NCBI GenBank assembly: GCA_965213675.1
Contig: OZ243916.1
Coordinates: 1,728,001 to 1,792,000 of the forward strand
Length of the DNA: 64,000 bases
Direction: 5' to 3'
Source of the DNA: an uncultured Candidatus Binatia bacterium
Lineage (GTDB): Bacteria; Desulfobacterota; Binatia; UBA9968; JAJDTQ01
Shown here piece after piece: positions 1-64,000 of this stretch (positions are counted from its first letter, which is position 1; each line of letters begins with the position of its first letter). The position numbers and the translations under genes are program-made. The notes beneath the pieces were generated by a model that was not told the origin of the DNA, did no database searches, and was given only the letters and a program-made list of their open reading frames with translations.

Positions 1-1602
1 GATGTTCTCGTGATCGGAGGAGGCGCGGCCGGCCTGCGCGCGGCCATCGCCGCCAGGCGAGCCGGAGCGTCGGTGGCGTTACTGAGCAAGGTCCACCCGT
101 TGCGTACGAACTCGGCGTTGTCGCCTGGAGGCATCAACGCGCCGCTGGGCAGTGACGATTCGGTGCAGAAGTTCGCCGGCGACATCACCAAAGCGGGCGA
201 CGGTCTGTGCAGCCCGGAGGTTGTGAACATCCTGGCGGCGGAAGCCGCACGCGAGGTGGTGTGGCTCGAGCGCGTCGGCGTTCCCTTCAACCGCGACGCG
301 GACGGGCGCATCGACCGCCGCGCATTGGGTTCGGGCAGCGTGGCGCGCGCCGCCTACGCGGACGACCGCACCGGCCACATGGTGCTGCATGTGCTTCACG
401 AGCAGTTCCAGCGCCATGACATCCCCTGCTTCAAGGAATGGTTCGTCACCTCGCTGATTCAGGACGCCGGCGCGTGCACCGGCGCGGTGGCGTTGGACCA
501 CCGCAGCGGGAAAATCGAGACCTTCAGCGCCGGCGCCGTGGTCCTGGCTACCGGCGGCTTCCTTCAGGCGTACCGCCCGTGCACGGCGGCCGTGGGCACC
601 ACCGGCGACGGACTCGCGCTCGGCTACGCCATGGGCGTGGGACTCGCCGACATGGAGATGGTGCAGTTCCATCCCACGGTGTACAGCACGGCCCGGACCG
701 CGCTGATCAGCGAGGCCGCCCTGAGCGCAGGGGCGCGCCTGGTGAACGCCGCCGGCGATACCGTGGTGGAACCCGCGGGGCTCTCCCGGGCGCAACTCGC
801 GGCCGCGGTGGAGGAGGCGGGCCGCAACGGCGGCGGTCCGGTATCGCTGGACCTGCGCCCGGTGGAAGACCTCACGTCCCGCTTTCCGGGCACGGCCGAA
901 GTGGTCCGGCTCATGGCCAGACTCGACATCGCTCAGGCTCCCGTCCCGGTGCAGCCGGTGGCGCACCGCGCCATGGGCGGGCTCGACACCAGCGCTTCCG
1001 GGGAAACCTCGGTGGCGGGGCTCTTCGCGGTCGGCGAATGCGCCCACAACGGCGTTCACGGCGCGGGACGACTGCCGGGCAACACGCTCACGGAGGCGGT
1101 GGTGTTCGGCAAGCGCGTCGGCGAAGCGGCCGCGGCCCACGCCAAGTCCGCGGGCGCCCGGAGCGCGTCCACGGATCAGGCGGCGCGGGACGGCGAACGG
1201 CTGGCGGAAATCACCTCCGGGGGCCCGTCGGATGACACCTTGGGAGCCATTCATCGCGAACTCGGCGAGGTGATGCACGCGAACCTCGGGGTGACGCGCA
1301 CGGACGCCGGTTTGAACGAAGCTCAAGAAGCGATCCGCACGTTGCGGGAACGGCACGGAAGGCTCCGTGTCGGCAATCAGTCGCGTATCTTCAACCATGC
1401 GCTGACGAGCCATATCGAGTTGGGGAACATGCTGGCGCTGGCCGAAGCGGTGGCGTTGGCGGCGCGCAGCCGCACCGAGAGCCGGGGGGCGCATCTCCGG
1501 AGTGATTTCCCCGAGCGTGACGACACCAGTTGGAAGGCGCATACCGTGGTGCAACTACAGGACGGCGCGCCCAAGCTCGACCGAAAAGCCGTAACCGCAT
1601 AA
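1..1602 (+). CDS. Succinate dehydrogenase/fumarate reductase flavoprotein subunit, divergent (5' end outside window)
   Basis: Frame is open from base 1 (DVLVIGGGAAG FAD-binding motif). QFHPT, HRAMGG, GE-x-A-x2-GVHGAGRL and ESRGAHLRSDFPERDD motifs. The covalent-FAD His is absent (RTNSALSPGG). Confidence 0.85.
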   Translation, partial: DVLVIGGGAAGLRAAIAARRAGASVALLSKVHPLRTNSALSPGGINAPLGSDDSVQKFAGDITKAGDGLCSPEVVNILAAEAAREVVWLERVGVPFNRDADGRIDRRALGSGSVARAAYADDRTGHMVLHVLHEQFQRHDIPCFKEWFVTSLIQDAGACTGAVALDHRSGKIETFSAGAVVLATGGFLQAYRPCTAAVGTTGDGLALGYAMGVGLADMEMVQFHPTVYSTARTALISEAALSAGARLVNAAGDTVVEPAGLSRAQLAAAVEEAGRNGGGPVSLDLRPVEDLTSRFPGTAEVVRLMARLDIAQAPVPVQPVAHRAMGGLDTSASGETSVAGLFAVGECAHNGVHGAGRLPGNTLTEAVVFGKRVGEAAAAHAKSAGARSASTDQAARDGERLAEITSGGPSDDTLGAIHRELGEVMHANLGVTRTDAGLNEAQEAIRTLRERHGRLRVGNQSRIFNHALTSHIELGNMLALAEAVALAARSRTESRGAHLRSDFPERDDTSWKAHTVVQLQDGAPKLDRKAVTA

Positions 1603-1678
1603 GGACCGGCACCGCCTGCCCTGTCCCGTGCCACACACAGGGGAAAGGGACGGCGCGACGTACCGGCAAGGAGGGACC

Positions 1679-2635
1679 ATGGAAGTCACCTACAAGGTTC
1701 ACCGCGAAGACGCCGGGAACGGCGGCCAATCCAGCTACTCCACCTACCAGGTCGAGCTGCCCGAGGACGCCACCGTGCTGGACGGGCTGCAGAAGATCCG
1801 GGACGAGCAGGATGACACCCTGGCCTTCCGGGCCTCCTGTTGCCAGGGCACCTGCGGCGAGTGCGCGGTGCGGATCAACTACAAGGCCCAGTTCACCTGC
1901 ACCACCCGGATCGCCGACGTCACCAAAAAGGGTCCGGAAATCCTGTGCGCGCCGGTGCGCAACATCCCGGTGATCAAGGACCTGGTGTTCGACATGGACA
2001 GGTTCACTTGGGACAAGATGGCCGCCATGAAGCCATGGATGGAGCCGGACGACGAGTTCGCGCCGACGGAGAACCTGGTTACCGAGTCGGAGATGGCGGA
2101 AGTGCGCAAGACCATGAGCTGCTACCAGTGCGGCCTGTGCGACGAGGGCTGCGCGGTGCTGCCGGTGGACTTCGACTTCCTGGGACCCGGGGCCATGGTC
2201 AAGGGCTACCGCTTCGTCATGGACCCGCGGGAGACGGGCGCCCGGACGGAAGAGCGGCTGGAGCTGGTGGAGCAGCCCAAGGGCCTGTGGGACTGCGTTC
2301 ACTGCTATGAGGCCAACGGCAAGTGTGCGCGCGGACTGGCGCCGTCGACCAAGATCATGGAGATGCGCGACGTCTCCTTCAAGCACGGCATCAAGAACGA
2401 AAAGGTCGCGCGCCATCACCAAAGCTTCATCAACTCGGTGAAGCAGACCGGCTGGCTCGACGAGCGCAAGCTGGTCATGGAGACCGAGGGCCTGACCAAT
2501 ATCGGCGGCCTGATGAAGCTCTTGCCCACCGCGGTGCGCGCGATGACACACGGCAAGATGCCCGGCCGGCACGAGAAGCGCCCCGGGGCCGATCAGATCA
2601 AGCGCATCATCGAGAAAGCGGAGGAATCCAAGTGA
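1679..2635 (+). CDS. sdhB: SQR/QFR iron-sulfur subunit with C-terminal extension (type E-like)
   Basis: AFRASCCQGTCGEC..C [2Fe-2S] motif, CYQCGLC...C and CVHCYEANGKC. AGGAGG RBS precedes the ATG at 1679. Confidence 0.88.
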   Translation: MEVTYKVHREDAGNGGQSSYSTYQVELPEDATVLDGLQKIRDEQDDTLAFRASCCQGTCGECAVRINYKAQFTCTTRIADVTKKGPEILCAPVRNIPVIKDLVFDMDRFTWDKMAAMKPWMEPDDEFAPTENLVTESEMAEVRKTMSCYQCGLCDEGCAVLPVDFDFLGPGAMVKGYRFVMDPRETGARTEERLELVEQPKGLWDCVHCYEANGKCARGLAPSTKIMEMRDVSFKHGIKNEKVARHHQSFINSVKQTGWLDERKLVMETEGLTNIGGLMKLLPTAVRAMTHGKMPGRHEKRPGADQIKRIIEKAEESK

Positions 2636-3510
2636 AATACGCGTTCTACCCCGGATGTGTGGCCAAGGGCGGATGCCCCGAACTCTACACTGCCGCCGTC
2701 AAGGTCGCCGGCAAGCTGGATATCGAGCTCGATGAAATGACCGACGTGGCGTGCACGGGCGCGGGCTGCATGCCGACGCACCTGTCGGACCCCATCAACG
2801 CGCGTACCTTCGCCAAGGCCGAGCAGATGGGGTTGCCCATCATGACCATCTGCAGCACCTGCCAGGGCGTTTTCAGCCAGGCCAACCACCGCCTGCAGGA
2901 CTCCGACTACCGCGAGGAGATCAACCGCGAGTACCTGGCGGAGGAAGGACTGTCCTACCAGGGCACCACCGAGGTCAAGCATCTGCTGTGGGTGCTGTTC
3001 GAGGACCTGGGGATCGAGAAGCTGAAGTCACTGATCGAGCGCCCGCTGGATGGTCTCAAGGTCTCGCCGTTCTATGGCTGTTTCCTGCGCCGGCCCGGCC
3101 CCATCATGGTGCCGACCAAGGAAGTGGGCGGACGCCGCGGTTACCTGGAGGATCTCACCCGCCTGTTGGGGGCCGAGAACGTGGACATCAGCGGCAAGAC
3201 CAAGTGCTGCGGCTTCCCGGTTCTCACCGCCAACGAGGAAAGCTCCCTCGGTATGGTGGCCAAACACGCCGGCGAATCGAAACAGAACGGCGCTGACTGC
3301 ATGGTGACCCCGTGTCCGCTGTGTCACCTGAACCTCGACGGCAACCAGCCCAGGGCCGAAAACCTGAAGGGGGAGAAGATCAACCTTCCCATCGTTCATC
3401 TGCCGCAACTTCTCGGGCTGGCGCTGGGTTTCGATGCCGACGAGATGCAGCTCGGCAAGCATATCGTGTCCACCAAGGCGGTCAACGACAAGGTGGACAT
3501 GCTGACGTAG
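2632..3510 (+). CDS. HdrB/SdhE-like CCG-domain subunit
   Basis: GTG start overlaps the sdhB stop. YAFYPGC, CTGAG, TICSTC, PFYGC, KCCGFP and VTPCPLCHLNLD match the CCG/HdrB pattern. Confidence 0.88.
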   Translation: MKYAFYPGCVAKGGCPELYTAAVKVAGKLDIELDEMTDVACTGAGCMPTHLSDPINARTFAKAEQMGLPIMTICSTCQGVFSQANHRLQDSDYREEINREYLAEEGLSYQGTTEVKHLLWVLFEDLGIEKLKSLIERPLDGLKVSPFYGCFLRRPGPIMVPTKEVGGRRGYLEDLTRLLGAENVDISGKTKCCGFPVLTANEESSLGMVAKHAGESKQNGADCMVTPCPLCHLNLDGNQPRAENLKGEKINLPIVHLPQLLGLALGFDADEMQLGKHIVSTKAVNDKVDMLT

Positions 3511-3619
3511 GGGACAACCGTTCTTCGGCTTCGCTTCACGGGTGTCCCTTCGACTTTGCCCCGCGAATCTGTCCTGAGCCCGCCGGAAAGGACGAACGGA
3601 TTTTCAGACACATCAGCCG

Positions 3620-3823
3620 ATGGGCGACCACGACTACAAGCCCAATGCCGTCAACCTGGCGCGGGAGCTGTTCAAGTTCCGCAAGTCGCAGCGTCCTTTC
3701 GGCTTCTACTACGCCGTCAAGGTCCGTCTCGGTCACGCGTGGGTCGAAGACGAGACCGCGTTGACGGAGATCCTGTCCGGCATCGAAGAGCTGGGCTACG
3801 AGGTGGTCCGGAAGCGGCAGTAG
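3620..3823 (+). CDS. Small hypothetical protein (67 aa)
   Basis: Host-like GC3 codon usage; sits co-oriented between the two SDH operons; no recognisable family. Confidence 0.55.
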   Translation: MGDHDYKPNAVNLARELFKFRKSQRPFGFYYAVKVRLGHAWVEDETALTEILSGIEELGYEVVRKRQ

Positions 3824-3938
3824 GAAGCAGCGGCTTGACGGGACGTAACCTCCGTGCGTGGCGCGTGACCTCCACTCCGGGGCGCGCCGCCCGAATTCCA
3901 CGAATTACACACCAAAGGAGTGCGAAGAGCGCCGAATC

Positions 3939-4694
3939 ATGAGCACCGTAGCAATCGACAAAAGAACCCTCCGGCAGGATACCTGGTGGCTCGAACCCAT
4001 GCTGGTCGTGTTGGGGCTGGGCTGCTTCGGCATCTATTCCACGTGGGCCGCGTTGCAGAACGCCAACTACTTCGCGGACCCGTACCTCTCGCCGTTCTAC
4101 TCGCCGTGTCTCGCCATCAATTGCGAGCACGTGAGCGTGCCGCTGTTCGGCTCGTGGTTCAACTGGTCCCCGGCGATCCTGATCCTGTGGATACCGGGGG
4201 GCTTCCGGCTCACCTGCTACTACTACCGCAAGGCCTACTACCGGTCGTTCTTCTGGTCGCCGCCGGCGTGCGCGGTGCGGGACGCCGCCAGCAGTTACTC
4301 CGGGGAGACAAGGTTCCCCTTCATCCTGCAAAACATCCATCGCTACTTCTTCTGGATGTCGCTGCCCATCCTGGCGTTCCTTTGGTGGGACGCCATCATC
4401 GCCTTCAACTTCGGCGGCAGCTTCGGCATCGGCGTGGGCACCCTGGTGCTGATCGCCAACGCCTCGCTGCTGTCGCTCTACAGCTTCTCCTGCCACTCCT
4501 GCCGCCACCTGTGCGGCGGCGGGCTCAACAGCTTCAAGGGCGCGCCCGCGCGCTACAAGACCTGGAGCATCGTCACCAAGCTGAACGAGAAGCACATGCA
4601 GATCGCCTGGGTCAGCCTCGTGTGGGTGGGCCTCACCGACGTCTACGTCCGGTTGGTGGCGACGGGCGTCATCCATGATCTGAGGTTCCTCTGA
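3939..4694 (+). CDS. Membrane anchor of actinobacterial Sdh1-type complex II (Rv0249c-like)
   Basis: Several TM segments. YLSPFYSP, PGGFRLTCYYYRKAYYRSF, QNIHRYF, SCHSCRHLCGG and LNEKHM motifs. Stop overlaps the next ATG. Confidence 0.85.
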   Translation: MSTVAIDKRTLRQDTWWLEPMLVVLGLGCFGIYSTWAALQNANYFADPYLSPFYSPCLAINCEHVSVPLFGSWFNWSPAILILWIPGGFRLTCYYYRKAYYRSFFWSPPACAVRDAASSYSGETRFPFILQNIHRYFFWMSLPILAFLWWDAIIAFNFGGSFGIGVGTLVLIANASLLSLYSFSCHSCRHLCGGGLNSFKGAPARYKTWSIVTKLNEKHMQIAWVSLVWVGLTDVYVRLVATGVIHDLRFL

Positions 4695-6496
4695 TGGCGC
4701 GCGAGAGCTACGAGACCCACGATTACGACGTGGTGGTGGTGGGCGCCGGCGGCGCCGGCCTGCGCGCCGCCATCGAGGCCCACGACAAGGGCGCTCGAAC
4801 CGCCATCATCTGCAAGTCGCTGCTGGGCAAGGCGCACACGGTCATGGCCGAGGGCGGCATCGCCGCGGCCATGGGCAACGTGTGGCCGGAGGACAACTGG
4901 AAGGTCCACTTCCGCGACACCATGCGCGGCGGCAAGCTGCTCAACAACTGGCGCATGGCGCAGATTCACGCCCAGCAGGCGCCCGACCGGGTGCTGGAGC
5001 TGGAGGAGTGGGGGGCGCTGTTCGACCGCACGCCCGAAGGGCTGATCCTGCAACGCGACTTCGGCGGGCACCGCTACGCACGTCTGGCGCACGTGGGCGA
5101 CCGCACCGGACTGGAGATGATCCGCACGCTGCAGCAGCGCGCGGTGGCGCTGGGCATCGACGTCCACATGGAATGCAACATCCAGCACCTGCTCATGAAC
5201 GACGGCCGGGTGAGCGGGGCGGTGGGCTACTGGCGCGAAAGCGGCGCGCTCATCGTGTTCAACTGCAAGTCGGTGGTGCTGGCCACGGGCGGCTCGGGCA
5301 AGTGCTGGCAGGTGACTTCCAACTCGTGGGAGTACAGTGGCGACGGCATGGGCATGGCCATGGAGGTGGGAGCGGACCTCATCGACATGGAGAAGGTGCA
5401 GTTCCACCCCACGGGCATGGTGTGGCCGCCCAGCGTGCGCGGCATCCTGGTGACCGAGGGGGTACGCGGCGACGGCGGCACCCTGCTGAACTCCGCGGGC
5501 GAACGGTTCATGTTCAACTACATCTCCGACTTCTTCAAGGCGGAGACCGCGGACAACGAGACCGAGGCCGACGCCTGGTATCAGGACAAGAAGAACAACC
5601 GGCGCACCCCCGACCTGCTGCCGCGGGACGAGGTGGCCCGGGCCATCAACGCCGAGGTCAAGGCCGGCCGCGGCACCGAGCACGGCGGCGTGTACCTGGA
5701 CATCGCCAACCGCCGGGACGCGGACTATATCATGCGGCGGCTGCCGTCCATGTATCACCAGTTCAAGGAACTCGCGGACGTGGACATCACCAAAGAGGCC
5801 ATGGAGGTGGGGCCCACCTGTCACTACATCATGGGCGGCGTCCGGGTGGACGCCGACACCTCGGCCACCACGGTGGAGGGACTCTACGCCGCGGGGGAGG
5901 TGGCGGGAGGCCTGCACGGCGCCAATCGGTTGGGCGGCAACTCCCTCTCGGACCTGCTGGTGTTCGGGTGCATCGCGGGCGGCTCGGCCGCAGACTACGC
6001 CCTCGGCGCCGCAGCCGCCACCGCGGCGGATCCGGCGGAAGTGGACCGGGTCACGACGCTGATGCTGGAGCCCTTCACCGACCGCGGCGACGAGAATCCC
6101 TACGCCATCCACGGCGACCTCCAGCGCACCATGCACAACCTGGTGGGCATCATCCGCACCGAGAGCGAGATGCTGAAGGCCATGGAGGAGATCGCGGCAT
6201 ACAAGGAACGGGCCGCGCGCGTGAAGGTCGAGGGCGGCCGGCGCTTCAATCCCGGCTGGCACCTGGCGCTGGACTTGAGGTCGCTGCTGGCGGTGGCCGA
6301 GGCCGCGACCCTGTCGGCGCTGGAGTGCAAGGAGAGCCGCGGCGGACACACCCGTGACGACTATCCGGACCCCGATCCCGAATACGGCAGCGTCAACGTG
6401 GTTACGCGCAAGCGGAACGAGACCATTGCGGTCTCCCTCGAGGCCCTGCCGGAGATGCCCGAAGAGCTCAGGAAAATCGTCGAGGAGCAAGTTTGA
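4694..6496 (+). CDS. sdhA: Succinate dehydrogenase flavoprotein (Sdh1/Rv0248c-like)
   Basis: GAGGAG, KAHTVMAEGG (covalent FAD His), QFHPTG, TEGVRGDGG, LPRDEVAR, HYIMGG, HGANRLGGNSL, ESRGGH. Confidence 0.93.
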   Translation: MARESYETHDYDVVVVGAGGAGLRAAIEAHDKGARTAIICKSLLGKAHTVMAEGGIAAAMGNVWPEDNWKVHFRDTMRGGKLLNNWRMAQIHAQQAPDRVLELEEWGALFDRTPEGLILQRDFGGHRYARLAHVGDRTGLEMIRTLQQRAVALGIDVHMECNIQHLLMNDGRVSGAVGYWRESGALIVFNCKSVVLATGGSGKCWQVTSNSWEYSGDGMGMAMEVGADLIDMEKVQFHPTGMVWPPSVRGILVTEGVRGDGGTLLNSAGERFMFNYISDFFKAETADNETEADAWYQDKKNNRRTPDLLPRDEVARAINAEVKAGRGTEHGGVYLDIANRRDADYIMRRLPSMYHQFKELADVDITKEAMEVGPTCHYIMGGVRVDADTSATTVEGLYAAGEVAGGLHGANRLGGNSLSDLLVFGCIAGGSAADYALGAAAATAADPAEVDRVTTLMLEPFTDRGDENPYAIHGDLQRTMHNLVGIIRTESEMLKAMEEIAAYKERAARVKVEGGRRFNPGWHLALDLRSLLAVAEAATLSALECKESRGGHTRDDYPDPDPEYGSVNVVTRKRNETIAVSLEALPEMPEELRKIVEEQV

Positions 6497-7272
6497 TGGC
6501 TGAAGCAGCGGTTGCAGAAAACGGAGCCCAAGCGAAAATGCGCGTATGGCGCGGCGACGGCGACGGCGGAGAGTTCAGGGATTACACCGTGCCGCTTCAG
6601 GAGGGCATGGTGGTGCTGGACGTGATCCACGCCATCCAGGCCATGCACGCCGGCGACCTCGCCGTGCGCTGGAACTGCAAGGCCGGGAAATGCGGCTCGT
6701 GCAGCGCCGAGGTCAATGGCAAGCCGCGGCTCATGTGCATGACACGGATGAACACGTTCGAACCCGGCGAGACCATCACCGTGGCGCCCATCAGGACCTT
6801 TCCGCTGATCCGGGACCTCGTCACCGACGTTTCCTACAACTACGAAAAGGCCAAGACCATCCCGCCGTTCAAGCCCAAGCCCAAGGAGGCCGACGGCACC
6901 CGGCGCATGTACCAGGAAGACATCGACCGGGTGCAGGAATTCCACAAGTGCATCGAGTGCTACCTGTGCCAGAACGTCTGCCACGTCATCCGCGATCATG
7001 ACGAGAACAAGCCGAGCTTCGCCGGGCCGCGCTTCTTCGTGCGCGTGGCGGGCCTGGAGATGCATCCGCTGGACACCGACGACCGGCTGGAATTCCTGCG
7101 CAACGAAGCCGGGCTGGGCTTCTGCAACATCACCAAGTGCTGCACCGAAGTCTGTCCCGAGAACATCAAGATCACCGACAACTCCATCATCCCCATGAAG
7201 GAGCGCGTGGTGACCCGGTTCTACGACCCCATCGCGCGTCTGCTTGGGGCGCTGGGCGGGAAGAAGTCCTGA
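6496..7272 (+). CDS. sdhB: Succinate dehydrogenase iron-sulfur subunit (Sdh1/Rv0247c-like)
   Basis: RWNCKAGKCGSC..C, CIECYLCQNVC and CNITKCCTEVCP motifs. Confidence 0.92.
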   Translation: MAEAAVAENGAQAKMRVWRGDGDGGEFRDYTVPLQEGMVVLDVIHAIQAMHAGDLAVRWNCKAGKCGSCSAEVNGKPRLMCMTRMNTFEPGETITVAPIRTFPLIRDLVTDVSYNYEKAKTIPPFKPKPKEADGTRRMYQEDIDRVQEFHKCIECYLCQNVCHVIRDHDENKPSFAGPRFFVRVAGLEMHPLDTDDRLEFLRNEAGLGFCNITKCCTEVCPENIKITDNSIIPMKERVVTRFYDPIARLLGALGGKKS

Positions 7273-7337
7273 CGCCCTCTCCAGCCGCGAGCGGGAGAAT
7301 GGCGCCAACTGCACCAACGGCAGCGGGGTTGAGCCGC

Positions 7338-7366
7338 GTCCCCGCGTTCGCGGGAATGACGTTTCG
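7338..7366. repeat. REP-like palindrome (GTCATTCCCGCG-n-GCGGGA family)
   Basis: gtccccgcgttcgcgggaatgacgtttcg; shares cgcgggaatgacgtttcg with 51571-51588; related copy near 19774. Confidence 0.7.
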
Positions 7367-7422
7367 CAGGACGTGCGTTCGGATCACTCTTCACCAACTT
7401 TTTTCAACATTGGGTGCACGCA

Positions 7423-7484
7423 GCGAAGCCTGTCCTGAGCCTGGGAGCCTCGGAGCCTGGCCAAGGGCTCAGAACAGGCTTCGC
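7423..7484. repeat. Long inverted repeat / REP-like element
   Basis: gcgaagcctgtcctgagcc ... ggctcagaacaggcttcgc (19-bp arms, one mismatch); related ctgtcctgagcc near 3569. Confidence 0.7.
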
Positions 7485-7503
7485 CAGGTTGAAGGACGCC
7501 GTA

Positions 7504-8286
7504 ATGCCCATTGAACTGTCAGAACGGGTAGCGCTGGTCACCGGCGGCGGCACGGGCATCGGCAAGGCGGTGGCCCGGGCCATGGCGCAGGAAGGCGCAC
7601 GGGTCGTTCTCGCCGCGCGTGACGGGACACGCCTGGAGGCGACCGCGCGGGAACTGCGCGCCGAGGGGCATTCGGTGCTGCCGGTTCCCGTGGACGTGAG
7701 AGACCGGGCCAGCGGGCGCGATTGCGTGGCCGCGATCCGGGAGCACTGGGGCCGGGTGGACATCCTGGTGAACAACGCCGGGGTCTCGGGGATGACGCCC
7801 ATGGACGGCGAAGACGACGGCCTCTGGCGCGCCATCGTCGACACGAACCTCACCGGCGTGTACCTGCTGACCAAGGAAGTGCTGGGCATCATGAACGACG
7901 ACGGCCGCGGCCGCATCATCAACATGTCCTCGGTTCTGGGGAAGTTCGGCGTCCCGGGCTATGCCGCCTATTGCGCCAGCAAGCACGGGCTCATCGGCTT
8001 CACCCGGGCGCTGGCGCTGGAAGTCGTGTCCCGCGGCATTACCGTCAACGCCCTGTGTCCGGGATGGGTGGACACCGAGATGTCCCGCGCAGGCATCGAG
8101 CAGATTGCCGCGCAACAGGGGACCGATCCGGCGTCCTTCAAGCAACAGGCGCTGGCCGCGGTGCCGATCCGGCGGTTTCTCGAACCGGAGGAAATCGCCC
8201 GGTTCGCAGTCTATCTTGCGTCCGACAAGGCCTCCGGCATCACCGGGCAGGCCCTCAACATCTGCGGCGGGCAGACAATGGTGTAA
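7504..8286 (+). CDS. Short-chain dehydrogenase/reductase (FabG/BDH-like)
   Basis: TGGGTGIG, NNAG, S-Y-x3-K (YCASKH), NALCPGWVDT. Confidence 0.9.
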   Translation: MPIELSERVALVTGGGTGIGKAVARAMAQEGARVVLAARDGTRLEATARELRAEGHSVLPVPVDVRDRASGRDCVAAIREHWGRVDILVNNAGVSGMTPMDGEDDGLWRAIVDTNLTGVYLLTKEVLGIMNDDGRGRIINMSSVLGKFGVPGYAAYCASKHGLIGFTRALALEVVSRGITVNALCPGWVDTEMSRAGIEQIAAQQGTDPASFKQQALAAVPIRRFLEPEEIARFAVYLASDKASGITGQALNICGGQTMV

Positions 8287-8289
8287 CCG

Positions 8290-9108
8290 ATGACCATCCC
8301 CGAACTCGAAGCCATAGCCAGGGACATCAGGGTCGACGTGATCCGAATGCTGGTGGAAGCGGGCTCCGGTCACCCGGGCGGCTCGCTGTCCTGCACGGAC
8401 ATGGTCACGGCGCTCTACTTCCACCAGATGCGCCACCGCCCGAAACAGCCGGACTGGCCCGACCGGGATCGCTTCGTGCTCTCCAAGGGCCACTGCGTCC
8501 CCGCGGTGTACGCCGCCCTGGCCCAAGCCGGCTACTTCCCGCGTGAGGAGCTGCTGAGCCTGCGCAAACTCGACAGCCGCATGCAGGGGCATCCCGACCG
8601 CCATCGCTTCCCTTATGTCGAGGCCTCCACCGGCTCTCTCGGACAGGGCTTGTCCGTGGCCCTGGGCATGGCGCTGGCGGGCAAGACCGGCGGCCAGGAT
8701 TTCCGCGTCTACTGCGTCATCAGCGACGGCGAGTGCCAGGCCGGGCAGATCTGGGAAGCGGCCATGTCCGCGCCCCGGTTCGGCCTCGACAACCTTTGCG
8801 TGCTCATGGACTACAACCACATCCAGTTGAGCGGCGGGACCGATGAGATCATGAGCCTGGAGCCGGTGCTGGACAAGTGGCGCGCCTTCAACTGGAACAC
8901 CCTGGAGATCGACGGCCACAGCTTCCCCGCCATCCTCGACGCCCTCAAGGCCGCTGAACAGCACCGCGACGGCCCCACCATGATCGTGTGCCAGACCGTC
9001 AAGGGCAAAGGAGTCAGCTTCATGGAGAACCGCTGGGAATGGCACGGCAAGGCTCCCAGCCGCGAGGAAGGCGAACGCGCCATCGCGGAGATCGCCAACG
9101 GTTCGTAA
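8290..9108 (+). CDS. Transketolase N-terminal (TPP-binding) subunit
   Basis: SGHPGGSLS, DRFVLSKGH, STGSLGQG, SDGE-x-QAGQIWEA, TVKGKGVSFME. Confidence 0.92.
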   Translation: MTIPELEAIARDIRVDVIRMLVEAGSGHPGGSLSCTDMVTALYFHQMRHRPKQPDWPDRDRFVLSKGHCVPAVYAALAQAGYFPREELLSLRKLDSRMQGHPDRHRFPYVEASTGSLGQGLSVALGMALAGKTGGQDFRVYCVISDGECQAGQIWEAAMSAPRFGLDNLCVLMDYNHIQLSGGTDEIMSLEPVLDKWRAFNWNTLEIDGHSFPAILDALKAAEQHRDGPTMIVCQTVKGKGVSFMENRWEWHGKAPSREEGERAIAEIANGS

Positions 9109-9125
9109 GCCAGTGACCCGCCCAT

Positions 9126-9148
9126 GGGCGGCCGCCGGTCGCCCCTAC
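9126..9148 (-). repeat. GTAG-type REP palindrome
   Basis: Minus strand reads GTAG-GGGCGACCGGCGGCCGCCC, between the two transketolase subunit genes. Confidence 0.55.
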
Positions 9149-9174
9149 GAATGGCCGCAGCAAGGAAAACACAC

Positions 9175-10098
9175 ATGAGCGCAACCGCCACACGCGTGAC
9201 CTTCGGCGAGACCGTGACCCGTCTCGCCGAAACCAACCCCGACATCGTCGTCCTCGACGCCGACCTGCGCAAGTCCACCATGACCGACGAATTCTCACGC
9301 AAGCACCCGGAGCGGTTCTTCGACGTGGGCATCGCCGAAGGCAACATGGTGGGGGTCGGCGCCGGCATGGCCCTGGCCGGCAAGATCCCGTTCATCTGCA
9401 GCTTTGCCTGCTTCGTGGTCGGCCGCTTCGAACAGATCCGCATGGCCGTGGCCTACAACCGCGCCAACGTGAAGATCGTCGGCACCCACGCCGGCATCGG
9501 CATCGGCGAGGACGGCTACAGCCAGATGGCCACCGAGGATGTGGGCCTCATGCGCACACTGCCCAACATGGCCGTGGTGCAACCCGCCGACGCCATCGAA
9601 ACCCGCGGCGCCGTGGAGTACCTCGCGCAACACGACGGCCCCGTCTTCCTCCGCCTCACCCGCCAGAAGGTCGCCGACGTCAACGGCGAGGGCTACGAGT
9701 TCCGCTTCGGCAAGGCTGTGGTACTGCGGGAAGGCACGGACGTATCGCTGGTGGGCACCGGCGCCGTCATGGAGAACATCCTCAAGGCCGCCGGCCAACT
9801 CGCCGCCCAAGGCATCTCCGCCCAGGTGGTCAACATCCACACCCTCAAGCCCCTCGACACCGGGTTCATCGAATCCATTGCCTCAAGCCACGGCAAAATC
9901 GTCACCGTCGAAGACCACGGCATCCACGGCGGCCTCGGCAGCGCCGTCTCCGAAACCGTGGCCGAGCTGGGCCGCGGCCGCGTCCGCCGCGTCGGCGTCA
10001 CCGAATTCGCCGAGTCCGGCGACGCAGAGGGGTTGTACGGGAAGTACGGGTTGTCCGCCGAGCACATCCGCGCGGCGGCGGTGGGTCTCATGAAGTAG
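9175..10098 (+). CDS. Transketolase C-terminal subunit
   Basis: DADLRKST, FFDVGIAEGNMVG, GEDGYSQMATED, LRLTR, TVEDHGIHGGLGSAV. Confidence 0.92.
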   Translation: MSATATRVTFGETVTRLAETNPDIVVLDADLRKSTMTDEFSRKHPERFFDVGIAEGNMVGVGAGMALAGKIPFICSFACFVVGRFEQIRMAVAYNRANVKIVGTHAGIGIGEDGYSQMATEDVGLMRTLPNMAVVQPADAIETRGAVEYLAQHDGPVFLRLTRQKVADVNGEGYEFRFGKAVVLREGTDVSLVGTGAVMENILKAAGQLAAQGISAQVVNIHTLKPLDTGFIESIASSHGKIVTVEDHGIHGGLGSAVSETVAELGRGRVRRVGVTEFAESGDAEGLYGKYGLSAEHIRAAAVGLMK

Positions 10099-10369
10099 CC
10101 GGGATTTCACGCCGGGGATCAGAACCGGGACCCACCGGACAACGACGATGATCGACATCGCCGGGACAGCCTACTGCTATGCCGGATCGCGGGAGAACAG
10201 TCTTCAGCAACTATGCGCCCGCGTGGAACAGATGCGCTACCGGACGTCTATCGCCCGAAATGCGGCATTGCATACGCCGGTTCTTCCGTAAAAAAACATT
10301 TCGTCCATAATTGCGATCCACAGTCGCAGAAGCCTGCGTAACGACAAGTTATTCAGGTCGATCCTCGGG

Positions 10370-10879
10370 CTACGCTTCGCCACCGCCCATTCCGGTCTCG
10401 GTACCACGAACTTCTGCCTCGCCCCCGTCCGGTCCATCCTCCGACACCACCTTCACCTTGATGCTGGGGGTGACCTCCGGACGCAGGCGGATGGGGACAT
10501 CGTACTCACCGACGCTCTTGATGGGGGCGTCCAGGAGGATGCGGCGGCGTTCGACGTCGACGCCCTGATCTTTCAGGGCCTTTTCGATGTCCATGTTGGT
10601 GACGGAGCCGAACAGCCGGCCTTCCTCGCCCGCCTTGACGGTGAACTCGAGGGAGACCCGGGAGAGTTGCTGACTGAGGCCTTGCGCTTCCTTGTTGAGG
10701 CGGTCGCGGCGCTGGGAGATCATGCGCTGCTCATGCTCCAGGGCCTTGAGGCTCTTCTTGTCGGCCCGCACGACGAGGCCGCGGGGGAGCAGGTAGTTGC
10801 GGGCGTAACCGTCCTTGACCTTGACCACTTCGCCCATGTGGCCGAGGTTCTCGATGTCTTCCTTCAGTACGACGTCCAT
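10370..10879 (-). CDS. rplI: 50S ribosomal protein L9
   Basis: MDVVLKEDIENLGHMGEVVKVKDGYARNYLLP; GRLFGSVT. Confidence 0.97.
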   Translation of the reverse strand: MDVVLKEDIENLGHMGEVVKVKDGYARNYLLPRGLVVRADKKSLKALEHEQRMISQRRDRLNKEAQGLSQQLSRVSLEFTVKAGEEGRLFGSVTNMDIEKALKDQGVDVERRRILLDAPIKSVGEYDVPIRLRPEVTPSIKVKVVSEDGPDGGEAEVRGTETGMGGGEA

Positions 10880-10889
10880 TGACTCTCCT

Positions 10890-11834
10890 TCAGGTCAGGC
10901 CCGCGGGGCGCCGCTTGAGACGACGGAAGTCGCCCCAGAGATCGAAGAACCCCAGGCCAATGACCAGCACCGTGAGTATCTGCTCGAAAATGATGAGCAG
11001 ATATCCCAGAACGCGAAAAAATATCGGGACCTTCTTGTAATGAAAGTAATACGACACGATGGCCAGACCGTGGAAGAAATAGAACACCGCGCAGATGAGC
11101 ACCAGATTCATGGCAAGCGCGCGCCACGCCACGCCCAGGGGAAGGAATAGCGCGATGCCCGGAGCCACCAGGAACCACACCATGTGGTCCGGCGACTTCC
11201 ATTCCTTGAGGTCCCCCACGTGGCAAAAGAACGAGCGATACTGTGGGAAATGCCACGACAACAGCGCCAGATTGGCCAGTACCATGACCACCAGCATGAA
11301 GAAGATCATACCCGGCAACATGCGCACGAAGAGCGCCGCCATGTCGCCCGCGTGTTCCCGGAGGTACGCAACGGTGTCCCCCGAGAGGCCCACGCGCTCG
11401 TACACTTCCAGGGTCATGAGCACCTGGGCCTCCGCGCCGGCCTGGAGCTCGGTCCACAACGAGGAAAACGAACCCGCCAACGCGGCCGCGGTCACCAGCA
11501 TGGCCGCCACCGTCACGCCCGCGGTCCCGCCCACCAACGTCGCGAGGTTCCAACCCCTCCCAAAGGAGAAGAAGAGCAGATACGTGACCAGCGCAAACAC
11601 GAGGTATGCGGCCACGGCTTCCGATCCTGCCAGGGCGTAAACGCACAGAGCGACCGCTACCGGCAGCAGTTGTCCCGGCTGACGCCCGAACCGGACGCCC
11701 ACGAACAGCGCTGGATAGATGACGAGGGGCACCGCCGCGAGCCCAAGAAAGGGTACCCTCAGCCCCGCAATGAAGAGCAGCAGGGTCGTGGCCAGTCCCA
11801 GCCCGAACCCGGTGAGAGTGTCCAGCCCTTTCAT
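10890..11834 (-). CDS. YybS/DUF2232 family membrane protein
   Basis: Polytopic hydrophobic protein ending GLGFFDLWGDFRR; canonical position between rpsR and rplI. Confidence 0.85.
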   Translation of the reverse strand: MKGLDTLTGFGLGLATTLLLFIAGLRVPFLGLAAVPLVIYPALFVGVRFGRQPGQLLPVAVALCVYALAGSEAVAAYLVFALVTYLLFFSFGRGWNLATLVGGTAGVTVAAMLVTAAALAGSFSSLWTELQAGAEAQVLMTLEVYERVGLSGDTVAYLREHAGDMAALFVRMLPGMIFFMLVVMVLANLALLSWHFPQYRSFFCHVGDLKEWKSPDHMVWFLVAPGIALFLPLGVAWRALAMNLVLICAVFYFFHGLAIVSYYFHYKKVPIFFRVLGYLLIIFEQILTVLVIGLGFFDLWGDFRRLKRRPAGLT

Positions 11835-11865
11835 ACGCCGATCTCCGGAGGGCCAAGGCGCCGGG

Positions 11866-12147
11866 TCAGAGCTTGACGGTGGTATAGGGAAGTAACGCTA
11901 CCAGGCGGGCGCGCTTGATCGCTCTTGCCAATCGTCGTTGACACCAGCAACAGGTTCCGGTGATGCGGCTCGGGGTGATCTTGCCTCGTTCCGTCATGAA
12001 CCCGCTAAGGAGCTTGGTGTCCTTGTAGTCGAAGCGCAGGTCCTTGTTGGCGCAGAAACGGCACACTTTCCGGCGCGATGGGCCGCCACGCCGACGCGGC
12101 GGGCCGTCGCCACCACCCGAACCTCTTCTCCCACGATATTCTGCCAT
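11866..12147 (-). CDS. rpsR: 30S ribosomal protein S18 (Zn-binding form)
   Basis: [37 protein letters not shown]-x2-ALLPY. Confidence 0.97.
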
Positions 12148-12204
12148 TATCCCTCAGTTCGTCCCGCAGTTCCTGTTCGTCGGTACCACGCCGCGGGGAA
12201 GGCG

Positions 12205-12711
12205 CTATTCCTTCGACTCTTCCTGCACGTTCTCTGCCGGCTGCCCGGCTGCGGGCGATGACACCGGCGTTTCCGACGCCGGCGTTTCCGCGGACACATC
12301 CGCCGCGACCGCGGGCACCGCCGCCGGTTCGGGCACCGCGGGCGGTTCCGCTTCAACCGCCTGCGCCGTGTCCGGCGCTCCCGCGGCTTCGTCGGGGCGC
12401 GCAAGGGAAAGCACGTCATCGTCGAGCACCACGGTCATGCAGCGCATGACCTCGTCGCTCAGCCGCATCACGCGTTCAAGCTCGCCGCTCGTGCCCGCGG
12501 ACGCCTGATACTGCACCAGATTGTAGAACCCCCGGCTCTGCTTTTCGATGGGATAGGCGAGGTCGCGCAAACCCCATTCCTCGAAGTGCGTCACCGTGGC
12601 GCCCTGTCCTTCCAACACCCCCCGGAAGCGGTCGCAAAGGTCCTTGCTCCTGCCGCTGTGAACCGGATGGATGATGAAGAGCGTCTCGTAATGGGTCGTT
12701 TCGTCAGTCAT
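12205..12711 (-). CDS. rpsF: 30S ribosomal protein S6 with long Ala/Pro/Glu tail
   Basis: YETLFIIHP, EEWGLRDLAYPIEK, GFY, ELERVMRLSDEVMR. Confidence 0.95.
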   Translation of the reverse strand: MTDETTHYETLFIIHPVHSGRSKDLCDRFRGVLEGQGATVTHFEEWGLRDLAYPIEKQSRGFYNLVQYQASAGTSGELERVMRLSDEVMRCMTVVLDDDVLSLARPDEAAGAPDTAQAVEAEPPAVPEPAAVPAVAADVSAETPASETPVSSPAAGQPAENVQEESKE

Positions 12712-12881
12712 GGTCGGTGAAGATTGTCTGAAACCGCTGGTCTCGAACTGTTCGTCCGAACTTGTTGTCCGATGGCTTTCCGCGCCCCAACATCTGAAAT
12801 GGCGCCCCTTGAGGACGCCATTTCCACGGATACGGGCCTCATTTACCTAGCACACGGGCAGGCCCTTTACAACCATCCACC

Positions 12882-14930
<2,049 letters not shown>

Positions 14931-14984
14931 AACGCCTCCTCTAGCGTCGTGTCCGGCCACTTGTTCGCATGACGCAGACACCAA

Positions 14985-15551
14985 CTATGCAACTCGGTTG
15001 AACTTTTCCATGGCCCTTGCCGGGCCCTCGAACACGATGGTTTCCACGGCATCCACGGCCCGGGTCAACACGCCGTCCAACGCGCCCTCTTCCTCGGGCG
15101 AGAAGCGGCTTAGTACGTAATCCACCGCATCCACGCCGGCCGGCGGACGGCCGATGCCCATGCGCAGCCGGACGAAATCACGGTCGGCGACGTACTGCAG
15201 GATCGACGCCAAGCCCCGATGACCGCCAGCGGAGCCGCCGCAACGGATGCGCAAGCGTCCGAACGGCAGGTCCAGATCATCGTAGGCCACCACCAGATCC
15301 GCGCCGCGGACCTGGAAACGCTTCGCCAGCGCCGCGGCCGCCAAGCCGCTGTTGTTCATGTAGGTCTGAGGCTTGGCCAGCGCCAGAGATTCCCGGTCCC
15401 ACCGGCCCCTGCCCACCAGAGACTCGCAACGCTCGTCGTCGATGCGCGTGTCCGTGGCGCCGGCAACGCGATCCAGCAGCAGAAACCCCAGGTTGTGCCG
15501 CGTGCGCGCATAACGCCGGCCCGGGTTGCCCAGGCCCACGATGAGCTTCAC
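14985..15551 (-). CDS. pth: Peptidyl-tRNA hydrolase
   Basis: LIVGLGNPG..Y..TRHNLGF, KPQTYMN, DDLDLP, GGHRGL. Confidence 0.96.
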   Translation of the reverse strand: MKLIVGLGNPGRRYARTRHNLGFLLLDRVAGATDTRIDDERCESLVGRGRWDRESLALAKPQTYMNNSGLAAAALAKRFQVRGADLVVAYDDLDLPFGRLRIRCGGSAGGHRGLASILQYVADRDFVRLRMGIGRPPAGVDAVDYVLSRFSPEEEGALDGVLTRAVDAVETIVFEGPARAMEKFNRVA

Positions 15552-15612
15552 TACGATGTCCTGAAATGGAAACGCACGCCGCCGCGCCGCCTGCCGGTCC
15601 CGTCCGCCGGGA

Positions 15613-16245
15613 TCACTCTTCGGTCTGCTCCGCCGTGCCCTCGGCGCCTTCCGCCGGTTCCTCCGCCTCGTCCTCTTCCCGTGTGGAGACCGTCGGCGCC
15701 AGCACCGACACCAGGGTCAGGTCCGGAGTGTAGTTGGTGACATTGGGCGGCATCTCGATGTCGGCGACCCTGATGCTGTCTCCGATCCCCAGCGATGAAA
15801 CGTCCACTTCGATGTCCGCGGGAATGTCCAGCGGCAGGCACTCGACCTCCAGTTCCCGCATGATGGGCTGCAAGACCCCGCCCACCACCACGCCTTCGGC
15901 CCGTCCCACGAAATGGAGTCCCACCATCACGGTGATCTTCCTGGATACGTCCACCTCGTAGAAGTCGATGTGCGCGATGGCGTGGGTCACGGGGTTGTAC
16001 TGGATGTGCTTGATGAGCACGAGCTTGCCATCCACCGTGCCGGCCTCGGACTTGAGACGCAGCAAGTGCGAACCCTCCAGGTGTCCCACCCGGCGCCGCA
16101 GCTCCAGGTCGTCCACCTGTACCGCGAACCCTTCCGTGCCACGGCCGTAAACCACCCCCGGGAGCTTGCCGCCGCGACGCAGACGGCCGGCGTCGCGCTT
16201 GTTGCCAGCCTGCCTGGCCTCTACCGGTACTTCGACTGTTTCCAA
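15613..16245 (-). CDS. rplY: 50S ribosomal protein L25/Ctc
   Basis: TTG start after AGGAGG; LRRGGKLPGVVYG, HIDFYEV, GVVVGGVLQ, PADIEVDVSSLGIGDSI. Confidence 0.94.
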   Translation of the reverse strand: METVEVPVEARQAGNKRDAGRLRRGGKLPGVVYGRGTEGFAVQVDDLELRRRVGHLEGSHLLRLKSEAGTVDGKLVLIKHIQYNPVTHAIAHIDFYEVDVSRKITVMVGLHFVGRAEGVVVGGVLQPIMRELEVECLPLDIPADIEVDVSSLGIGDSIRVADIEMPPNVTNYTPDLTLVSVLAPTVSTREEDEAEEPAEGAEGTAEQTEE

Positions 16246-16274
16246 ACTGAACCTCCTGACTGAGAGCCGGTCGA

Positions 16275-17225
16275 TCAGAAAAGGGAGCTGATGGAACGCT
16301 CCAGGTGGGTGCGGCGGATGGCCTCGCCGATCAGGGACGCTACGGACAACGGCCTGAGCTTCGCGCACCTGACGATCTTGTCGCCGACGGGAATCGTGTC
16401 GGTCACGACCATCTCTTCCATGGGAGCATCGTTGATCCGGTCCAACGCCTTGCCCGAAAAGATGGCGTGGGTGCAGCAACCGATGACCTTGTTGGCGCCC
16501 GCGCGGATGAGCGCCTCGGCCGCCATGGCGATGGTCCCGGCCGTGTCCACCATGTCGTCCACCAGGATGGCGGTCTTGCCCTGGACCTCGCCGATGATGT
16601 TCATCTCCTCGACCACGTTGGCGTCGGCCCGGCGCTTGTCGATGACGGCCAGGGACACGTTCAGCTTCGTGGCGAAAGCGCGCGCCCGCTGGGCGCCGCC
16701 GGCGTCCGGAGACACGACGATCAGTTCCTCCCGCCCAGTCCGGCCGGCCATGTGCTGGAGCAACACCGGCGAAGCGTACAGGTTGTCCACGGGGATGTTG
16801 AAGAAACCCTGAATCTGCCCGGAATGCAGGTCCATGGTGAGCATCCGCGAGGCGCCGGCCGTGGTGATGAGATCGGCCACGAGCTTGGCGCTGATGGGCA
16901 CCCGGGGAGCGACCTTGCGGTCCTGCCGCGCGTAACCGTAGTAGGGAATCACGGCGGTAATGCGCTTGGCGGACGCGCGCTTGAACGCGTCCAGCATGAT
17001 CAGCAGCTCCATCAGGTTGTCGTTGCCCGGCGCGCAGGTGGATTGGATCACGAAGACGTCACAGCCGCGCACGTTCTCCTTGATCTCGACGCGAATCTCG
17101 CCATCGCTGAAGGTCTCGACAATGGCCTCTCCCAGCGGGATCTCGATGGAGCGGCCGATATCACGCGCCAGCGGGGGATTGGAGTTCCCCGCGAAGAGCC
17201 TCATTTCATCGTGCAACGATCCCAT
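16275..17225 (-). CDS. prs: Ribose-phosphate pyrophosphokinase
   Basis: FSDGEI, PYYGYARQDRK, MDLHSGQIQGFF, VSPDAGG, VDDMVDTAGT. Confidence 0.97.
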   Translation of the reverse strand: MGSLHDEMRLFAGNSNPPLARDIGRSIEIPLGEAIVETFSDGEIRVEIKENVRGCDVFVIQSTCAPGNDNLMELLIMLDAFKRASAKRITAVIPYYGYARQDRKVAPRVPISAKLVADLITTAGASRMLTMDLHSGQIQGFFNIPVDNLYASPVLLQHMAGRTGREELIVVSPDAGGAQRARAFATKLNVSLAVIDKRRADANVVEEMNIIGEVQGKTAILVDDMVDTAGTIAMAAEALIRAGANKVIGCCTHAIFSGKALDRINDAPMEEMVVTDTIPVGDKIVRCAKLRPLSVASLIGEAIRRTHLERSISSLF

Positions 17226-17339
17226 GGACTACCTGCGTCGGTCTGGAACACGGACTTGAAAATGCGCCGGCGGTTGCGTACCGTCACCGCGGGTTTGGAA
17301 TCCGCTCTTTGCGCCGGCTCATGGCGAGAGAGAGAAGCT

Positions 17340-17414
17340 TGGCTGGGCGGGAAGGATTCGAACCTTCGAATACCGGATCCAAAATCCGGGGCCTTACCAC
17401 TTGGCGACCGCCCA
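17340..17414 (-). tRNA. tRNA-Gln(TTG)
   Basis: Minus strand TGGGCGGTCGCCAAGTGGTAAGGC-CCCGGA-TTTTGGA-TCCGG-TATTCGAAGGTTCGAATCCTTCCCGCCCAGCCA; cloverleaf with encoded CCA; usual location between ispE and prs. Confidence 0.96.
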
Positions 17415-17448
17415 CCCGTCCCGTTGGCGTCCAGAAACCTCGGGACGC

Positions 17449-17733
17449 CTAATGGCCGTCCCGGTTCTGATCCGTTTCGCTCGATACGATTTCCCTGTAT
17501 TCGGCGATGATCCTTTCTTCGAGCATCCGCCGGGTCGCACTGTTGAGTGGATGCGCCACGTCCTTGTACGTGCCATCGCGCCTCTTCTTGCTCGGCATCG
17601 AAACGAAAAGACCCGAGGTCCCGTGAATCACCTTGATGTCACGCACCACGAAGCAATCGTCCAGGGTGATGGTCACATAAGCCTTGAGCTTATCCTCCTC
17701 CACGGGAAAGACCTTGACTTCCGTGACCTCCAC
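17449..17733 (-). CDS. spoVG: SpoVG family nucleic-acid-binding protein
   Basis: EVTEVKVF...KLKAYVTITLDDCFVVRDIKVI.G..GLFVSMPSKKR.DG.YKDVAHP. Confidence 0.93.
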   Translation of the reverse strand: MEVTEVKVFPVEEDKLKAYVTITLDDCFVVRDIKVIHGTSGLFVSMPSKKRRDGTYKDVAHPLNSATRRMLEERIIAEYREIVSSETDQNRDGH

Positions 17734-17771
17734 AGGGACCTCCTTTCCGCCGTGCGACGGATGGTTTGCCC

Positions 17772-18620
17772 TTATGTCAGCGAAAAAGCCAGATACGCCC
17801 GGACGTCTTTTTCGCTCCTGAAGCCCGTGAATGCCCTTGTCGCCCGCGCCTCGTCGGCGAAAACGCCGAAAACCGCCGAGCCGCTTCCGCTCATGAGACT
17901 GCCGATTGCCCCCCTGTCGTTCAGTCGCTGTTTGAGGTGAGCAATGCGCGGATAACGGCTGACGGTCACCACTTCGAGGTCGTTCATCATGACCCGAGCC
18001 ACTTCGTGAGGAGTGCCCAAGTTTCCAACCAAGTTATTATTATCCGGAGATTTTGTCAACTTGAGCCGGAAGTTGCGGTAGGCCCAGGCCGTGGACACCG
18101 CGAAGCCGGGGAACAGCACCACCAGCCACAGTCGCGGCAGCGCGTTCACCGGGGTCAGCCGCTCGCCGATCCCGCGGGCGCGGGCGGCCGCGCCGCGAAT
18201 GAAGAACGGCACGTCCGCGCCCACCGTCAGCGCCAACGCCTCGAGATCCCCGGCGGTCAGGCCGGCGCCGAACAGGTCGTTCAAACCACGCAGGGTGGCC
18301 GCGGCGTCGGTGCTGCCGCCGCCAAGCCCGGCGCCCATGGGGATACGCTTGCGGATGCGTACGGCGACGGGCTCGCGGCGCCCCGTGCGATCCTGGAACG
18401 CCCGGGCAGCGCGCAGAACGGTATTGTCCTCGCCCAGAGGAATGGCCGGATCGTCCGCGCGCACGGTGACCGAGCCCGGCGCACCGCTGGAAAGCGCCAC
18501 CTCCACTTCATCCCCCAGGCTGATGGGCGCCATCAGGGTGTCCAGCAGGTGGTAGCCGTCGTCGCGGCGACCCTCGATGCGAAGGTACAAATTGATCTTG
18601 GCGGGGGCGAACAGTTTCAT
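17772..18620 (-). CDS. ispE: 4-diphosphocytidyl-2-C-methyl-D-erythritol kinase
   Basis: APAKINLYL, RRDDGYH, KRIPMGAGLGGGSTDAA, GADVPFF, MSGSGS. Confidence 0.96.
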   Translation of the reverse strand: MKLFAPAKINLYLRIEGRRDDGYHLLDTLMAPISLGDEVEVALSSGAPGSVTVRADDPAIPLGEDNTVLRAARAFQDRTGRREPVAVRIRKRIPMGAGLGGGSTDAAATLRGLNDLFGAGLTAGDLEALALTVGADVPFFIRGAAARARGIGERLTPVNALPRLWLVVLFPGFAVSTAWAYRNFRLKLTKSPDNNNLVGNLGTPHEVARVMMNDLEVVTVSRYPRIAHLKQRLNDRGAIGSLMSGSGSAVFGVFADEARATRAFTGFRSEKDVRAYLAFSLT

Positions 18621-18641
18621 GCGGCCTGCCGCCGTGCGGCG

Positions 18642-19730
18642 TCAGGGTTTGATGAGCGCCTTGGTCGGGAACAGCTCGGGCGCCTCGCCCCCCACCGCGC
18701 GGATGCACTGCTCGGTCTCGTCCAGGGTGAAGACGTGGCTCACCATCTGCTCCACGGGGAAGCCGGTGGTTTCCATGAGCCTGAGGGTGGCGTCGATGGC
18801 GTCGTTGTCGCCGGTATAGGCCCCCTGGACGCAGATCTCGCCCCAGACCAGCCTGTCCATGAGCATCGGGGTGAGCGTCTTGTCGCCCGTGAGTCCGCCG
18901 AGCACGAGCTTGCCCTGCCGCCGGAGACACTCCACGGAGGCGACGATGGCCGCCGGGTTGCCGGAGACATCCACCGCGACATCGCACATGGCGCCGCCGG
19001 TCTCTTCTCGAATGACATCGACGACATCCTCTTCCTCCACGTTGATGGTACGGTGCGCCCCGAAACGTTCGGCCACCTCCAGCCGGCTCTTGTCGCGCCC
19101 GATGCCGGTGACGAAGATGCGCGCGGCCCCGGCATGGCTCGCCGCGAAGGTACAGGCCAGCCCCTGCTGGCCCGGTCCCTGGATCAACACGTAGTCGCCC
19201 ATCTTGACTCCGCCGTGCCGTAGCGCCCACTGGAAGCCGTTGGCCATGACCGCTCCGACCAGGGCGGCGGCCTCCGGCGGAAGGTCTTCGCTGACGGGGG
19301 TCAGCAAGGCGCTGGGCGTGAGGTACACGTACTCGGCGAAGCCGCCGAAGAGATGGGGCGGTTCGGCGCAGGACATCCTCGAGCCGTAGGCCGCGCGCTG
19401 CTTGCAGAAGCGGTCGCCGCCGCGGCGGCAGTCCGGACAACGGCCGCAACCGAGGGAGCCCTTGATGATTACGCGATCCCCTTCCCGGACGCCATGTATC
19501 TGCGCCGCCCGGGCGCCGAGCCTCTCCACCCGGCCCAGGATTTCATGGCCGAGGATGATGGGTATCGGCAGGTTCAACTTGCCCGTGTAGTACTTGTAGT
19601 CGGTGCCGCACACGCCGCCCATCTCCACCTTCAGGAGGCCGCCGTCGGACGGGATGTCCGGCACCGGGTACTCGCGGACCTCCATCTTCCGGGGACCCAC
19701 CAGGGTCGCGGCTCGGCAGGTTTCGCTCAT
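18642..19730 (-). CDS. Zn-dependent medium-chain dehydrogenase (paralog 2)
   Basis: GVCGTD, ILGHE, CGRCPDCRRGGDRFC structural Zn site, GPGQQG. Confidence 0.9.
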   Translation of the reverse strand: MSETCRAATLVGPRKMEVREYPVPDIPSDGGLLKVEMGGVCGTDYKYYTGKLNLPIPIILGHEILGRVERLGARAAQIHGVREGDRVIIKGSLGCGRCPDCRRGGDRFCKQRAAYGSRMSCAEPPHLFGGFAEYVYLTPSALLTPVSEDLPPEAAALVGAVMANGFQWALRHGGVKMGDYVLIQGPGQQGLACTFAASHAGAARIFVTGIGRDKSRLEVAERFGAHRTINVEEEDVVDVIREETGGAMCDVAVDVSGNPAAIVASVECLRRQGKLVLGGLTGDKTLTPMLMDRLVWGEICVQGAYTGDNDAIDATLRLMETTGFPVEQMVSHVFTLDETEQCIRAVGGEAPELFPTKALIKP

Positions 19731-19773
19731 GTGTCCTCTCCGTCAGGCCGCTGGCTTGCCCGCGCCCCCTCTT

Positions 19774-19793
19774 TCCCGCTTCCGCGGGAATGA
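19774..19793. repeat. REP-like palindrome (same family as 7338 and 51556)
   Basis: tcccgcttccgcgggaatga between the two duplicated dehydrogenase genes. Confidence 0.55.
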
Positions 19794-19836
19794 GGGCGGG
19801 CGCGGGGACGGTCGACCGGGCCTGTGATGACGGTAT

Positions 19837-20925
19837 TCAGGGCTGGATCAGCGCCTTGGTCGGGAACAGTTCGGGGATCTCGCCGCCCACGGCCTGGATG
19901 CATTTCTCCGTTTCCTCCAGCGGAAACACGTGACTCACCATCTCCTGCACCGGAAAGTGGGTGGCCTCCATGAGGCGAAGCGTGGCATCCACGGCGTCGT
20001 TGTCGCCAGTAAAACAACCCTGCAATTTGATCTCGCCCCATACAAGCTTGTCCATGTGCACCTCTGTGACGGTCGTGTCGCCGGTGAGGCCGGCCAGCAC
20101 CATGGTGCCCTGGCGCCGCAGGCAGTCGATGGAGGCCAGGATCGCCTTGGGGTTGCCCGACACGTCCACCACCACATCCACCATGGCGCCATCGGTCTCT
20201 TCCCGGATGACGTCCACCACGTTCTCCTCCTCGACATTGATGAGGCGGTCCGCGCCCCACTTCTTCGCCAGTTCCATCCGCGGCTTGTCGCGGCCGATGC
20301 CGGACACGAAGATCTTGGCCGCGCCGGCGTGCTTGGAGGCGAAGGTGCACGCCAGACCCTGTTGGCCGGGTCCCTGAATCAGCACGTAGTCGCCCATTTT
20401 GACGCCGCCGCGCCGCAGCGCCCACTGGAAGCCGTTGGCCATGACCGAGCCGATGAGAGCCGCGGCCTCCGCGGGAAGGTCGTCGCTGATGGGGGTCATC
20501 AGCACGTCCGGCGCAAGGTAGAGGTAGTCCGCGAAGCCGCCGAACAGGTACGGCGGGTTGGCCGAAGTGGTGCGGCCGCCATAGTTGGTGCGATTCCGGC
20601 AGAAGCGCTGCGCGTTGCGCCGGCAGTCGGCGCAACGGCCGCAGCCGATGGCGCCCTTGAGGATCACGCGGTCGCCTTCCTTGACCCGGTGGATCTTTTC
20701 GGCCTTGCTGCCGAGCTTGGCCACCCGACCGAGGATCTCGTGGCCCAGGATGATGGGCAGCGGCAGGTTGATGCGTCCGTGATAGTACTTGACGTCCGAA
20801 CCGCACACCCCGCCCATCTCCACCTTCAGCAGTCCGCCGTCATCGGGAATATCGGGTATGGGATACTCCCGGATCTCGAGTTCGTTCGGGGCGAGCAGGG
20901 TTGCCGCTCTGCTGGTCTCCGCCAT
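19837..20925 (-). CDS. Zn-dependent medium-chain dehydrogenase (paralog 1)
   Basis: GVCGSD, ILGHE, CGRCADCRRNAQRFC; same length and colinear with the downstream paralog. Confidence 0.9.
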   Translation of the reverse strand: MAETSRAATLLAPNELEIREYPIPDIPDDGGLLKVEMGGVCGSDVKYYHGRINLPLPIILGHEILGRVAKLGSKAEKIHRVKEGDRVILKGAIGCGRCADCRRNAQRFCRNRTNYGGRTTSANPPYLFGGFADYLYLAPDVLMTPISDDLPAEAAALIGSVMANGFQWALRRGGVKMGDYVLIQGPGQQGLACTFASKHAGAAKIFVSGIGRDKPRMELAKKWGADRLINVEEENVVDVIREETDGAMVDVVVDVSGNPKAILASIDCLRRQGTMVLAGLTGDTTVTEVHMDKLVWGEIKLQGCFTGDNDAVDATLRLMEATHFPVQEMVSHVFPLEETEKCIQAVGGEIPELFPTKALIQP

Positions 20926-20953
20926 CGTGCACCTCCTTGTCGAGCGTTGACGC

Positions 20954-22309
20954 TCAGCCGATGTAGTCGTCCAGCCGCACCCGTTGGCGCACCGCGCCGG
21001 GAACGGCCAGCCGCTTGGGAAAGTCCTTTCGCTTCTTGGTGGCGTCGATGACCATCTTGGCGGTCATGCCCCCTTCCCCGCTGGAAGGGTCGGTCTCGGA
21101 ACCTTGGCAACGAGGGATGACGAGGGTGTCGGTGTCGGCCTGCACGCGGTTGGCCACCGCCCACATCACGTCGCGGTCGTTGTACACATCCACGTCGCCA
21201 TCGACGACGATGACGAGCTTGAGATACAGATCCGTGGCCATGGCTGCCATCACCGCGTTGCGCACCTCGCCGTCGCTGCGCTTGTCCAGGGCGATGTAGC
21301 AGTGGAAGCGGCAACAGCCCGACGGCGGCATGTGCACGGCGCGGGTGCCCGCGGCCACCGCCTTCACCGCCCGGAAGATCGCGGCCTCGCGCGGGATGGA
21401 ACCCATCAGGCGCTGCTCCGAGTGTCCCGTGAAGATGTCCTGGTAGAGCGGCTGCTGGCGCAGGGCGATGCCGGTGATCTCGGCCACGTGGTTGCGGCGC
21501 ACCCCCACCGCATGGCCGGTGAACTCGCCGAACGGCCCCTCCTCCTCGCGCACGTCGGGCAGGATGCGCCCCTCCAGCACCATCTCCGCGTGAGCCGGGA
21601 CATCCAGGGGCACGGTCTCACACGACACCAGCGGCACCGGATGCTCCATCATGCCGCCGATGACATCGTACTCGTCCACGTCGAAGGACGCCAGCGACAG
21701 CGCGCCGATGGCGAAGGCCGGATGCACGCCGATGATGAAGGCGATGTCCAGTGGCTCGCCCCGCTCCTCGGCGTTGCGCTGGCAGCGGCGCAGGTGCATG
21801 CCCGGGGCGAGGTGCAGGCGCAGGCGGTTCCGCTCGACCATCATGGCGCGGTTGAAGCTCAGGTTGCGCACCCCGCTCACGGGATCCCTGGCCACCACGA
21901 TGCCCGCGGTGACGTAGGGCGCGGTGCTGATGTCGAAATGGGTCAGCAGCGGGATCTCGCCCAGATCGACGTCCGCCCCGGCGCGCACCACTTCCTTCAC
22001 CGGACCGTCCGCCACCAGCTCCGGCGGGATCGGACTGGCTTCGCGCCGGCGGTACTCTTCCACCAGGTCGGCGGCGTCCACGTCCAGAGCCATGGCCAGG
22101 CGCCGGCGGGTGGCGTGCAGGTTGGTGATGACGGGCATGGAGAAGCCCTCGACCTCGTGCACATACAGCGCCGGGAACCGGCCCGATGACTCCAATTCCA
22201 TGAGCAGGCTGGTGACGTCGTGCTCCGGCCGCACGGGCTTGCGGATGTGCAGCAGTTCGTCAGGGCCTTCCCCTTCCAGCCGGTCCATGAACGACCGCAG
22301 GTCCTTCAT
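20954..22309 (-). CDS. UbiD family prFMN-dependent (de)carboxylase
   Basis: MKDLRSFM, PVITNL, PYVTAG, VPAHAEMVLEG, EEGPFGEFTGH, VIVVDGDVD, KMVIDAT. Confidence 0.92.
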   Translation of the reverse strand: MKDLRSFMDRLEGEGPDELLHIRKPVRPEHDVTSLLMELESSGRFPALYVHEVEGFSMPVITNLHATRRRLAMALDVDAADLVEEYRRREASPIPPELVADGPVKEVVRAGADVDLGEIPLLTHFDISTAPYVTAGIVVARDPVSGVRNLSFNRAMMVERNRLRLHLAPGMHLRRCQRNAEERGEPLDIAFIIGVHPAFAIGALSLASFDVDEYDVIGGMMEHPVPLVSCETVPLDVPAHAEMVLEGRILPDVREEEGPFGEFTGHAVGVRRNHVAEITGIALRQQPLYQDIFTGHSEQRLMGSIPREAAIFRAVKAVAAGTRAVHMPPSGCCRFHCYIALDKRSDGEVRNAVMAAMATDLYLKLVIVVDGDVDVYNDRDVMWAVANRVQADTDTLVIPRCQGSETDPSSGEGGMTAKMVIDATKKRKDFPKRLAVPGAVRQRVRLDDYIG

Positions 22310-22384
22310 ACGTGGTCTCCGTTGTCGCGGCGGCGCGGTCCGCGCGCGACGCCGTTCAGTCCGTGCCGTGGCCGCGTCACGATG

Positions 22385-23386
22385 TCAGTTCGATCCGAAC
22401 AAGCGCTCGGCGTTGCCGCCGAGGATCTTTTCCTTGTCCGCCGGCTCCAGGCGAATCTTGTCGATGATCTCCAGCGGCCTCGGGTCGCCGATGCCGAAGG
22501 GGCAGTCGCTGCCCAACAGCACGTGGTCGGCGCCCGCCTCGGCGATCAGGAACGCCAGCACGTCGGGCTCGAACACGATGGTATCGTAGTAGAACCATCG
22601 CAGCACGTCGCGGCCCATGAGCGCGGTGGCCTTCTGGATTTCCGGTTGGATCTCGCGGCCCCGGGTCATGCGCCCGAACTGGTACGGCAGGAAGCCGCCG
22701 CCGTGGCAAAGGATGATCTTGAGGTCCGGGAAGCGGTCGAGCACGCCACTGAAGTAGAGACAGGCCACGCTCACCGTGGTATCGGCCAGGAGGCCCACCA
22801 CGTGGGTGAGGAAATACTTGCCCAGACGCTCGATGCCCAACGGATTCAGCGGGTGGATGATGAGCGGCACGCGCAGGCGCTCGGCGGTCTTCCAGAATGG
22901 ATCCAGCCCCGGGTCATCCAGGTTCGCGCCGTCGATGTTGGAGCCGATCATGGCGCCCGTGAGACCGCACTCGGTGACCGCGAACTCGAGCTCCTCGGCG
23001 GCGCGGGCGCCGTCCTGGAGAGGCACGGTGGCGGTGCCGCGAAACAGGCCGTCCGGGTCTCCGTCGGCCAAGGCCTCGCGCATGGACTCGTTCAGCATGC
23101 GGCTCCATTGGACCGCCTTGTCCACCGGAAGCATATAGCCCACGATGTCCATCCACGCCGACAGGATCTGCCGGTCCAGGCGCGTTTCCCGCACGGTGTC
23201 GATGCGCCTGGGCAGGTCGGTGGCGGGCGCCAGGATGGGACGGGCCAGTGGCCGGCCCTCGCCCAGCCGCAGGCGCGGCCCCTGCGGCGTCTCCTCCCCC
23301 ACCTCCACCCCGAAGGACGAACCGTCCTTGCGCAAACGCTCCAGCGCGGCCGGCGGTACATAGTGAGCGTGACAGTCGATGTTCAT
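22385..23386 (-). CDS. Amidohydrolase_2 family protein (ACMSD/LigW-like decarboxylase or hydrolase)
   Basis: IDCHAH, IIHP, LCHGGGFLPY, YYDTIV, LLGSDCPF. Confidence 0.9.
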   Translation of the reverse strand: MNIDCHAHYVPPAALERLRKDGSSFGVEVGEETPQGPRLRLGEGRPLARPILAPATDLPRRIDTVRETRLDRQILSAWMDIVGYMLPVDKAVQWSRMLNESMREALADGDPDGLFRGTATVPLQDGARAAEELEFAVTECGLTGAMIGSNIDGANLDDPGLDPFWKTAERLRVPLIIHPLNPLGIERLGKYFLTHVVGLLADTTVSVACLYFSGVLDRFPDLKIILCHGGGFLPYQFGRMTRGREIQPEIQKATALMGRDVLRWFYYDTIVFEPDVLAFLIAEAGADHVLLGSDCPFGIGDPRPLEIIDKIRLEPADKEKILGGNAERLFGSN

Positions 23387-23757
23387 GGTGTGCAACCTCA
23401 ATGATGTCCGACCGGCTTCGAGAGAAGCCGCAACGCGGACGATCGCTCCTTCAGAAAATCAGTCCAGGTCCGGGATGCTCGGCCACGAAGTGCTTCCTCC
23501 TCCAACGCGAAAAACCGAATATCTCCGTTTGCACCCGCTGCGTCAACCGCGCGCACCGCATGGCAAACCAACCGCCCCGCTCCGCCCCGGGTCCCCGGCT
23601 CTCGCGGGAATCCTTCACGCCGGTCTGCCGTCCACGCAAGGGGTCGGCGGTACGGGCCAGGACAGCCAACTCCGAGTTGCGGCAGGCACGGGTATTGGCT
23701 ACGTTCGAAAGCGAAAACACGGACACGCGTCTTCCGCCGGACGGGAGGTCCGGACAC

Positions 23758-23841
23758 GTGAAGATCGGAATCGGGTTGCCATTCAACACCCCCAGCGATA
23801 GTTGGCCGGCCATCTTGCGTCGGACCCGTACGAGCGCCTGA
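23758..23841 (+). pseudogene. Possible N-terminal remnant of an LLM-class (luciferase-like) oxidoreductase
   Basis: GGAGG RBS, then GTG-KIGIGLPFNTP...WPAILRR and an early stop; resembles LLM-family N-termini (MKIGIGLP). Confidence 0.35.
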
Positions 23842-23891
23842 CCGACGTGGTGGTCCAGTGTAACCCGTTGCAACCCGTATCAGGAGCAGTG

Positions 23892-24800
23892 ATGGCAGCA
23901 AGCGGACTCGTCCCCCAAGGACATGGGGTTTTTCTGGACCACGTGGGCCTCTTCGTTCCCGACTTCGACGCTTCCCCGCGCCGGCTCGAGGCGCTGGGTT
24001 TTTCCCTGACGCCTTTCGTGGCGCACATGGCAAGCACCGAACCGGGCGCGGCGGCGACGCCCAGCGGCACTGGCAACCAGTGCGCCATCTTCCGCCAGGG
24101 GTACCTGGAAATGCTTGGCCCCACCGCGGACACGCCGCTGTCGCGCCAACTTCGCGCCCAGCTCGACCGCTATCCCGGTTGGCACCTGATCGCGTTCGCC
24201 GCCAACCATCCCGAGGAAAACCACGAGCGCATCGGGCGGGACGGTTTTCGTCCGCTGCCGCTGGTGCGCCTGGCGCGTCCCGTGCCCACGGACATCGGCG
24301 AGGAGACTTGCCGCTTCTCGGTCATTCGGGTGCCGCCGGAGGTCATGCCCGAGGGACGCATCCAGATCGTCACCCACCACACCCCGGAGCTGGTGTGGCA
24401 GCCTCGCTACCAGCACCAGCCCAACGGCGTGGTGGGGTTGACGGGGGTGCTGGTGTGCGTGGACGACCCGCGGGCGACGGCCGAGCGCTTCTGCCGCTTC
24501 GCGGGTGTCCAGGCGCTGGAAGGCGCAGGCACGTGGGAGATGGGGCTCCAGGAAGGGCGCGTCTCGTTCATCGACGGCGGGCGCTTCCGCCAGCGGTACC
24601 CCGGCCGCGACCTCCCGTGCATGCCGTACATCGCGGAGGTGTCCATGCGCACGGACGATCTGGCGGCCACGCGGCGTTACTTCGATCAGGCCGGCATCCA
24701 TTACCAGACCGTGGGCCACGACGCCGTGCGGGTACCCGGAGCCGAGGCCCTGGGCGCGTCCTTTCTTTTCCATGAGTCGCCTGCGGGAGGCCTTCCTTGA
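23892..24800 (+). CDS. VOC/glyoxalase-like family protein
   Basis: [41 protein letters not shown]; AGGAG RBS. Confidence 0.82.
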
Positions 24801-26164
24801 TGGCGGACGCACGCTACGATTACGATCTCTTCACCATCGGCGCGGGCTCGGGGGGCGTGCGCGCCAGCCGCATGGCGGCCGGCTACGGCGCCCGGGTGGC
24901 GGTGGCGGAAGAACGCTACCTGGGAGGCACGTGCGTCAACGTCGGCTGCATCCCCAAGAAGCTCCTGGTCTACGGCTCCCACTTTGCCGACGACTTCGAG
25001 GACGCCGCGGGCTTCGGCTGGAGCGTGGGCGAACGCAGCTTCGACTGGCCGGCGCTGATCCGCAACAAGGACCAGGAGATCGCGCGCCTCAACTCCGTCT
25101 ACCGCAACCTGCTGCAGAACAGCGGCGTCGAGGTGTTCGAGTCGCGCGCGCGGGTGCTGGACGCGCACACCGTGGAGGTGGCCGGACGCAAGATCACGGC
25201 CACCCACATCCTCGTGGCCACCGGCGGCTGGCCCACCGTCCCCGACGTGCCCGGCAAGGAACACGCCATCACCTCCAACGAGGCGTTTCACCTGCCGGAG
25301 ATGCCCCGGCGCATCGTCATCGTGGGCGGCGGCTACATCGCGGTGGAATTCGCCGGCATCTTCCACGGGCTGGGCGTCGAGGTCATCCAGCTCTACCGCG
25401 GAGCGCTGTTCATGCGCGGCTTCGACATCGACGTGCGCAAGACCCTGGCTGGCGAGATGCGCAAGAAGGGCATCGACCTGCGCTTCGAAGCCGATATCGC
25501 CGCCATTGAACGGAACGGCGGAACGCTGGCGGCGACCTTGAAGGACGGCCAGACCCTCGCCACCGACGCGGTCATGTTCGCTACCGGCCGACTGCCGAAT
25601 ACACGCGGATTGGGGTTGGAGGCGGCCGGCGTGGAGTTGGCGCGCAACGGCGCGGTGGTAGTGAACGAGGACTATCAGACGAGCCTCCCCTCCATCCACG
25701 CCCTGGGCGACGTCACGGATCGGGTCCTGCTCACGCCGGTGGCCATCGCCGAGGCCATGATCTTGTCCCGGAAGCTGTTCAAGGGCGACGCCGGCGCCAT
25801 GGACTACCGGAACATTCCCTCCGCGGTCTTCAGCCAGCCGCCCGTAGGCACGGTGGGATGCACCGAGGAGGCCGCGCGCCAGCGCTACGGTGAACTGGAC
25901 ATCTACCGTTCCGCCTTCCGGCCCCTCAAGCACACCCTTTCCGGGCGCGATGAGAAGACCATGATGAAGCTCGTGGTCGAGCGCGCCAGCGACCGGGTGG
26001 TGGGCTGCCACATGGTAGGCGCCGACGCCGGCGAGATCATTCAGGGACTGGCCGTGGCCCTCACCTGCAACGCCACCAAGGCCGACTTCGACCGCACCAT
26101 CGGCATTCACCCCACCGCCGCGGAAGAGTTCGTCACCATGCGCGAGCCGGTGGCGGACGGGTAA
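24800..26164 (+). CDS. gor: Glutathione-disulfide reductase
   Basis: [22 protein letters not shown] redox disulfide, [31 protein letters not shown]. Confidence 0.95.
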
Positions 26165-26249
26165 CCTCGCCCCGGGCGATTGCGGTCGAATCACCGTCCC
26201 CCGCTTTCGCGTTACGGGACACGACACGAGTTTGTGGAAAGCAACGAAG

Positions 26250-26591
26250 ATGCGGCGAATTGTCTTGACGTTGGCGGTGTTTGCCGCGCTGGCGTTGACC
26301 AGCGCGTGCGGCAAGGATGAAGGAACCGAGGAAGTGAAGGGACCGGACCCGGCCCGAGGGAGGCGGATTTACATCGCGACCTGCATCTTGTGCCACAATG
26401 TCGATCCGAGCAAACCCGGCTCCCAGGGTCCGGCCGTCAAGGGTTCGTCAGTGGAGCTGCTGGAGGCCAAGGTCCTGCGTAAGACCTATCCGCCGGGCTA
26501 CAAGCCCCAACGAACCACCCGCGCCATGCCCACCTACCCTCAGGTAAGGAAGAGAATTCCCGATATCGCTGCCTTTCTGGCGCAGCCGTAA
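26250..26591 (+). CDS. Monoheme c-type cytochrome lipoprotein
   Basis: Signal peptide with lipobox LTSA-C; heme motif CILCH; candidate distal Met in AMP. Confidence 0.85.
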   Translation: MRRIVLTLAVFAALALTSACGKDEGTEEVKGPDPARGRRIYIATCILCHNVDPSKPGSQGPAVKGSSVELLEAKVLRKTYPPGYKPQRTTRAMPTYPQVRKRIPDIAAFLAQP

Positions 26592-26595
26592 TCGC

Positions 26596-27294
26596 CTACG
26601 CGATCTCCAGTAGGATCCAGAAAATCACGGTGAGGATGAAGCCGCTCCAGAGCACGCCCGGGATCGACGTGAGGAGCTTCTTGGTGCCTCCCCCGGCATC
26701 GCCCACCAGCGCGTTCAACTCGACGACGGCGATGATCGCAAGGCTGACGATCCAGAAGACTGCGGCGCCGCCGCCGGTTTCCCCGTGCGGATAGTGGCTC
26801 GCCGCACCCATCAGGAACAGCATGGGGATGGAGAACAGGGTGTTGGTGCGCGAAGCAAACCCGGCCCACTGGCCCTTGCTGGCCGCGTCCGGAAGCGCCG
26901 ATCCTCCTCCGGCCACCTGGTTGGCGGAGGCGATGACCACCTGCTGGTTGGGCCAGATCACCAGCCACACGTTGAGGAACATGAGCGTGCCCATGGTGCC
27001 GCCGATGGTGATGGTCATGCCGTAACCCGACGAGAAGAAGTCCCCCCCGAGCTGCGCCCATTTGATGATGTACATGAGGATACCTGCCAGAAACGTGAAC
27101 ATGGCGCCCCAGCGGAACCACCAGAGAGCGCGCGGCACGAGCTTCTGGATGGCGCCGGTGCGGGTCGAAGCCTCGGTCTCGGCGAAGAACGGTGTCTGTA
27201 CGAAGTTGAAATAGTAGAGCAGGCCGATCCAGGTCACACCCGCCAGGAAATGCACCCAGCGCAGCAGAAATTGAACGAGCTCCATCGTGTCCAT
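26596..27294 (-). CDS. Urate_ox_N / PuuD N-terminal-like membrane protein (no fused cytochrome)
   Basis: LLRWVHFLAGVTWIGLLYYFNF, ALWWFRW, MFLNVWLVIWPNQ, SRTNTLFSIPML-x2-M...HYP. Confidence 0.85.
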   Translation of the reverse strand: MDTMELVQFLLRWVHFLAGVTWIGLLYYFNFVQTPFFAETEASTRTGAIQKLVPRALWWFRWGAMFTFLAGILMYIIKWAQLGGDFFSSGYGMTITIGGTMGTLMFLNVWLVIWPNQQVVIASANQVAGGGSALPDAASKGQWAGFASRTNTLFSIPMLFLMGAASHYPHGETGGGAAVFWIVSLAIIAVVELNALVGDAGGGTKKLLTSIPGVLWSGFILTVIFWILLEIA

Positions 27295-27352
27295 CAAGCG
27301 CCTCCTGTTTGCTGGTTCTCGCTACCGCTTCTCGGAAGAATAATCAGTTCTC

Positions 27353-27382
27353 AGTATAGGCTCTAATGGGCCGGACCGTCAA
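27353..27382 (-). promoter_or_regulatory. Sigma70-like promoter for the PuuD-like gene
   Basis: Minus strand TTGACG-N18-TATACT upstream of the AGGAGG RBS. Confidence 0.55.
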
Positions 27383-27422
27383 CGAAAAGAGCCCGAGGCT
27401 CGCCGCGCGTTCCCCGTTCCAG

Positions 27423-29669
27423 TCAATTATCGGCAAAGAAGGGGCGAAACTTCTCGTAGAGGTCGCGCAGCCGCGCCTTGTAGTAGTCCACATTCTCGTC
27501 GGGGTGCTCGGGGTCCCATTCCGACACGTAGCGGCAGTTCTCGTTGACCGTAACGCCGGCGCCCTCGCCGGAGACATAGTAGGAGACCTGGTCCCCCGCC
27601 AGGTAACGGCGGTCCGAACGCAGCGCCACCTCATAGGCGCCGCGGGGGTGCTGTTTCCCGCCCTTGACCTTCATCTGGTACTCGTCCAGGGAGTCCCGCA
27701 GGGTTTCGGTGCGCTTCAGGAGAGACAGATCGAGGCGGTGGTGGGTCAGAGCCTCGCGGTAGTGCTCGTAAAGCGCCGGTATCTCGCCCTTCCGCCCGTC
27801 CATGAGCAGCCGGAGCATCTCTTCCAGCCACTTGCGCCGGTAACGCTCGAGGCCGCGGGAGTTGAACCGCGGGCCGTTCAGGGACAGCTCCCCCTTGTCA
27901 TCGAGCAGCGCATGTTCCCCGGCGCCGCAACAGAACATCGCCCGATAGCGCGCGAGGGGCAGGTTCAGCCCCCAGGGCAACGCCGCGGCCACCGCCGCAT
28001 TCACCATCGCTTCTTCCGCGGGACGCTCCATGATGTCCGCGGGAGGCACGAAATAAATGCCGCCGGACTCCATCGTGAGCACCCCGGCGCCGCGCGACTC
28101 CAGGCTTTCCGCCAGACGGCGCACGTGCTCGCACCCGGCGCGAGTCACATGGTCCGCGGCTTCGGGGTCGTTGAAGTGGACCGCGGACGCGGCCAGGTAT
28201 CGGTGCAGCGACTCCACGCACACGGCGAACGCCGCGCGCGCCGTGGCCATGAAGCGGGAAGCGTCCCGCTCCGGTGCGGCGTCGGCCACGAGCCCGGCCC
28301 CGTCCCGCAGGTCCTGGAACCCGCGCACCAATGCCGGGAAGACCTCGAGATCATCTGATCGAGGCCGGCAACGGCCGTGGCGCATGACCGCGGCATAGAC
28401 CGGGTCGAGTTCACAGTGAAGCACGCGCCGTGACACGCCCGCGACCCTCGATTCCGCCACCTTCCCGCTCACCCGCGCCGGGTTCGCCGGAACGGGCACG
28501 GAATGCCGCCGGGCATGGTATTCCCGGAGCATGAGCCGGTCGATGGCGGTGACATCGTCCATCAGCGGCGTGTCCTGGTAGCGGCACGGGAGGATACGCG
28601 CCTGGAGGAAGTAGCCCGGCGAAAGCACCGCGGAGATGGCGCGGGTTTCCCGCACGTCGTCGAGGGCGTAGCGGAAGAGCGTGTCCGGATCGTGGTCGAA
28701 GTACCAGTTCGCTTCGGCCCCATGTATGTACGTGCGCTCCGGCGCGGCCACGCCGAAGTGGCGCGCCACATCCTTCAGGCCGTTGCGCTGGAGCGCGCGG
28801 TCAGCGCGGCTGTAGCGTTGCGCCAGGAACCACGTATCGATGACGTGGCGCCCGTGGATCGCGTAGTTGGGAAACGGAATCACGCGGTCGTCCGCCTGGA
28901 AGCGCTCGGAACGCCGGCGTGGCGCGCTGCCATCCCGGCCCAGCGCGAGGCTGACACCGTACCGCCGGGCGCGCTCCTCCACATAAGGAAGGTCGAAGCG
29001 GAAGAAGTTGTGTCCCTCGATCACGTCCGGGTCCCGGCGGCGCACCTCCCGGACCATCTCCACCAGCATCGTTCCCTCGTCATGGTCCCTGCCCGACAGC
29101 AACCGCTCCCAGCCACTGCTGTCGGACATGGCGATGGCCGTGATGCGGTCCCCTTCGCGTCGCGCATTGGGGAACTCGAAGTCGGTGGTGCGGTACACCT
29201 CGAGGTCCACCTGCATGCGCAGGAGGCGGTCGAAGCGCATGCCCTTGAAGTGCGTCGTGCCGGACCCCACAAGATATTGCTGGACGGGGTCGCGCACCTG
29301 AAGGAACGGCAACCCGGGAGCGCCCTGACCCCTTCCGCTCTTGCGCAGAAGCCACGCTCGGGCGGATTCCAGGCTGTCCAAATCCGGGAAAAACGCCAGC
29401 CGCCGGAACCTGTGGGTCCCCGCGAGCGGCTCGATGCGGCATTCGCCCTTCCACCCCGCGAGCCGGTCCTCGGAGGTCAGCCAGAAGAATGGCTCGAACG
29501 GCACGGTGGTGGAGGAAACGGTGGTCGAAGAGTCGGGTGAAGGCTCCCTGGCGTAGATGCGGACCTGGCGCGGTCCCTCCAGCTCCACGGCCGTGACGGA
29601 AGGGGTGGCGTCACGGCCGAACAGGATCTGGGCGTCCGTGGGGATGTCCGTAGGGGTTGAAGCACACAT
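27423..29669 (-). CDS. Family-B DNA polymerase homolog: 3'-5' exonuclease motifs intact, polymerase motifs degenerate
   Basis: ExoI VDLEVY, ExoII GHNFFRFDLPY, ExoIII YALDDV. Palm motifs read HCELDPVYA, AVCVESLHRYL and MESGGIYF. Start codon uncertain. Confidence 0.85.
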   Translation of the reverse strand: MCASTPTDIPTDAQILFGRDATPSVTAVELEGPRQVRIYAREPSPDSSTTVSSTTVPFEPFFWLTSEDRLAGWKGECRIEPLAGTHRFRRLAFFPDLDSLESARAWLLRKSGRGQGAPGLPFLQVRDPVQQYLVGSGTTHFKGMRFDRLLRMQVDLEVYRTTDFEFPNARREGDRITAIAMSDSSGWERLLSGRDHDEGTMLVEMVREVRRRDPDVIEGHNFFRFDLPYVEERARRYGVSLALGRDGSAPRRRSERFQADDRVIPFPNYAIHGRHVIDTWFLAQRYSRADRALQRNGLKDVARHFGVAAPERTYIHGAEANWYFDHDPDTLFRYALDDVRETRAISAVLSPGYFLQARILPCRYQDTPLMDDVTAIDRLMLREYHARRHSVPVPANPARVSGKVAESRVAGVSRRVLHCELDPVYAAVMRHGRCRPRSDDLEVFPALVRGFQDLRDGAGLVADAAPERDASRFMATARAAFAVCVESLHRYLAASAVHFNDPEAADHVTRAGCEHVRRLAESLESRGAGVLTMESGGIYFVPPADIMERPAEEAMVNAAVAAALPWGLNLPLARYRAMFCCGAGEHALLDDKGELSLNGPRFNSRGLERYRRKWLEEMLRLLMDGRKGEIPALYEHYREALTHHRLDLSLLKRTETLRDSLDEYQMKVKGGKQHPRGAYEVALRSDRRYLAGDQVSYYVSGEGAGVTVNENCRYVSEWDPEHPDENVDYYKARLRDLYEKFRPFFADN

Positions 29670-29888
29670 GGTGGAGAGGCAGGTGGAACATCCTCCAGCG
29701 CAACACGGCCTCCGACTTCCGGTGCCGTATCGCGGACGTTTCTGTAACGGATTGCGCAGGAACTCTTGTTTTCGGCCAAGCGCCATGCCCTTCACGGGCG
29801 ACTTCCGTGCGAATCGGCAGCGTGGGGTAGTCCTGGAGACCAGGGACGTGACTGGTACAGCGTTGAACAGATGTGGTACACACCATAC

Positions 29889-30683
29889 ATGGACTCCGAC
29901 GCCGTGTCACCCGTCTCGCACATCCGCCGGCCCAATCTGCGGCAGCCGTTCCTGATCCTGTCGTTCTCCGGCTGGAGCGACGCCGGGTCGTCGGCCACTT
30001 CCGCCGTGCGATACCTTGTCGAGCAACTGCTGGCCACGGAGTTGGCCAAGATCGATCCCGAAGATTACTACGACTTCTCGGTTCACCGTCCCCAGGTGCG
30101 GCTGGTGGAGGGGCAACGGGAGATCGAGTGGCCTTCGTTCGATTTCCACTACTACAGGACCGGCGGCGAACTGGAGCGGGACTTCATCTTCGCCACCGGC
30201 GCCGAGCCGCACCTGCACTGGAAGGCCTTCGCCCGCACCATCATGGAACTCGCCCACGGCTGGAACGTGGCGCGCGTCATTACCATCGGGGCGCTTCTCG
30301 ACGAGGTCCTGTACACCAAGCCGGTGCCTCTCAACGGATTCTCATCGGACCCGGTGCTGATGAAGGAACTGGACTTCTCGCCGTCACGCTACCAGGGGCC
30401 CACCGGCATCGTGGGGATCCTCGGCGACACGTTCCGCAAGGCAGGCATGCCGCACGTGAGCCTGTGGGCGGCGTTGCCCCACTACCTGGCGCCGTCTCCC
30501 AACCCGCGCGGGACCCTGGCGCTGGTGCTGCGGCTGACCCAGTGGCTCGGCATCCGTATCGATACCGGTCCGCTGGAACGCGCCGCCGGCGAATTTCAGA
30601 ACAAGGTGAACGACGCGATCAACAATGACCCGAACCTGTCGGCTCTCATCCGGGAGCTTCAGAAACACGAGTTCGAGCAATAA
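29889..30683 (+). CDS. PAC2 family protein
   Basis: FSGWSDAG..A..AV.YL, DPEDYYDF...RPQV, GAEPHLHW, YQGPTGIVG, LWAALPHY...PNPRG. Confidence 0.88.
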   Translation: MDSDAVSPVSHIRRPNLRQPFLILSFSGWSDAGSSATSAVRYLVEQLLATELAKIDPEDYYDFSVHRPQVRLVEGQREIEWPSFDFHYYRTGGELERDFIFATGAEPHLHWKAFARTIMELAHGWNVARVITIGALLDEVLYTKPVPLNGFSSDPVLMKELDFSPSRYQGPTGIVGILGDTFRKAGMPHVSLWAALPHYLAPSPNPRGTLALVLRLTQWLGIRIDTGPLERAAGEFQNKVNDAINNDPNLSALIRELQKHEFEQ

Positions 30684-30697
30684 CGGAGGAAAACCCC

Positions 30698-31138
30698 ATG
30701 CGCAGACACCCGTGGTTGTACGTCCTGGCGGCCGGAGCCCTTCTCATGACCGCTGCGAACGCGTTTTCGGCCGGCCCTTTTGACAAGACCATCGACGCGC
30801 GCAAGCAACTGATGCGGGACATCAGCGAGTTCAGCAAGCAGATGCGCGGGGCCACGGACGCGGCCGCAGTGGCCGACTACGCCGAAATACTCGCCGGAGC
30901 CATGGCCAAAATCAACGAGGAGACTTTCCCCAAGGGCAGTGCGGCCGGCTCGCGCGCGAAGCCCGAAATCTGGGAGAAATGGGACGAGTTCACGGCCGCG
31001 GCCAGCAACGCCGTCACCTTGGCGCAGGATATCGCCACCAAGGCGCGCGCCGGGGAGAACACCGCCGAACTGGTCAAGGGCTACGGCCGAAGCGCCTGCG
31101 GAAGCTGCCATCGCCCCTTCCGCGCACCCAAGAGCTGA
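30698..31138 (+). CDS. Cytochrome c' / class II cytochrome c
   Basis: Sec signal peptide; R..LM near the N-terminus; SRAKPEIWEKWDEF; C-terminal CGSCHRPFR. Confidence 0.9.
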   Translation: MRRHPWLYVLAAGALLMTAANAFSAGPFDKTIDARKQLMRDISEFSKQMRGATDAAAVADYAEILAGAMAKINEETFPKGSAAGSRAKPEIWEKWDEFTAAASNAVTLAQDIATKARAGENTAELVKGYGRSACGSCHRPFRAPKS

Positions 31139-31151
31139 CGCCCGAGCCCCC

Positions 31152-31427
31152 ATGATCGCCGAACACGTGGGCGACGCCGCCCTGCCCGACATCGAGGCCT
31201 GGGCCAACGACATCATCCGCTCCGAGGACGACTCCGTGCGCGCCACGGAGTCGTACCACGATGCCGATTCCAACACCTACGTCCTCCGACTGACCCGCGG
31301 CGCCCGGGTGCTGCTGTTCCGCCTTTCCGAAGCCCAGGTCCACACCTCCGGACGCGAGCCCGAATGCGAGAAGATCCTGCGCAACCGGGTCAAGGAAGTG
31401 CGCCGCCTGCTGGGACGGACCGGCTGA
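31152..31427 (+). CDS. Hypothetical protein (91 aa)
   Basis: ATG 14 nt after the cytochrome c' stop; host-like codon usage. Confidence 0.6.
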   Translation: MIAEHVGDAALPDIEAWANDIIRSEDDSVRATESYHDADSNTYVLRLTRGARVLLFRLSEAQVHTSGREPECEKILRNRVKEVRRLLGRTG

Positions 31428-31489
31428 CAGCAGGCATATCCGACCCCAGCGGCGTATCACGGTGTATCGCAGCGTCCATCCGCGACGAG

Positions 31490-31978
31490 TCAGTGATCTT
31501 CGCCGGCCAGATCGAGAACGCGCCTGAATGTGGCTGGCGACAGCCGGAACCGCAATCTTTGCATCGCTTCCAATACGGGACCCACGGCGTCTACAAGCCC
31601 ACGTTCCTTTGCCAACAGCAGTATCCCCAAAGTACCCGTAACCTCCAGCCCCACGGCAACGGCGTGTCGCCGCGCGGCTCGGTCGTCCAACACCCGCAAG
31701 TGATCCGGGCTCTCCAGTCCCAAGGCGAGAACTTCCTTCTCTCCGTTACCCAAGCTGGTAACCAACGGCAGCAGAGTGCGGTCACGCACGGACCGCACCG
31801 CGACCCATGGCAGGTTGTCCGGACTCGGAAGGTTGACGCCGCGCCTCGCGCCCTCGGCAAGTTCCTGGACGACGGCCGAAGGGACCTGCACAGACACGAA
31901 CAGTTCCGGCAGGAGGCGGAGAAGTCCCGTCTGATGCAGGTACTGCAAAGGGGATGTGTTACAGATGACGTCGCGCAC
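31490..31978 (-). CDS. DUF3368 family PIN-domain protein (putative toxin)
   Basis: VICNTSPL, VPSAVVQEL, LGNGEKEVLAL, LDDRAARR, GTLGILLLAKERGL. Confidence 0.88.
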   Translation of the reverse strand: MRDVICNTSPLQYLHQTGLLRLLPELFVSVQVPSAVVQELAEGARRGVNLPSPDNLPWVAVRSVRDRTLLPLVTSLGNGEKEVLALGLESPDHLRVLDDRAARRHAVAVGLEVTGTLGILLLAKERGLVDAVGPVLEAMQRLRFRLSPATFRRVLDLAGEDH

Positions 31979-32225
31979 GGCTCACATCGCGTTGAAGCTC
32001 TTCCGACTCCAATTCAAACGTGTCCACTCCGTAGTCCGCCAGCTTCGTCAGGAACAGCGGCTTGGGCAGATCCGCCAACTCCGCCGCCCCCCCGGTCGAC
32101 AGGCGCCCCATCTCGCACAGCTTCACGGCGATCAAGAGCTTGGCTTCCTCACGGAACTCCTCTGCGGTCATACCCAGCGCCAGCAGCACATCGTCGCGAT
32201 AGTCGATAGTCAATGAACTCGCCAT
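31959..32225 (-). CDS. UPF0175 family protein (putative antitoxin)
   Basis: EAKLLIAVKL.EMGRLSTGGAAELA.L....FL..LADYGV; overlaps the DUF3368 start by 20 nt. Confidence 0.88.
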   Translation of the reverse strand: MASSLTIDYRDDVLLALGMTAEEFREEAKLLIAVKLCEMGRLSTGGAAELADLPKPLFLTKLADYGVDTFELESEELQRDVSRARRHL

Positions 32226-32267
32226 AGGGGATTCTCCAGCATTTCTCACCGCGTCCGAACACCTCCG

Positions 32268-35200
32268 CTATGGCGAGAGCGCCACCTGCGAAGGCCTGCT
32301 CTTCCCTTCCGTGAAATAAAACGCCTTGAACCGATCCAACAGTTTGATCTTGTCGATCAAGGCCCGCTCCTGTTGCGAGTTCGACACATTTCTCACCAGG
32401 AACTTCGCGTCTGAATCCGTACATCGTAGAATCAGATAGTTGGCTATGGCCGAAAACACCGAGGTATCGAAATCTCGTGCCTCCTGTGAAGCCACCACAA
32501 ATGAGATGCCGTACTTGCGGCACTCTTTTGCCATGGTGGGGATCAGCTTCAGGCGAGCAGCGCGATGCGCTTCATCAAAGACCAGCGCATGGGTTATCTG
32601 TTCCTGGATTCCTCGACGGAACATGTCCTTGTACAAGCCATAGAACACCAGACACGCAAAGGCTCGTTGCAGATTGTCGTTTTGCGTCGTGTGAATGCGG
32701 ATTACGACAGGAAGTTCACTGTCCCACAGACGACTGCCCATCTCGCCGTCATCGCCAAAGAAATCATAGTCGTCCAGTTCGCTCAAACGTGCCAGGAGGC
32801 TGCGCAACTCTCGGTCTGGTTTTTTCGTGTTCCGCAGAATATCCACGAAACGCCGAAACGGGGGCTCTGAAGAACCGGAGTCCGACCCCCATCCTGCTTC
32901 TTCAAAGCTCTCCTTGATGGCCCGCCGGATGTGATCGCCCTGAATGTCCCCAAGTTGAGGGTAAATCGCGCCGAAAATATCCCGCATGGCTCCGGCAACA
33001 TCCAGATGTGGCCTGGCGACGTCTCGGTCAATGACCCGCAATGGGTTGAACCCCAAGCCGTCAAAATCGATGAAGCGGACGGTTCCGACCGCTTCTTCCA
33101 ACCGCTGGTCAATATCTTGATGATAGGAGAACACGACTGGACGAATCTGCGCCGCGACCAATTGCCTGCACAAATTCACAAGGCAGGTGGTCTTGCCCAT
33201 GCCCGGCAACCCGGCGATCAACAAGTGCGGATTACCCTTCACACTGAGCGGCCAATGGACGTTGGTGTTTGTGAAGACATCTGTCCCCAGATTGACTGAA
33301 GCTTCACGTGCCTGGAAGCTTCGGCTGCCCTCTTCCGCCGTATTCACGTTCACAACGTCGTCGACTGGCGCCGACAGCGGAACGGCATCGGGCGTCTCGG
33401 GCTCATCCCCACCTCTGGAGCCCGCGTCGTTGGCTCGCCAGTTCGTTGACGTGGCGTGTATTTCCTCCGAGTCGGAAACACCGTCGGGCAGAAAGCTTGG
33501 ACCGAACAGAAACACACGAGTTCCCCAACGATCGGGGGATATCTCCAACGGAGCACGCTCGCCGTACTCGGGGCAGAACACCCACCCCCGGTCTCCGCTC
33601 GTCAGGGTAGAAATCGCATAATCTCCACCTTTTTCGATCATTTTGTCGATCTCGGAGACCAACTCCCTGTACCGTTCAGCGCGAAGATGATGCCTTTGCG
33701 CCTTGTCCGCGTAGAAACGCAAGACCCGAGCGAGCTTCGCACGTCTAATGGATCGAAAAGCGGAACATACGTTGTCGTGGCCATACCAGCCAACCCATCT
33801 CTCCCGAAGCGCTTGGACTTGTTGATTGATCCGCTGCAACAACTCCGTAGACCGAGCACTACGCAGATGACGACGGAATTTCACTTCAACGAACTGGAAG
33901 ACGAGCCCTTTGCGAGGGGCCGTCGTGACGAAAATGAGATCGGGGCGGGATGCTTTATCGTCGTCAGATTGATCCGCCGTTAACGGTGGGAGAAGGTCTC
34001 GCACATCATCGACCGGTACAATAAAACCATCCTTGAGCGGGAACCAACAGTCATTGTCTCGTGGAGGACTCATGCAATTGGCGTGAGCTACCGCGAGGGC
34101 GATCAGCTCCAACGTGGCCGAACGGTGACCTGTAAGGCGAATCGCGAGGCGACCACTGAGCGCCTTCAAGTGTTCAAGGAGAAACTCCGCATTGCGGCGA
34201 CTGTGGCTCAAGCCCATCTGATCCAGTGCCCGGTCAAGCAGATTGCGGACCTCGTCGAGATTGGTCGTGGACGTGATCAATTGGAGACAACCGAGATCCT
34301 CCCGCTCGGGCACACAATCGATGACGTAGGCGTCGTAAATTTCAGGATTGTCCCGGGGTGAATCGAAGTACTCCACGCCGGCGTTTCGGTCGAGGGTAAC
34401 GACCCAATCGCAGACATCATGAAGGTTACGAAGGCTTTCCGCCTTTTCGGCGGATATTTCGGTCGTCAAGACAGGAATGCCCCCGCTACCACCCAGGCGG
34501 CGGGCCACGGCGCCTTGTACGGCACGCTGAAGACTCAAGAGCGTCTCGGTATGCGTCCGGCGGGACGGATGCTTTTCCCCTACGGTGCCAGCGGGTAGGG
34601 TACTCAGCCACCGAGGCGAAGGGAGGCTGGTGTAGCGCCGCTGAAAAAAAGAAAGCAGCCCGAAGGCGTGGTATGGCTCGTGTGCCGGTACTTCCTGTGT
34701 CGCCCCAATACAGACCCTCGACTCAAAGCTGTCGAACGCAACGGCTATGTGCGCGGCGGTTTGCGGATTCTGGTCAACCTTGCGCGACCAACGTAGTCGC
34801 GGCACCGTAACCCCGCCCGGCAGATTCAGAGACTCCAACATCCAGCGATCCTCGGGAGCTAGAACCCCCGACCCGCTGCGACGTTTTTCGCGTGCCTCCG
34901 CGATAAACCGACCCGCTACTCCGCGCTGTCCCTCCGAAGGGTAAAGGTCGAGTGAAAACACTGGAACCGCGACCGCCCGCGTCTCATCATCCGGTTCGTC
35001 TCCGATTCCTTCGGCCTCTTGGTAGTGTTTGTGAACTCCCCCCAAAGACCGGGCGACGGTCAACCCATCGCCGGCTCGGAGCGCGTGGACATGGAGAAAG
35101 CGGGCGAGATACGCGGAGCCCTCAACATCACCGTCCGCGGTGTGGCAGTCCAGATATCTGACGATCTCGTCTCGCAAGACATTCGCACTCTGTCTCCCGG

Positions 35201-37286
35201 TTGTAGGGGCCGTGTCACCAGCTTCTCCGTCGCCGAGTGCCCGCTCCAGGATCGTTATCGCTGCCTTGGGTTCCATGTCTGAATCCGGCACCATTCCCAC
35301 TGCGTAAAACCCCAGCGTGTCGGCGAAAACAAACGTGCCGCCCGAAGGATTGGGAAGAAAGGCCGGAAACATGGCGCCGTCCAACCCCGAGAATTCTCCA
35401 AGAATCTCCTTAGGGCGCTGGTTTTGTCTGAAGCGAGCATTGAAAACAAGATTGTCATACGCGACATGCCATGCAATTCTCAGTGGATGCGCGGGCAGCA
35501 CGATGAGACCAAGAGTTCGCCCCGATAACGATTGAACCTCGACAGTGTGAACGAGACTCAACAGCGGGTCACCCTCCTTCAACAAGCCATCCCAAGCCCG
35601 CAGATATTCCCGTACGACTCCGAAATTTTCCGCGGCTTCATCATATATCTGCGCAACTCCACCTCCCCCATCAAAACGCTCCGCCATTTTGCGACTGGCC
35701 GAAGCTGCCTGCACACAGGCTTCGTCTTCCTGGTGAGGTAACTCGTGAAAGACAGGAGCCTCGGCTCGGCTGCCCGTCGCCCGCACCTTCACGGTCCACC
35801 TTCCGATTGCGCCTTGCGCATCATTCCACTGTTTTTCCGCCTCGGCGATCAAGGATGGCCGATAAACCCGGAAGCTCTTGATCCTTCCGTTGTCCTTCCG
35901 CATTCGCCGAAGCACGAATCCCTTGGAATCGACGGCGGTAACCGGGGACACAGCGACCGCGGTCACCGATTCTCTGTCTTCAGACTCAACGATACCCTCG
36001 CTGAATGTCCGGACTTTGACACCAGCGCCGCCCGAATCCTGAATTTCAGGATTGCCGAACCGGATTTGGATTTCCTCGGTTTCCTCTGCGACTTCCTGTA
36101 CACCGACAACCTCCACGACCGCCTTGGCGGACAAAACGACGTCGTCATCAAGAGTTGAGAAGTCGTCGTTGCTGAACCGACACTTCTCCCCGCCCTTTCG
36201 CGCAAGGTGAGCGATCTCTTTGACGACAACGTCTTCATCCAAAGCCGTACGGATGGAGACACGGAACTGGGCCGCGTGCTTGGCCAGATTGATCGGGTCC
36301 GTCTTCCATCGCACCTCCAGCATCGGGTCGGGTCCGGCAGCACTCGGATCCGAACTCAAGAACAAAACGGGCGGTTCGTCATCCTCCGTACGCTCGGTCA
36401 AGCCGGACCACTTGGCGACGGCACCATTGCGGTTCCGCCAAGAAGCCAACTCGACGCCTTGTATCGAATCCGCCGAACCCTGGGTTCGAAGTTCGCCAAC
36501 CCAGAGATGCCGCCGATTCGCCAATTCTTTCAGTCCCGTCAGCAACGGCTTGGTATCCACCTCATTGAGGAAACCCTCCAGTTCACCGACCTTGGGCTCT
36601 GCTTCTTTGTCAAGCCGCAAAGCATCGATGCGCGCAGCCGGTGCCAAATTCGCGACGGCCGCACTGAGCAGATGTCTTACAAACATGCGAGACGTCTTCA
36701 AATCCTCCGGATTGCCGTCATCCGCATCCAAGACCGGCCACAACCCGATCAAATGCAGATAGGCGCCCGGTGTCTGTGTCTGATTGCCAGATGCAACATG
36801 ACAGAGAAACTTGAACTCCGCCCAAGGTGGTACGCCGTGAGCCCCTCCATACCCTCGTGCCGTCTTGATCGCTTGTTCCGCGTAGCGACGTCTCGCCGCT
36901 GAATGACGGCTGGTAATTTCACCGGCCGCCAACCGAAGCGCCTGCCCAAACAATGTAGACTCGTCCACCTCCCGGCCAGCACTGTAGATACCGTCCATGC
37001 CAGCACCTGCACGCTCGCTATCAACCAGCAGCAGTATCGCTGCCGTCTTTGCTTCGCGTCGTTCCACAGCCTGGTCCGCAGTGATCGTCCGGATGTCTGA
37101 ACGGGCCTCATCCGCAACGCGCAGAACCTGCCAACCGCGTGGCGTAAACGAGGCATCGGCGGCCAACGCTTCGATGACGTTGGGACCCAGACACCGCACG
37201 AAGGCCACGGCACCGTTCTCTGGTTCACCAAGGACACTCCGAAACGCTTCCGAAAGCACCGCCCCGTGAACAGGAGTCCAACTCAT
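32268..37286 (-). CDS. Large defence ATPase with PD-(D/E)XK nuclease motif and C-terminal HerA/FtsK-type ATPase (MAD8/DndH-like)
   Basis: 1672 aa. RPDLIFV...FVEVKFR nuclease signature; NPHLLIAGLPGMGKT Walker A; LVFDEAHR Walker B; KECRKYGISFVVASQ. Confidence 0.8.
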   Translation of the reverse strand: MSWTPVHGAVLSEAFRSVLGEPENGAVAFVRCLGPNVIEALAADASFTPRGWQVLRVADEARSDIRTITADQAVERREAKTAAILLLVDSERAGAGMDGIYSAGREVDESTLFGQALRLAAGEITSRHSAARRRYAEQAIKTARGYGGAHGVPPWAEFKFLCHVASGNQTQTPGAYLHLIGLWPVLDADDGNPEDLKTSRMFVRHLLSAAVANLAPAARIDALRLDKEAEPKVGELEGFLNEVDTKPLLTGLKELANRRHLWVGELRTQGSADSIQGVELASWRNRNGAVAKWSGLTERTEDDEPPVLFLSSDPSAAGPDPMLEVRWKTDPINLAKHAAQFRVSIRTALDEDVVVKEIAHLARKGGEKCRFSNDDFSTLDDDVVLSAKAVVEVVGVQEVAEETEEIQIRFGNPEIQDSGGAGVKVRTFSEGIVESEDRESVTAVAVSPVTAVDSKGFVLRRMRKDNGRIKSFRVYRPSLIAEAEKQWNDAQGAIGRWTVKVRATGSRAEAPVFHELPHQEDEACVQAASASRKMAERFDGGGGVAQIYDEAAENFGVVREYLRAWDGLLKEGDPLLSLVHTVEVQSLSGRTLGLIVLPAHPLRIAWHVAYDNLVFNARFRQNQRPKEILGEFSGLDGAMFPAFLPNPSGGTFVFADTLGFYAVGMVPDSDMEPKAAITILERALGDGEAGDTAPTTGRQSANVLRDEIVRYLDCHTADGDVEGSAYLARFLHVHALRAGDGLTVARSLGGVHKHYQEAEGIGDEPDDETRAVAVPVFSLDLYPSEGQRGVAGRFIAEAREKRRSGSGVLAPEDRWMLESLNLPGGVTVPRLRWSRKVDQNPQTAAHIAVAFDSFESRVCIGATQEVPAHEPYHAFGLLSFFQRRYTSLPSPRWLSTLPAGTVGEKHPSRRTHTETLLSLQRAVQGAVARRLGGSGGIPVLTTEISAEKAESLRNLHDVCDWVVTLDRNAGVEYFDSPRDNPEIYDAYVIDCVPEREDLGCLQLITSTTNLDEVRNLLDRALDQMGLSHSRRNAEFLLEHLKALSGRLAIRLTGHRSATLELIALAVAHANCMSPPRDNDCWFPLKDGFIVPVDDVRDLLPPLTADQSDDDKASRPDLIFVTTAPRKGLVFQFVEVKFRRHLRSARSTELLQRINQQVQALRERWVGWYGHDNVCSAFRSIRRAKLARVLRFYADKAQRHHLRAERYRELVSEIDKMIEKGGDYAISTLTSGDRGWVFCPEYGERAPLEISPDRWGTRVFLFGPSFLPDGVSDSEEIHATSTNWRANDAGSRGGDEPETPDAVPLSAPVDDVVNVNTAEEGSRSFQAREASVNLGTDVFTNTNVHWPLSVKGNPHLLIAGLPGMGKTTCLVNLCRQLVAAQIRPVVFSYHQDIDQRLEEAVGTVRFIDFDGLGFNPLRVIDRDVARPHLDVAGAMRDIFGAIYPQLGDIQGDHIRRAIKESFEEAGWGSDSGSSEPPFRRFVDILRNTKKPDRELRSLLARLSELDDYDFFGDDGEMGSRLWDSELPVVIRIHTTQNDNLQRAFACLVFYGLYKDMFRRGIQEQITHALVFDEAHRAARLKLIPTMAKECRKYGISFVVASQEARDFDTSVFSAIANYLILRCTDSDAKFLVRNVSNSQQERALIDKIKLLDRFKAFYFTEGKSRPSQVALSP

Positions 37287-39094
37287 GTTTCTTCGAGCCT
37301 TCCCGGTTGGAAGCGCGGCTGAAGGCGCTTCATTGCTTCGGCGTCGTTGACGCCAACCAAAAGACCGAGGTCACGCAAACGGCGTTCCAGAACCGCTCGG
37401 TTCGCGTGAAGAAGTTCGTTGGAGACATCCATGCCCCGCGGGGCCACATCGACGTGAAAGCCGTGGCGAATTCGGATCGAATCCAAAAAATCCTTCAACG
37501 AAATGGGACGTATGCCCGCCCTGCTGCTTGGTGGAAGGAGGTGGAGGTGAACCAGGTAATCAAGAACCGCATCGGTAAAAACCAATGAACGGACTTCCCG
37601 TGGACGTCGCCCGGACCGCAGTGCGTCGGCACCACCGGTCGTCTTCCGTTTCCGAGCCAGTCCGTTGGGGCGATCAATGTTGATTGTCGAATCTAGCATG
37701 GAAAACGTGTTGCTTCGTGAACTCCTGCCCAGGAGCGGCGTCAACGCGGTGGCCAGACGCAGAATTGGATTCGGTAGGTTCGCCTCGTTGCCGAGCGTAG
37801 CCGCAGCCTCAGGATAGTCTTCCTTCAATGCCTCGGCGAGCTTCTCCCCAAGCTCGTCCAGTTGACGATGCACGAAGGACGCCTCGCCGTGCCGGTCGTA
37901 AAGCACGTCGCCCAGAAGATTGATCCATTCAGTTGCATAGGGGCGTTGAGGAGGCATCTGCTTCTTGATCCTGCGATTGTCACTGGCTGCGTAGTCCAAC
38001 AACCTCAGCATCATGAGTTTTTCCGGCACGCGCTCGACACGGCGCGTCAGGTCGTCCATGGACCGCTCGGCCAGCGAACGCAACCGCCGGTCGACACCGA
38101 TGGAGCAGTCAACAAGAACATCCGCGGGACGTTCTTCGTCACCCTCGGCCACCCGGCCTGTCTCAGCCCATTGCAACAGGATTTCGACGACACTTGTGAA
38201 AACGGCCGTCATTCCCGTCGCGATACAGGCTTCGACAAGTTCGACAAATGCCTGTCGCGGAACCACCCGCGCATAGGCCCGAACGAACCGTCGAATGTCC
38301 TCGGAAAAGTGACGCGATGCCTCCCTGGCAACGGGATGCTGGTTCGAGATACGGTCACCGTCCTTGCCTCTGGCCTTGTCCGGTGCATGGCCGAGTTGTT
38401 GAGCTAACCGTATCATCAGCAATTGGTCGAGGCCGATTCCCTGATTCGATTCGTCAAAATGATCGCCATTGCGGTTGGCCCTGATTGCGTCGCGCTCGAT
38501 ACCTTGGCTAAATGCTTTCAAGAGCAGGTTCTTCTCGTAGTGTGTCGCCACAGGGAACCACGACTTGTCGGTCTTCTGCGGTGGCTCGACATACTCGCCG
38601 TCTTGATTCGCAAGCATCGCCACAATCATCTCGGGCACGAAGCGAAGATGCGCGGCGGACTCCGGGAGATCTATCCAACTCGACATGTAATGCGCCGGCG
38701 CAACCCGCTGGATCTGCTTGTCTCTTCCGAGGTCGTTTCTAGAATTTTCCAAACAGTAACAGAGCAGAAGATCCCCAAGAATGGCCTTCTCGGTCCGGTC
38801 ATTGAAACCGCGAAATTTCGAATCAGAGGCGAGCCTGTCTGCCACTCTCTCCACCGTCGCCGCTCGTCTCCTCTCCGCAGGCGTTCCGGCCGTCGGAGCA
38901 AACGTCGCCAAAAACTGGCCGCGACCACGCCGATCTCCGAACCGAAACATATAAAGGACCGCCGGAAGGATCGCCGAGAGTTGAAAGTCGTTGACAGAAA
39001 TGGGTAGCGCCTTGTCGTACTGAGCAGACCAGATCGCGTCCGCCATCTGCTTGGGAAGTACATTCCGAACGATGTCCCGAGCGCTACCCGGCAT
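37283..39094 (-). CDS. Uncharacterised defence-associated protein (MAD7/DndG-like position), 603 aa
   Basis: AAGGAG RBS overlaps the upstream stop; ATGA overlap with the downstream gene. C-terminal FLDSIRIRHG...LERRLRDLGLL.GVNDA winged-helix-like end. Confidence 0.7.
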   Translation of the reverse strand: MPGSARDIVRNVLPKQMADAIWSAQYDKALPISVNDFQLSAILPAVLYMFRFGDRRGRGQFLATFAPTAGTPAERRRAATVERVADRLASDSKFRGFNDRTEKAILGDLLLCYCLENSRNDLGRDKQIQRVAPAHYMSSWIDLPESAAHLRFVPEMIVAMLANQDGEYVEPPQKTDKSWFPVATHYEKNLLLKAFSQGIERDAIRANRNGDHFDESNQGIGLDQLLMIRLAQQLGHAPDKARGKDGDRISNQHPVAREASRHFSEDIRRFVRAYARVVPRQAFVELVEACIATGMTAVFTSVVEILLQWAETGRVAEGDEERPADVLVDCSIGVDRRLRSLAERSMDDLTRRVERVPEKLMMLRLLDYAASDNRRIKKQMPPQRPYATEWINLLGDVLYDRHGEASFVHRQLDELGEKLAEALKEDYPEAAATLGNEANLPNPILRLATALTPLLGRSSRSNTFSMLDSTINIDRPNGLARKRKTTGGADALRSGRRPREVRSLVFTDAVLDYLVHLHLLPPSSRAGIRPISLKDFLDSIRIRHGFHVDVAPRGMDVSNELLHANRAVLERRLRDLGLLVGVNDAEAMKRLQPRFQPGRLEET

Positions 39095-39104
39095 GACCAA
39101 CTCC

Positions 39105-42100
39105 TTACGAATCCGTCGGTTCGAGCACCAACCGCTGGGAAGACGTGGTGCCCGCGTCTCCGTCAACGTCGACGAAGATTTCAAAGACCGTGTCCTTCAT
39201 CGGATTCCATGCAAACATCCGGCGATCATCCTCCTGAAGCAAGCGCTGCACGAAGATCGACAAATGCGCAAATACATCGTCCGTGGCCACGTCACCCAAC
39301 TGATAACCCTCGGCAAGTTCCAGGAGCAGATGAAAGAGTTCGGCGCCGAGTCGCAGCCGCTCTTCATTACCGTTCCCGTACACGTAGATGAGAGAAACTT
39401 GCCTGTGAAGTTGTTCGACGCCCTCACCGACGTCCGGCAGGTCCACTTCCAGGCGGAAACGATCCAGCGGTTTCTCTACCCAGAAAACTGTCTCGGTCGG
39501 CGTTCGCGGCGTGATCTGGAGTGGCACGCCAGTTTCTCGCTCCAACGCCTCCCGTGGCAGGGTCTCCAGGCGAGAGATGCCGTCGCAGAGTCTCTCCGTC
39601 AGTTGCCGCCTTTGATCTCCATTGTCGCTTGTGGCCAAATCAAGAAACTCACGCAGATGACGCCCACGAGCCACGCCCAGGGTGTGTGGATCGCCTGTGA
39701 GCCGCTGGATGTCCGTCTCCGACCATTCGAAATAGGCGCGCCGCCTTGCCGCAGCCAAGGGCAACCCGCTGTAGTGCGGTGGTCTTTCTTCATCTTCCGG
39801 ATCCAGCGTTTGCAACAATCGCCGGTCCAGTCGCGGATGCGCTTCGAGGCCAGGGTCAAAACGCGCCAGGTCTCGAAGCACTTCACCTTGCCTACCAGTG
39901 GATACCGGAGAAAATGCTCGCTCCGCATAGGACTGGGGAGGTGGTTTCTCGTCTGCGTCTTCGCCGTTGGAACCCGCGTGATAATCGTGGCAGTAATGAA
40001 GCCCGAACAGGACGTAGACCAACGCAGCCCGCAATTCACGAACGGTGATATGGGTCTCACCACGGAGATGAACCGCCTGTAAGGCGCAAAACAGACTTGC
40101 CCGGGCACGTCTGCGGAGATGTCCTTCTGCCAGTTCACCCGGCCCAAAAATCCGGGTTGCCCGGAATACCTCGCAACGATCTTGCGACGAGCATGTGTGA
40201 CATGGGGCCCAATGCGTCGCGGCAAGTTCGCCACCATAAAGACTATCCAGTAGCCGATCCAAAAAACTATCGTCGACACTCCTGCCATCTGTGGCGCGGC
40301 TGCCGACCAAAGAGCGCAGGTTTAGATTCACGAAGCGGATATGGGGACTTTCCAGGACAGAGTCGCCTCCAAGGAAGGCACGAAGGTCTTTCGTCAACGG
40401 CGTATCGCCGCCCCGCTCTTCGACACTCTCAATCCATTCCAGTAGACGACCATCATTGATCGCCAGCAGGTGGGCCACATCCTCGCTCGGTCGCCCGTGT
40501 TGAAACGGCTCCAGGAACTCGTCCAGAATCTCGTCGGCAGACCGGTCCCTCCAGGAAGCCGAGCCATCCAGGTTCAGGCGTACAGTCAGGGTATTGCTCA
40601 ATGTACCTGTCAAGATGCGACTTGCGGAGGTCTGAGTACCCAGCCCGAATTCTCGGGCGAGATATTGGAGGAGCGCAGTCTTCCCGTCGCCGGCGTTGCC
40701 GCAAAGAATAACGAGGCTGACCTGCCGATCCTGTACCGCCCGATACAGCGCCTGTTCAAGTCTGGTTTCAACGTAGGTGCCAACCGCAAATTCGGAATCG
40801 AGACCCCTGGTCTCGGAATTTCCCCAACGTGAGCCCGGATACGACTGTAACAGCGACTTGAGCCAAGGCACCTCGTTCTCTTGTCGTTGTGTCGGCAAGG
40901 CGACACTCGGAGTTCCTCGATCCGTCCTTGCCGTCGCATCGACGCCATCGCCGTCTTCTTGTGCAACACTGCTTCCGCTGCTCTCTCCCCGGTCTGCTTG
41001 CTCACTCAGGGCCGCCAAGGCGTCTGCTGTGTTTCCGAATCTCCTCGCTGGGTCCGGGTCCGTGGCGCGATCCAGAAAGGCCGCCAACATCGGAAATTCT
41101 TCACGCTCTGACCCTTGCCACTTGAGACCACGCTCCTTCGCCAGCCCTCCGTCATATTGAAACGGCTCCCTATCCAGCAGCACGTGAAAGAAACTGGCTG
41201 CCAGAGCATAGAGATCGTCGGATGGGGTGCTGACGCGTCCTTGACTGCCATATGGCGCGCAATACAGCATGGTGCCAGGCATTTCCGCCTGTGCGCCGAT
41301 CTTCGTTACGCAGTCGTAATCCGTCAACACCAGCTCATGTCCCGAAACAATCAGATTGCGGGGGCTGACGTCGCCATGGACCAAGCCATTGCCGTGCAGC
41401 GTGCCCAACGCTTCACACGCCACACGGAGCCACTGAATGGCCAATCCTTCTCCTGAAACGTCGCCCAAGTCGTCAGCGAGGATCGGCAGCACCCCCGTGT
41501 ACTCGCTCAACGGCATACCCTCTACCCATGTCAACAAGGCCACAAAGCCGTTATCTTGCCACTCGGGAGCCACTTCAAAGATCGTCGAAAGAGCGGTATG
41601 GCGAAGATGCGAGCGCGCCAACTCATGGGCTCTCGCCACACGGCGCCCGGTCACTTCATCGCGAACCACTTTGGCGACGTACGTGCCCAGTTCATCCTTT
41701 GTCTCGCGGTGGATTCCGGTCACCTTGTACGTTGTTCCCACACCTCCGGAACCCAACCGTGATACGATACGGTACTGCTGACCACGGAAAGGGATTACTT
41801 GATCTTCAGTCCAGTACCGTGATGCTGGAGGCGGCGTGTCGCATTCGCCATGGCCTGACACTTTCGATAGCGCGGCTTCCAGGTCCGATAGACTACTTCG
41901 CGCCTCGGAAGCCTCCGCCAATCCCTTGTCCAGCACGGCCGCAACGCTGATGCCGATGTCATCCGGTTCGTCGTGGAACAGGGTGCTCAGTGTCGCACAG
42001 AGCGAAAATACGTCTGATCGTTGATTGGCAACTCCCTTTCCGTGGGAGCGTACCTCGGGCGCGGTCGTAGATTCGCGGTCTTCGGCAGCCAACTCGGATG

Positions 42101-43166
42101 TAGACGTAACCGTGACGTGCCCCGGTATCCTCGTGTGCTCGAACCCCGTCAAGATCGGGGTGTTGTCATGCTTTACAAGAACCGTTCCCCCGTTGAGGTT
42201 TCGATGAATCATGGGTTGGTCGGCCGTGCCGGCTTCATGCATCTCACGCAAGGCCGTCAGGGCTTGACGTGCGAAGCTCAGGCGGCCATTCACGTTCCAG
42301 GAGTGGTCGGCAGACCTTTCTTCAAGGGTGGGTGTTGCCGGATCAGCAATAGTGAAGAATTTGACCTCACCCGTGAATCCGCGAGCGTCCTGGAAAGAAT
42401 CGACGATGCGTGGCGCCCAAGCGTACTGTTGCAACCGGCGTAGAGCCTCCCACTCCCGTTCCGCTTTCTTGGCGGCATTCGCTTCGTCGCTGTCCGTCAT
42501 ATCGTAAAGATGGAGGATCACGCGCTCTTGCCGTGCCGAATGCGTCGCCTTGTAGACTCGGTGGAATCGCTCCGTTGCAGGCGATTGCAGTACGAGGTGC
42601 GTATAACCGTCAAGATTCTTTATCTGGCCATCCATCGCCACAACGTTCCGCGGCGTCAATGTTCGTCCCAAGGCACTGATCTGCTCCGGCGACAGTATAC
42701 TAGGCAGTTCCAACCCCACTGCATCGCGCCAAGTGTTGAACGTGTGGAATGAAACGCCATGAATGGGCTCTCTTGCCTCAAGGGTCTTGACTTTCGAAGC
42801 GTCCTCCGTGACCAGAAACACACCATCCACACGGGGAAGATGCGGCACCTTTCGCCGCAGGGCCGTACCCATCTTCCGTGCCTTGCTGGTTACCCGATCC
42901 GCTTCTTGTTCGACGGCTTGAGGGTGCCGATTGACCCACGCCGCCGTCCAATGTTTGACTTCGATGACGCGGACTCCGGGAGGACCGATTACGACGATAT
43001 CAATCTCGTCAGACTGAAGCCGTTCATTAACGGAGAAGAGCAAGTTCGTAAGCAACAACCAATTGCCATCACCCTCGTGGCCAATCAAGCGAGTCTTGAG
43101 TTGCGCAATGGCTCGGCGTTCGCTTTCGTTGACGGCCGGGCCGCAGGGAATTATATCTGTCTTCAT
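39105..43166 (-). CDS. NERD nuclease - pseudokinase - Ser/Thr kinase - P-loop ATPase fusion (MAD6-like; PglW-like N-terminus, DndF-like C-terminus)
   Basis: NESE...EIDIVVIGPPGVRVIEVKHW (NERD). Kinase 1: IHRNLN and LTGFE. Kinase 2: LGSGGVG, VAK, VHGDVSPRN, LTDYD. ATPase: ILCGNAGDGKT, LLAINDGRL, CHTC...C. Confidence 0.85.
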   Translation of the reverse strand: MKTDIIPCGPAVNESERRAIAQLKTRLIGHEGDGNWLLLTNLLFSVNERLQSDEIDIVVIGPPGVRVIEVKHWTAAWVNRHPQAVEQEADRVTSKARKMGTALRRKVPHLPRVDGVFLVTEDASKVKTLEAREPIHGVSFHTFNTWRDAVGLELPSILSPEQISALGRTLTPRNVVAMDGQIKNLDGYTHLVLQSPATERFHRVYKATHSARQERVILHLYDMTDSDEANAAKKAEREWEALRRLQQYAWAPRIVDSFQDARGFTGEVKFFTIADPATPTLEERSADHSWNVNGRLSFARQALTALREMHEAGTADQPMIHRNLNGGTVLVKHDNTPILTGFEHTRIPGHVTVTSTSELAAEDRESTTAPEVRSHGKGVANQRSDVFSLCATLSTLFHDEPDDIGISVAAVLDKGLAEASEARSSLSDLEAALSKVSGHGECDTPPPASRYWTEDQVIPFRGQQYRIVSRLGSGGVGTTYKVTGIHRETKDELGTYVAKVVRDEVTGRRVARAHELARSHLRHTALSTIFEVAPEWQDNGFVALLTWVEGMPLSEYTGVLPILADDLGDVSGEGLAIQWLRVACEALGTLHGNGLVHGDVSPRNLIVSGHELVLTDYDCVTKIGAQAEMPGTMLYCAPYGSQGRVSTPSDDLYALAASFFHVLLDREPFQYDGGLAKERGLKWQGSEREEFPMLAAFLDRATDPDPARRFGNTADALAALSEQADRGESSGSSVAQEDGDGVDATARTDRGTPSVALPTQRQENEVPWLKSLLQSYPGSRWGNSETRGLDSEFAVGTYVETRLEQALYRAVQDRQVSLVILCGNAGDGKTALLQYLAREFGLGTQTSASRILTGTLSNTLTVRLNLDGSASWRDRSADEILDEFLEPFQHGRPSEDVAHLLAINDGRLLEWIESVEERGGDTPLTKDLRAFLGGDSVLESPHIRFVNLNLRSLVGSRATDGRSVDDSFLDRLLDSLYGGELAATHWAPCHTCSSQDRCEVFRATRIFGPGELAEGHLRRRARASLFCALQAVHLRGETHITVRELRAALVYVLFGLHYCHDYHAGSNGEDADEKPPPQSYAERAFSPVSTGRQGEVLRDLARFDPGLEAHPRLDRRLLQTLDPEDEERPPHYSGLPLAAARRRAYFEWSETDIQRLTGDPHTLGVARGRHLREFLDLATSDNGDQRRQLTERLCDGISRLETLPREALERETGVPLQITPRTPTETVFWVEKPLDRFRLEVDLPDVGEGVEQLHRQVSLIYVYGNGNEERLRLGAELFHLLLELAEGYQLGDVATDDVFAHLSIFVQRLLQEDDRRMFAWNPMKDTVFEIFVDVDGDAGTTSSQRLVLEPTDS

Positions 43167-43389
43167 CGTGACACCTGCCCCAATGTCCGCGAACAAGTCT
43201 CAATCGTGTTCATGGTCGGTGAACGTAACAGAAGCCGGCAACAGCTATCCACTTGTCCTCCAAACGCCCGTTCCGGTTCCTCCAGTCGAGAAATGGGGCG
43301 CCAGGTCCCATCATTCTGTGTGTTGCCGGACCTGGCTACGCGATGCCGACATCATTGACATCGGGTCATTTCCGTCAGTGGGGTCGCCA

Positions 43390-44358
43390 TCACAGCCCTG
43401 CTGCCATTTCCTTGGCGAAGTAGGTGAGGATCATGTCGGCGCCGGCGCGTTTGATGGACAGGAGGACTTCGGGCACGACGGTGCTTTCGTCGATCCAGCC
43501 GTTGTGGGCGGCGGCCTTGATCATGGCGTATTCGCCGCTGACGTTGTAGGCGGCGGTGGGGTAGGCGAAGCGTTGCTTGACGCGCGCGATGACGTCCAGG
43601 TAGGAGAGCGCGGGCTTGACCATGACGATGTCGGCGCCCTCGGCGATGTCGGCCTCCACCTCGCGCAGCGCCTCGTCGCTGTTGCCCGGGTCCATCTGGT
43701 ACGAGCGGCGGTCGCCGAACCGGGGCGTGGATTCCGCGGCCTCGCGGAACGGACCGTAGAAGCCCGAGGCGTATTTGGCGGCGTAGGCCATGATGACGAC
43801 ATTCTCGAAGCCTTCGCCGTCGAGCGCGCTCCGAATGGCGCCCACGCGGCCGTCCATCATGTCCGACGGGGCCACCACGTCGGCGCCGGCGCGGGCATGG
43901 GACAGCGCTTCCCTGACCAGTAGTTCGAGGGTGTCGTCGTTGTCCACCGCGCCGTCGTGGATGACGCCGCAATGGCCGTGGTCGGTGTACTCGCACAGAC
44001 ACACGTCGGTCATCACCAGCAGGTCCGGGGCCTTGTCCTTGATGGCGCGCACCGCCTGCTGCACCACGCCGTGTTCGGCCCAGGCTTCCGATCCCAAGGG
44101 GTCCTTGGTCTCGGGGATACCGAAAAGAATCACCCCCGGGATGCCCAGGCGCCAGACATGCTCCGCCTCCGCCGCGGCCCGGTCCACGGAGAGTTGCGAC
44201 ACGCCGGGCATGGACGTCACCGGCAGCGCCTGGTCACGGCCCGGACACACGAACAGCGGATAGATGAAGTCGCGGGGGCTGAGGGCGGTCTCGCGCACCA
44301 TGTCCCGCAGCAGGGCGGTGCGCCGGAGCCGTCGCGGCCGGGTAATGGGAAATGCCAT
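43390..44358 (-). CDS. hemB: Porphobilinogen synthase (ALA dehydratase)
   Basis: [54 protein letters not shown]. Confidence 0.97.
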
Positions 44359-44377
44359 TGGGGCAACTCCTGGAGAG

Positions 44378-47300
44378 CTACCAGCGGGCTGCGGCCTCCA
44401 GCCCGAACATGTGATCCAAACCGGATCCGGCACTGTGCCGGCGCGTGGCCGTGACGTCCCACGAAAGAGCGGAAGCGTGGGTTGCCACCCCCGGCGTCCA
44501 TCGCCAGCCAACGCTGTAATCGCGCGCCGAATCGGAGACACCGAGCCCGACATGCGGGCTGCCGGTGAAGCGGCCGCCGAATACGGGAATACCGTAGGCG
44601 GCTTCCGCAGTCCAGCGGCTGCCGTGGCCTGTACGGTCCGCAAGCGAGCCGGGCGCGAACAGCGCGTCAAGACCGCCTTTGGCTTGGCCGCCAAACTCCT
44701 GGCGCAGGCTGAACGACAGTCCACGCCGCAACGCGGGCTGAGGATCGAAGACCAGCGCAACCGCGACGCCTTGATCCTTCAGGGCATTCGCCTCATGCGT
44801 GATGAGGGTGCGTCCCTCCACGTCAAGCGAAAGGCCGAGACCGGGGTCCGCCCAGGCGAGCCCGCCACCGACTTCCATCCCCAGACCGGTCTCCGCATCG
44901 CCGCCGTCGTAGCGCGCACCCAGAGCCACCTTCGGCGTCAACCGCGCACCGTCCTCGTAGGCCATCGTCCAGCTTCCTTCCAAACCAAGACGGAGTCGGG
45001 AGACATCGGATTCCGCTGCGGCAAGCTCGCGGGTCTTGTCGGACGACGTACGCGCCCACAGTGCATCCGACGTGAGGGCGAGTGCCGCACCGCCCGCGGC
45101 GGCCGGGGGGATCAGGGCGCTGCGCAGACCCGCCGCCATCATGGTCCAGTCGATGTCGGCGGACTTGGCGGCGCTGTCGTGCTTGAGCGAAAGATCCCCC
45201 GCGCCGTAGCCAGCGGCCCCCCAGAGCTTCAGTCGCTCCGATGCCCGGAACGACGCATAGGGAATGGCGGCAGTCAGCGACGAATCCACCGTCGCCGGAT
45301 GGGGGTCCCCGGCGCGCGCGGCGCCTTGATAGCCCCCTTCGCCATCGCTGTGCGCGAGCGCAAGTCCCACCAGCCAGTGATCCCGCGCGTAGTCGGCCCC
45401 CAGCATGGCGGTTAAGACCTCGCCATCCAGGTCGACGCGCCCGTCTTCGCCGTCGAAGCGACCTTCCGACGCCCGGCCCCAAAAGGCCACGCTCCCCCCC
45501 GCCGCGTCCGGCTTACCGGTCAGCGCGAAGCGGCTCCCGAGCAGCGGATTCCGGTCCATCCCCGCGGCGTCCGCGCCAAAGCCATGGCCGAACGCGTCGA
45601 AGCGCTCCGCGGTCCCGATGTGGAAGCCTGAAGCAGCGCCGGACGGCGCCGCCACCCCGGGCCGAACCCCGGACAGGCTGCCCGTTCCGCCGTTGCCACG
45701 CGCCGCCGCTGCGCCGGCGGCCGTTCTGAACGTCTGTCCCGCAATGCTGCCGTGCGCGCCCGGCGCGCGGGCGGCCTCGAGGCGCCCCGTGATGCCGTCG
45801 AGCGCCTGCTCCGCCACCGTGCGCCCGAAACGGGCCAGCCACGCCTTCGGCATCGAGTCCGTGTTGACAATGGTGCCTATGCCGATGCGGTCCGCGATGG
45901 TCGCCCCCTCCGGGCTGCTGAGCACCAATCGAAAGGTCTCGCCCGGATCGTCGTGGTCGTCGTCGATGATGCCCACCGCCACCGATTTCAGACTCTCCCC
46001 GCCTTGAAAGGTCAGGGTGCCGTACGTGATGGAGAAATCCTCGCTCATCCTGGCACTGCCGCTCTGGGTGCTGTAGTGCACCCGGACGGCGCCCAAGTCG
46101 GGCGCCGGGGGATCGAGGGTCACGTCGAACCACATCTGCCCGTCGGACTCGCTTGCCGTGGCATCCGAAACCGAAAGCGCCGGCAGGGCCTGCGGCGCGC
46201 CGTCGTTGTCGTAGACGATCACGGATGCCGTGTACGGCGTGTGCAACAGATACCCGTCGCCGTCGCTGACTTGCACGACCACGGTCACCGGGCCGGAGGT
46301 CTCTTCGACGGCGTCATCCACCGTTGCCACGGTGAAGGTCTGCACGTCGCTTTCGATGACCGCGGCCTGTCTGCCGATCCCCCGGAACAGGACCGTTTGC
46401 GGGCCCTCATCGGCCGCGGCGACAAAATCTCCGTCCTCATTGTCACCATCCGATTCGGCGGCGTCGCTGATGAGGACCTTGATCTCGAGGTCCTCCGTCA
46501 ACGGCGGACGGGCCTCGAGCATGAAGGTTGCGGGCTCACCCTCCGTGACCGCGGCCTGGGCGCTGATGGTGATGACCGGTGTTCCCGGAACCACGTCCCA
46601 CGGATCCGGCAGAATCGTGCCCACCGCCAGGCCATTGGCGATCTCGGCTCCGTCCACCCTGACGATCCTGAGCCCAAACGTCTCGGGCGCCTTCTCGTCC
46701 TCATCATCATCGATGATCCGAACCCCGGCGTAGGCTTCCGTCTCACCGGGCGAGAAGACGACATAGCTGGAGACCCGGCCCCCCGACAGTTCGTAATCCT
46801 CTCCCGGCGTCGCCGGCCGGGCGCCAGGCGTCTCCGGCGTGGTGTACAGGGTGTACCGGACTGTCACCCGACCCGCGGACGGACGGCTGAGTGTCACCGG
46901 AAAACGCATCTGCGAATAGCTGTCACGGTCGCCTTCCACGAGGGTCGCATCCGCCACGGACACCGACAGATCCTCGTCTCCGACATCATTGTCGTTGATC
47001 AGCACCGTCGCGGAATCGGGGAAACCCACCAGGTAGCCTTGTCCCTCATCCACGCTTGCGGTGAGCGAACCATCATACTCGTCCACCTCGTCATCCTGCG
47101 TGGGAACTTCGAGCACGCCCGTACCGCTTGAGTCGATGATGGCGGTCACCGGGCTGGACAAATCGCCGTCATGGACGAACGAGTTGCGTTGCGAGAGGGT
47201 CAACAGCACTACGAGATCCGCCGCGGGAGCGGGGATCGCGCTCAGCGAAAACGTGGCCGTTTCGCCTTCGATGATGGTCGGTCCCGAATCAATGCTCACC

Positions 47301-49714
47301 AGGGGCGTATGGCTGTCGCCATCGATCACACGGATGGTCCCGCCCATCGGAGAGCCGATCACGTAGGCCGCGCCGGTCAACAGACTGGCGCTGACCGTCC
47401 CGCTCATCTCGTCCGCATCGGTATCGGTGCCGACGGCAAGCGTGCCGGTCCCGTCGCTGCCGATGGTCACCGTCCGGATGCCCGTCTCACCGGAACCCGC
47501 CACGCCGCCGCGGTCGCTGACGTGGACGCGGACGTCGATGGTGGTTGCCGGCGCCGGGCTGGCGGTGAGCGCAAAGCTCGCGGTCTCGCCCTCGATGACG
47601 TCCGCGCCCGGGACGATGCGGATCCGCGGCGTCGGCGCGCCGCCATCGGTGACATCCACGCGCGCCGAAGTCGGGGCCACGCGCTCGTACCCGTCCCCGG
47701 TCCGCAGCTCAGCCGTAATCGTCCCATCGTTTTCGTCCACATCGTCCGGCTCTGTCACCACGGTCAGAACACCGGCGCCATCCGTACCGATGGTGACCGT
47801 CTTCGAGCCGGTCTGACCCGAGGCCGCGAACGAACCCGAGGCGGCCACCTGCACGTTCACCACCAGCGGACTCGCGGGAGGAGGACTGGCCGTGAGCGCA
47901 AAGGATGCGCTTTCCCCCTCTTGTATGCCGGGTCCAGCGGCAATGCTGACTCTCGGCGTCTGCGCGCCGCCGTCGGTGACGTCCACGCGCGCCGACGCGG
48001 GCGATCCAAGCGCGTAGCGTTCGCCCATCTTGACGATGCGCACCGTGACGTGGCCATCCGGGTCGTCCACATCGTCGGCATCCGTAAGCACGGAAACGTC
48101 GCCCCAACCGCTCGAATAGACGGTGACAATCTTGCGGCCCCCCTGGCCACGGGCCAGCAGGGCGCCACTATCCACCACATCCACCGCAACTTGCAGGTTG
48201 CTGCTGGGCTTGGGGTTGGCCCACACGTGGAAGTTGGCCGTGCCCCCCTCCCAGATGGGCGGCCCCGCGGTGATGGTGAGCCGCGGCGTGGGCGCGCCGC
48301 CATCGGTGACGTCCACCGCCGCGGAAGCCGGCGAGCCCACCGTATAGCCAGGCCCGCCGGCGAGGGTCGCCGTGAGGGTGCCATCGGCCTCATCCCGGTC
48401 ATCGCTGGCGGTTCGCACGCTGAGGGTGCCCGTGCCATCCGTGCCAATGGTCACGCTTCTCGTCCCGGTCTGACCGCTGGCCGCGAAACGTCCGTCCTCC
48501 GTGACGCGCACCGACACCACCAGGCTTGTCGCCGGCGCCGGACTTGCCGTCAGTGAAAAGCTGGCCGTGCCGCCCTCGTCAATGTCGCCATTGCCGGTGA
48601 TGCTGATTCGCGGCGTGGGCGCGCCGCCATCCGAAACCGCCACCGTCGCGGTGCCTGGGTTGCCCACGCCATACCGGTGAGCGCGAACGACGCTGGCCGT
48701 GATCACGCTGTCGGCTTCATCGACACTGTCCCGCTCGGTCCGGACGCGCAGGGTCCCGCGCCCGTTGCTGCCGATGGTCACCACCCGCCGTCCGGTTTCG
48801 CCGTTGACGGCCATGTCGCCGCTGTCGCTGACATTCACGTCCACGTTCAGGCTTGTCGCGGGTCTCGGGTTCGCCCGGAGAGCGAACGTCGCGGCGCCGC
48901 CCTCCCGGATGGAAGGGCCGGCCGAGATGGTGACCGAAGGTGGATCATTGTCCGTCACAATGATGGTCGCCGAGCCGTAGCCACTGCGGACCGTGTATTT
49001 CGGACTCGCGGTGATGGTCGCGGTGATGGAGCCGTCAAGGTCGTTGACCGCGTTTTCCCGCGTGTAGATGATGACGGTCTTGCGGCCGTCCGGATCCAGG
49101 GTCACGTCCCTTTGGCCCATATCCCTGCCGGTGAAGAAACTGCCCGACTGGGAGATGTTCACCGACACCGTGGCCGCGGCCTTGGGTGTCGCCGAAAGGG
49201 TGAAGAAGACCCGGCCGCCTTCCTTGGCGGAACCGCTCCCGAACAGGGTGATCTCCGGCTTCGCCGCCGAGGGCTCCGGTTTGGGATCCCGGATCGTGCC
49301 GGTGGCCTTGGTGGTGCCGAGTTTCAGGCGACGCGGTCCCGAGAGCACCAACTCGAAGGTCTCATTGCCCTCGTCGAGATCGTCGGCAATGGTCTTGATC
49401 AGAATCTCGGTTTCCTTCTTGCCCGGTGAGAAGGAAGCCGTGTAGCTGGCGTCTTCGTAATCCACGCCGGCGGTCGCGGTGACACCCCGTATCACCCAAC
49501 TGAACTGCGCGGACTGACGGCCCGCCACGGGCTTGTCGAGCGTGGCCACGAAGCCGAGCCAGCCACCCTCCGTGACAGAGGCATCGGAGACGGTGACAAC
49601 CGGCAGGTCTTCATCCGCGGCCCGAACCGGGCCATGCGGAAGGAACAACGCCAGAACGAGCGCCATGACGCCCAGCCTCGACGCAAACCACAACCCCCGA
49701 GCGAATGAATTCAT
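44378..49714 (-). CDS. Large repeat-rich surface protein: Calx-beta/Ig-like passenger plus autotransporter-like beta-barrel
   Basis: Signal peptide (..VRA-ADED); three Calx-beta-like units and about eight ~109-aa repeats; linker [14 protein letters not shown]; C-terminal amphipathic beta-strands ending in W. Confidence 0.85.
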
Positions 49715-49786
49715 ACGGACCCCTCGTACAAGATTCCCAATATATTCCAAATAGTTGAGCGTACAATGCTAAAGTAGCACGAACGC

Positions 49787-50602
49787 TCATGGGATGGAAC
49801 GCACGGCCGCACTGTCCGAGAGCGCCTGAATGAGGCCGGGGATGGTGTATTCCTGCGCCACCGCAGCCACGTCCAGGCCGCGGCCGCGGGCGGCGTCGGC
49901 GGTGATGGGACCGATGCAGGCAACCCGCACAGCGGCGGGGATACTCGCGTTCACCCCAACGAGCAGGTCCATGAAGGCATTCACGGTGCTGGGACTGGTG
50001 AACGTGGCCCAGTCCACCTGGCCCAGGACTTCCAGCAGGCGCCCGGCGCCGCGGCCCACGGCCTCGTTGCGGTAGGCTTCCACCACGTCCACTTGCGCGC
50101 CCCAGCGGCGGAGGGTATCCGGCAGCACGTCCCGCGCTCCGGCGACACGGGGGAGCAGGAACCGCCGGCCGCGAGCCCGCTCGGCGCCAAGGGCCGACAG
50201 GATGCCCTCGGCGCGGTATTCCCGGGGCACGAGGCTCACCGCCAGTCCTCGCTCCTCCAGCAGGCGGGCGGTCTGCGGACCGATGGCCGCGATGGCGAGC
50301 CCGCGCAGGCCGTCCATGCACGCGAGGGCTTCACAGCGGGCAAGGAAGTGACGGACCCCGTTGGCGCTGGTAAAGACCAGCCAGTCCTGTTCCGGCAAAC
50401 CGCGGATGGCGCGGTCGAGGTCGGCGCTGTCCGCCAGCGGCAGGATCGCCACCGTGGGGAAGACCACGGCGCGCGCGCCCAGAGCCTCCACGCCGCGCAC
50501 GAAGGCGCCGGCCTGCTCCCGCGGCCGCGTGATGAGGATGCGTTGTCCGGACAGCGGAGCGCCGGCCGGTGTGGACGATCCGGGCTGCGCGGCATCGCTC
50601 AT
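49787..50602 (-). CDS. hemD: Uroporphyrinogen-III synthase
   Basis: ILITRPREQA, WLVFTSANGV, AAIGPQTA, VEAYRN, FTSPSTV, CIGPITA. Confidence 0.93.
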   Translation of the reverse strand: MSDAAQPGSSTPAGAPLSGQRILITRPREQAGAFVRGVEALGARAVVFPTVAILPLADSADLDRAIRGLPEQDWLVFTSANGVRHFLARCEALACMDGLRGLAIAAIGPQTARLLEERGLAVSLVPREYRAEGILSALGAERARGRRFLLPRVAGARDVLPDTLRRWGAQVDVVEAYRNEAVGRGAGRLLEVLGQVDWATFTSPSTVNAFMDLLVGVNASIPAAVRVACIGPITADAARGRGLDVAAVAQEYTIPGLIQALSDSAAVRSIP

Positions 50603-51510
50603 GGCCGCGCCTCCCGCAAAACGGCGGCCGCCCCCTCGGCGAGCAGGCGTTCCGCCAGCCGTGTCCCCAGCGCGGCGGCGTCCGCGGGCGCTCCCGACAA
50701 TTCGCCTCGGAAAACCCGCTTGCCGGAAACCTCCGCCACCATGCCGGCAAGGGCAAGGCGGTCGCCCCGCGCCACGGCGCGCGCGCCCACGGGCGCCTGG
50801 CAACCTCCCTCCAGGCGCGCCAGAAAGGCGCGCTCCGCGGTCACTTCCGCCGCCGACGGCCCGTGGTCGAGAAAGCGCAGGCGCGCCACCTCGCCGTGGC
50901 GCGTCTCCAGGCCCAGCGCGCCCTGGGCCACGGCGCTCATGCAGGTTTCCGGCGGCAGCGCCTGCGTGGCCTCGTGGGCCCGCCCCAGGCGCTTGAGTCC
51001 GGCCAGCGCCAGCACCAGGGCATCCACCTCGCCGCGCGCGAGCCTGGCCATGCGTGTGCCGACGTTTCCCCGGATGGGCGCCACGGTGAGGTCTGGGCGC
51101 TGGTGCAGCAACTGCGCGCGCCGCCGGAGACTGCCCGTGCCGATGCGCGCCCCGGCCGGAAGCCCGGCAAGGCTCCCCGCGACCCGGCTCACCAGCGCGT
51201 CCGCCGGGTCCTCACGCTCTGGCACCGCGGCGATGGCCAACCCTTGGGGAAGCTCGGTGGGCAGGTCCTTCATGGAATGCACCGCGACGTCGATGTCGCC
51301 GCGCAGCAGCGCCTCTTCGATCTCCTTGATGAACACGCCCTTGGCGCCGATCCGCTCGATGGGAACGTTCTGGAAGCGGTCTCCGCTGGTGCGGATGGGG
51401 ACGATTTCCACCACGGCTTGTGGACGCCGCTCGCGGATGCGCGCCTGAACCCATTCCGCCTGAACCAGGGCCAGGGGGCTCCGCCGGGTGCCGATACGAA
51501 ATCTGTTCAT
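50599..51510 (-). CDS. hemC: Hydroxymethylbilane synthase
   Basis: IGTRRSPLALVQ, KGVFIKEIE, AVHSMKDLP, IGTGSLRR, RGNVGTR, LEGGCQAP. Confidence 0.96.
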   Translation of the reverse strand: MNRFRIGTRRSPLALVQAEWVQARIRERRPQAVVEIVPIRTSGDRFQNVPIERIGAKGVFIKEIEEALLRGDIDVAVHSMKDLPTELPQGLAIAAVPEREDPADALVSRVAGSLAGLPAGARIGTGSLRRRAQLLHQRPDLTVAPIRGNVGTRMARLARGEVDALVLALAGLKRLGRAHEATQALPPETCMSAVAQGALGLETRHGEVARLRFLDHGPSAAEVTAERAFLARLEGGCQAPVGARAVARGDRLALAGMVAEVSGKRVFRGELSGAPADAAALGTRLAERLLAEGAAAVLREARP

Positions 51511-51539
51511 GTCGTGGTCGGGATGCCTTTCCGCCCGCG

Positions 51540-52907
51540 TTACCCCTGTCCGCCCCTGGACTCCCGCTTTCGCGGGAATGACGTTTCGGCGGGACGCCCC
51601 CGCTGCGGCTCCTGGTCAAGGTCGAACAAGTCCCGAACGGCGTCGTCGTACGCCCCGTCGTCGCCCGGCCCGTGCTTGAGCCGGGTGAGGGGGGCGTGAA
51701 GGATCTTGTTGATCATGGCCGCGGTGAGATCCTCGATGGCCCGGCGCTCCCGCTCGGACAGGTCCTTGAGGCTCGATTCCAGCGATTTCCTGATCTCCCC
51801 CTGACGGATCTCCTCGAACTTCCGCTTGAGCGCCACGATGGTGGGGACCTGATCCAGGGACGTCAACCACCGATGAAACGCCTCCACCTCCTGATCGACG
51901 ATGACTTCCCCCTTCTCCGCTTCGCTCTCCCGCCCCCGCAGGTTCTCCCGCGCCACGCCGGTGAGATCGTCCACGTGATAGAGGTAGACGTTGTCCAGGC
52001 CGTTGATGAGCGGGTCGAAGTTCCGCGGCACGCCCAGGTCGATGAGGAACATGTTGTCCTGCTTGCGCTCGCGCAGCACCTCGGCCGCGGTGTCGCGCGT
52101 CATCAGCGCCTCCTCCGACTCCACCGACCCGATGACCACGTCCGCAAGTCTGAGATAGCGGCCGTAGTCCTCGAAACGGATGGGGCTGGCCTCGAAGCGG
52201 TCCGCCAGCTCCACCGCCTTCTCGAAGGTGCGGTTGGTAATCATCAGACTGCGCACGCCGCTCTCCACCAGGTGGCGCACCAGCGCTTCGCCCATGGCGC
52301 CGGAACCGATGACCATGACGGTCTTCTCCTCCAGCCTGTCGAAGATACGCCTGGCCAGGTCCACCGCCACCGAACCCACGGACACCGGCCGGTTGGCGAT
52401 GCCGGTGTCCTGCCGCACCCGCTTGGCCACGGCGAAGGAGCGATGGAAGAGGCGGTGCAGAATGCTGCCGACGGTGCCGGCCTGCTGCGCGAGGGCGTAG
52501 TACTCCTTCAACTGACCCAGGATCTGCGGCTCGCCCACGACCATGGAGTCGAGGCTCGAAGCCACGCGGAAGACGTGCCGGACCGCCTTCTTGCGCGCGT
52601 GACGGTAGAGATGGTCCTGGGTGGGCTTCAGGGGGACATCGCGCTGACTCTTGAGGAAGTCCTCGATCTCGGCGAGTCCGGCGTCACCGTCGCGCGCCAC
52701 GGCCACCACCTCCACCCGGTTGCACGTGGACAGGATCACCCCCTCGTTCACCGAGGGCCGCGCCAGCAGGTCCTGAAGGGCGCCGTCCACGCGTCTGGTC
52801 GGAAACGCGAACTGCTCCCGCACCTCCACGGGCGCGGTGCGGTGATTCACCCCGACCACGAGGATCTGGTGGAGAACATCTCGCGCCGGTTCACTCAAAG
52901 CGTCCAC
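51540..52907 (-). CDS. hemA: Glutamyl-tRNA reductase
   Basis: GVNHRTAPVEVRE, LSTCNRVE, SSLDSMVVGEPQILGQ, IGSGAMG, IDLGVPRN. Confidence 0.96.
   Translation of the reverse strand: MDALSEPARDVLHQILVVGVNHRTAPVEVREQFAFPTRRVDGALQDLLARPSVNEGVILSTCNRVEVVAVARDGDAGLAEIEDFLKSQRDVPLKPTQDHLYRHARKKAVRHVFRVASSLDSMVVGEPQILGQLKEYYALAQQAGTVGSILHRLFHRSFAVAKRVRQDTGIANRPVSVGSVAVDLARRIFDRLEEKTVMVIGSGAMGEALVRHLVESGVRSLMITNRTFEKAVELADRFEASPIRFEDYGRYLRLADVVIGSVESEEALMTRDTAAEVLRERKQDNMFLIDLGVPRNFDPLINGLDNVYLYHVDDLTGVARENLRGRESEAEKGEVIVDQEVEAFHRWLTSLDQVPTIVALKRKFEEIRQGEIRKSLESSLKDLSERERRAIEDLTAAMINKILHAPLTRLKHGPGDDGAYDDAVRDLFDLDQEPQRGRPAETSFPRKRESRGGQG
51556..51583 (-). repeat. REP-like palindrome inside the hemA 3' end
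   Basis: Minus strand CGTCATTCCCGCGAAAGCGGGAGTCCAG, translated as SFPRKRES in the HemA tail. Confidence 0.75.
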
Positions 52908-53712
52908 CGTGACGGCTCAGGAAGAAAGCGTCGCCCCAGAGAAAGTAAGCGAGCACGATAAGGAATCCGGCGATGGTCCAGAGCGCCGCCTTGCGCCCGC
53001 GCCAGCCCGCGGTCAGCCGGCCGTGGAGCAGGATGCCGTATAACAGCCACGTCAGCGCGGAGGTGATCTGGCGCGGATCCCAGGACCAGAAATTGCCCCA
53101 CTGATCGTGCGCCCATACGCTGCCCGTGAGAATGCCCAGAGTCATGAACGGGAAGCCCCAGACCAGGAACGTCTTGTTGAGACGGTCCAGGGTCTCCAGG
53201 GCCGGCACGGTACGGCTCAGGCCGGTGGTGCGCTTCTGCTTGAGTTGGCGCCGGACCACCAGGTAGATGACGCTCACCGCGAACGCCAGCGCGAGGACGG
53301 CGTTTCCCAACAGCGCCAGCGTCACGTGCAGCGGCAGCCAGTAGGTCAACAGCGCGGGCGACGTGTCCAGGCCCGGTTCTCCCAGGGCGATGGAGCGGAG
53401 CGACATGAGAAACGCCAGCGGGGCGACGAAGCCGCCCAGGATGGGGAGCCGGTACTGGAAGTGAACGGTCAGATAGACACCCACCATCAGCCAGCCGTAG
53501 AACGAGTGCGTGGCCGCGGTCTGGGCAAGGGCGGGGAAACCCGCGTCATGAAACAGAAAGGCGAACTTTAGCGCATGGCCGGCAAACCCGGCGAGCAGCA
53601 ACCACTGACCCGCCCGGGAGAACGACTCCCGTTGGAAGAACAGGTAGAGGATGAATGCGCCGGTCGCCAGCAGGTAGAAGCCTGCCGTGGCCTGAAGGAG
53701 GCTCTGGTACAT
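52891..53712 (-). CDS. ccsA: Cytochrome c assembly protein CcsA/HemX family
   Basis: About 8 TM helices; LHV, LETLDRLN, GSVWAHDQWGNFWSWDPRQ (WWD-like), GWRGRKAA. Confidence 0.88.
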   Translation of the reverse strand: MYQSLLQATAGFYLLATGAFILYLFFQRESFSRAGQWLLLAGFAGHALKFAFLFHDAGFPALAQTAATHSFYGWLMVGVYLTVHFQYRLPILGGFVAPLAFLMSLRSIALGEPGLDTSPALLTYWLPLHVTLALLGNAVLALAFAVSVIYLVVRRQLKQKRTTGLSRTVPALETLDRLNKTFLVWGFPFMTLGILTGSVWAHDQWGNFWSWDPRQITSALTWLLYGILLHGRLTAGWRGRKAALWTIAGFLIVLAYFLWGDAFFLSRHGGRFE

Positions 53713-53723
53713 GATCTCCGACG

Positions 53724-53753
53724 ATTATATCGCAACGGCGGAGCATGGTGTAA
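53724..53753 (-). promoter_or_regulatory. Candidate promoter of the ccsA-hem operon
   Basis: Minus strand TATAAT (53729-53724) shortly before the GGAG RBS; weak -35 (TTACAC). Confidence 0.4.
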
Positions 53754-53831
53754 CCGGCGCATGGGTGACGCGCGCCCGCACCCGTCGCGCGGCGCCAAGG
53801 GCCAGCGCGGCCGGGCCGAAGCGCTGGCCGA

Positions 53832-55520
53832 TCAGGATTGCGTGCCGGGAATTCTGAGGCGCTGGCCGGCGCGTATCCGGTGCCGGTCGCGGATGGCGTT
53901 GGCGCGTTGGAGGGCGGCCAGCGACACCCGGTAGCGGTCCGCGATGGTGGAAAGCGTCTCCCCCGGACGCACGCGGTGAAACACGCGCCGTCGCTTCACC
54001 ACCTTCCGGGACACATGCGTCGCGGACGACTGGCGCGGGATCGCCAGCCGTTGTCCGACGCGCAAACGCCGGACCCGCTGCACGCCGTTCGCTCGGCGAA
54101 CAGCGCGCGCCGTGGTGCCGTGGAGTTTGGCGATGTCCCAAAGTGTGTCGCCGCGCCTGACCACGTGGTACGAACCCTTTTTGTCACGGGCCACGGCCGC
54201 CGCCTGGCGTTTTGCCACCTGTGGCTTGCCCGCCACGGCCTTGGGTTTCTCCTCCACCCGCGGTTTCGACACCACCTTGACGGTACGCTGCTGCTCACGG
54301 GATCTGGCCGGCGACCGGCCCGGAATCGCCAGCCGCTGCCCCACGCGCACGCGGTGAACGCTCCTCAAGCCGTTGGCGGCCTGGATCGTGCTCGCCGACG
54401 TGCCATAGGCTTTCGCGATCTCGGAGAGCGTATCCCCCCGGCTCACCACGTGATAAGGAAACGACGAGCTCGGACCGACGCTCGCCAACGCCTTTCGGTA
54501 CCATTGCCCCTGAGGCTCCGGCGCCTTGAGCCGGTAACCCTTCGGCAGCCACGTCGCATGACGGCTCAATGCCGGATTCCACTTGAGCAGCTCCGCGCGC
54601 GACACCCGGTTGTGACGCACCAGCGCCGCGATCGATACGCCTTTCGTGAGACGGATCTCTTCCATGTGCACCAGCGAATCGAAGCGGACGTGGGGCAGGT
54701 GCCGCTCGACCTCGCGCATGATGTGCACGGCCGCGATAAACTCCGCGTAGAAGTTCTTGGAAGCGAACTTGAAAGTGCGGCTGCGATAGCGTCGGATGAT
54801 CGTGGCGATGTCCCGCGTGCCCACCCGGCGCACCGCTCGCTTCATGCCGGCGCGGCCATGGTTGTAGGCGGTCACTGCCAGCGGCCACGTGCGGAGTTCC
54901 CGATAGTTCTGCTGCAAGAGCCGCGCCGCCGCCCGGGTCGCCTCCATGGGGTCCCTGCGCTCGTCCAGCAGCCGCGTCACCCGCATGTACTCCCGCCCGG
55001 TGCGGGGCATGAACTGCCACATGCCAACCGCGCCGCGAAACGAACGCGCGTCGTTCCTGAACGACGACTCCACCAGAGGCAGATAAGTCAACTCTGCCGG
55101 AAGTCCGCGGGCGGCGAAGATCTTCCGCATGTGTTTCATGTAACGCCCGGAACGGCGCACACCGGCCTCGAAACGCTCACGGATGCCCCGTTGGGCCTTG
55201 ATTCGGCGTGACGGAATGCCGCGCCGCTGGAGACGCGCGCGCACCGAACGAAACACCCTCCGGCTGCTGGCGCCCTTCTTGACCCGGACCACCTCGTAAA
55301 TCCTCGACATGTTCCCGGGATCGAAGAATACAAGCTGATCGGAATCGTAGTCCAGGAAGATCGCCTTCCAGAACTTCACGGCAGGCTCAAGCCCTCGGGG
55401 TATGGCGAACGGATCGGGTTGTACGTGGGCCTGCGCCCGCGCGGACGCGTCGGGCGCGTGGAACAGGCCGGCACAAAGGAGCAGGACAAGACTCGTCAGG
55501 ACCACGAAGAACCGTATCAC
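53832..55520 (-). CDS. MltD-like lytic transglycosylase with three LysM domains
   Basis: GTG start with signal peptide; LPLVESSF, AVGMWQFM, AYNHG; three HVVxRGDTL/GETL LysM repeats. Confidence 0.9.
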   Translation of the reverse strand: MIRFFVVLTSLVLLLCAGLFHAPDASARAQAHVQPDPFAIPRGLEPAVKFWKAIFLDYDSDQLVFFDPGNMSRIYEVVRVKKGASSRRVFRSVRARLQRRGIPSRRIKAQRGIRERFEAGVRRSGRYMKHMRKIFAARGLPAELTYLPLVESSFRNDARSFRGAVGMWQFMPRTGREYMRVTRLLDERRDPMEATRAAARLLQQNYRELRTWPLAVTAYNHGRAGMKRAVRRVGTRDIATIIRRYRSRTFKFASKNFYAEFIAAVHIMREVERHLPHVRFDSLVHMEEIRLTKGVSIAALVRHNRVSRAELLKWNPALSRHATWLPKGYRLKAPEPQGQWYRKALASVGPSSSFPYHVVSRGDTLSEIAKAYGTSASTIQAANGLRSVHRVRVGQRLAIPGRSPARSREQQRTVKVVSKPRVEEKPKAVAGKPQVAKRQAAAVARDKKGSYHVVRRGDTLWDIAKLHGTTARAVRRANGVQRVRRLRVGQRLAIPRQSSATHVSRKVVKRRRVFHRVRPGETLSTIADRYRVSLAALQRANAIRDRHRIRAGQRLRIPGTQS

Positions 55521-55560
55521 ATGAGACTCCTTCGAAAGAATCCGCTGGTCCGGTCGAGTA

Positions 55561-56196
55561 CTATACGAAGTCGCAGGGTATCTGCGTGGGACCGTATCCC
55601 TGCCAGTACTTGCGGGTCTCCGGGTCGTACCGTCCCTGCAGGAACGTGCCCGGCTTCTCCGCGCGCACGATGATGGCCACCGTACGCTCCTCGCCGCTCT
55701 GCTCGGCATGGATCTGCCACGGCCGCACAAGGTCGATCTTGCCGCGTCCCACCTCGGCATTCTCGGTCTTTCGCACTTCCGCGTAGTCCGGCCTGGAACC
55801 GTCGTCCAAGCGCTCGTAACGTTCGATGCTCTCGCGACCGTCGAGGACACCGTACAGCGTCCAGTTATGCGCGTGGTCATGGATGCTGGTGCGCGTCCCC
55901 GGCGCCTTGACGAGTCCGTTGATGACGAACCCGTGGTCCGGATCTTCGTACAGGAGCAGGTTCTGCGCCCGTTGCCCACCATCGGCCGCGGTGAGCCCGC
56001 CCTGATCACAGGACGGCCAATCCTCGGACTGCGCCCTCACGCCGGGGTCCGCCAGAAGTTCGCTCAGAAGCGACCCCATCTTTTCCCAGCGTTTGTCCAC
56101 GTCGGGCTCATCCTCATGGAGTTGCCGAACGGCCCCGATGAACCGCTTGGCGGCGGTCTGCTCCGCATCCTGGATCGGCATGGGACGTGCGCTCAT
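55561..56196 (-). CDS. Cysteine dioxygenase-like cupin protein
   Basis: LLYEDPDHGFVIN, TSIHDHAHNWTLYGV, YERLDDGS, QIHAE (3-His cupin); AAGGAG RBS. Confidence 0.78.
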   Translation of the reverse strand: MSARPMPIQDAEQTAAKRFIGAVRQLHEDEPDVDKRWEKMGSLLSELLADPGVRAQSEDWPSCDQGGLTAADGGQRAQNLLLYEDPDHGFVINGLVKAPGTRTSIHDHAHNWTLYGVLDGRESIERYERLDDGSRPDYAEVRKTENAEVGRGKIDLVRPWQIHAEQSGEERTVAIIVRAEKPGTFLQGRYDPETRKYWQGYGPTQIPCDFV

Positions 56197-56299
56197 GGTG
56201 TCTCCTTGGTTTCGTGGGCAAGGTTGCCGAATGCGAGTGAGGAGCGGGGACGGCCGCCCCGTGGAAAAACTGACAGTATCCGAGGATCGAGCGCGCCTG

Positions 56300-57226
56300 T
56301 CAACCCGCATCCGCGCCCTTGACCACCTGCACGCGACTCGCGTCACGCAGTTTGTCGAAGCGGTCCTTCTCCACCTCGAAGTACTGGGAGTGGGTGGAAC
56401 TCTTCAGGATGTAGCGATCCCCTTCCCCTGGCGCCGCCACGGCATGCTCGACGGGGGCGCCCTCCTTGAGCTCGACGGTGTACCGCACCACCGGCCTGCC
56501 GCCCTCGAAAAGCGCCTGGCCGCCGGCGCCGAGCACGTCCGTGAACGTCACCTCGGAGATCCTCTCGACCATCTCCTGCACGGGTTCGGCGTCGGTCTGC
56601 TCGTTCTCGCGCAGGTCTTCCACCTGGAAACCGCCATCCTGCGCCTTCAAGGCAAAGGCGCCCATGTCGATGCGGGCAATGTCCTCCACGGGCAGCTTGA
56701 GCGCGTCGGTGTCGTACCACAGGCTCGGGTCCGTGGGCGCGTCGAAGGCATTGAAGTCGATGGCGTAGGTATGCTCGTCGCCGTCGAGGCGTGCGTGAAC
56801 TTTGCGGAAACCAGGAGACGACCCCAAGTAGACGTCGCCGAGCACATCCTCTCCCTTGAGGAAACGCACGCGCCGCTCGAACGCGTCCAGGGTCACCTTG
56901 AACTGACGGGCCGCCACCAGCGTCTGCCCCACGGGCCACGCCCGCCTGGCCCCCAGAAGCTTTTCCGTGAACTGCTCGAAATTCGCCGGCAACACCGGGA
57001 AATCGCCCTTCTCCGGCAACACCCACTGATCGCCCTTGCGCGTCATGCGCAGCAGCGCCTCCCCCGGCTGCTCGATGGTGACCGTATCCGCGCTGTCCAT
57101 GGGCACGGCCACCAGCGGCGCATCGGCCTTGAACGGGTCGGGCGTGTCGCCCTCCAGATGAACCCAAGCCACGAGTCCCGCCTGAAGCGCCAACAACAGC
57201 ACCAGAAACTTGATGGATCGGCTCAC
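56300..57226 (-). CDS. DUF4340 domain protein
   Basis: N-terminal TM followed by a periplasmic domain; usual partner downstream of GldG-type genes. Confidence 0.7.
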   Translation of the reverse strand: MSRSIKFLVLLLALQAGLVAWVHLEGDTPDPFKADAPLVAVPMDSADTVTIEQPGEALLRMTRKGDQWVLPEKGDFPVLPANFEQFTEKLLGARRAWPVGQTLVAARQFKVTLDAFERRVRFLKGEDVLGDVYLGSSPGFRKVHARLDGDEHTYAIDFNAFDAPTDPSLWYDTDALKLPVEDIARIDMGAFALKAQDGGFQVEDLRENEQTDAEPVQEMVERISEVTFTDVLGAGGQALFEGGRPVVRYTVELKEGAPVEHAVAAPGEGDRYILKSSTHSQYFEVEKDRFDKLRDASRVQVVKGADAG

Positions 57227-57262
57227 GCTGAACGCTCTCCGTATGACAGCACCGGGTTGAAT

Positions 57263-60172
57263 TCAGACCGCCAGCACCCGGTGGTAGCGGTCCCGCGCGC
57301 GGCGCAGATGGTAGTGGTGGCCGCCGTAGACAAGCGCGAGCCCCATCAGCACCAAGGCGTAGTTGAAATACTCCCAGAACGCCTTCTGCTCCCTCGTCAT
57401 GGGAACCAGCGTGCGCGCGAAACGGGCACGGCTGCGGATGGACAGCAGCGCCCGGTCCTCCAACGCCCAGTCCACGAGGTTCTCGATGAACTGCAGCGAG
57501 TTGACGAAGCGGTCGTTGGCCGCCGCGCGCGAGAGCTGCAACGTCTGGTCGGTGAACGCATCATTGGAACCGACGATGATGATGCGCGCCGATTCCGGCG
57601 ACTTGTCGATCAGACCCGTCACCACGGGCTCCGGCTCGTCTTCGGCCGCCTCCTGCGCGGTTCCGGCGGTCGCCTCTGCCTCCGGCTTCTCCTCATCCTC
57701 GTCCCTGGCCAGCAACGGCGACTCCTTGCCCGCGAAATACGAGCGGAAGACCCCTTCCACGACCCCGGCCAGCACCTGCGCCTCCGGCTGTCCCTCGCGC
57801 TCGAATCCCAGCTTGGGATGAACCTTGTAGTCGGGATGCACCTTCAAGGACCCTGACACCCAGGATTCGCCGGAACTGGCGAGTAGCGGCGTCGCGCGAA
57901 CGACCCCGGCCTCGTCGTCGGGAAGCGACAGCGGCGACGCCCAGCTCAAGGTCAACTGGGGCAGCCGGGCCGTGATGGGATTGTCCTCATTGAGTCCGCG
58001 CCCCCGCACATCGACGAAATAGGGATAAGGCACGAGCTGAAGCTCACGCACCGTGAAGGCGCCCACCTTCCGGTTCACCGTCACCGGGAAGGACTCGTTC
58101 TGCGGGTCCAGCACCAAGGTCTTTCGGACGGTCACGCCGTAATGCTCAAGCAACGGTTCGAGACCGGAGGCATGGGAGCGCGCGGCCAGCCCGGCCCGGG
58201 TTTGCGAAACCGCGTAGGGCGACGTCAGCAGCGCCACGGAACCGCCCTTCATCAGGAACTGGTCCACGGCGAACCGCTGCCTGGCCGTGAAGTCCGCGGG
58301 CGCCGCCAGCAGCAGCAGGTCCACATTCTCCCGCGCCACCCCGGACTTCAGGTCCACCAGCGTGACGCGGTAATTCTCCTGCAGCTTCTGCGCCAGAAAC
58401 CGGAATCCGCGCTCCGGCGGCTGGGGACGCATCCCAGGCTGCTGGGGCGGCCGCACCGGAGGCACGTGAATGCCCACGGTCTTGATGAAGCCCGGAGCCA
58501 GGCGCCGCAGCGCCGCCTCGATGCTGCGGCGGATCGCCTCCTGGTTGAGCTTCTCGGGCAGGGGCACCTGCACCGTCGTGCCCTGGTTCTTCATGAGCAT
58601 GTAGAAGTAGAACTTCCTGGGATCGAGGGGACCCAGGGTCATCGGGCGAAACCCGTGACGCTCCGCAAGCTGCCGGGCCACCGCGCCGCCATCCGCCTCC
58701 GGGTCAATGACGACGTACTTGAGCTTCCCGTCCGACTCCTTGCGCAACTCCCTCAGCGAAATCAACAACTGCCGCCGGACCACCGCCATGGACTCCGGCA
58801 ACTTCTCCGCGGGGGAGACGTACGCCTCGAACTCCACGGGCTGATCCACGCCGGCGAACAGCGCGCCGATGTCCTGAAAGCCGTACAGCACCTTCTTGAT
58901 GCCGCGGGCCAGGTCGTATTCCAGGTTGCGCAGGCGCACCCGCGTTCCCGTCCGCCCGCCCTGGACTTCGATCAGGTCGGAAAAGCGCAGCACCTCGTGC
59001 TTGTCGCCGTACTGAAGCAGCAGGTCGAAGTAGGAGTTGACCAGTGAGTTCTGATAACGGTCCACCGTGCGGAAAGGAGTCGGACGGATGTTGTAGCGCT
59101 GGTTGGCCTCCTCCTCCAGATCGGGCTCCTCCCGCGGGTCCACGAACTCGGCGCGCACGCGACCGCCGCTGATGGACTCGATCTCGCGGATGGTGTCGCG
59201 GATGCGCGGCATCAGCGGCATCAGCAAGGGATGGGTGCGGGCGCTGAAATAGCCGCGGATCAGCAGCGGCTCCTGCAACTGGGCGACGAGGTCCCGTGTC
59301 GCTTGGGAAATGGAGTAGTCCTGGTCCGCGGTGAGGTCCGCGCGCACCGTCACGCCGCGCTGCAGCCAGAAGTTGGCCAGCACGAAGTTGACGATGACCA
59401 GGGCGGTGGCCAGCCGCCACGCCCGGTGGCGCCCTGCCTGCCCTTCCCTGGACCAGCGCAGCCGCTCCAGGGAAAAGACGTTCAGAGCCAGGAAGACGCC
59501 CACGACGCTGACGTAGTAGTAGACGTCCCGCAGGTCGAGAATGCCGCGGGTGATGGACTCGAAGCGCACGCCGGTGGCCGCCAGCCCCAGGTATTCCGCC
59601 CATTGATTGCCCGCCAGGGAACCGAAGGTCAGCGAGCCCAGGAGATAGAACACGAAGCCGATCACCGTGGTGAGGATGAGGCTCGCGATCTGGCTCTCGT
59701 TGCGCGCGCTGACGTACAGGCCGATGGAACAGTAGGCCGCCGCCAGCAGCAGCGACGCGACATAGGCCCCCAGAACCGGACCCCAATCCAGGGGTCCCAT
59801 GAACGACACGGTGGCGGGCACGCCCACGGTGAGCGCCAGCGCGATGGCCACCAGCCCCAGGCAGGCAAGGAACTTGCCCAAAACCAGGTGGAGCGTCTTC
59901 ACCGGCAGGGTGAAGAGGAACTCCAGGGTCTCCATGCGCCGTTCCTCGCTCCACATCTTCATGGTCAGCGCGGCGCTCAGGAAGATCAGCAGGATCGGCA
60001 TCCACTCGAACAGCGGACGCACATCGACGATGTTGCGGGAAAAGAACTGTTCCACCCAGAAGAAAATGAACAGGCACACCGCCGAAAACGTCCCCAGGAA
60101 GATGAACGCCACCGGCGACGCAAAGTAGGTGGAAAACTCCTTCTTGGCGATGCTCCAGATGCTACCCGCCAT
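57263..60172 (-). CDS. Fused GldF-like ABC permease / GldG-like auxiliary protein
   Basis: KEFSTYFASPVAFIF, WSEERR..TLE.L.TLP, RADLTADQDYSIS, AVDQFLMKGG, FIENLVDW, LLSIRSR. Confidence 0.85.
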   Translation of the reverse strand: MAGSIWSIAKKEFSTYFASPVAFIFLGTFSAVCLFIFFWVEQFFSRNIVDVRPLFEWMPILLIFLSAALTMKMWSEERRMETLEFLFTLPVKTLHLVLGKFLACLGLVAIALALTVGVPATVSFMGPLDWGPVLGAYVASLLLAAAYCSIGLYVSARNESQIASLILTTVIGFVFYLLGSLTFGSLAGNQWAEYLGLAATGVRFESITRGILDLRDVYYYVSVVGVFLALNVFSLERLRWSREGQAGRHRAWRLATALVIVNFVLANFWLQRGVTVRADLTADQDYSISQATRDLVAQLQEPLLIRGYFSARTHPLLMPLMPRIRDTIREIESISGGRVRAEFVDPREEPDLEEEANQRYNIRPTPFRTVDRYQNSLVNSYFDLLLQYGDKHEVLRFSDLIEVQGGRTGTRVRLRNLEYDLARGIKKVLYGFQDIGALFAGVDQPVEFEAYVSPAEKLPESMAVVRRQLLISLRELRKESDGKLKYVVIDPEADGGAVARQLAERHGFRPMTLGPLDPRKFYFYMLMKNQGTTVQVPLPEKLNQEAIRRSIEAALRRLAPGFIKTVGIHVPPVRPPQQPGMRPQPPERGFRFLAQKLQENYRVTLVDLKSGVARENVDLLLLAAPADFTARQRFAVDQFLMKGGSVALLTSPYAVSQTRAGLAARSHASGLEPLLEHYGVTVRKTLVLDPQNESFPVTVNRKVGAFTVRELQLVPYPYFVDVRGRGLNEDNPITARLPQLTLSWASPLSLPDDEAGVVRATPLLASSGESWVSGSLKVHPDYKVHPKLGFEREGQPEAQVLAGVVEGVFRSYFAGKESPLLARDEDEEKPEAEATAGTAQEAAEDEPEPVVTGLIDKSPESARIIIVGSNDAFTDQTLQLSRAAANDRFVNSLQFIENLVDWALEDRALLSIRSRARFARTLVPMTREQKAFWEYFNYALVLMGLALVYGGHHYHLRRARDRYHRVLAV

Positions 60173-61094
60173 GGCTGCCTCTCTCCGACACTTCACGGAA
60201 CACGGTCTCCAGGGTGCGCGCCTGCTCACTCAGGAAGTAGATGTCCCAGCCGCCCTCCACAGCCGCCCGCGCCACGCCGGGGGCCACCGCGTCCGCGGGG
60301 GCTTCGATCTCCAGGGCGTAAGTCTCGCCCCGCGACCCCTCCGCCGGCACGACGGCCGCCACTCCCGGAAGCTCCCCCAGGCGCGCGCCCGCGTCGTCGG
60401 AAGGATTGCCGAGTCCCACCACCAGGCGGTTGGACTGCCGCAGCTCGCTCAACCGGGCGTCCACCGCAATGCGCCCCTGCACCATGATGATCACCCGCTC
60501 GCACACCGCCTCCACCTCCTGGAGGATGTGCGTGGAAACGATGATGGTGGCGTTCTCGCTCAGATCGCTCACCAACGAGCGCATCTGGAAGATCTGCGCC
60601 GGGTCCAGGCCGTTGGTGGGCTCGTCGAGAATCAGGATCTCCGGCTCGTGGACGATGGCCTGGGCCACCCCCAGCCGCTGCTTGTAGCCCTTGGACAGCG
60701 TCCCCACCGCATCCAGCGCCCGGTCCGCCAGCCACGTCCGCTCCAGCGCCCGCCGGAGCGCAGCCGGCCGTTGCGCGCGCGCCACCCCGCGCAGGTCGGC
60801 CACGTACTCCAGGTAGCGCACCACCGACATGTCCGGATAAAGCGGCGCGTTCTCCGACAGATAGCCCAGCCTGCGCTGGATGCGCAGCCGCGCCTCGGAA
60901 ACCGGCATGCCATCGATGACCACCGACCCCGCGGTGGGCTCGATGTACCCGGTGAGCATCCGCATGATGGTGGTCTTGCCGGCGCCGTTGTGCCCCAGAA
61001 GACCAACCACCTCCCCCTTGCCGATGGAAAACGAAACGTCGTCCACCGCCACCACGTCGCCATACTTTCGGGTGAGACCCTCGACCTCGATCAC
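60162..61094 (-). CDS. ABC transporter ATP-binding protein (GldA-like)
   Basis: GHNGAGKTT, LSKGYKQR, LILDEPTNGLDP, STHIL. Confidence 0.92.
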   Translation of the reverse strand: MIEVEGLTRKYGDVVAVDDVSFSIGKGEVVGLLGHNGAGKTTIMRMLTGYIEPTAGSVVIDGMPVSEARLRIQRRLGYLSENAPLYPDMSVVRYLEYVADLRGVARAQRPAALRRALERTWLADRALDAVGTLSKGYKQRLGVAQAIVHEPEILILDEPTNGLDPAQIFQMRSLVSDLSENATIIVSTHILQEVEAVCERVIIMVQGRIAVDARLSELRQSNRLVVGLGNPSDDAGARLGELPGVAAVVPAEGSRGETYALEIEAPADAVAPGVARAAVEGGWDIYFLSEQARTLETVFREVSERGSHGG

Positions 61095-61247
61095 GCTGCA
61101 CCTTCTTGGGCCGGACTGTTCACTGTTCAGGTTTGGAATTTTCGAGATGGTTCGAGATGGGCCATTCGCAGCCGAACGAACCATTTTTTAGCAGATCGGG
61201 ATGCCGGGTGCGAATCGGGAACACCTCACCCCAGCGGGTCATCGAAC

Positions 61248-61419
61248 CCAGGAGCTTGCGCCGTAGGAATTCACGGCTGCAAATCCGCTCTCATTCGTCC
61301 CTTCCCATCGGCCGCTCGATTTCGTCAAATATGACATGGTATTCTCCTCAATCGACCAGCCGAAGGGACGGCGATAGCGAATTTTCGCTTTCTCGAATTC
61401 CTGCGGCGCAAGCTCCTGG
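61248..61419. repeat. About 170-bp element with terminal inverted repeats (MITE/REP-like)
   Basis: ccaggagcttgcgccgtaggaattc ... gaattcctgcggcgcaagctcctgg, with inner arms cgtcccttc/gaagggacg. Confidence 0.7.
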
Positions 61420-61492
61420 CCGGCAACAAACGACGGCCATACGCGGCGCGAAACACGCGGACGACCTGAAACCACCCTCCGGGAATGATCCT

Positions 61493-62821
61493 GTGTCACA
61501 ACCAGACAAGGCTCTCCACATCATCCGGCGTCTGCGCGCGGCCGGCCACGAAGCCTACCTCGCTGGCGGATGCGTGCGCGACCGTCTTCTGGAACGAGAG
61601 CCCAAGGACTACGACGTGGCCACCGCCGCGACCCCCCGGCAGGTCCAGGCCCTCTTCACCGACACGGTGGACGTGGGATCGCGATTCGGCTCGGTGGTCG
61701 TGCTGGTGGAGAGCGAGCCGTTCGAAGTCACCACCTTCCGCTGCGACGGCCCCTACCGCGACGGACGCCGGCCCGAACACGTCCGCCATGGTACCCTGGA
61801 GGACGATGTCCGGCGGCGCGACTTCACCATCAACGCCATGATGTACGACCCGGTGGACGATCGGCTCATCGACCTGGTGGACGGCAGGGCCGACCTGGCC
61901 CGGGGTTTGATCCGGGCCATCGGCGATCCCCACGAGCGTTTCGCCGAGGACCGCCTGCGCATGGTCCGGGCCGTGCGTCTGGCCTGCGGCCTGGGCTTCG
62001 CCATCGACGGGCCGACGCTGCTGGCCATCCGCAGCCACGCCGCCGCCGTCACCCAGGTGGCGTGGGAACGCATCGGAGCCGAAGTCACCCGCACCCTCAC
62101 CGAGGGCGGCGCCCGGCGCGGGTTCGAGTTGCTGGACGAGACCGGACTCCTGGAAGTGATCCTGCCCGAAATCACCGCCATGAAGGGTTGCGAGCAGACC
62201 CCGGACCACCACCCCGAGGGGGACGTCTTCGTCCACACGCTGACGCTCCTGGGTCACCTCGACGCCGCTCCCACCGAGACCCTCGCCTACGGCTGCCTGC
62301 TGCACGACGTGGCCAAGCCGCCGTGCCGCCAGCCCGCGGGCGAGCGCGTCACGTTCCACGGCCACCCGGAGCTGGGCGCGGAGATGGCCGTGCAGATCCT
62401 CCAGCGTCTCAAGCGAAGCCGCGCCGTGGCCGAACGCGTGGCCTGGCTGGTGCGCTATCACCTGCGCTACACCCAGGCGCCGAAGATGCGCCTCAGCACG
62501 CTCAAGCGCTTCCTCGCCGACGACGGCATCCTCGAACTCCTGGAGCTGTGCCGCATCGACGCGCTTTCATCCAATGGCGATCTGGGCTACTACGATTTCT
62601 GTCAGCGGAAGCTCGCCGAACTGGGCGAACAGGAAGTCAAGCCAGCCCCATTGCTGCGCGGCCGCGACCTCATCCGGCTCGGCCATTTGCCCGGCCCCTC
62701 CTTCTCGGCCATGCTGCGGGCCGTCGAGGAGGCCCAACTCGAGGGCGAACTGACGACGCCGGCCGAGGCCGTCGATTGGGTGCGCGAGCGCTATCCGCTC
62801 GACGAGGAGCTTGGGCCGTAG
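61493..62821 (+). CDS. cca: CCA tRNA nucleotidyltransferase with HD domain
   Basis: LAGGCVRD..L...PKDYD, EVTTFR, RRDFTINA, EDRLRMVRA, HHPEGDV, LLHDVAKP. Start codon approximate. Confidence 0.9.
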   Translation: MSQPDKALHIIRRLRAAGHEAYLAGGCVRDRLLEREPKDYDVATAATPRQVQALFTDTVDVGSRFGSVVVLVESEPFEVTTFRCDGPYRDGRRPEHVRHGTLEDDVRRRDFTINAMMYDPVDDRLIDLVDGRADLARGLIRAIGDPHERFAEDRLRMVRAVRLACGLGFAIDGPTLLAIRSHAAAVTQVAWERIGAEVTRTLTEGGARRGFELLDETGLLEVILPEITAMKGCEQTPDHHPEGDVFVHTLTLLGHLDAAPTETLAYGCLLHDVAKPPCRQPAGERVTFHGHPELGAEMAVQILQRLKRSRAVAERVAWLVRYHLRYTQAPKMRLSTLKRFLADDGILELLELCRIDALSSNGDLGYYDFCQRKLAELGEQEVKPAPLLRGRDLIRLGHLPGPSFSAMLRAVEEAQLEGELTTPAEAVDWVRERYPLDEELGP

Positions 62822-62873
62822 GAATTCACGAAAGCGAAAATTCGTTTTCGTGAATTCCTGCGGCGCAAGCTCC
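62806..62873. repeat. 68-bp palindrome related to the 61248-61419 element
   Basis: ggagcttgggccgtaggaattcacgaaagcgaaaattcgttttcgtgaattcctgcggcgcaagctcc; contains the cca stop codon. Confidence 0.78.
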
Positions 62874-62951
62874 GACGGCGCCCACCTCTCACGACTGGCG
62901 CATGCCCTGCATCCGCGGAGCGCCGACCGATCCACACGGAGGTAACGACGA

Positions 62952-64000
62952 ATGGCGAAAGCCGCCAAACACCAGGTCATCGGCAAGTCCCACCATCGGG
63001 TGGACGGCGTGGTCAAGGCCACCGGCAAGGCCGTTTACGCCATGGACCTGGAGCTGCCGGGCATGCTCCACGCCAAGGTCCTGCGCAGCCCGTTCCCGCA
63101 CGCGCGCCTGCGGCGCATCGACGCCACCAAGGCCGAGGCGCTGCCGGGGGTGGTCACGGTACTGACCCGCGAGACCCTGGACGGGATGAACCCGTACTTC
63201 GGCTCCGCCTACAAGGACCAGACCGTCGTCGCCCTGGACAAGGTGCGCTACGACGGCGACCCGGTGGCGGCGGTAGCCGCGACGGACGAGGCCGCCGCGG
63301 CGGAAGCGCTGGCGCTCATCGAGACCGAGTACGAGGAACTTCCCGCGGTGACGGACGTGGCCGACGCCATCGCGCCAGGCGCGCCGCTGGTACATGAACA
63401 TGTGGCCGACGCCGACGAGCTCCACGGCCACGCCTACCGCGTACCCGAGGCATTCCGCGGCACCAATGTGTGCTACGCCTACAACTATTCCCGGGGCGAC
63501 GTGGACAAGGGTTTCGCCCGGGCCGACCATGTCTTCGAGGATGTCTTCACCTTCCCCCAAGTGCAGCATTATCCGCTGGAGCCGCACATCACCATCGCCG
63601 GGGTGGAGAACGGACATGTGACCCTGTGGTCCTCCACCCAGGACCCGTTCACCCTCCAGCGCCACATCGCCGAGTTCTTCTCCATCCCCATCAACCGGGT
63701 GCGGGTCATCGTGCCCCACATCGGCGGCGCCTACGGCGGCAAGCTGTCGGTGAAAAACGAGCCGCTGGTGGCGGCGCTGGCATGGAAAACCGGCCGAACG
63801 GTGAAAATCACCCACACCTCCGAGGAGACTTTCCGCACCATCACGCGGCATCCCGCCCGGTTCCGCATCAAGACCGGTGTGAACCGCGACGGCAAGCTCG
63901 TGGCGCGGGAGTGCGAAGTGCACATGGGCACCGGCGCCTACGCGGACTACGGCCCGCGGGTGTCCCAGAAGGCAGGCTACCGCGCGCCCGGTCCGTACCG
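62952..64000 (+). CDS. Xanthine dehydrogenase-family molybdopterin-binding subunit (runs off the window)
   Basis: Read manually (not in the ORF track): MAKAAKHQVIGKSHHRVDGVVKATGKAVYAMDLELPGMLHAKVLRSPFPHAR...KVRYDGDPVAAVAA...PLEPH...STQ...IGGAYGGK...RHP. GGAGG RBS. Confidence 0.9.
   Translation, partial: MAKAAKHQVIGKSHHRVDGVVKATGKAVYAMDLELPGMLHAKVLRSPFPHARLRRIDATKAEALPGVVTVLTRETLDGMNPYFGSAYKDQTVVALDKVRYDGDPVAAVAATDEAAAAEALALIETEYEELPAVTDVADAIAPGAPLVHEHVADADELHGHAYRVPEAFRGTNVCYAYNYSRGDVDKGFARADHVFEDVFTFPQVQHYPLEPHITIAGVENGHVTLWSSTQDPFTLQRHIAEFFSIPINRVRVIVPHIGGAYGGKLSVKNEPLVAALAWKTGRTVKITHTSEETFRTITRHPARFRIKTGVNRDGKLVARECEVHMGTGAYADYGPRVSQKAGYRAPGPY

Follow-up and report, generated by a model that had tools for sequence, protein, structure and literature searches.

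A family-B DNA polymerase homologue of Candidatus Binatia with a degenerate polymerase site and a conserved proofreading-type exonuclease

Introduction

What does a full-length family-B DNA polymerase (PolB) do once its polymerase motifs have been replaced and its exonuclease motifs have stayed in place? The question is raised by a gene in the window analysed here, a stretch of 64,000 nt from the Candidatus Binatia contig OZ243916.1 (1,728,001 to 1,792,000); all coordinates below are positions in that window. In databases, such proteins appear as 'DNA polymerase II' or as 'DNA polymerase domain-containing protein'. An earlier note on this DNA had read the protein as a repurposed enzyme, proposing a processive 3'-5' exonuclease, a primer-end binder or a partner of an active paralog, and had named inactivated archaeal PolB2 as the precedent. 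We asked how far its motifs, predicted fold, selection, descent and genomic setting bear out such a reading.

Results

The gene and its domains

The gene, its divergent neighbour and the domains of the encoded protein are as follows.

27423..29669, minus strand: complete polB-type coding sequence, 748 codons plus the stop at 27423-27425, with a stop-free translation
29766..30680, plus strand: divergent PAC2-family gene (PF09754, E 1.1e-51)
29247..29669, minus strand: N-terminal domain part 1, residues 1-141 (from the Pyrococcus abyssi PolB alignment and AlphaFold2 secondary structure)
28635..29246, minus strand: 3'-5' exonuclease domain of the DEDDy type, residues 142-345 (PF03104)
28497..28634, minus strand: N-terminal domain part 2, residues 346-391 (from alignment to the archaeal PolB domain plan and AlphaFold2)
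28341..28496, minus strand: palm part 1, residues 392-443, with degenerate motif A (omega, conserved-position retention)
28191..28340, minus strand: fingers, residues 444-493, with degenerate motif B (omega, conserved-position retention)
27927..28190, minus strand: palm part 2, residues 494-581, with degenerate motif C (omega, conserved-position retention)
27426..27926, minus strand: thumb, residues 582-748 (omega, AlphaFold2)

The translation, which we call the dead-form PolB, is a B-family polymerase homologue of 748 aa, and its frame is uninterrupted, as the earlier note had stated. A longer, GTG-started frame extends to 29795, but in 24/25 loci of the genus the start aligns with the ATG at 29669.

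Motifs of the exonuclease and the polymerase

Seven motifs or motif remnants were placed on the protein.

29199..29207, minus strand: Exo I, D155-L-E157 (D-x-E in 121/121 aligned proteins and 31/31 genome loci)
28992..29009, minus strand: Exo II, N221-FFRF-D226, GHN type (121/121 aligned proteins, 31/31 genome loci)
28656..28670, minus strand: Exo III, Y334-ALD-D338 (121/121 aligned proteins, 31/31 genome loci)
28389..28415, minus strand: motif A remnant CELDPVYAA, residues 419-427 (CDVTSLYPS in active relatives)
28200..28226, minus strand: motif B remnant AVCVESLHR, residues 482-490 (KILINSFYG in active relatives)
28059..28070, minus strand: motif C remnant ESGG, residues 534-537 (DTDG in active relatives; the second Asp is Gly)
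27909..27926, minus strand: KxY remnant GAGEHA, residues 582-587 (both KxY lysines lost in 25/25 loci)

Exonuclease motifs kept and motifs A, B, C and KxY substituted was the observation from which the earlier note started. It holds both in the translation and in an alignment of 121 proteins (the window protein and 120 database relatives among the matches listed), and the coordinates given there for the polymerase motifs were correct within a few bases. Of the 121 aligned proteins, 31 show the same pattern, as do 25/25 genome loci examined, a conservation far beyond chance.

The exonuclease domain is recognised by Pfam (PF03104, E 1.3e-9, 38.3 bits against a cut-off of 23), and no other Pfam domain matches the protein at E<=1. 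All six DEDDy-motif positions scored are kept, as are 90 of the 111 exonuclease positions whose conservation among 89 active relatives is 95% or higher. Stand-alone PolB-type exonucleases form the Pfam families DNA_pol_B_exo2 and RNase_H_2; these consist of the exonuclease domain alone, whereas the window protein retains a full-length polymerase body.

That body escapes the Pfam polymerase model PF00136, which gives no match to the protein even at E<=1. Homology to polymerases is nevertheless visible in a residue-level alignment with P. abyssi PolB (4flt, E 3.8e-17), where ESGG falls under DTDG and AVCVESLHRY under KILANSYYGY; phmmer aligns residues 478-730 with the same enzyme (E 4.7e-6 for the stretch). 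Among the positions at least 95% conserved in the 89 active relatives, the thumb retains 41/85, the palm 22/69 and the fingers 4/28. The replaced polymerase positions are mostly variable, with no new residue fixed.

The window protein has neither catalytic carboxylate of an active PolB, lacking the Asp of motif A as well as the second one of motif C. In motif A, the Asp position itself is taken by the Glu of CELD, so the change is D-to-E and the charge is not lost; the earlier note was right that the motif is substituted, but its acidic character at the catalytic position survives. Position 420 is Asp in 19/25 and Glu in 6/25 genus loci. By alignment, E420 takes the place of the Asp in motif A and E534 that of the first Asp in motif C. 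Both positions are acidic in 25/25 genus genomes, and what persists there is a metal site or else a structural role. The steric-gate Tyr425 is also mostly retained. The second motif C Asp, a metal ligand in solved family-B polymerases, is absent in 24/25 genus loci and 30/31 clade proteins; one genus member (L005) has D-S-D as its motif C.

The residues that bind the dNTP and the primer end (motif B K..NS.YG and KxY) are likewise not found in the window protein and are lost across the genus. None of the 25 genus loci retains the Asn or the Tyr of motif B, and 19/25 retain its Lys, which is Ala in the window protein; the finger residues K459 and R463 are gone. Within the genus, motif A is still losing its Asp and motif B its Lys.

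Selection on the domains

Omega was estimated with maximum-likelihood codon models (GY+F3X4, fixed tree) from 25 dead-form loci and only 6 active-form loci. The exonuclease is as constrained in the dead form (0.070) as in the active relatives (0.068), and the whole N-terminal domain gives 0.144 against 0.105. The thumb (0.109 against 0.063), the palm (0.201 against 0.075) and above all the fingers (0.312 against 0.071, a 4.4-fold rise) evolve faster in the dead form. For palm and fingers together, the bootstrap intervals (2.5-97.5%) are 0.202-0.291 for the dead form (25 replicates) and 0.055-0.105 for the active form (40 replicates). The result was steady across four sub-samples. Pairwise NG86 dN/dS for the five closest loci (exonuclease 0.18, palm 0.35, fingers 0.37) ranks the domains in the same way, with higher absolute values. 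Constraint on palm and fingers is relaxed yet far from neutral, and this per-domain comparison of orthologs, which the earlier note had named as a check, shows no neutral decay of the polymerase half.

Predicted structure

An AlphaFold2 model of the window protein has a pTM of 0.82, and its top Foldseek match is P. abyssi PolB (4flu, TM 0.71 over ~800 columns), so that by prediction the PolB fold is kept. For the thumb, which the earlier note had called well formed, sequence conservation agrees (the omega given above), but the model is less favourable, with pLDDT <50 for residues 652-725 at the thumb tip. The highest-ranking Foldseek matches are editing-mode complexes, at TM 0.71 against 0.66-0.67 for replicative-state ones; this was considered as a hint of an editing mode and set aside, the gap being too small.

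Distribution, descent and neighbourhood

The GTDB family concerned, one genus of Candidatus Binatia, has the dead-form polB as one intact copy in 28/28 species genomes, one copy among them being split, by a contig break only. Omega well below 1, together with an intact gene in all 28 genomes, therefore indicates a selected, repurposed protein and no pseudogene, in line with the earlier note. Its suggestion of a partnership with an active paralog has to be dropped, because PF00136 was found nowhere in the genome of origin (97.7% complete) or in 24/24 other genus genomes.

In the sister families the canonical polymerase motifs are kept. One of these families (f3) has any PolB in only 2/11 genomes, and the gene can therefore be lost in this order. 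An IQ-TREE tree places the dead clade (SH-aLRT 100) among active Binatia-type PolBs, and the nesting within relatives that carry the synapomorphy discussed below has SH-aLRT values of 98-100. Among the 120 aligned relatives, drawn from the matches listed, the combination of a kept exonuclease and a lost polymerase has at least four independent origins.

The PAC2-family gene adjoins polB in 8/8 genus regions and in 4/4 active-form regions compared. It is the sole neighbour conserved beyond the genus, beside dead and active polB alike, and we therefore take it as a marker of positional orthology, claiming no partnership. The window protein is the positional ortholog of active bacterial G3 (PolEpsilon-N-like) PolB. 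Its other neighbours encode a glutathione-reductase-like oxidoreductase, cytochromes c and c' and a urate-oxidase-N-like membrane protein; a Cas4-like neighbour is absent at the window locus. An operon or partner gene was rejected, since the only gene conserved beyond the genus also flanks active forms. Membership of a defence system was rejected as well: PADLOC gave only a weak 'HEase' match on the Exo II stretch, and the gene is core to the genus.

Regulation, clamp binding and other polymerases

Two non-coding features flank the gene.

27389..27401, minus strand: terminator-like hairpin 22 nt past the polB stop, weak (1 site against 1.6 expected in shuffles)
29737..29752, minus strand: conserved upstream element, approximately ATCTG(G/T)TA..A, about 30-80 nt ahead of the start codon

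A promoter and terminator scan gave nothing above chance. The upstream element, which may be an extended -10 promoter region, occurs as a loose pattern in 19/25 genus loci, a descriptive count given that the pattern was derived from the same sequences. A further conserved element (29864-29878), between polB and the PAC2-family gene, is unique in the genome at <=1 mismatch. A perfect palindrome lies at the start of lexA itself, and among 10 genome-wide matches to this palindrome at <=2 mismatches no copy lies near polB; an SOS link is therefore unsupported, and we rejected SOS control of the gene.

A clamp-binding motif ([QN]xxL[FL]) was found in the last 25 residues of 0/31 dead-clade members and 11/89 active relatives. 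Tethering to the clamp was rejected on this ground, and the word 'processive' in the earlier note finds no backing here.

PF00929 (DnaQ/RNase T) has no match in the genome of origin and matches in 11/14 control genomes, and the dnaQ model TIGR00573 was found in 6/41 genomes of an order-wide sample, that of the window not among them. DnaQ is also absent in sister families where PolB is active (0/5) or missing (0/11). PF01612 (3'-5' exonuclease) has no match at the Pol I locus. DnaE1 of the same genome has every PHP metal-binding motif that we checked by eye. The nearest matches to its PHP region are M. tuberculosis DnaE1 (5lew, E 7.5e-72) and the Pol III alpha of Thermus aquaticus, which proofread through PHP. 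With a DnaE1 PHP domain that looks intact, there is therefore no obvious gap in replicative proofreading for the dead-form PolB to fill. A second DnaE-type gene occurs in 18/24 genus genomes, 2/5 genomes of the sister family f2 and 10/11 of f3; since it shows no relation to the state of PolB, compensation by DnaE2 was rejected.

Discussion

Comparison with known PolB groups

The group closest to the dead form is G3, the EpsilonN-like clade of Kazlauskas et al. 2020 (PMC7544198), described as experimentally uncharacterised in a 2026 survey (PMC12926913). Domain order, length and a GHN-type Exo II are shared with the window protein. Among its active relatives, the nearest (47-53% identity) bear the G3 hallmark, a Glu placed two residues ahead of DTD (IEVDTDG); that Glu of motif C, as defined in PMC7544198, is Thr in the window protein and most of the dead clade. 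As the clade is nested among active relatives bearing this synapomorphy, we regard it as G3 by descent with the hallmark lost, an assignment that rests on the motif criterion because the tree included no named G3 reference sequence. In both systematic surveys of bacterial PolB consulted (PMC12926913, PMC7544198), G3 is described with conserved polymerase and exonuclease sites, and the former adds a beta-clamp motif; the dead clade, in contrast, has lost motifs A, B, C and KxY, and none of its 31 members has the C-terminal clamp motif. In the literature searched we found no published description of a polymerase-dead, exonuclease-keeping G3 lineage. In the NCBIfam Pol II equivalog models the protein scores ~42 bits against cut-offs of 570-1435 (NF004421, 42.3 against 570), and among PDB entries it matches Pol II at E 9e-5 and archaeal PolB at E 4e-17.

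E. coli Pol II (G1) nonetheless resembles it, being an accessory PolB of a bacterium that likewise has an exonuclease of the DEDDy type. With this exonuclease, Pol II can edit in trans the errors that other polymerases make, and this is the functional analogy that we would propose for the dead-form PolB. Pol II differs in being an active polymerase, and its clade is marked, according to PMC7544198, by GWN in Exo II, where the window protein has GHN. Likeness to PolB2 (B2/G2) is limited to belonging to the B family, departing from the catalytic consensus and being a non-replicative accessory enzyme. Rogozin, in 2008, is said to have treated PolB2 as the classical 'inactivated' PolB. As a precedent, however, it turned out to be the mirror image: according to PMC7544198 and PMC8764526, PolB2 has neither Exo motifs nor exonuclease activity, retains motifs A and B with one Asp of motif C, and is a robust polymerase. 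A PolB2 protein has an unconserved Exo I, no Exo III and a relatively conserved polymerase, and the window protein is the opposite on each count. PolEpsilonC is alike in that selection has preserved a complete PolB module whose polymerase site is dead, but its exonuclease is dead too and it is fused as a CMG scaffold (PMC7544198), whereas the window protein stands alone with intact Exo motifs.

A proposed editing-only exonuclease and its alternatives

We suggest that the dead-form PolB is probably a primer-end-binding, editing-only 3'-5' exonuclease that trims DNA ends. In the ancestor of one Binatia family, nucleotide binding and catalysis would have been lost, and the polymerase architecture and a constrained DEDDy exonuclease retained. 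The thumb and the residual palm may hold the primer-template junction, and the 3' end would pass to the exonuclease site because no working polymerase site competes for it. The protein could then trim 3' termini that other enzymes leave mismatched, damaged or blocked; candidate clients are the proofreading-less DinB and ImuB/DnaE2, and Pol I, at whose locus PF01612 was not matched. We infer the exonuclease activity, the primer-template binding and the substrates from sequence. Counting against this reading are the acidic residues kept at positions 420 and 534, the PolB2 precedent, the intact-looking PHP domain of DnaE1, the low model confidence of the thumb tip and the small number (6) of active-form loci in the omega comparison; nor was a C-terminal clamp motif, an operon partner or an SOS operator found that would link the protein to a pathway.

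A slow or specialised extender, resembling PolB2/Dpo2 and using Glu420 with Glu534 or Asp422, would account for the acidic residues at 420 and 534 in all 25 genus loci, the mostly retained Tyr425 and the D-S-D motif C of L005. PolB2 too was predicted dead and proved active (PMC8764526), and one motif C Asp suffices in primer-independent PolBs (PMC7544198). Yet these precedents keep the second motif C Asp on our reading of PMC7544198, where a missing first Asp is stated for primer-independent PolBs only, and here it is the second that is lost in 24/25 loci. Moreover, the residues that bind the dNTP are gone (Asn and Tyr of motif B 0/25, KxY lysines 0/25, K459 and R463), the replaced positions vary with no new residue fixed, omega of the fingers is up 4.4-fold, and the motif A Asp and motif B Lys are eroding further; we therefore think a cryptic polymerase unlikely. 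About equally improbable, in our judgement, is a non-catalytic scaffold or DNA-end binder in which the Exo residues would persist because the fold or DNA binding needs them, hydrolysis playing no part. Purifying selection on palm, thumb and N-terminal domain would suit it, and structural, inactivated PolB modules are known, PolEpsilonC being essential in yeast (PMC7544198). However, all six DEDDy positions are kept here and the exonuclease evolves at the rate of the active enzymes, whereas known scaffold derivatives such as PolEpsilonC have a degenerate exonuclease site as well (same source), and the one conserved neighbour, the PAC2-family gene, is present at active forms too.

We give a similarly low chance to the idea that the PolB exonuclease replaces the DnaQ epsilon subunit in trans and edits the errors of DnaE1. 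The missing PF00929 match and the scarcity of dnaQ in the order sample speak for it, as do the statements, in the 2026 survey (PMC12926913), that bacteria without a canonical DnaQ may use non-canonical proofreaders and that G3 PolB occurs in all Chlorobi. Against it stand the PHP metal-binding motifs of a DnaE1 nearest to the M. tuberculosis and Thermus aquaticus enzymes, the equal absence of DnaQ where PolB is active or missing, and the failure to find a C-terminal clamp-binding motif. A decaying pseudogene, a mis-assembly or an annotation artefact might be suspected from a polymerase domain that Pfam does not recognise and from the 8% contamination estimated for the metagenome-assembled genome, but with a frame unbroken in 28/28 genomes (save the contig-break split), omega far below 1 in every domain and conserved synteny, we regard this as a negligible prospect.

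Implications

An editing-only exonuclease in this family would have consequences beyond the one gene. Inventories of polymerases in Binatia or other carriers that go by protein names would count a protein that, from its motifs, is almost certainly unable to polymerise. A family-wide lineage that lost the polymerase and kept the exonuclease, together with at least three further independent ones, would add a functional class to PolB, the mirror of PolB2. More tentatively, PolBs may repeatedly become editing-only enzymes whose body holds the junction and which, in DnaQ-less bacteria, serve as trans-proofreaders or 3'-end cleaners for DinB, ImuB-DnaE2 and possibly Pol I, a generalisation that we find conceivable and would not yet favour. 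The sister families, at ~50% identity, share one architecture, in which the polymerase site is present on one side and absent on the other, and so provide a natural separation-of-function allele. The need for palm, fingers and thumb in presenting the 3' end therefore becomes testable, and the same pair also makes testable whether trans-editing exonucleases operate in bacteria that lack DnaQ.

Motifs, domains and fold of the focal PolB

The focal gene (window 27423-29669, minus strand) is an uninterrupted ORF of 748 codons; a longer alternative frame begins with a GTG at 29795, and the start codons of 24 of 25 same-genus loci align with the ATG at 29669. In its product, Pfam matched nothing but the exonuclease domain of PolB (PF03104, E 1.3e-9). 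The polymerase domain (PF00136) was not matched even at E<=1, and the NCBIfam Pol II equivalogs scored at most 42 bits against cut-offs of 570-1435. When solved structures were searched by sequence, the best match was Pyrococcus abyssi PolB (4flt, E 3.8e-17), aligned over residues 197-407 and 478-730, and E. coli Pol II reached only 9e-5. In the 4flt alignment, the focal ESGG lies opposite DTDG, and AVCVESLHRY opposite KILANSYYGY. The earlier note had read the polymerase motifs as substituted and the exonuclease motifs as present; this observation is confirmed, and its motif readings and coordinates are right to within a few bases:

28389-28415, minus strand, motif A
28200-28226, minus strand, motif B
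28059-28070, minus strand, motif C
27909-27926, minus strand, KxY remnant
29199-29207, minus strand, Exo I
28992-29009, minus strand, Exo II
28656-28670, minus strand, Exo III

An AlphaFold2 model built from a 64-row alignment has the full PolB domain plan (mean pLDDT 81.4, pTM 0.82), with pLDDT below 50 at residues 652-725 (the thumb tip), at 315-323 and over the first nine residues. Its top Foldseek match in the PDB was P. abyssi PolB in editing mode (4flu, E 2.4e-29, TM 0.71), followed by replicative-state complexes of KOD and 9°N at TM 0.66-0.67, a gap too small for the editing-mode preference to serve as evidence.

Relatives and phylogeny

Of 8000 candidates scored in a word-indexed search, 1209 proteins passed E<=0.001, and the best 120 of these were aligned with the query. 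The exonuclease residues D-x-E, N-x4-D and Y-x3-D are retained in all 121 rows. A close group of 31 rows (P0001-P0029, P0054 and P0066; 64-99% identity to the query), which we call the dead form, has the exonuclease domain alone as its precomputed Pfam content. The active form comprises 89 rows at 47-53% identity, with both Pfam domains and the canonical motifs CDVTSLYPS, KILINSFYGYLG, (I/V)E(I/V)DTDGIY and SYKMKNYALL; the remaining row, P0087, is degenerate in another manner. Active rows carry a Glu two residues ahead of DTD, which excerpts of Kazlauskas et al. (PMC7544198) give as a synapomorphy of bacterial G3, archaeal B10 and PolEpsilon-N. The same excerpts give GWN in Exo II as the signature of the Pol II clade, whereas the focal protein and its aligned relatives have GHN instead. 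Judged by these sequence features, the family is of G3 type, because of the Glu before DTD in the active rows and the GHN, not GWN, in Exo II.

An IQ-TREE phylogeny of 32 rows (LG+G4, quick search), with six active but more distant homologues as the root, recovered the dead genus clade as monophyletic (SH-aLRT 100), with P0122 and P0087, likewise a degenerate pair, as its sister (support 99). Together they adjoin the active P0030 (99) within an active Binatia-type group (98-100). Long stem branches lead to the dead clades (0.15, 0.25 and 0.34 changes per column). The most economical reading is a single loss of polymerase function that predates the split between both degenerate subclades.

When 1.84 billion cluster representatives were searched exhaustively with phmmer, 1772 relatives reached E<=0.001. 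Of 149 newly returned representatives, 34 were dropped for length, and the 115 of 600-1000 amino acids were aligned with five earlier rows and classed by whether six exonuclease positions and both catalytic Asp residues are kept. Both sites were kept in 62 of these 120 rows, the polymerase alone in 39, neither in 10 and the exonuclease alone in nine. Exonuclease-dead, polymerase-intact forms are thus common in this wider G3-like family (P0122-P0270), and doubly dead forms exist too. The nine comprise three members of the focal clade together with P0122, P0142, P0148, P0152, P0182 and P0229. On a FastTree phylogeny this state requires at least four changes, a minimum that already follows from the well-supported branches; the count is approximate because FastTree readily joins long branches.

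Excerpts of a 2026 survey of bacterial polymerases (PMC12926913) and of a study of PolB diversity (PMC7544198) describe polymerase and exonuclease sites as conserved in G1 and G3, and G2 (PolB2) as exonuclease-dead. Our search of full-text literature found no published account of bacterial PolBs that combine a dead polymerase site with a live exonuclease, and the supplementary tables of both works may list such members.

Selection and catalytic residues

Codon alignments of 31 loci (25 dead-form and six active-form) were fitted per domain under GY+F3X4 on fixed protein trees, with domain limits taken from an archaeal PolB alignment and the AlphaFold2 secondary structure. Separately, for each position with 95% or higher conservation among the 89 active proteins, we asked whether 90% or more of the 31 dead-form proteins keep it.

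Omega and retention of conserved sites, by domain
Domain; omega, dead form; omega, active form; sites retained
Exonuclease; 0.070; 0.068; 90/111
N-terminal; 0.144; 0.105; 29/51
Thumb; 0.109; 0.063; 41/85
Palm; 0.201; 0.075; 22/69
Fingers; 0.312; 0.071; 4/28

The 2.5-97.5% column-bootstrap range for palm plus fingers was 0.202-0.291 in the dead form (25 replicates) versus 0.055-0.105 in the active form (40 replicates); for the exonuclease it was 0.056-0.084 versus 0.045-0.080. The pattern was unchanged in two six-sequence sub-samples, in the outer clade alone and in the five closest loci alone, and Nei-Gojobori estimates for those five ranked the domains as the codon models did. The polymerase half is relaxed some three- to four-fold and is not in neutral decay, and the constraint on the exonuclease is unchanged from the active form. 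Losses in the polymerase half concentrate in dNTP-binding and catalytic residues. Positions that were lost include K459 and R463 in the fingers, N486 and Y489 in motif B, E532, T535 and D536 in motif C, and K582, K584 and Y586 of KxY.

Catalytic residues kept in the 25 genus loci
Motif A Asp: 19 (Glu in the other 6, the focal gene among them)
Motif B Lys: 19 (Ala in the focal gene)
Motif B Asn: 0
Motif B Tyr: 0
Motif C second Asp: 1 (L005, D-S-D)
KxY lysines, both: 0
KxY Tyr: 4

At all of these positions the six active-form loci have the canonical residue. The focal protein falls in the most eroded subclade of the genus, which fits an old inactivation followed by ongoing drift at former catalytic positions. 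Positions 420 and 534 are acidic (Asp or Glu) in all 25 loci, which counts against total loss. In locus L005 (genome G016, protein P0005), whose motifs A, B and KxY are still degenerate, the second Asp of motif C is back, probably through a change of Gly to Asp by chance.

Distribution and genomic setting

We sampled 41 genomes, the window's own and 40 relatives. A search with the query found one uninterrupted polB copy in each of the 24 other genus genomes (60-83% identity), a copy in 5/5 genomes of sister family f2 (about 50%) and in 2/11 of family f3 (50% and 43%, the latter partial). The GTDB family consists of this single genus, and all 28 of its species genomes, our own included, carry the gene, one copy being split by a contig break. 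PF00136 was present in 5/5 f2 and 2/11 f3 genomes; it matched nothing in the 24 genus genomes, nor in the window's genome (completeness 97.7%, contamination 8%), where the focal gene is the sole match to PF03104. This leaves no active PolB paralog for the protein to pair with, and the earlier note's suggestion of a partner to such a paralog is unsupported.

In all eight genus regions and all four active-form regions compared, polB has a divergent PAC2-family gene (PF09754, E 1.1e-51) as its neighbour; the dead form therefore takes the chromosomal place that the active form has in the sister families. The remaining neighbours are metabolic and respiratory genes, kept within the genus only. Between the two genes, some 10-25 nt ahead of the probable PAC2 start (29889), lies a 15-nt element (window 29864-29878, minus strand). 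No other site in the genome matches it with 1 mismatch or fewer, and look-alikes occupy the same position in most of the 25 genus loci.

Elsewhere in the window is a low-GC island with three large ORFs (GC 0.56-0.60 versus 0.63-0.70 in the flanks), with an overlapping gene pair at its edge:

32268-43196, minus strand, low-GC island
31490-31975 and 31959-32246, minus strand, UPF0175 (PF03683, E 2.9e-20) and DUF3368 (PF11848, E 1.1e-16) pair

The 1672-aa ORF has no Pfam match, and its C-terminal 350 residues resemble DndH/HerA-type ATPases (PADLOC, E 1e-21); the 633-aa ORF has no match in Pfam or PADLOC; the 1363-aa ORF has NERD and protein kinase domains, with MkoA-like (E 1.6e-32) and SspF/DndF-like matches in PADLOC. 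The island looks like an uncharacterised defence island, and the pair resembles a toxin-antitoxin arrangement.

Other polymerases and proofreading

The DnaE1 of this genome has a PHP domain with all the metal-binding motifs checked, and the nearest matches to this region are M. tuberculosis DnaE1 (5lew, E 7.5e-72) and Thermus aquaticus Pol III alpha. In Mycobacterium and Thermus, proofreading is carried out by PHP. PF00929 (DnaQ/RNase T) had no match in this genome, with 11/14 control genomes positive; of the 41 genomes sampled from the order, 6 had TIGR00573 (dnaQ), in 4 cases above cut-off. The complete-looking PHP domain and the lack of a DnaQ/RNase T match suggest that the replicase of this genome and order probably proofreads through PHP. 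DnaQ is equally scarce in sister families with active or absent PolB, and its absence therefore does not explain the inactivation.

The genome also carries a DinB, a DnaE2 within a lexA-imuB-like-dnaE2 cluster, and a Pol I (G000:C1:2890787-2891902, locus L052). PF01612 (PolA 3'-5' exonuclease) gave no match at the Pol I locus at E<=0.001, and its proofreading domain may therefore be degenerate. The only PF01612 matches in the genome were an RNase-D-like ORF and its duplicate, with identical scores (C8:17141-17635 and C1:2759482-2759976), which points to duplication or redundant assembly of a segment of this MAG (8% estimated contamination).

The cluster (lexA, a weak IMS-imuB-like ORF and dnaE2; locus L046) lies outside the window at about G000:C1 3386650-3392700. 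At the lexA start stands a perfect inverted repeat (9-nt arms, 4-nt spacer) that has no other genomic copy within 1 mismatch; we regard it as a candidate operator for LexA in Binatia. In 14 genus genomes the polB ortholog and a dnaE2-type gene share a contig, 18-30 kb apart; the distance is about 45 kb in one more (G005) and 1.6 Mb in the own genome. The proximity is loose synteny, not an operon.

Discussion

The core claim of the earlier note, a repurposed rather than a decaying enzyme, is supported by the per-domain omega values, with a non-neutral polymerase half and a fully constrained exonuclease; the neutral decay of the polymerase half that the note named as counter-evidence was not observed. 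Its option of a processive exonuclease is unsupported. We consider it probable that the focal protein is a PolB locked into editing. This is how we read the purifying selection on the thumb, palm and N-terminal domain together with full exonuclease constraint and the loss of dNTP binding and of the catalytic Asp. Such a protein would bind the primer-template junction, its exonuclease site would be the sole destination of the bound 3' end, and mismatched or damaged termini would be trimmed and then released to another polymerase.

That the protein is instead a cryptic polymerase has a precedent in PolB2/Dpo2 (Dpo2, excerpts of PMC8764526) and is favoured by the persistent acidic pair, but with both the second Asp and the dNTP-binding set lost we regard it as unlikely. 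A pure scaffold or binder seems improbable too, since exonuclease constraint is unchanged, and the intact PHP makes a trans-proofreader of the replicase doubtful. That a gene under such constraint should be a pseudogene is scarcely credible.

The accessory polymerases of this genome appear to be without proofreading, and a free-standing, junction-binding 3'-5' exonuclease, as expected of a PolB locked into editing, would be useful beside them. The enzymology predicted here for the focal protein is directly testable against an active sister enzyme.

Follow-up and report, generated by a model that had tools for sequence, protein, structure and literature searches.

The window analysed here, the whole stretch of 64,000 nucleotides, contains three co-directional minus-strand genes, F, G and H, whose open reading frames encode proteins of 1353, 603 and 1672 residues (Table 1). 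Reading of the junctions places a 10-nt gap with a ribosome-binding site (GGAG) between F and G (TAA-GGAGTTGGTC-ATG) and an ATGA overlap between G and H (ACATGAGT); the three genes form a single translationally coupled unit. F starts (43166) 223 bp past the stop of hemB (43390), which by congener alignments spans 43390-44373. All of this agrees with an earlier sequence-only reading of this DNA, which had described the same gene sizes and tight coupling and a distance to hemB of about 220 bp. A sigma-70 scan of the region between hemB and F gave no minus-strand site, its overall counts being at chance level. Downstream of the triad lie a UPF0175/DUF3368 pair and then cytochrome c' and PAC2 genes, and a modification gene adjoining the triad was not found in this neighbourhood, as had also been noted. 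The broken assembly considered at that time can be set aside, since the window contains no N and is internal to a contig of 3.97 Mb. All three frames are open (3628 codons in total), with every catalytic motif intact.

Table 1. Features of the triad locus and of the island that carries it (window coordinates).
Feature	Position	Strand	Details
F subunit: NERD, pseudokinase, active Ser/Thr kinase (predicted), DndF/SspF-type P-loop core and C-terminal region	39105..43166	-	1353 aa
NERD PD-(D/E)xK nuclease domain of F	42909..43130	-	residues 13-86; D53, D56, E69, K71
First kinase-like domain of F, predicted pseudokinase	41967..42569	-	residues about 200-400
Second kinase domain of F, predicted active Ser/Thr kinase	40977..41774	-	residues about 465-730
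DndF/SspF-type P-loop core and C-terminal region of F	39108..40784	-	residues about 795-1353
G subunit, MAD7-family protein	37283..39094	-	603 aa
H subunit, DndH/DptH-like multidomain nuclease-translocase	32268..37286	-	1672 aa
PD-(D/E)xK restriction-endonuclease motif of H	33870..33950	-	R1114-P-D1116 ... E1134-V-K1136; read from sequence
HerA/FtsK-type ATPase domain of H	32271..33335	-	residues about 1318-1672; Walker A K1365, Walker B D1571-E1572
Region between hemB stop and F start, presumed promoter region	43167..43389	-	223 bp
Inserted island	31430..43385	.	about 11.96 kb, GC 0.581
UPF0175 antitoxin-like gene directly 3' of H, within island	31959..32249	-	Pfam PF03683, E 3e-20
DUF3368 (PIN-like) toxin-like gene overlapping antitoxin gene	31490..31978	-	Pfam PF11848, E 1.1e-16

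The NERD-kinase-kinase-ATPase layout proposed earlier for F was recovered by Pfam domains together with an SspF/DndF-like P-loop. Across 61 homologs, the D..EVK residues of the NERD domain (Pfam PF08378, E 1.1e-8) are conserved at 95% or more. In the predicted pseudokinase, which is covered by the MAD6 profile and by a weak Pfam PK_Tyr_Ser-Thr match (residues 289-397), H321-R322-N323 is found where HRD is expected, and this Asn at the catalytic-Asp position is itself conserved in at least 80% of the same homologs. The second kinase carries K499, H597-G598-D599, N604 and D616-Y617-D618, catalytic residues that are conserved at 80-95% or more; Pfam Pkinase scores 64 bits at residues 465-673, and the PDB matches are PknA/PknB/StkP-type kinases. 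The motifs of the core, namely Walker A (G823-T830), N865-L-D867 and I903-N904-D905-G906, are invariant in the 61 homologs. Residues 799-1057 match the PADLOC models SspF (E 1.8e-16) and DndF (E 3e-7), and the NCBIfam DptF score of 17.3 bits is below the cut-off of 50. As a whole, F was matched in PADLOC by the SspF (57.7 bits), DndF, mad6 and MkoA models and also by the PD-T4-6 kinase model, while residues 4-400 reach 168 bits against NCBIfam MAD6, below the cut-off of 460. Most of 80 related loci have a full-length F homolog upstream of G; in three clade members (L041, L069 and L086) F consists of the SspF/DndF-like core alone (606-652 aa), with G and H kept.

Residues 70-595 of G score 134.9 bits against NCBIfam MAD7, below its cut-off of 410, and the protein has a precomputed Pfam assignment, PF26611, named MAD7 by Atlas; these profile matches place G in the MAD7 family. 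No match to G was obtained in PADLOC, local Pfam or PDB searches, and the DndG, SspG and DptG models (PADLOC, NCBIfam) also remained unmatched. Its motifs are conserved among 76 homologs, and its structure prediction gave no confident fold (pLDDT 43). A DNA-binding role for G may be suggested.

For H, the C-terminus matches the PADLOC DndH model with 74 bits, in addition to mad8 and HerA, and residues 1318-1670 match HerA chains in the PDB as well as entry 7es4 (DptH C-domain, E 3.2e-9). Three homologs at 59-60% identity carry the JGI name 'DptH', and the NCBIfam DptG and DptH models had no match among the triad proteins. The Walker motifs are invariant in 64 homologs, and the PD-(D/E)xK motif, close to which the predicted model has two beta-strands (1117-1123 and 1127-1133), is conserved at 90% or more in 35 aligned homologs and at 80% or more in the 64. 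No HMM matched the N-terminal 1300 residues, for which Foldseek returned weak beta-sandwich matches only, none at E ≤ 0.001. The motif conservation and the 7es4 match thus bear out the PD...EVK nuclease motif and HerA/FtsK-type ATPase recognised in the sequence-only reading, and its likeness of the triad to MAD6-7-8 and DndFGH holds in the PADLOC, NCBIfam and Pfam MAD7 matches.

F-G-H order and strand are common to the 80 related loci without exception; going by their record titles, these represent at least 13 phylum-level groups, and homologs are 45-68% identical across groups from many phyla. The commonest flank gene family occurs in no more than 6/80 loci; an N6-methylase is present anywhere in the flanks in 7/80, and DndC-, IscS- or HEC-06-like genes in none of them. 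Among neighbour proteins, N6_Mtase accounts for 2/122 upstream and 2/129 downstream. At one locus (L074) the methylase just 3' of the triad shares 79.5% identity with a methylase of this genome, and on one Rhizobium plasmid two DNA methylase genes come next after the homolog. Since the three genes recur in every locus without a recurrent flank family, and since methylase and DndC-like genes are so rare beside them, these neighbourhoods indicate that the triad is truly stand-alone, this being the normal state of the clade. The survey proposed earlier has therefore returned recurrent methylase-less triads, and it speaks against a truncated relic whose homologs would always sit beside mad or dnd genes.

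Together with the UPF0175/DUF3368 toxin-antitoxin pair, the triad makes up an island whose GC content (0.581) is lower than the 0.664 and 0.680 of its flanks. Of nine congener loci, eight lack the island at this position, and the sequence corresponding to window 29920-31430 there directly adjoins the hemB stop; at congener locus L116 the site holds a UPF0175 remnant alone, without the triad. A G homolog is found in 3/24 congeners (61-66% identity) and in 0/16 other genomes of the order, and two homologs are located on conjugative Rhizobium plasmids. As judged from these sequence comparisons, the cassette travels between phyla as a unit, without a fixed modification partner. A UPF0175 homolog directly follows H in 4/80 loci (L023, L030, L031 and L100), at the last of which a DUF3368 homolog is likewise 3' of the triad; a UPF0175 domain is precomputed for the H homolog P0382, and in several homologs H is either fused to antitoxin-like domains (UPF0175 or DUF433) or followed by them. 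The pair, which co-arrived with the island, would probably stabilise it or add an abortive back-up.

The stand-alone layout is already known from computational work, so that the triad can no longer be called an undescribed orphan variant. DndFGH was reported in 1798 taxa and the full set of eight dnd genes in 316 only, and a DndF core fused to NERD and to an inactive and an active S/T/Y kinase in tandem is listed in the same paper (PMC10853773) and restated in PMC12839542. In the MADS detection model, MAD6-8 are mandatory and MAD1-5 accessory (bioRxiv 10.1101/2023.03.30.534895). Our literature searches found no bench test of the kinase-bearing form.

Taken together, the triad is probably an intact, horizontally acquired anti-phage and anti-plasmid cassette of the DndFGH/SspFGH kind, whose core corresponds to MAD6-7-8 of MADS, in a stand-alone configuration; its mechanism can be proposed by analogy. 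As in DndFGH and SspFGH, the three proteins would assemble as one complex, in which DNA may be bound by G and by the long N-terminal portion of H, the HerA/FtsK motor of H would move along it driven by ATP, and the PD-(D/E)xK site would nick or cut invader DNA and so stop its replication. The F core could be a sensor of nucleotide or invader and the pseudokinase-kinase pair a phosphorylation switch, with the NERD nuclease as a second effector or a back-up, in keeping with the in silico proposal of Rakesh et al. 2024 (PMC10853773). Since no marking enzyme travels with the cassette, the complex itself most likely contains the restraint that protects host DNA. In the absence of their phosphorothioate (PT) mark, canonical DndFGH and SspFGH are toxic (PMC8092258), and a mark-free mode would therefore need a restraint that is so far hypothetical.

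Alternatively, a restriction-modification system could be split here, with the triad as its restriction half, sparing a host that is marked by genes elsewhere and attacking unmarked DNA. SspFGH alone harms PT-free host DNA, and the matching PT mark relieves the damage (PMC8092258). Candidate writers would be a DndA/DndC-like module 1.24 Mb from the triad, where a DndC match over cut-off adjoins an IscS/DndA-like gene, or a type I-like N6-methylase, at least seven strong N6_Mtase matches lying away from the triad; the methylases after the triad of L074 and after the Rhizobium plasmid homolog point the same way. The genome-wide search suggested earlier has thus been productive for these two kinds of gene but not for DUF4007/SspB, for which this genome gave no match, the control of that search likewise matching nowhere; PglZ gave no match here either. 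Within the genus, a short DndC type is present in 3/4 triad-bearing genomes against 5/21 without the triad, an association that is not significant (one-sided Fisher p 0.08) among kin that are not independent. Of 50 triad-bearing genomes, 13 have DndC over cut-off and 16 have SspB, against 15/401 for SspB in a phylum sample whose taxonomic make-up and assembly quality are different; somewhere in the genome, 26 of the 50 have a DndC- or SspB-type gene, and 24 have neither (DndC over cut-off). However, PglZ, an unrelated defence marker, shows a similar enrichment between these sets (26/50 against 42/401), so triad-bearing genomes are simply defence-rich. No PT module of checked position adjoins the triad, no modification gene is conserved in cis across the 80 loci, and the local DndC-like module has its own SspE/GmrSD-like HEC-06/Orf5 nuclease and SNF2 helicase and therefore looks self-sufficient. 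A self-mark written elsewhere, which the sequence-only reading had suggested beside recognition of modified phage DNA and a trigger by the kinase as possible modes of action, receives little support from the co-occurrence counts, and we regard a split system, with either writer, as rather unlikely.

Mainly abortive infection in place of restriction of invader DNA, in which the F kinase and NERD, with the DUF3368 toxin, would respond to a sensed infection by hitting host targets and halting the cell while H merely detects or captures invader DNA, seems to us improbable. The NERD and kinase motifs are as strongly conserved as the nuclease motif of H, the N-terminal domains have been proposed as suicide co-effectors (PMC10853773), and both the kinase-model matches (PD-T4-6, MkoA) and the arrival of the toxin-antitoxin pair with the island, together with the antitoxin-like domains at H in several homologs, fit such a role. 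On the other hand, the three clade members without the NERD-kinase part keep G and H, so this part is accessory; moreover, the nuclease and ATPase motifs of H are conserved throughout, and the UPF0175 gene follows H in few loci. The missing promoter match in the 223-bp region and the UPF0175 remnant of L116 would also suit an inert or decaying passenger, a selfish mobile island that its toxin-antitoxin pair keeps in place and that has at present no defence role in this host. With the reading frames open, the catalytic motifs intact and homologs conserved across phyla at an identity that argues for purifying selection, this is very hard to credit.

The preferred reading, a stand-alone defence cassette, can be compared with four known systems. 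PglW of type 2 BREX/Pgl has the same N-terminal succession of NERD, pseudokinase and active kinase (PMC12839542), whereas its C-terminal half is a triple wHTH and an inactive STAND domain in place of the DndF core, and PglX or PglZ is not found near the triad. The SspFGH module from Vibrio anguillarum (Wang et al., mBio 2021, PMC8092258) likewise consists of three genes, with Walker A present in F and the C-terminus of H resembling FtsK; defence there required every one of them, and among the PADLOC models SspF matches the F core best. In contrast to the triad, SspFGH adjoins sspBCD and depends on single-strand PT marks, and SspF is without the NERD-kinase extension; here no sspBCD is adjacent and the genome search gave no DUF4007 match.

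The mad6-mad8 genes of MADS (Maestri et al., bioRxiv 10.1101/2023.03.30.534895; PMC13662399) share the gene order, the MAD7 family of G and the mad8 match of the H ATPase, and MAD6 (NERD and kinase) aligns with F over its N-terminal 400-560 residues. Differences from MADS are that the triad is without MAD1-5 (no N6-methylase, HsdS-like subunit or MAD3/MAD4 OLD-type nuclease), that about 560 aa of F form an additional DndF/SspF core, missing from the 612-position MAD6 model, that H has 1672 aa against a 314-position mad8 model, and that F and G score far under the NCBI cut-offs for MAD6 and MAD7. Compared with the stand-alone DndFGH of Rakesh, Aravind and Krishnan (NAR 2024, PMC10853773), whose DndG has 450-500 aa with three wHTH domains and whose DndH has an inactive SNF2 part, TRDs and an inactive Dam as N-terminal domains, G here has 603 aa and matches MAD7 rather than the DptG/DndG models, and F begins directly with NERD, no wHTH being detected. 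The triad otherwise resembles this stand-alone form in its three-gene F-G-H operon without a modification module, in an F that runs from NERD through tandem inactive and active kinases to a P-loop core in which Walker A is canonical and the N/D motifs are conserved, in an H of about 1700 aa with the REase preceding the HerA/FtsK ATPase, and in its patchy, mobile distribution.

The three triad genes F, G and H, together with the surrounding features, are placed in the table below. The F/G junction reads TAA-GGAGTTGGTC-ATG, G and H overlap in ATGA, and 223 bp separate the hemB stop from the F start. Every checked detail of the description given by the sequence-only reading is correct. A scan of the triad region for promoters and terminators gave counts at chance level.

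Positions of the triad genes and of neighbouring features in the window (nt)
Feature	Position	Strand	Remarks
Polymerase-exonuclease ORF	27423-29795	minus	790 aa
Island	31430-43385		triad, UPF0175 and DUF3368 genes
H	32268-37286	minus	1672 aa, long open frame
G	37283-39094	minus	603 aa, long open frame
F	39105-43166	minus	1353 aa, long open frame
hemB proper	43390-44373		from congener alignments
Second insertion	44373-49821		strain-specific
Calx-beta ORF	44378-49750	minus	1790 aa
Repeat-like stretch	about 44488-44757		~270 bp

The F protein carries a NERD domain at residues 13-86 and a Pkinase domain at residues 465-673, with a second, weak kinase match at 289-397 (Pfam). The NCBIfam MAD6 model aligns with residues 4-400 at 168.1 bits, below its equivalog cut-off of 460, and the kinase part of F also matches MkoA, PD-T4-6 and mad6 in PADLOC. 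Further along, residues 799-1057 match SspF (E 1.8e-16) and DndF (E 3e-7) in PADLOC, and the NCBIfam DptF model TIGR03238 scores 17.3 bits, with its cut-off of 50 not reached. Conservation was checked in alignments of 61 F, 76 G and 64 H homologs drawn from related loci. The NERD D..EVK residues are conserved in at least 95% of the F homologs, and in the first kinase-like domain HRN replaces HRD in at least 80% of them, which marks this domain as a conserved pseudokinase. The second kinase domain retains K499, HGD, N604 and DYD, and the F core shows no variation in its GDGKT, NLDG and INDG motifs. The coupling of the three genes, the domain content of their proteins, and the conservation of catalytic residues and of the pseudokinase substitution are direct observations. 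The same NERD-pseudokinase-kinase arrangement, known from PglW, is reported to occur also 'in a subset of DndF proteins' (PMC12839542, a 2026 BREX paper from the group of Rakesh et al.). In three related loci (L041, L069 and L086), F is only 606-652 aa long and matches SspF/DndF alone, indicating that the NERD-kinase module is an add-on to a plain F-G-H triad.

For G, the NCBIfam MAD7 model aligns almost end to end (134.9 bits, short of the equivalog cut-off of 410), and G and its homologs carry the precomputed Pfam 38.1 family PF26611, named MAD7 in the Atlas output. PADLOC, local Pfam and a PDB search with the family profile each returned 0 matches, and no match was obtained to the DndG, SspG or DptG models of PADLOC and NCBIfam (DptG at E <= 0.01). 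The DptG model TIGR03236 was found in 0/5 and 0/401 genomes, in a scan whose control was also without any match. DndFGH as defined by Rakesh et al. (2024) has a triple winged-helix protein as G; an AlphaFold2 model of the present G, built from a 25-sequence alignment, had a mean pLDDT of 43 and was unusable for fold assignment. Database relatives of G numbered 1321 at E <= 0.001 among 8000 scored, and the best 120 of the 1321 are about 600 aa long with 61-72% identity. A search of a 1.84-billion-protein library with the G profile gave 453 matches at E <= 0.001, of which the best 150 were inspected, the most distant relatives lying outside those. Ten weaker full-length relatives all match MAD7 at 69-262 bits, below the cut-off, and none of the ten matches DptG. 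Since the MAD7 scores climb to 262 bits in these relatives, G is placed beside canonical MAD7, as part of a sister clade in a single family.

The H protein aligns with the DndH models of PADLOC over the last ~360 positions of those models only, and also matches the mad8 and HerA models. Among solved structures, the C-terminal domain of DptH (7es4) is matched with an E value of 3.2e-9, and three H homologs of 59-60% identity have been named 'DptH' by JGI; the NCBIfam DptH model gave 0 matches to H itself at E <= 0.01. The RPD...EVK motif is kept in at least 80% of the 64 H homologs and in at least 90% in a 35-row alignment, and Walker A and Walker B are invariant in the 64 homologs. For the N-terminal part of DndH, Rakesh et al. 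(2024) describe an inactive SNF2 part, HTH, TRDs, an inactive Dam domain and beta-sandwiches. A model of residues 1-1200 of the present H reached a pLDDT of 71; a Foldseek search of the PDB with this model returned 0 matches at E <= 0.001, with weak beta-sandwich matches only, and an Atlas search with the H N-terminus returned only clusters without names. In three Bryobacterales loci (L036, L042 and L053), the match to H ends near residue 1263. The H genes of L036 and L042 are ~1270 aa long, and the called ORF of 696 aa in L053 looks broken. No HerA-type gene was recognised beside H in any of the three loci, and the downstream genes of 364-384 aa in L036 and L053 matched no PADLOC model. These triads seem to be without the HerA/FtsK motor, or to have had it replaced.

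To what extent the triad stands alone was checked in related loci from other genomes. A one-genome-per-species scan found 99 relatives, of which 80 were retained; 79 of the 80 source genomes are metagenome-assembled. The record titles name at least 13 phylum-level groups (Gamma- and Alphaproteobacteria, Acidobacteriota, Binatia, Thermodesulfobacteriota, Chloroflexota, Spirochaetia, Latescibacterota, Planctomycetota, Gemmatimonadota, Verrucomicrobia, Nitrospirae and Hydrogenedentota, among others), across which the clade is conserved at 45-68% identity. The order and strand of F-like, G-like and H-like genes are kept in 80/80 loci, as far as the contigs reach (tblastn). With genes called by a crude longest-ORF rule, clustering of the flanking ORFs revealed no family besides the triad in more than 6 of the 80 loci. 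On either side, a Pfam scan took in the closest two ORFs with a length of 100 aa or more, small genes thus being missed; once rows inside the triad had been excluded, it comprised 122 of the 134 upstream proteins listed and 129 of the 134 downstream ones. N6_Mtase was found in 2/122 upstream and 2/129 downstream proteins, and no Dnd or Ssp family was among the top 25 families listed. The fetched flanks were also searched by tblastn with seven N6-methylase domains and the DndC-, IscS- and HEC-06-like proteins of this genome, plus two Rhizobium methylases: an N6-methylase was present anywhere in the flanks of 7/80 loci, and DndC-like, IscS-like and HEC-06-like proteins in 0/80. Methylase-less triads therefore do recur among homologs, as the sequence-only reading had asked, and close homologs are not always found beside mad2/mad5 or dnd genes.

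Triads of 38-40% identity are also carried by two conjugative Rhizobium plasmids, with no annotation beyond 'NERD domain-containing protein', 'hypothetical protein' and 'ATP-binding protein'. Two methylase genes follow one of these triads; the other is surrounded by SIR2, IS and type ISP genes. The cassette is mobile and has no fixed partner. In a Caldilineaceae locus (L074), an N6-methylase lies just downstream of the triad at 11986-12927; it shares 79.5% protein identity with a methylase of the genome under study (G000 C1:2051706-2052656), the latter lying ~280 kb from the triad, which looks like a cross-phylum gene transfer.

In the genome under study, the triad lies within an island whose GC content is 0.581, compared with 0.664 and 0.680 in the flanks. 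Around hemB, the counterpart of window 29920-31430 directly abuts the hemB stop in eight of the nine congener loci (L112-L115 and L117-L120), which sets the island size at ~11.96 kb. Besides the triad, the island holds a UPF0175 gene directly after H and a DUF3368 (PIN-like) gene. In the ninth locus (L116, genome G074), hemB is followed by a UPF0175 remnant at 2501-2854, 80% identical to window 31872-32225, and then by cytochrome c', with the triad absent; this points to loss of the triad at that site or to an earlier arrival of the toxin-antitoxin pair. Of 24 congeneric genomes, 3 have a G homolog, whose identity is only 61-66%, and none was found in 16 genomes from other families of the order. 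The island is patchy, horizontally acquired and accessory. A UPF0175 gene lies directly after H, starting within ~60 nt of the H stop, in 4/80 loci (L023, L030, L031 and L100), as recovered by tblastn, these genes being below the size limit of the Pfam neighbour scan. Three H homologs (P0382, P0384 and P0392) have 60-100 additional residues and precomputed UPF0175 or DUF433 domains of the antitoxin type, and this points to a recurrent tie of the triad to antitoxin-like modules.

On the opposite side of hemB there is a second, strain-specific insertion, so that the gene is flanked by insertions on both sides. It holds an ORF with Calx-beta domains that is absent from the congener loci, in which the sequence from window position 49821 onward follows hemB almost directly. 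With 67-72% identity, a stretch within it has at least 10 further matches in this genome; congeners have many, including ~15 shorter copies in one of them (G070), and the stretch looks like a dispersed repeat element. In the conserved flank, outside the island, another ORF carries a family-B DNA polymerase exonuclease domain (Pfam E 1.5e-9).

An assembly break at the triad is ruled out by the window itself, which contains 0 N, is located inside a 3.97-Mb contig and has both flanks colinear with congeners; the triad is a real, intact and well-delimited feature. A truncated relic of a MADS or Dnd system is likewise ruled out, since a triad without partners is the norm among the 80 loci. For a self-mark encoded in trans, this genome holds candidates. 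Seven strong N6_Mtase matches are present, the nearest 51 kb from the triad, and at a distance of 1.24 Mb there is a DndC match over the cut-off, which has a near-duplicate on contig C18. The DndC-like gene belongs to a candidate module of the phosphorothioate (PT) type at G000 C1:2997800-3006150 (L021 3800-12153), comprising genes for IscS/DndA-like, DndC-like (390 aa) and HEC-06/Orf5 proteins, an SNF2 helicase, a ParB-like protein and an MBL-fold exonuclease. The C18 copy (L022) has identical ORF lengths; contamination (8%) or a strain variant may account for it. Since the HEC-06/Orf5 protein also matches SspE and type IV enzymes, this module brings its own likely nuclease. DUF4007 (SspB) gave 0 matches in this genome, in a search whose control was also without any match. 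The short DndC type is over the cut-off in 8/26 genomes of the genus, and its association with the triad there (2x2 table of 3, 1, 5 and 16) has a one-sided Fisher p of 0.08 among genomes that are kin.

The wider sample bears on the same question. Fifty triad-bearing genomes were taken from the 80, mainly for their long contigs; DndC was over the cut-off in 13/50 and SspB was present in 16/50, with one or both in 26/50 and neither in 24/50, and by coordinates none of these matches adjoins a triad. SspB was found in 15/401 genomes of a phylum sample, so that at first sight it is strongly enriched beside the triad-bearing set's 16/50; the sample is a control that differs from the 50-genome set in taxonomy and assembly quality. 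PglZ, an unrelated BREX marker, is likewise enriched (26/50 versus 42/401), indicating that the triad-bearing set is simply rich in defence genes, and a specific coupling to SspBCD is unsupported once this control is counted. Thus, a trans-encoded mark is possible for this genome but is not demanded by the data, and no such mark is seen across the whole clade.

Taken together, the sequence evidence makes it quite probable that the triad is a stand-alone defence cassette of the DndFGH/MAD6-8 type. The 'undescribed orphan variant' proposed by the sequence-only reading has to be given up, since Rakesh, Aravind & Krishnan (NAR 2024, PMC10853773) have already published both the architecture and the stand-alone idea, counting 1798 taxa with DndFGH and only 316 with the full set of eight dnd genes; the present triad adds a member to a known kind and is not a new variant of it. 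No bench study of the kinase-bearing stand-alone form was found in the literature searched, most subscription journals being outside that search. In a working model, the F, G and H proteins would assemble as one complex, in which H may track along DNA with ATP and cut through its PD-(D/E)xK site, F could be both the sensor and the kinase switch, NERD adding another effector, and the toxin-antitoxin pair may stabilise the island. Whether the triad works in a mark-free, self-gated mode we consider about an even question. A broader reading joins this mode to a common origin, with MAD6-7-8 and DndFGH/SspFGH as one ancestral effector module; a DndH-type translocase-nuclease would then be held off host DNA by the F sensor-kinase switch with no epigenetic mark, and the ancestral module would have been coupled repeatedly to m6A, double-strand PT or single-strand PT marking systems, or to none. 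We regard this joint reading as tentative and rather unlikely as a whole.

If it were true, the clade would be the missing link between MAD6-7-8 of MADS and DndFGH/SspFGH, tying two naming schemes to one module. Such a link does not appear to be stated in the Dnd/BREX papers or the MADS preprint, as far as their excerpts go: those of PMC10853773 and PMC12839542 contain 0 mentions of MADS, and those of the preprint (bioRxiv 10.1101/2023.03.30.534895) 0 mentions of Dnd. SspFGH alone is toxic to PT-free cells (PMC8092258), and with canonical DndFGH and SspFGH both toxic without their mark, the question is how a markerless nuclease-translocase of the DndFGH type spares its host. The clade offers a clean test case, with its broad conservation, its bare triads and its natural variants without the NERD-kinase module. 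The contribution is a well-delimited example with survey counts, not a new kind of system, and its value is moderate because the architecture and the stand-alone idea have been published.

Among the known systems, type 2 BREX differs in its partner genes, with no PglX, PglY or PglZ near the triad and 0 PglZ matches in this genome, and the island likewise holds no sspBCD gene of an SspBCD-SspFGH system. In MADS, mad2-4 and mad6-8 are needed for defence, the search model treats MAD6-8 as mandatory and MAD1-5 as accessory, and the operons vary in completeness, suggesting subtypes (bioRxiv 10.1101/2023.03.30.534895); MAD7/MAD8 has been described as an ATPase-associated module required for defence (2026 NAR paper). 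Our island is without the mad2 N6-methylase, the mad5 specificity subunit and the MAD3/MAD4 OLD-type genes of the eight-gene system, and the triad stays below the MAD6 and MAD7 equivalog cut-offs. With respect to the NCBIfam equivalogs DptF, DptG and DptH, it is below the cut-off for the first and without a match for the other two. The triad does fit DndFGH in the broad sense of Rakesh et al. (2024) in its operon, in the F core and in the C-terminal part of H: the genes run F, G, H on one strand, with a derived P-loop kinase core in F with canonical Walker A and Asn/Asp motifs, and an H protein close to the ~1700 aa described, ending in an REase domain followed by a HerA/FtsK ATPase.
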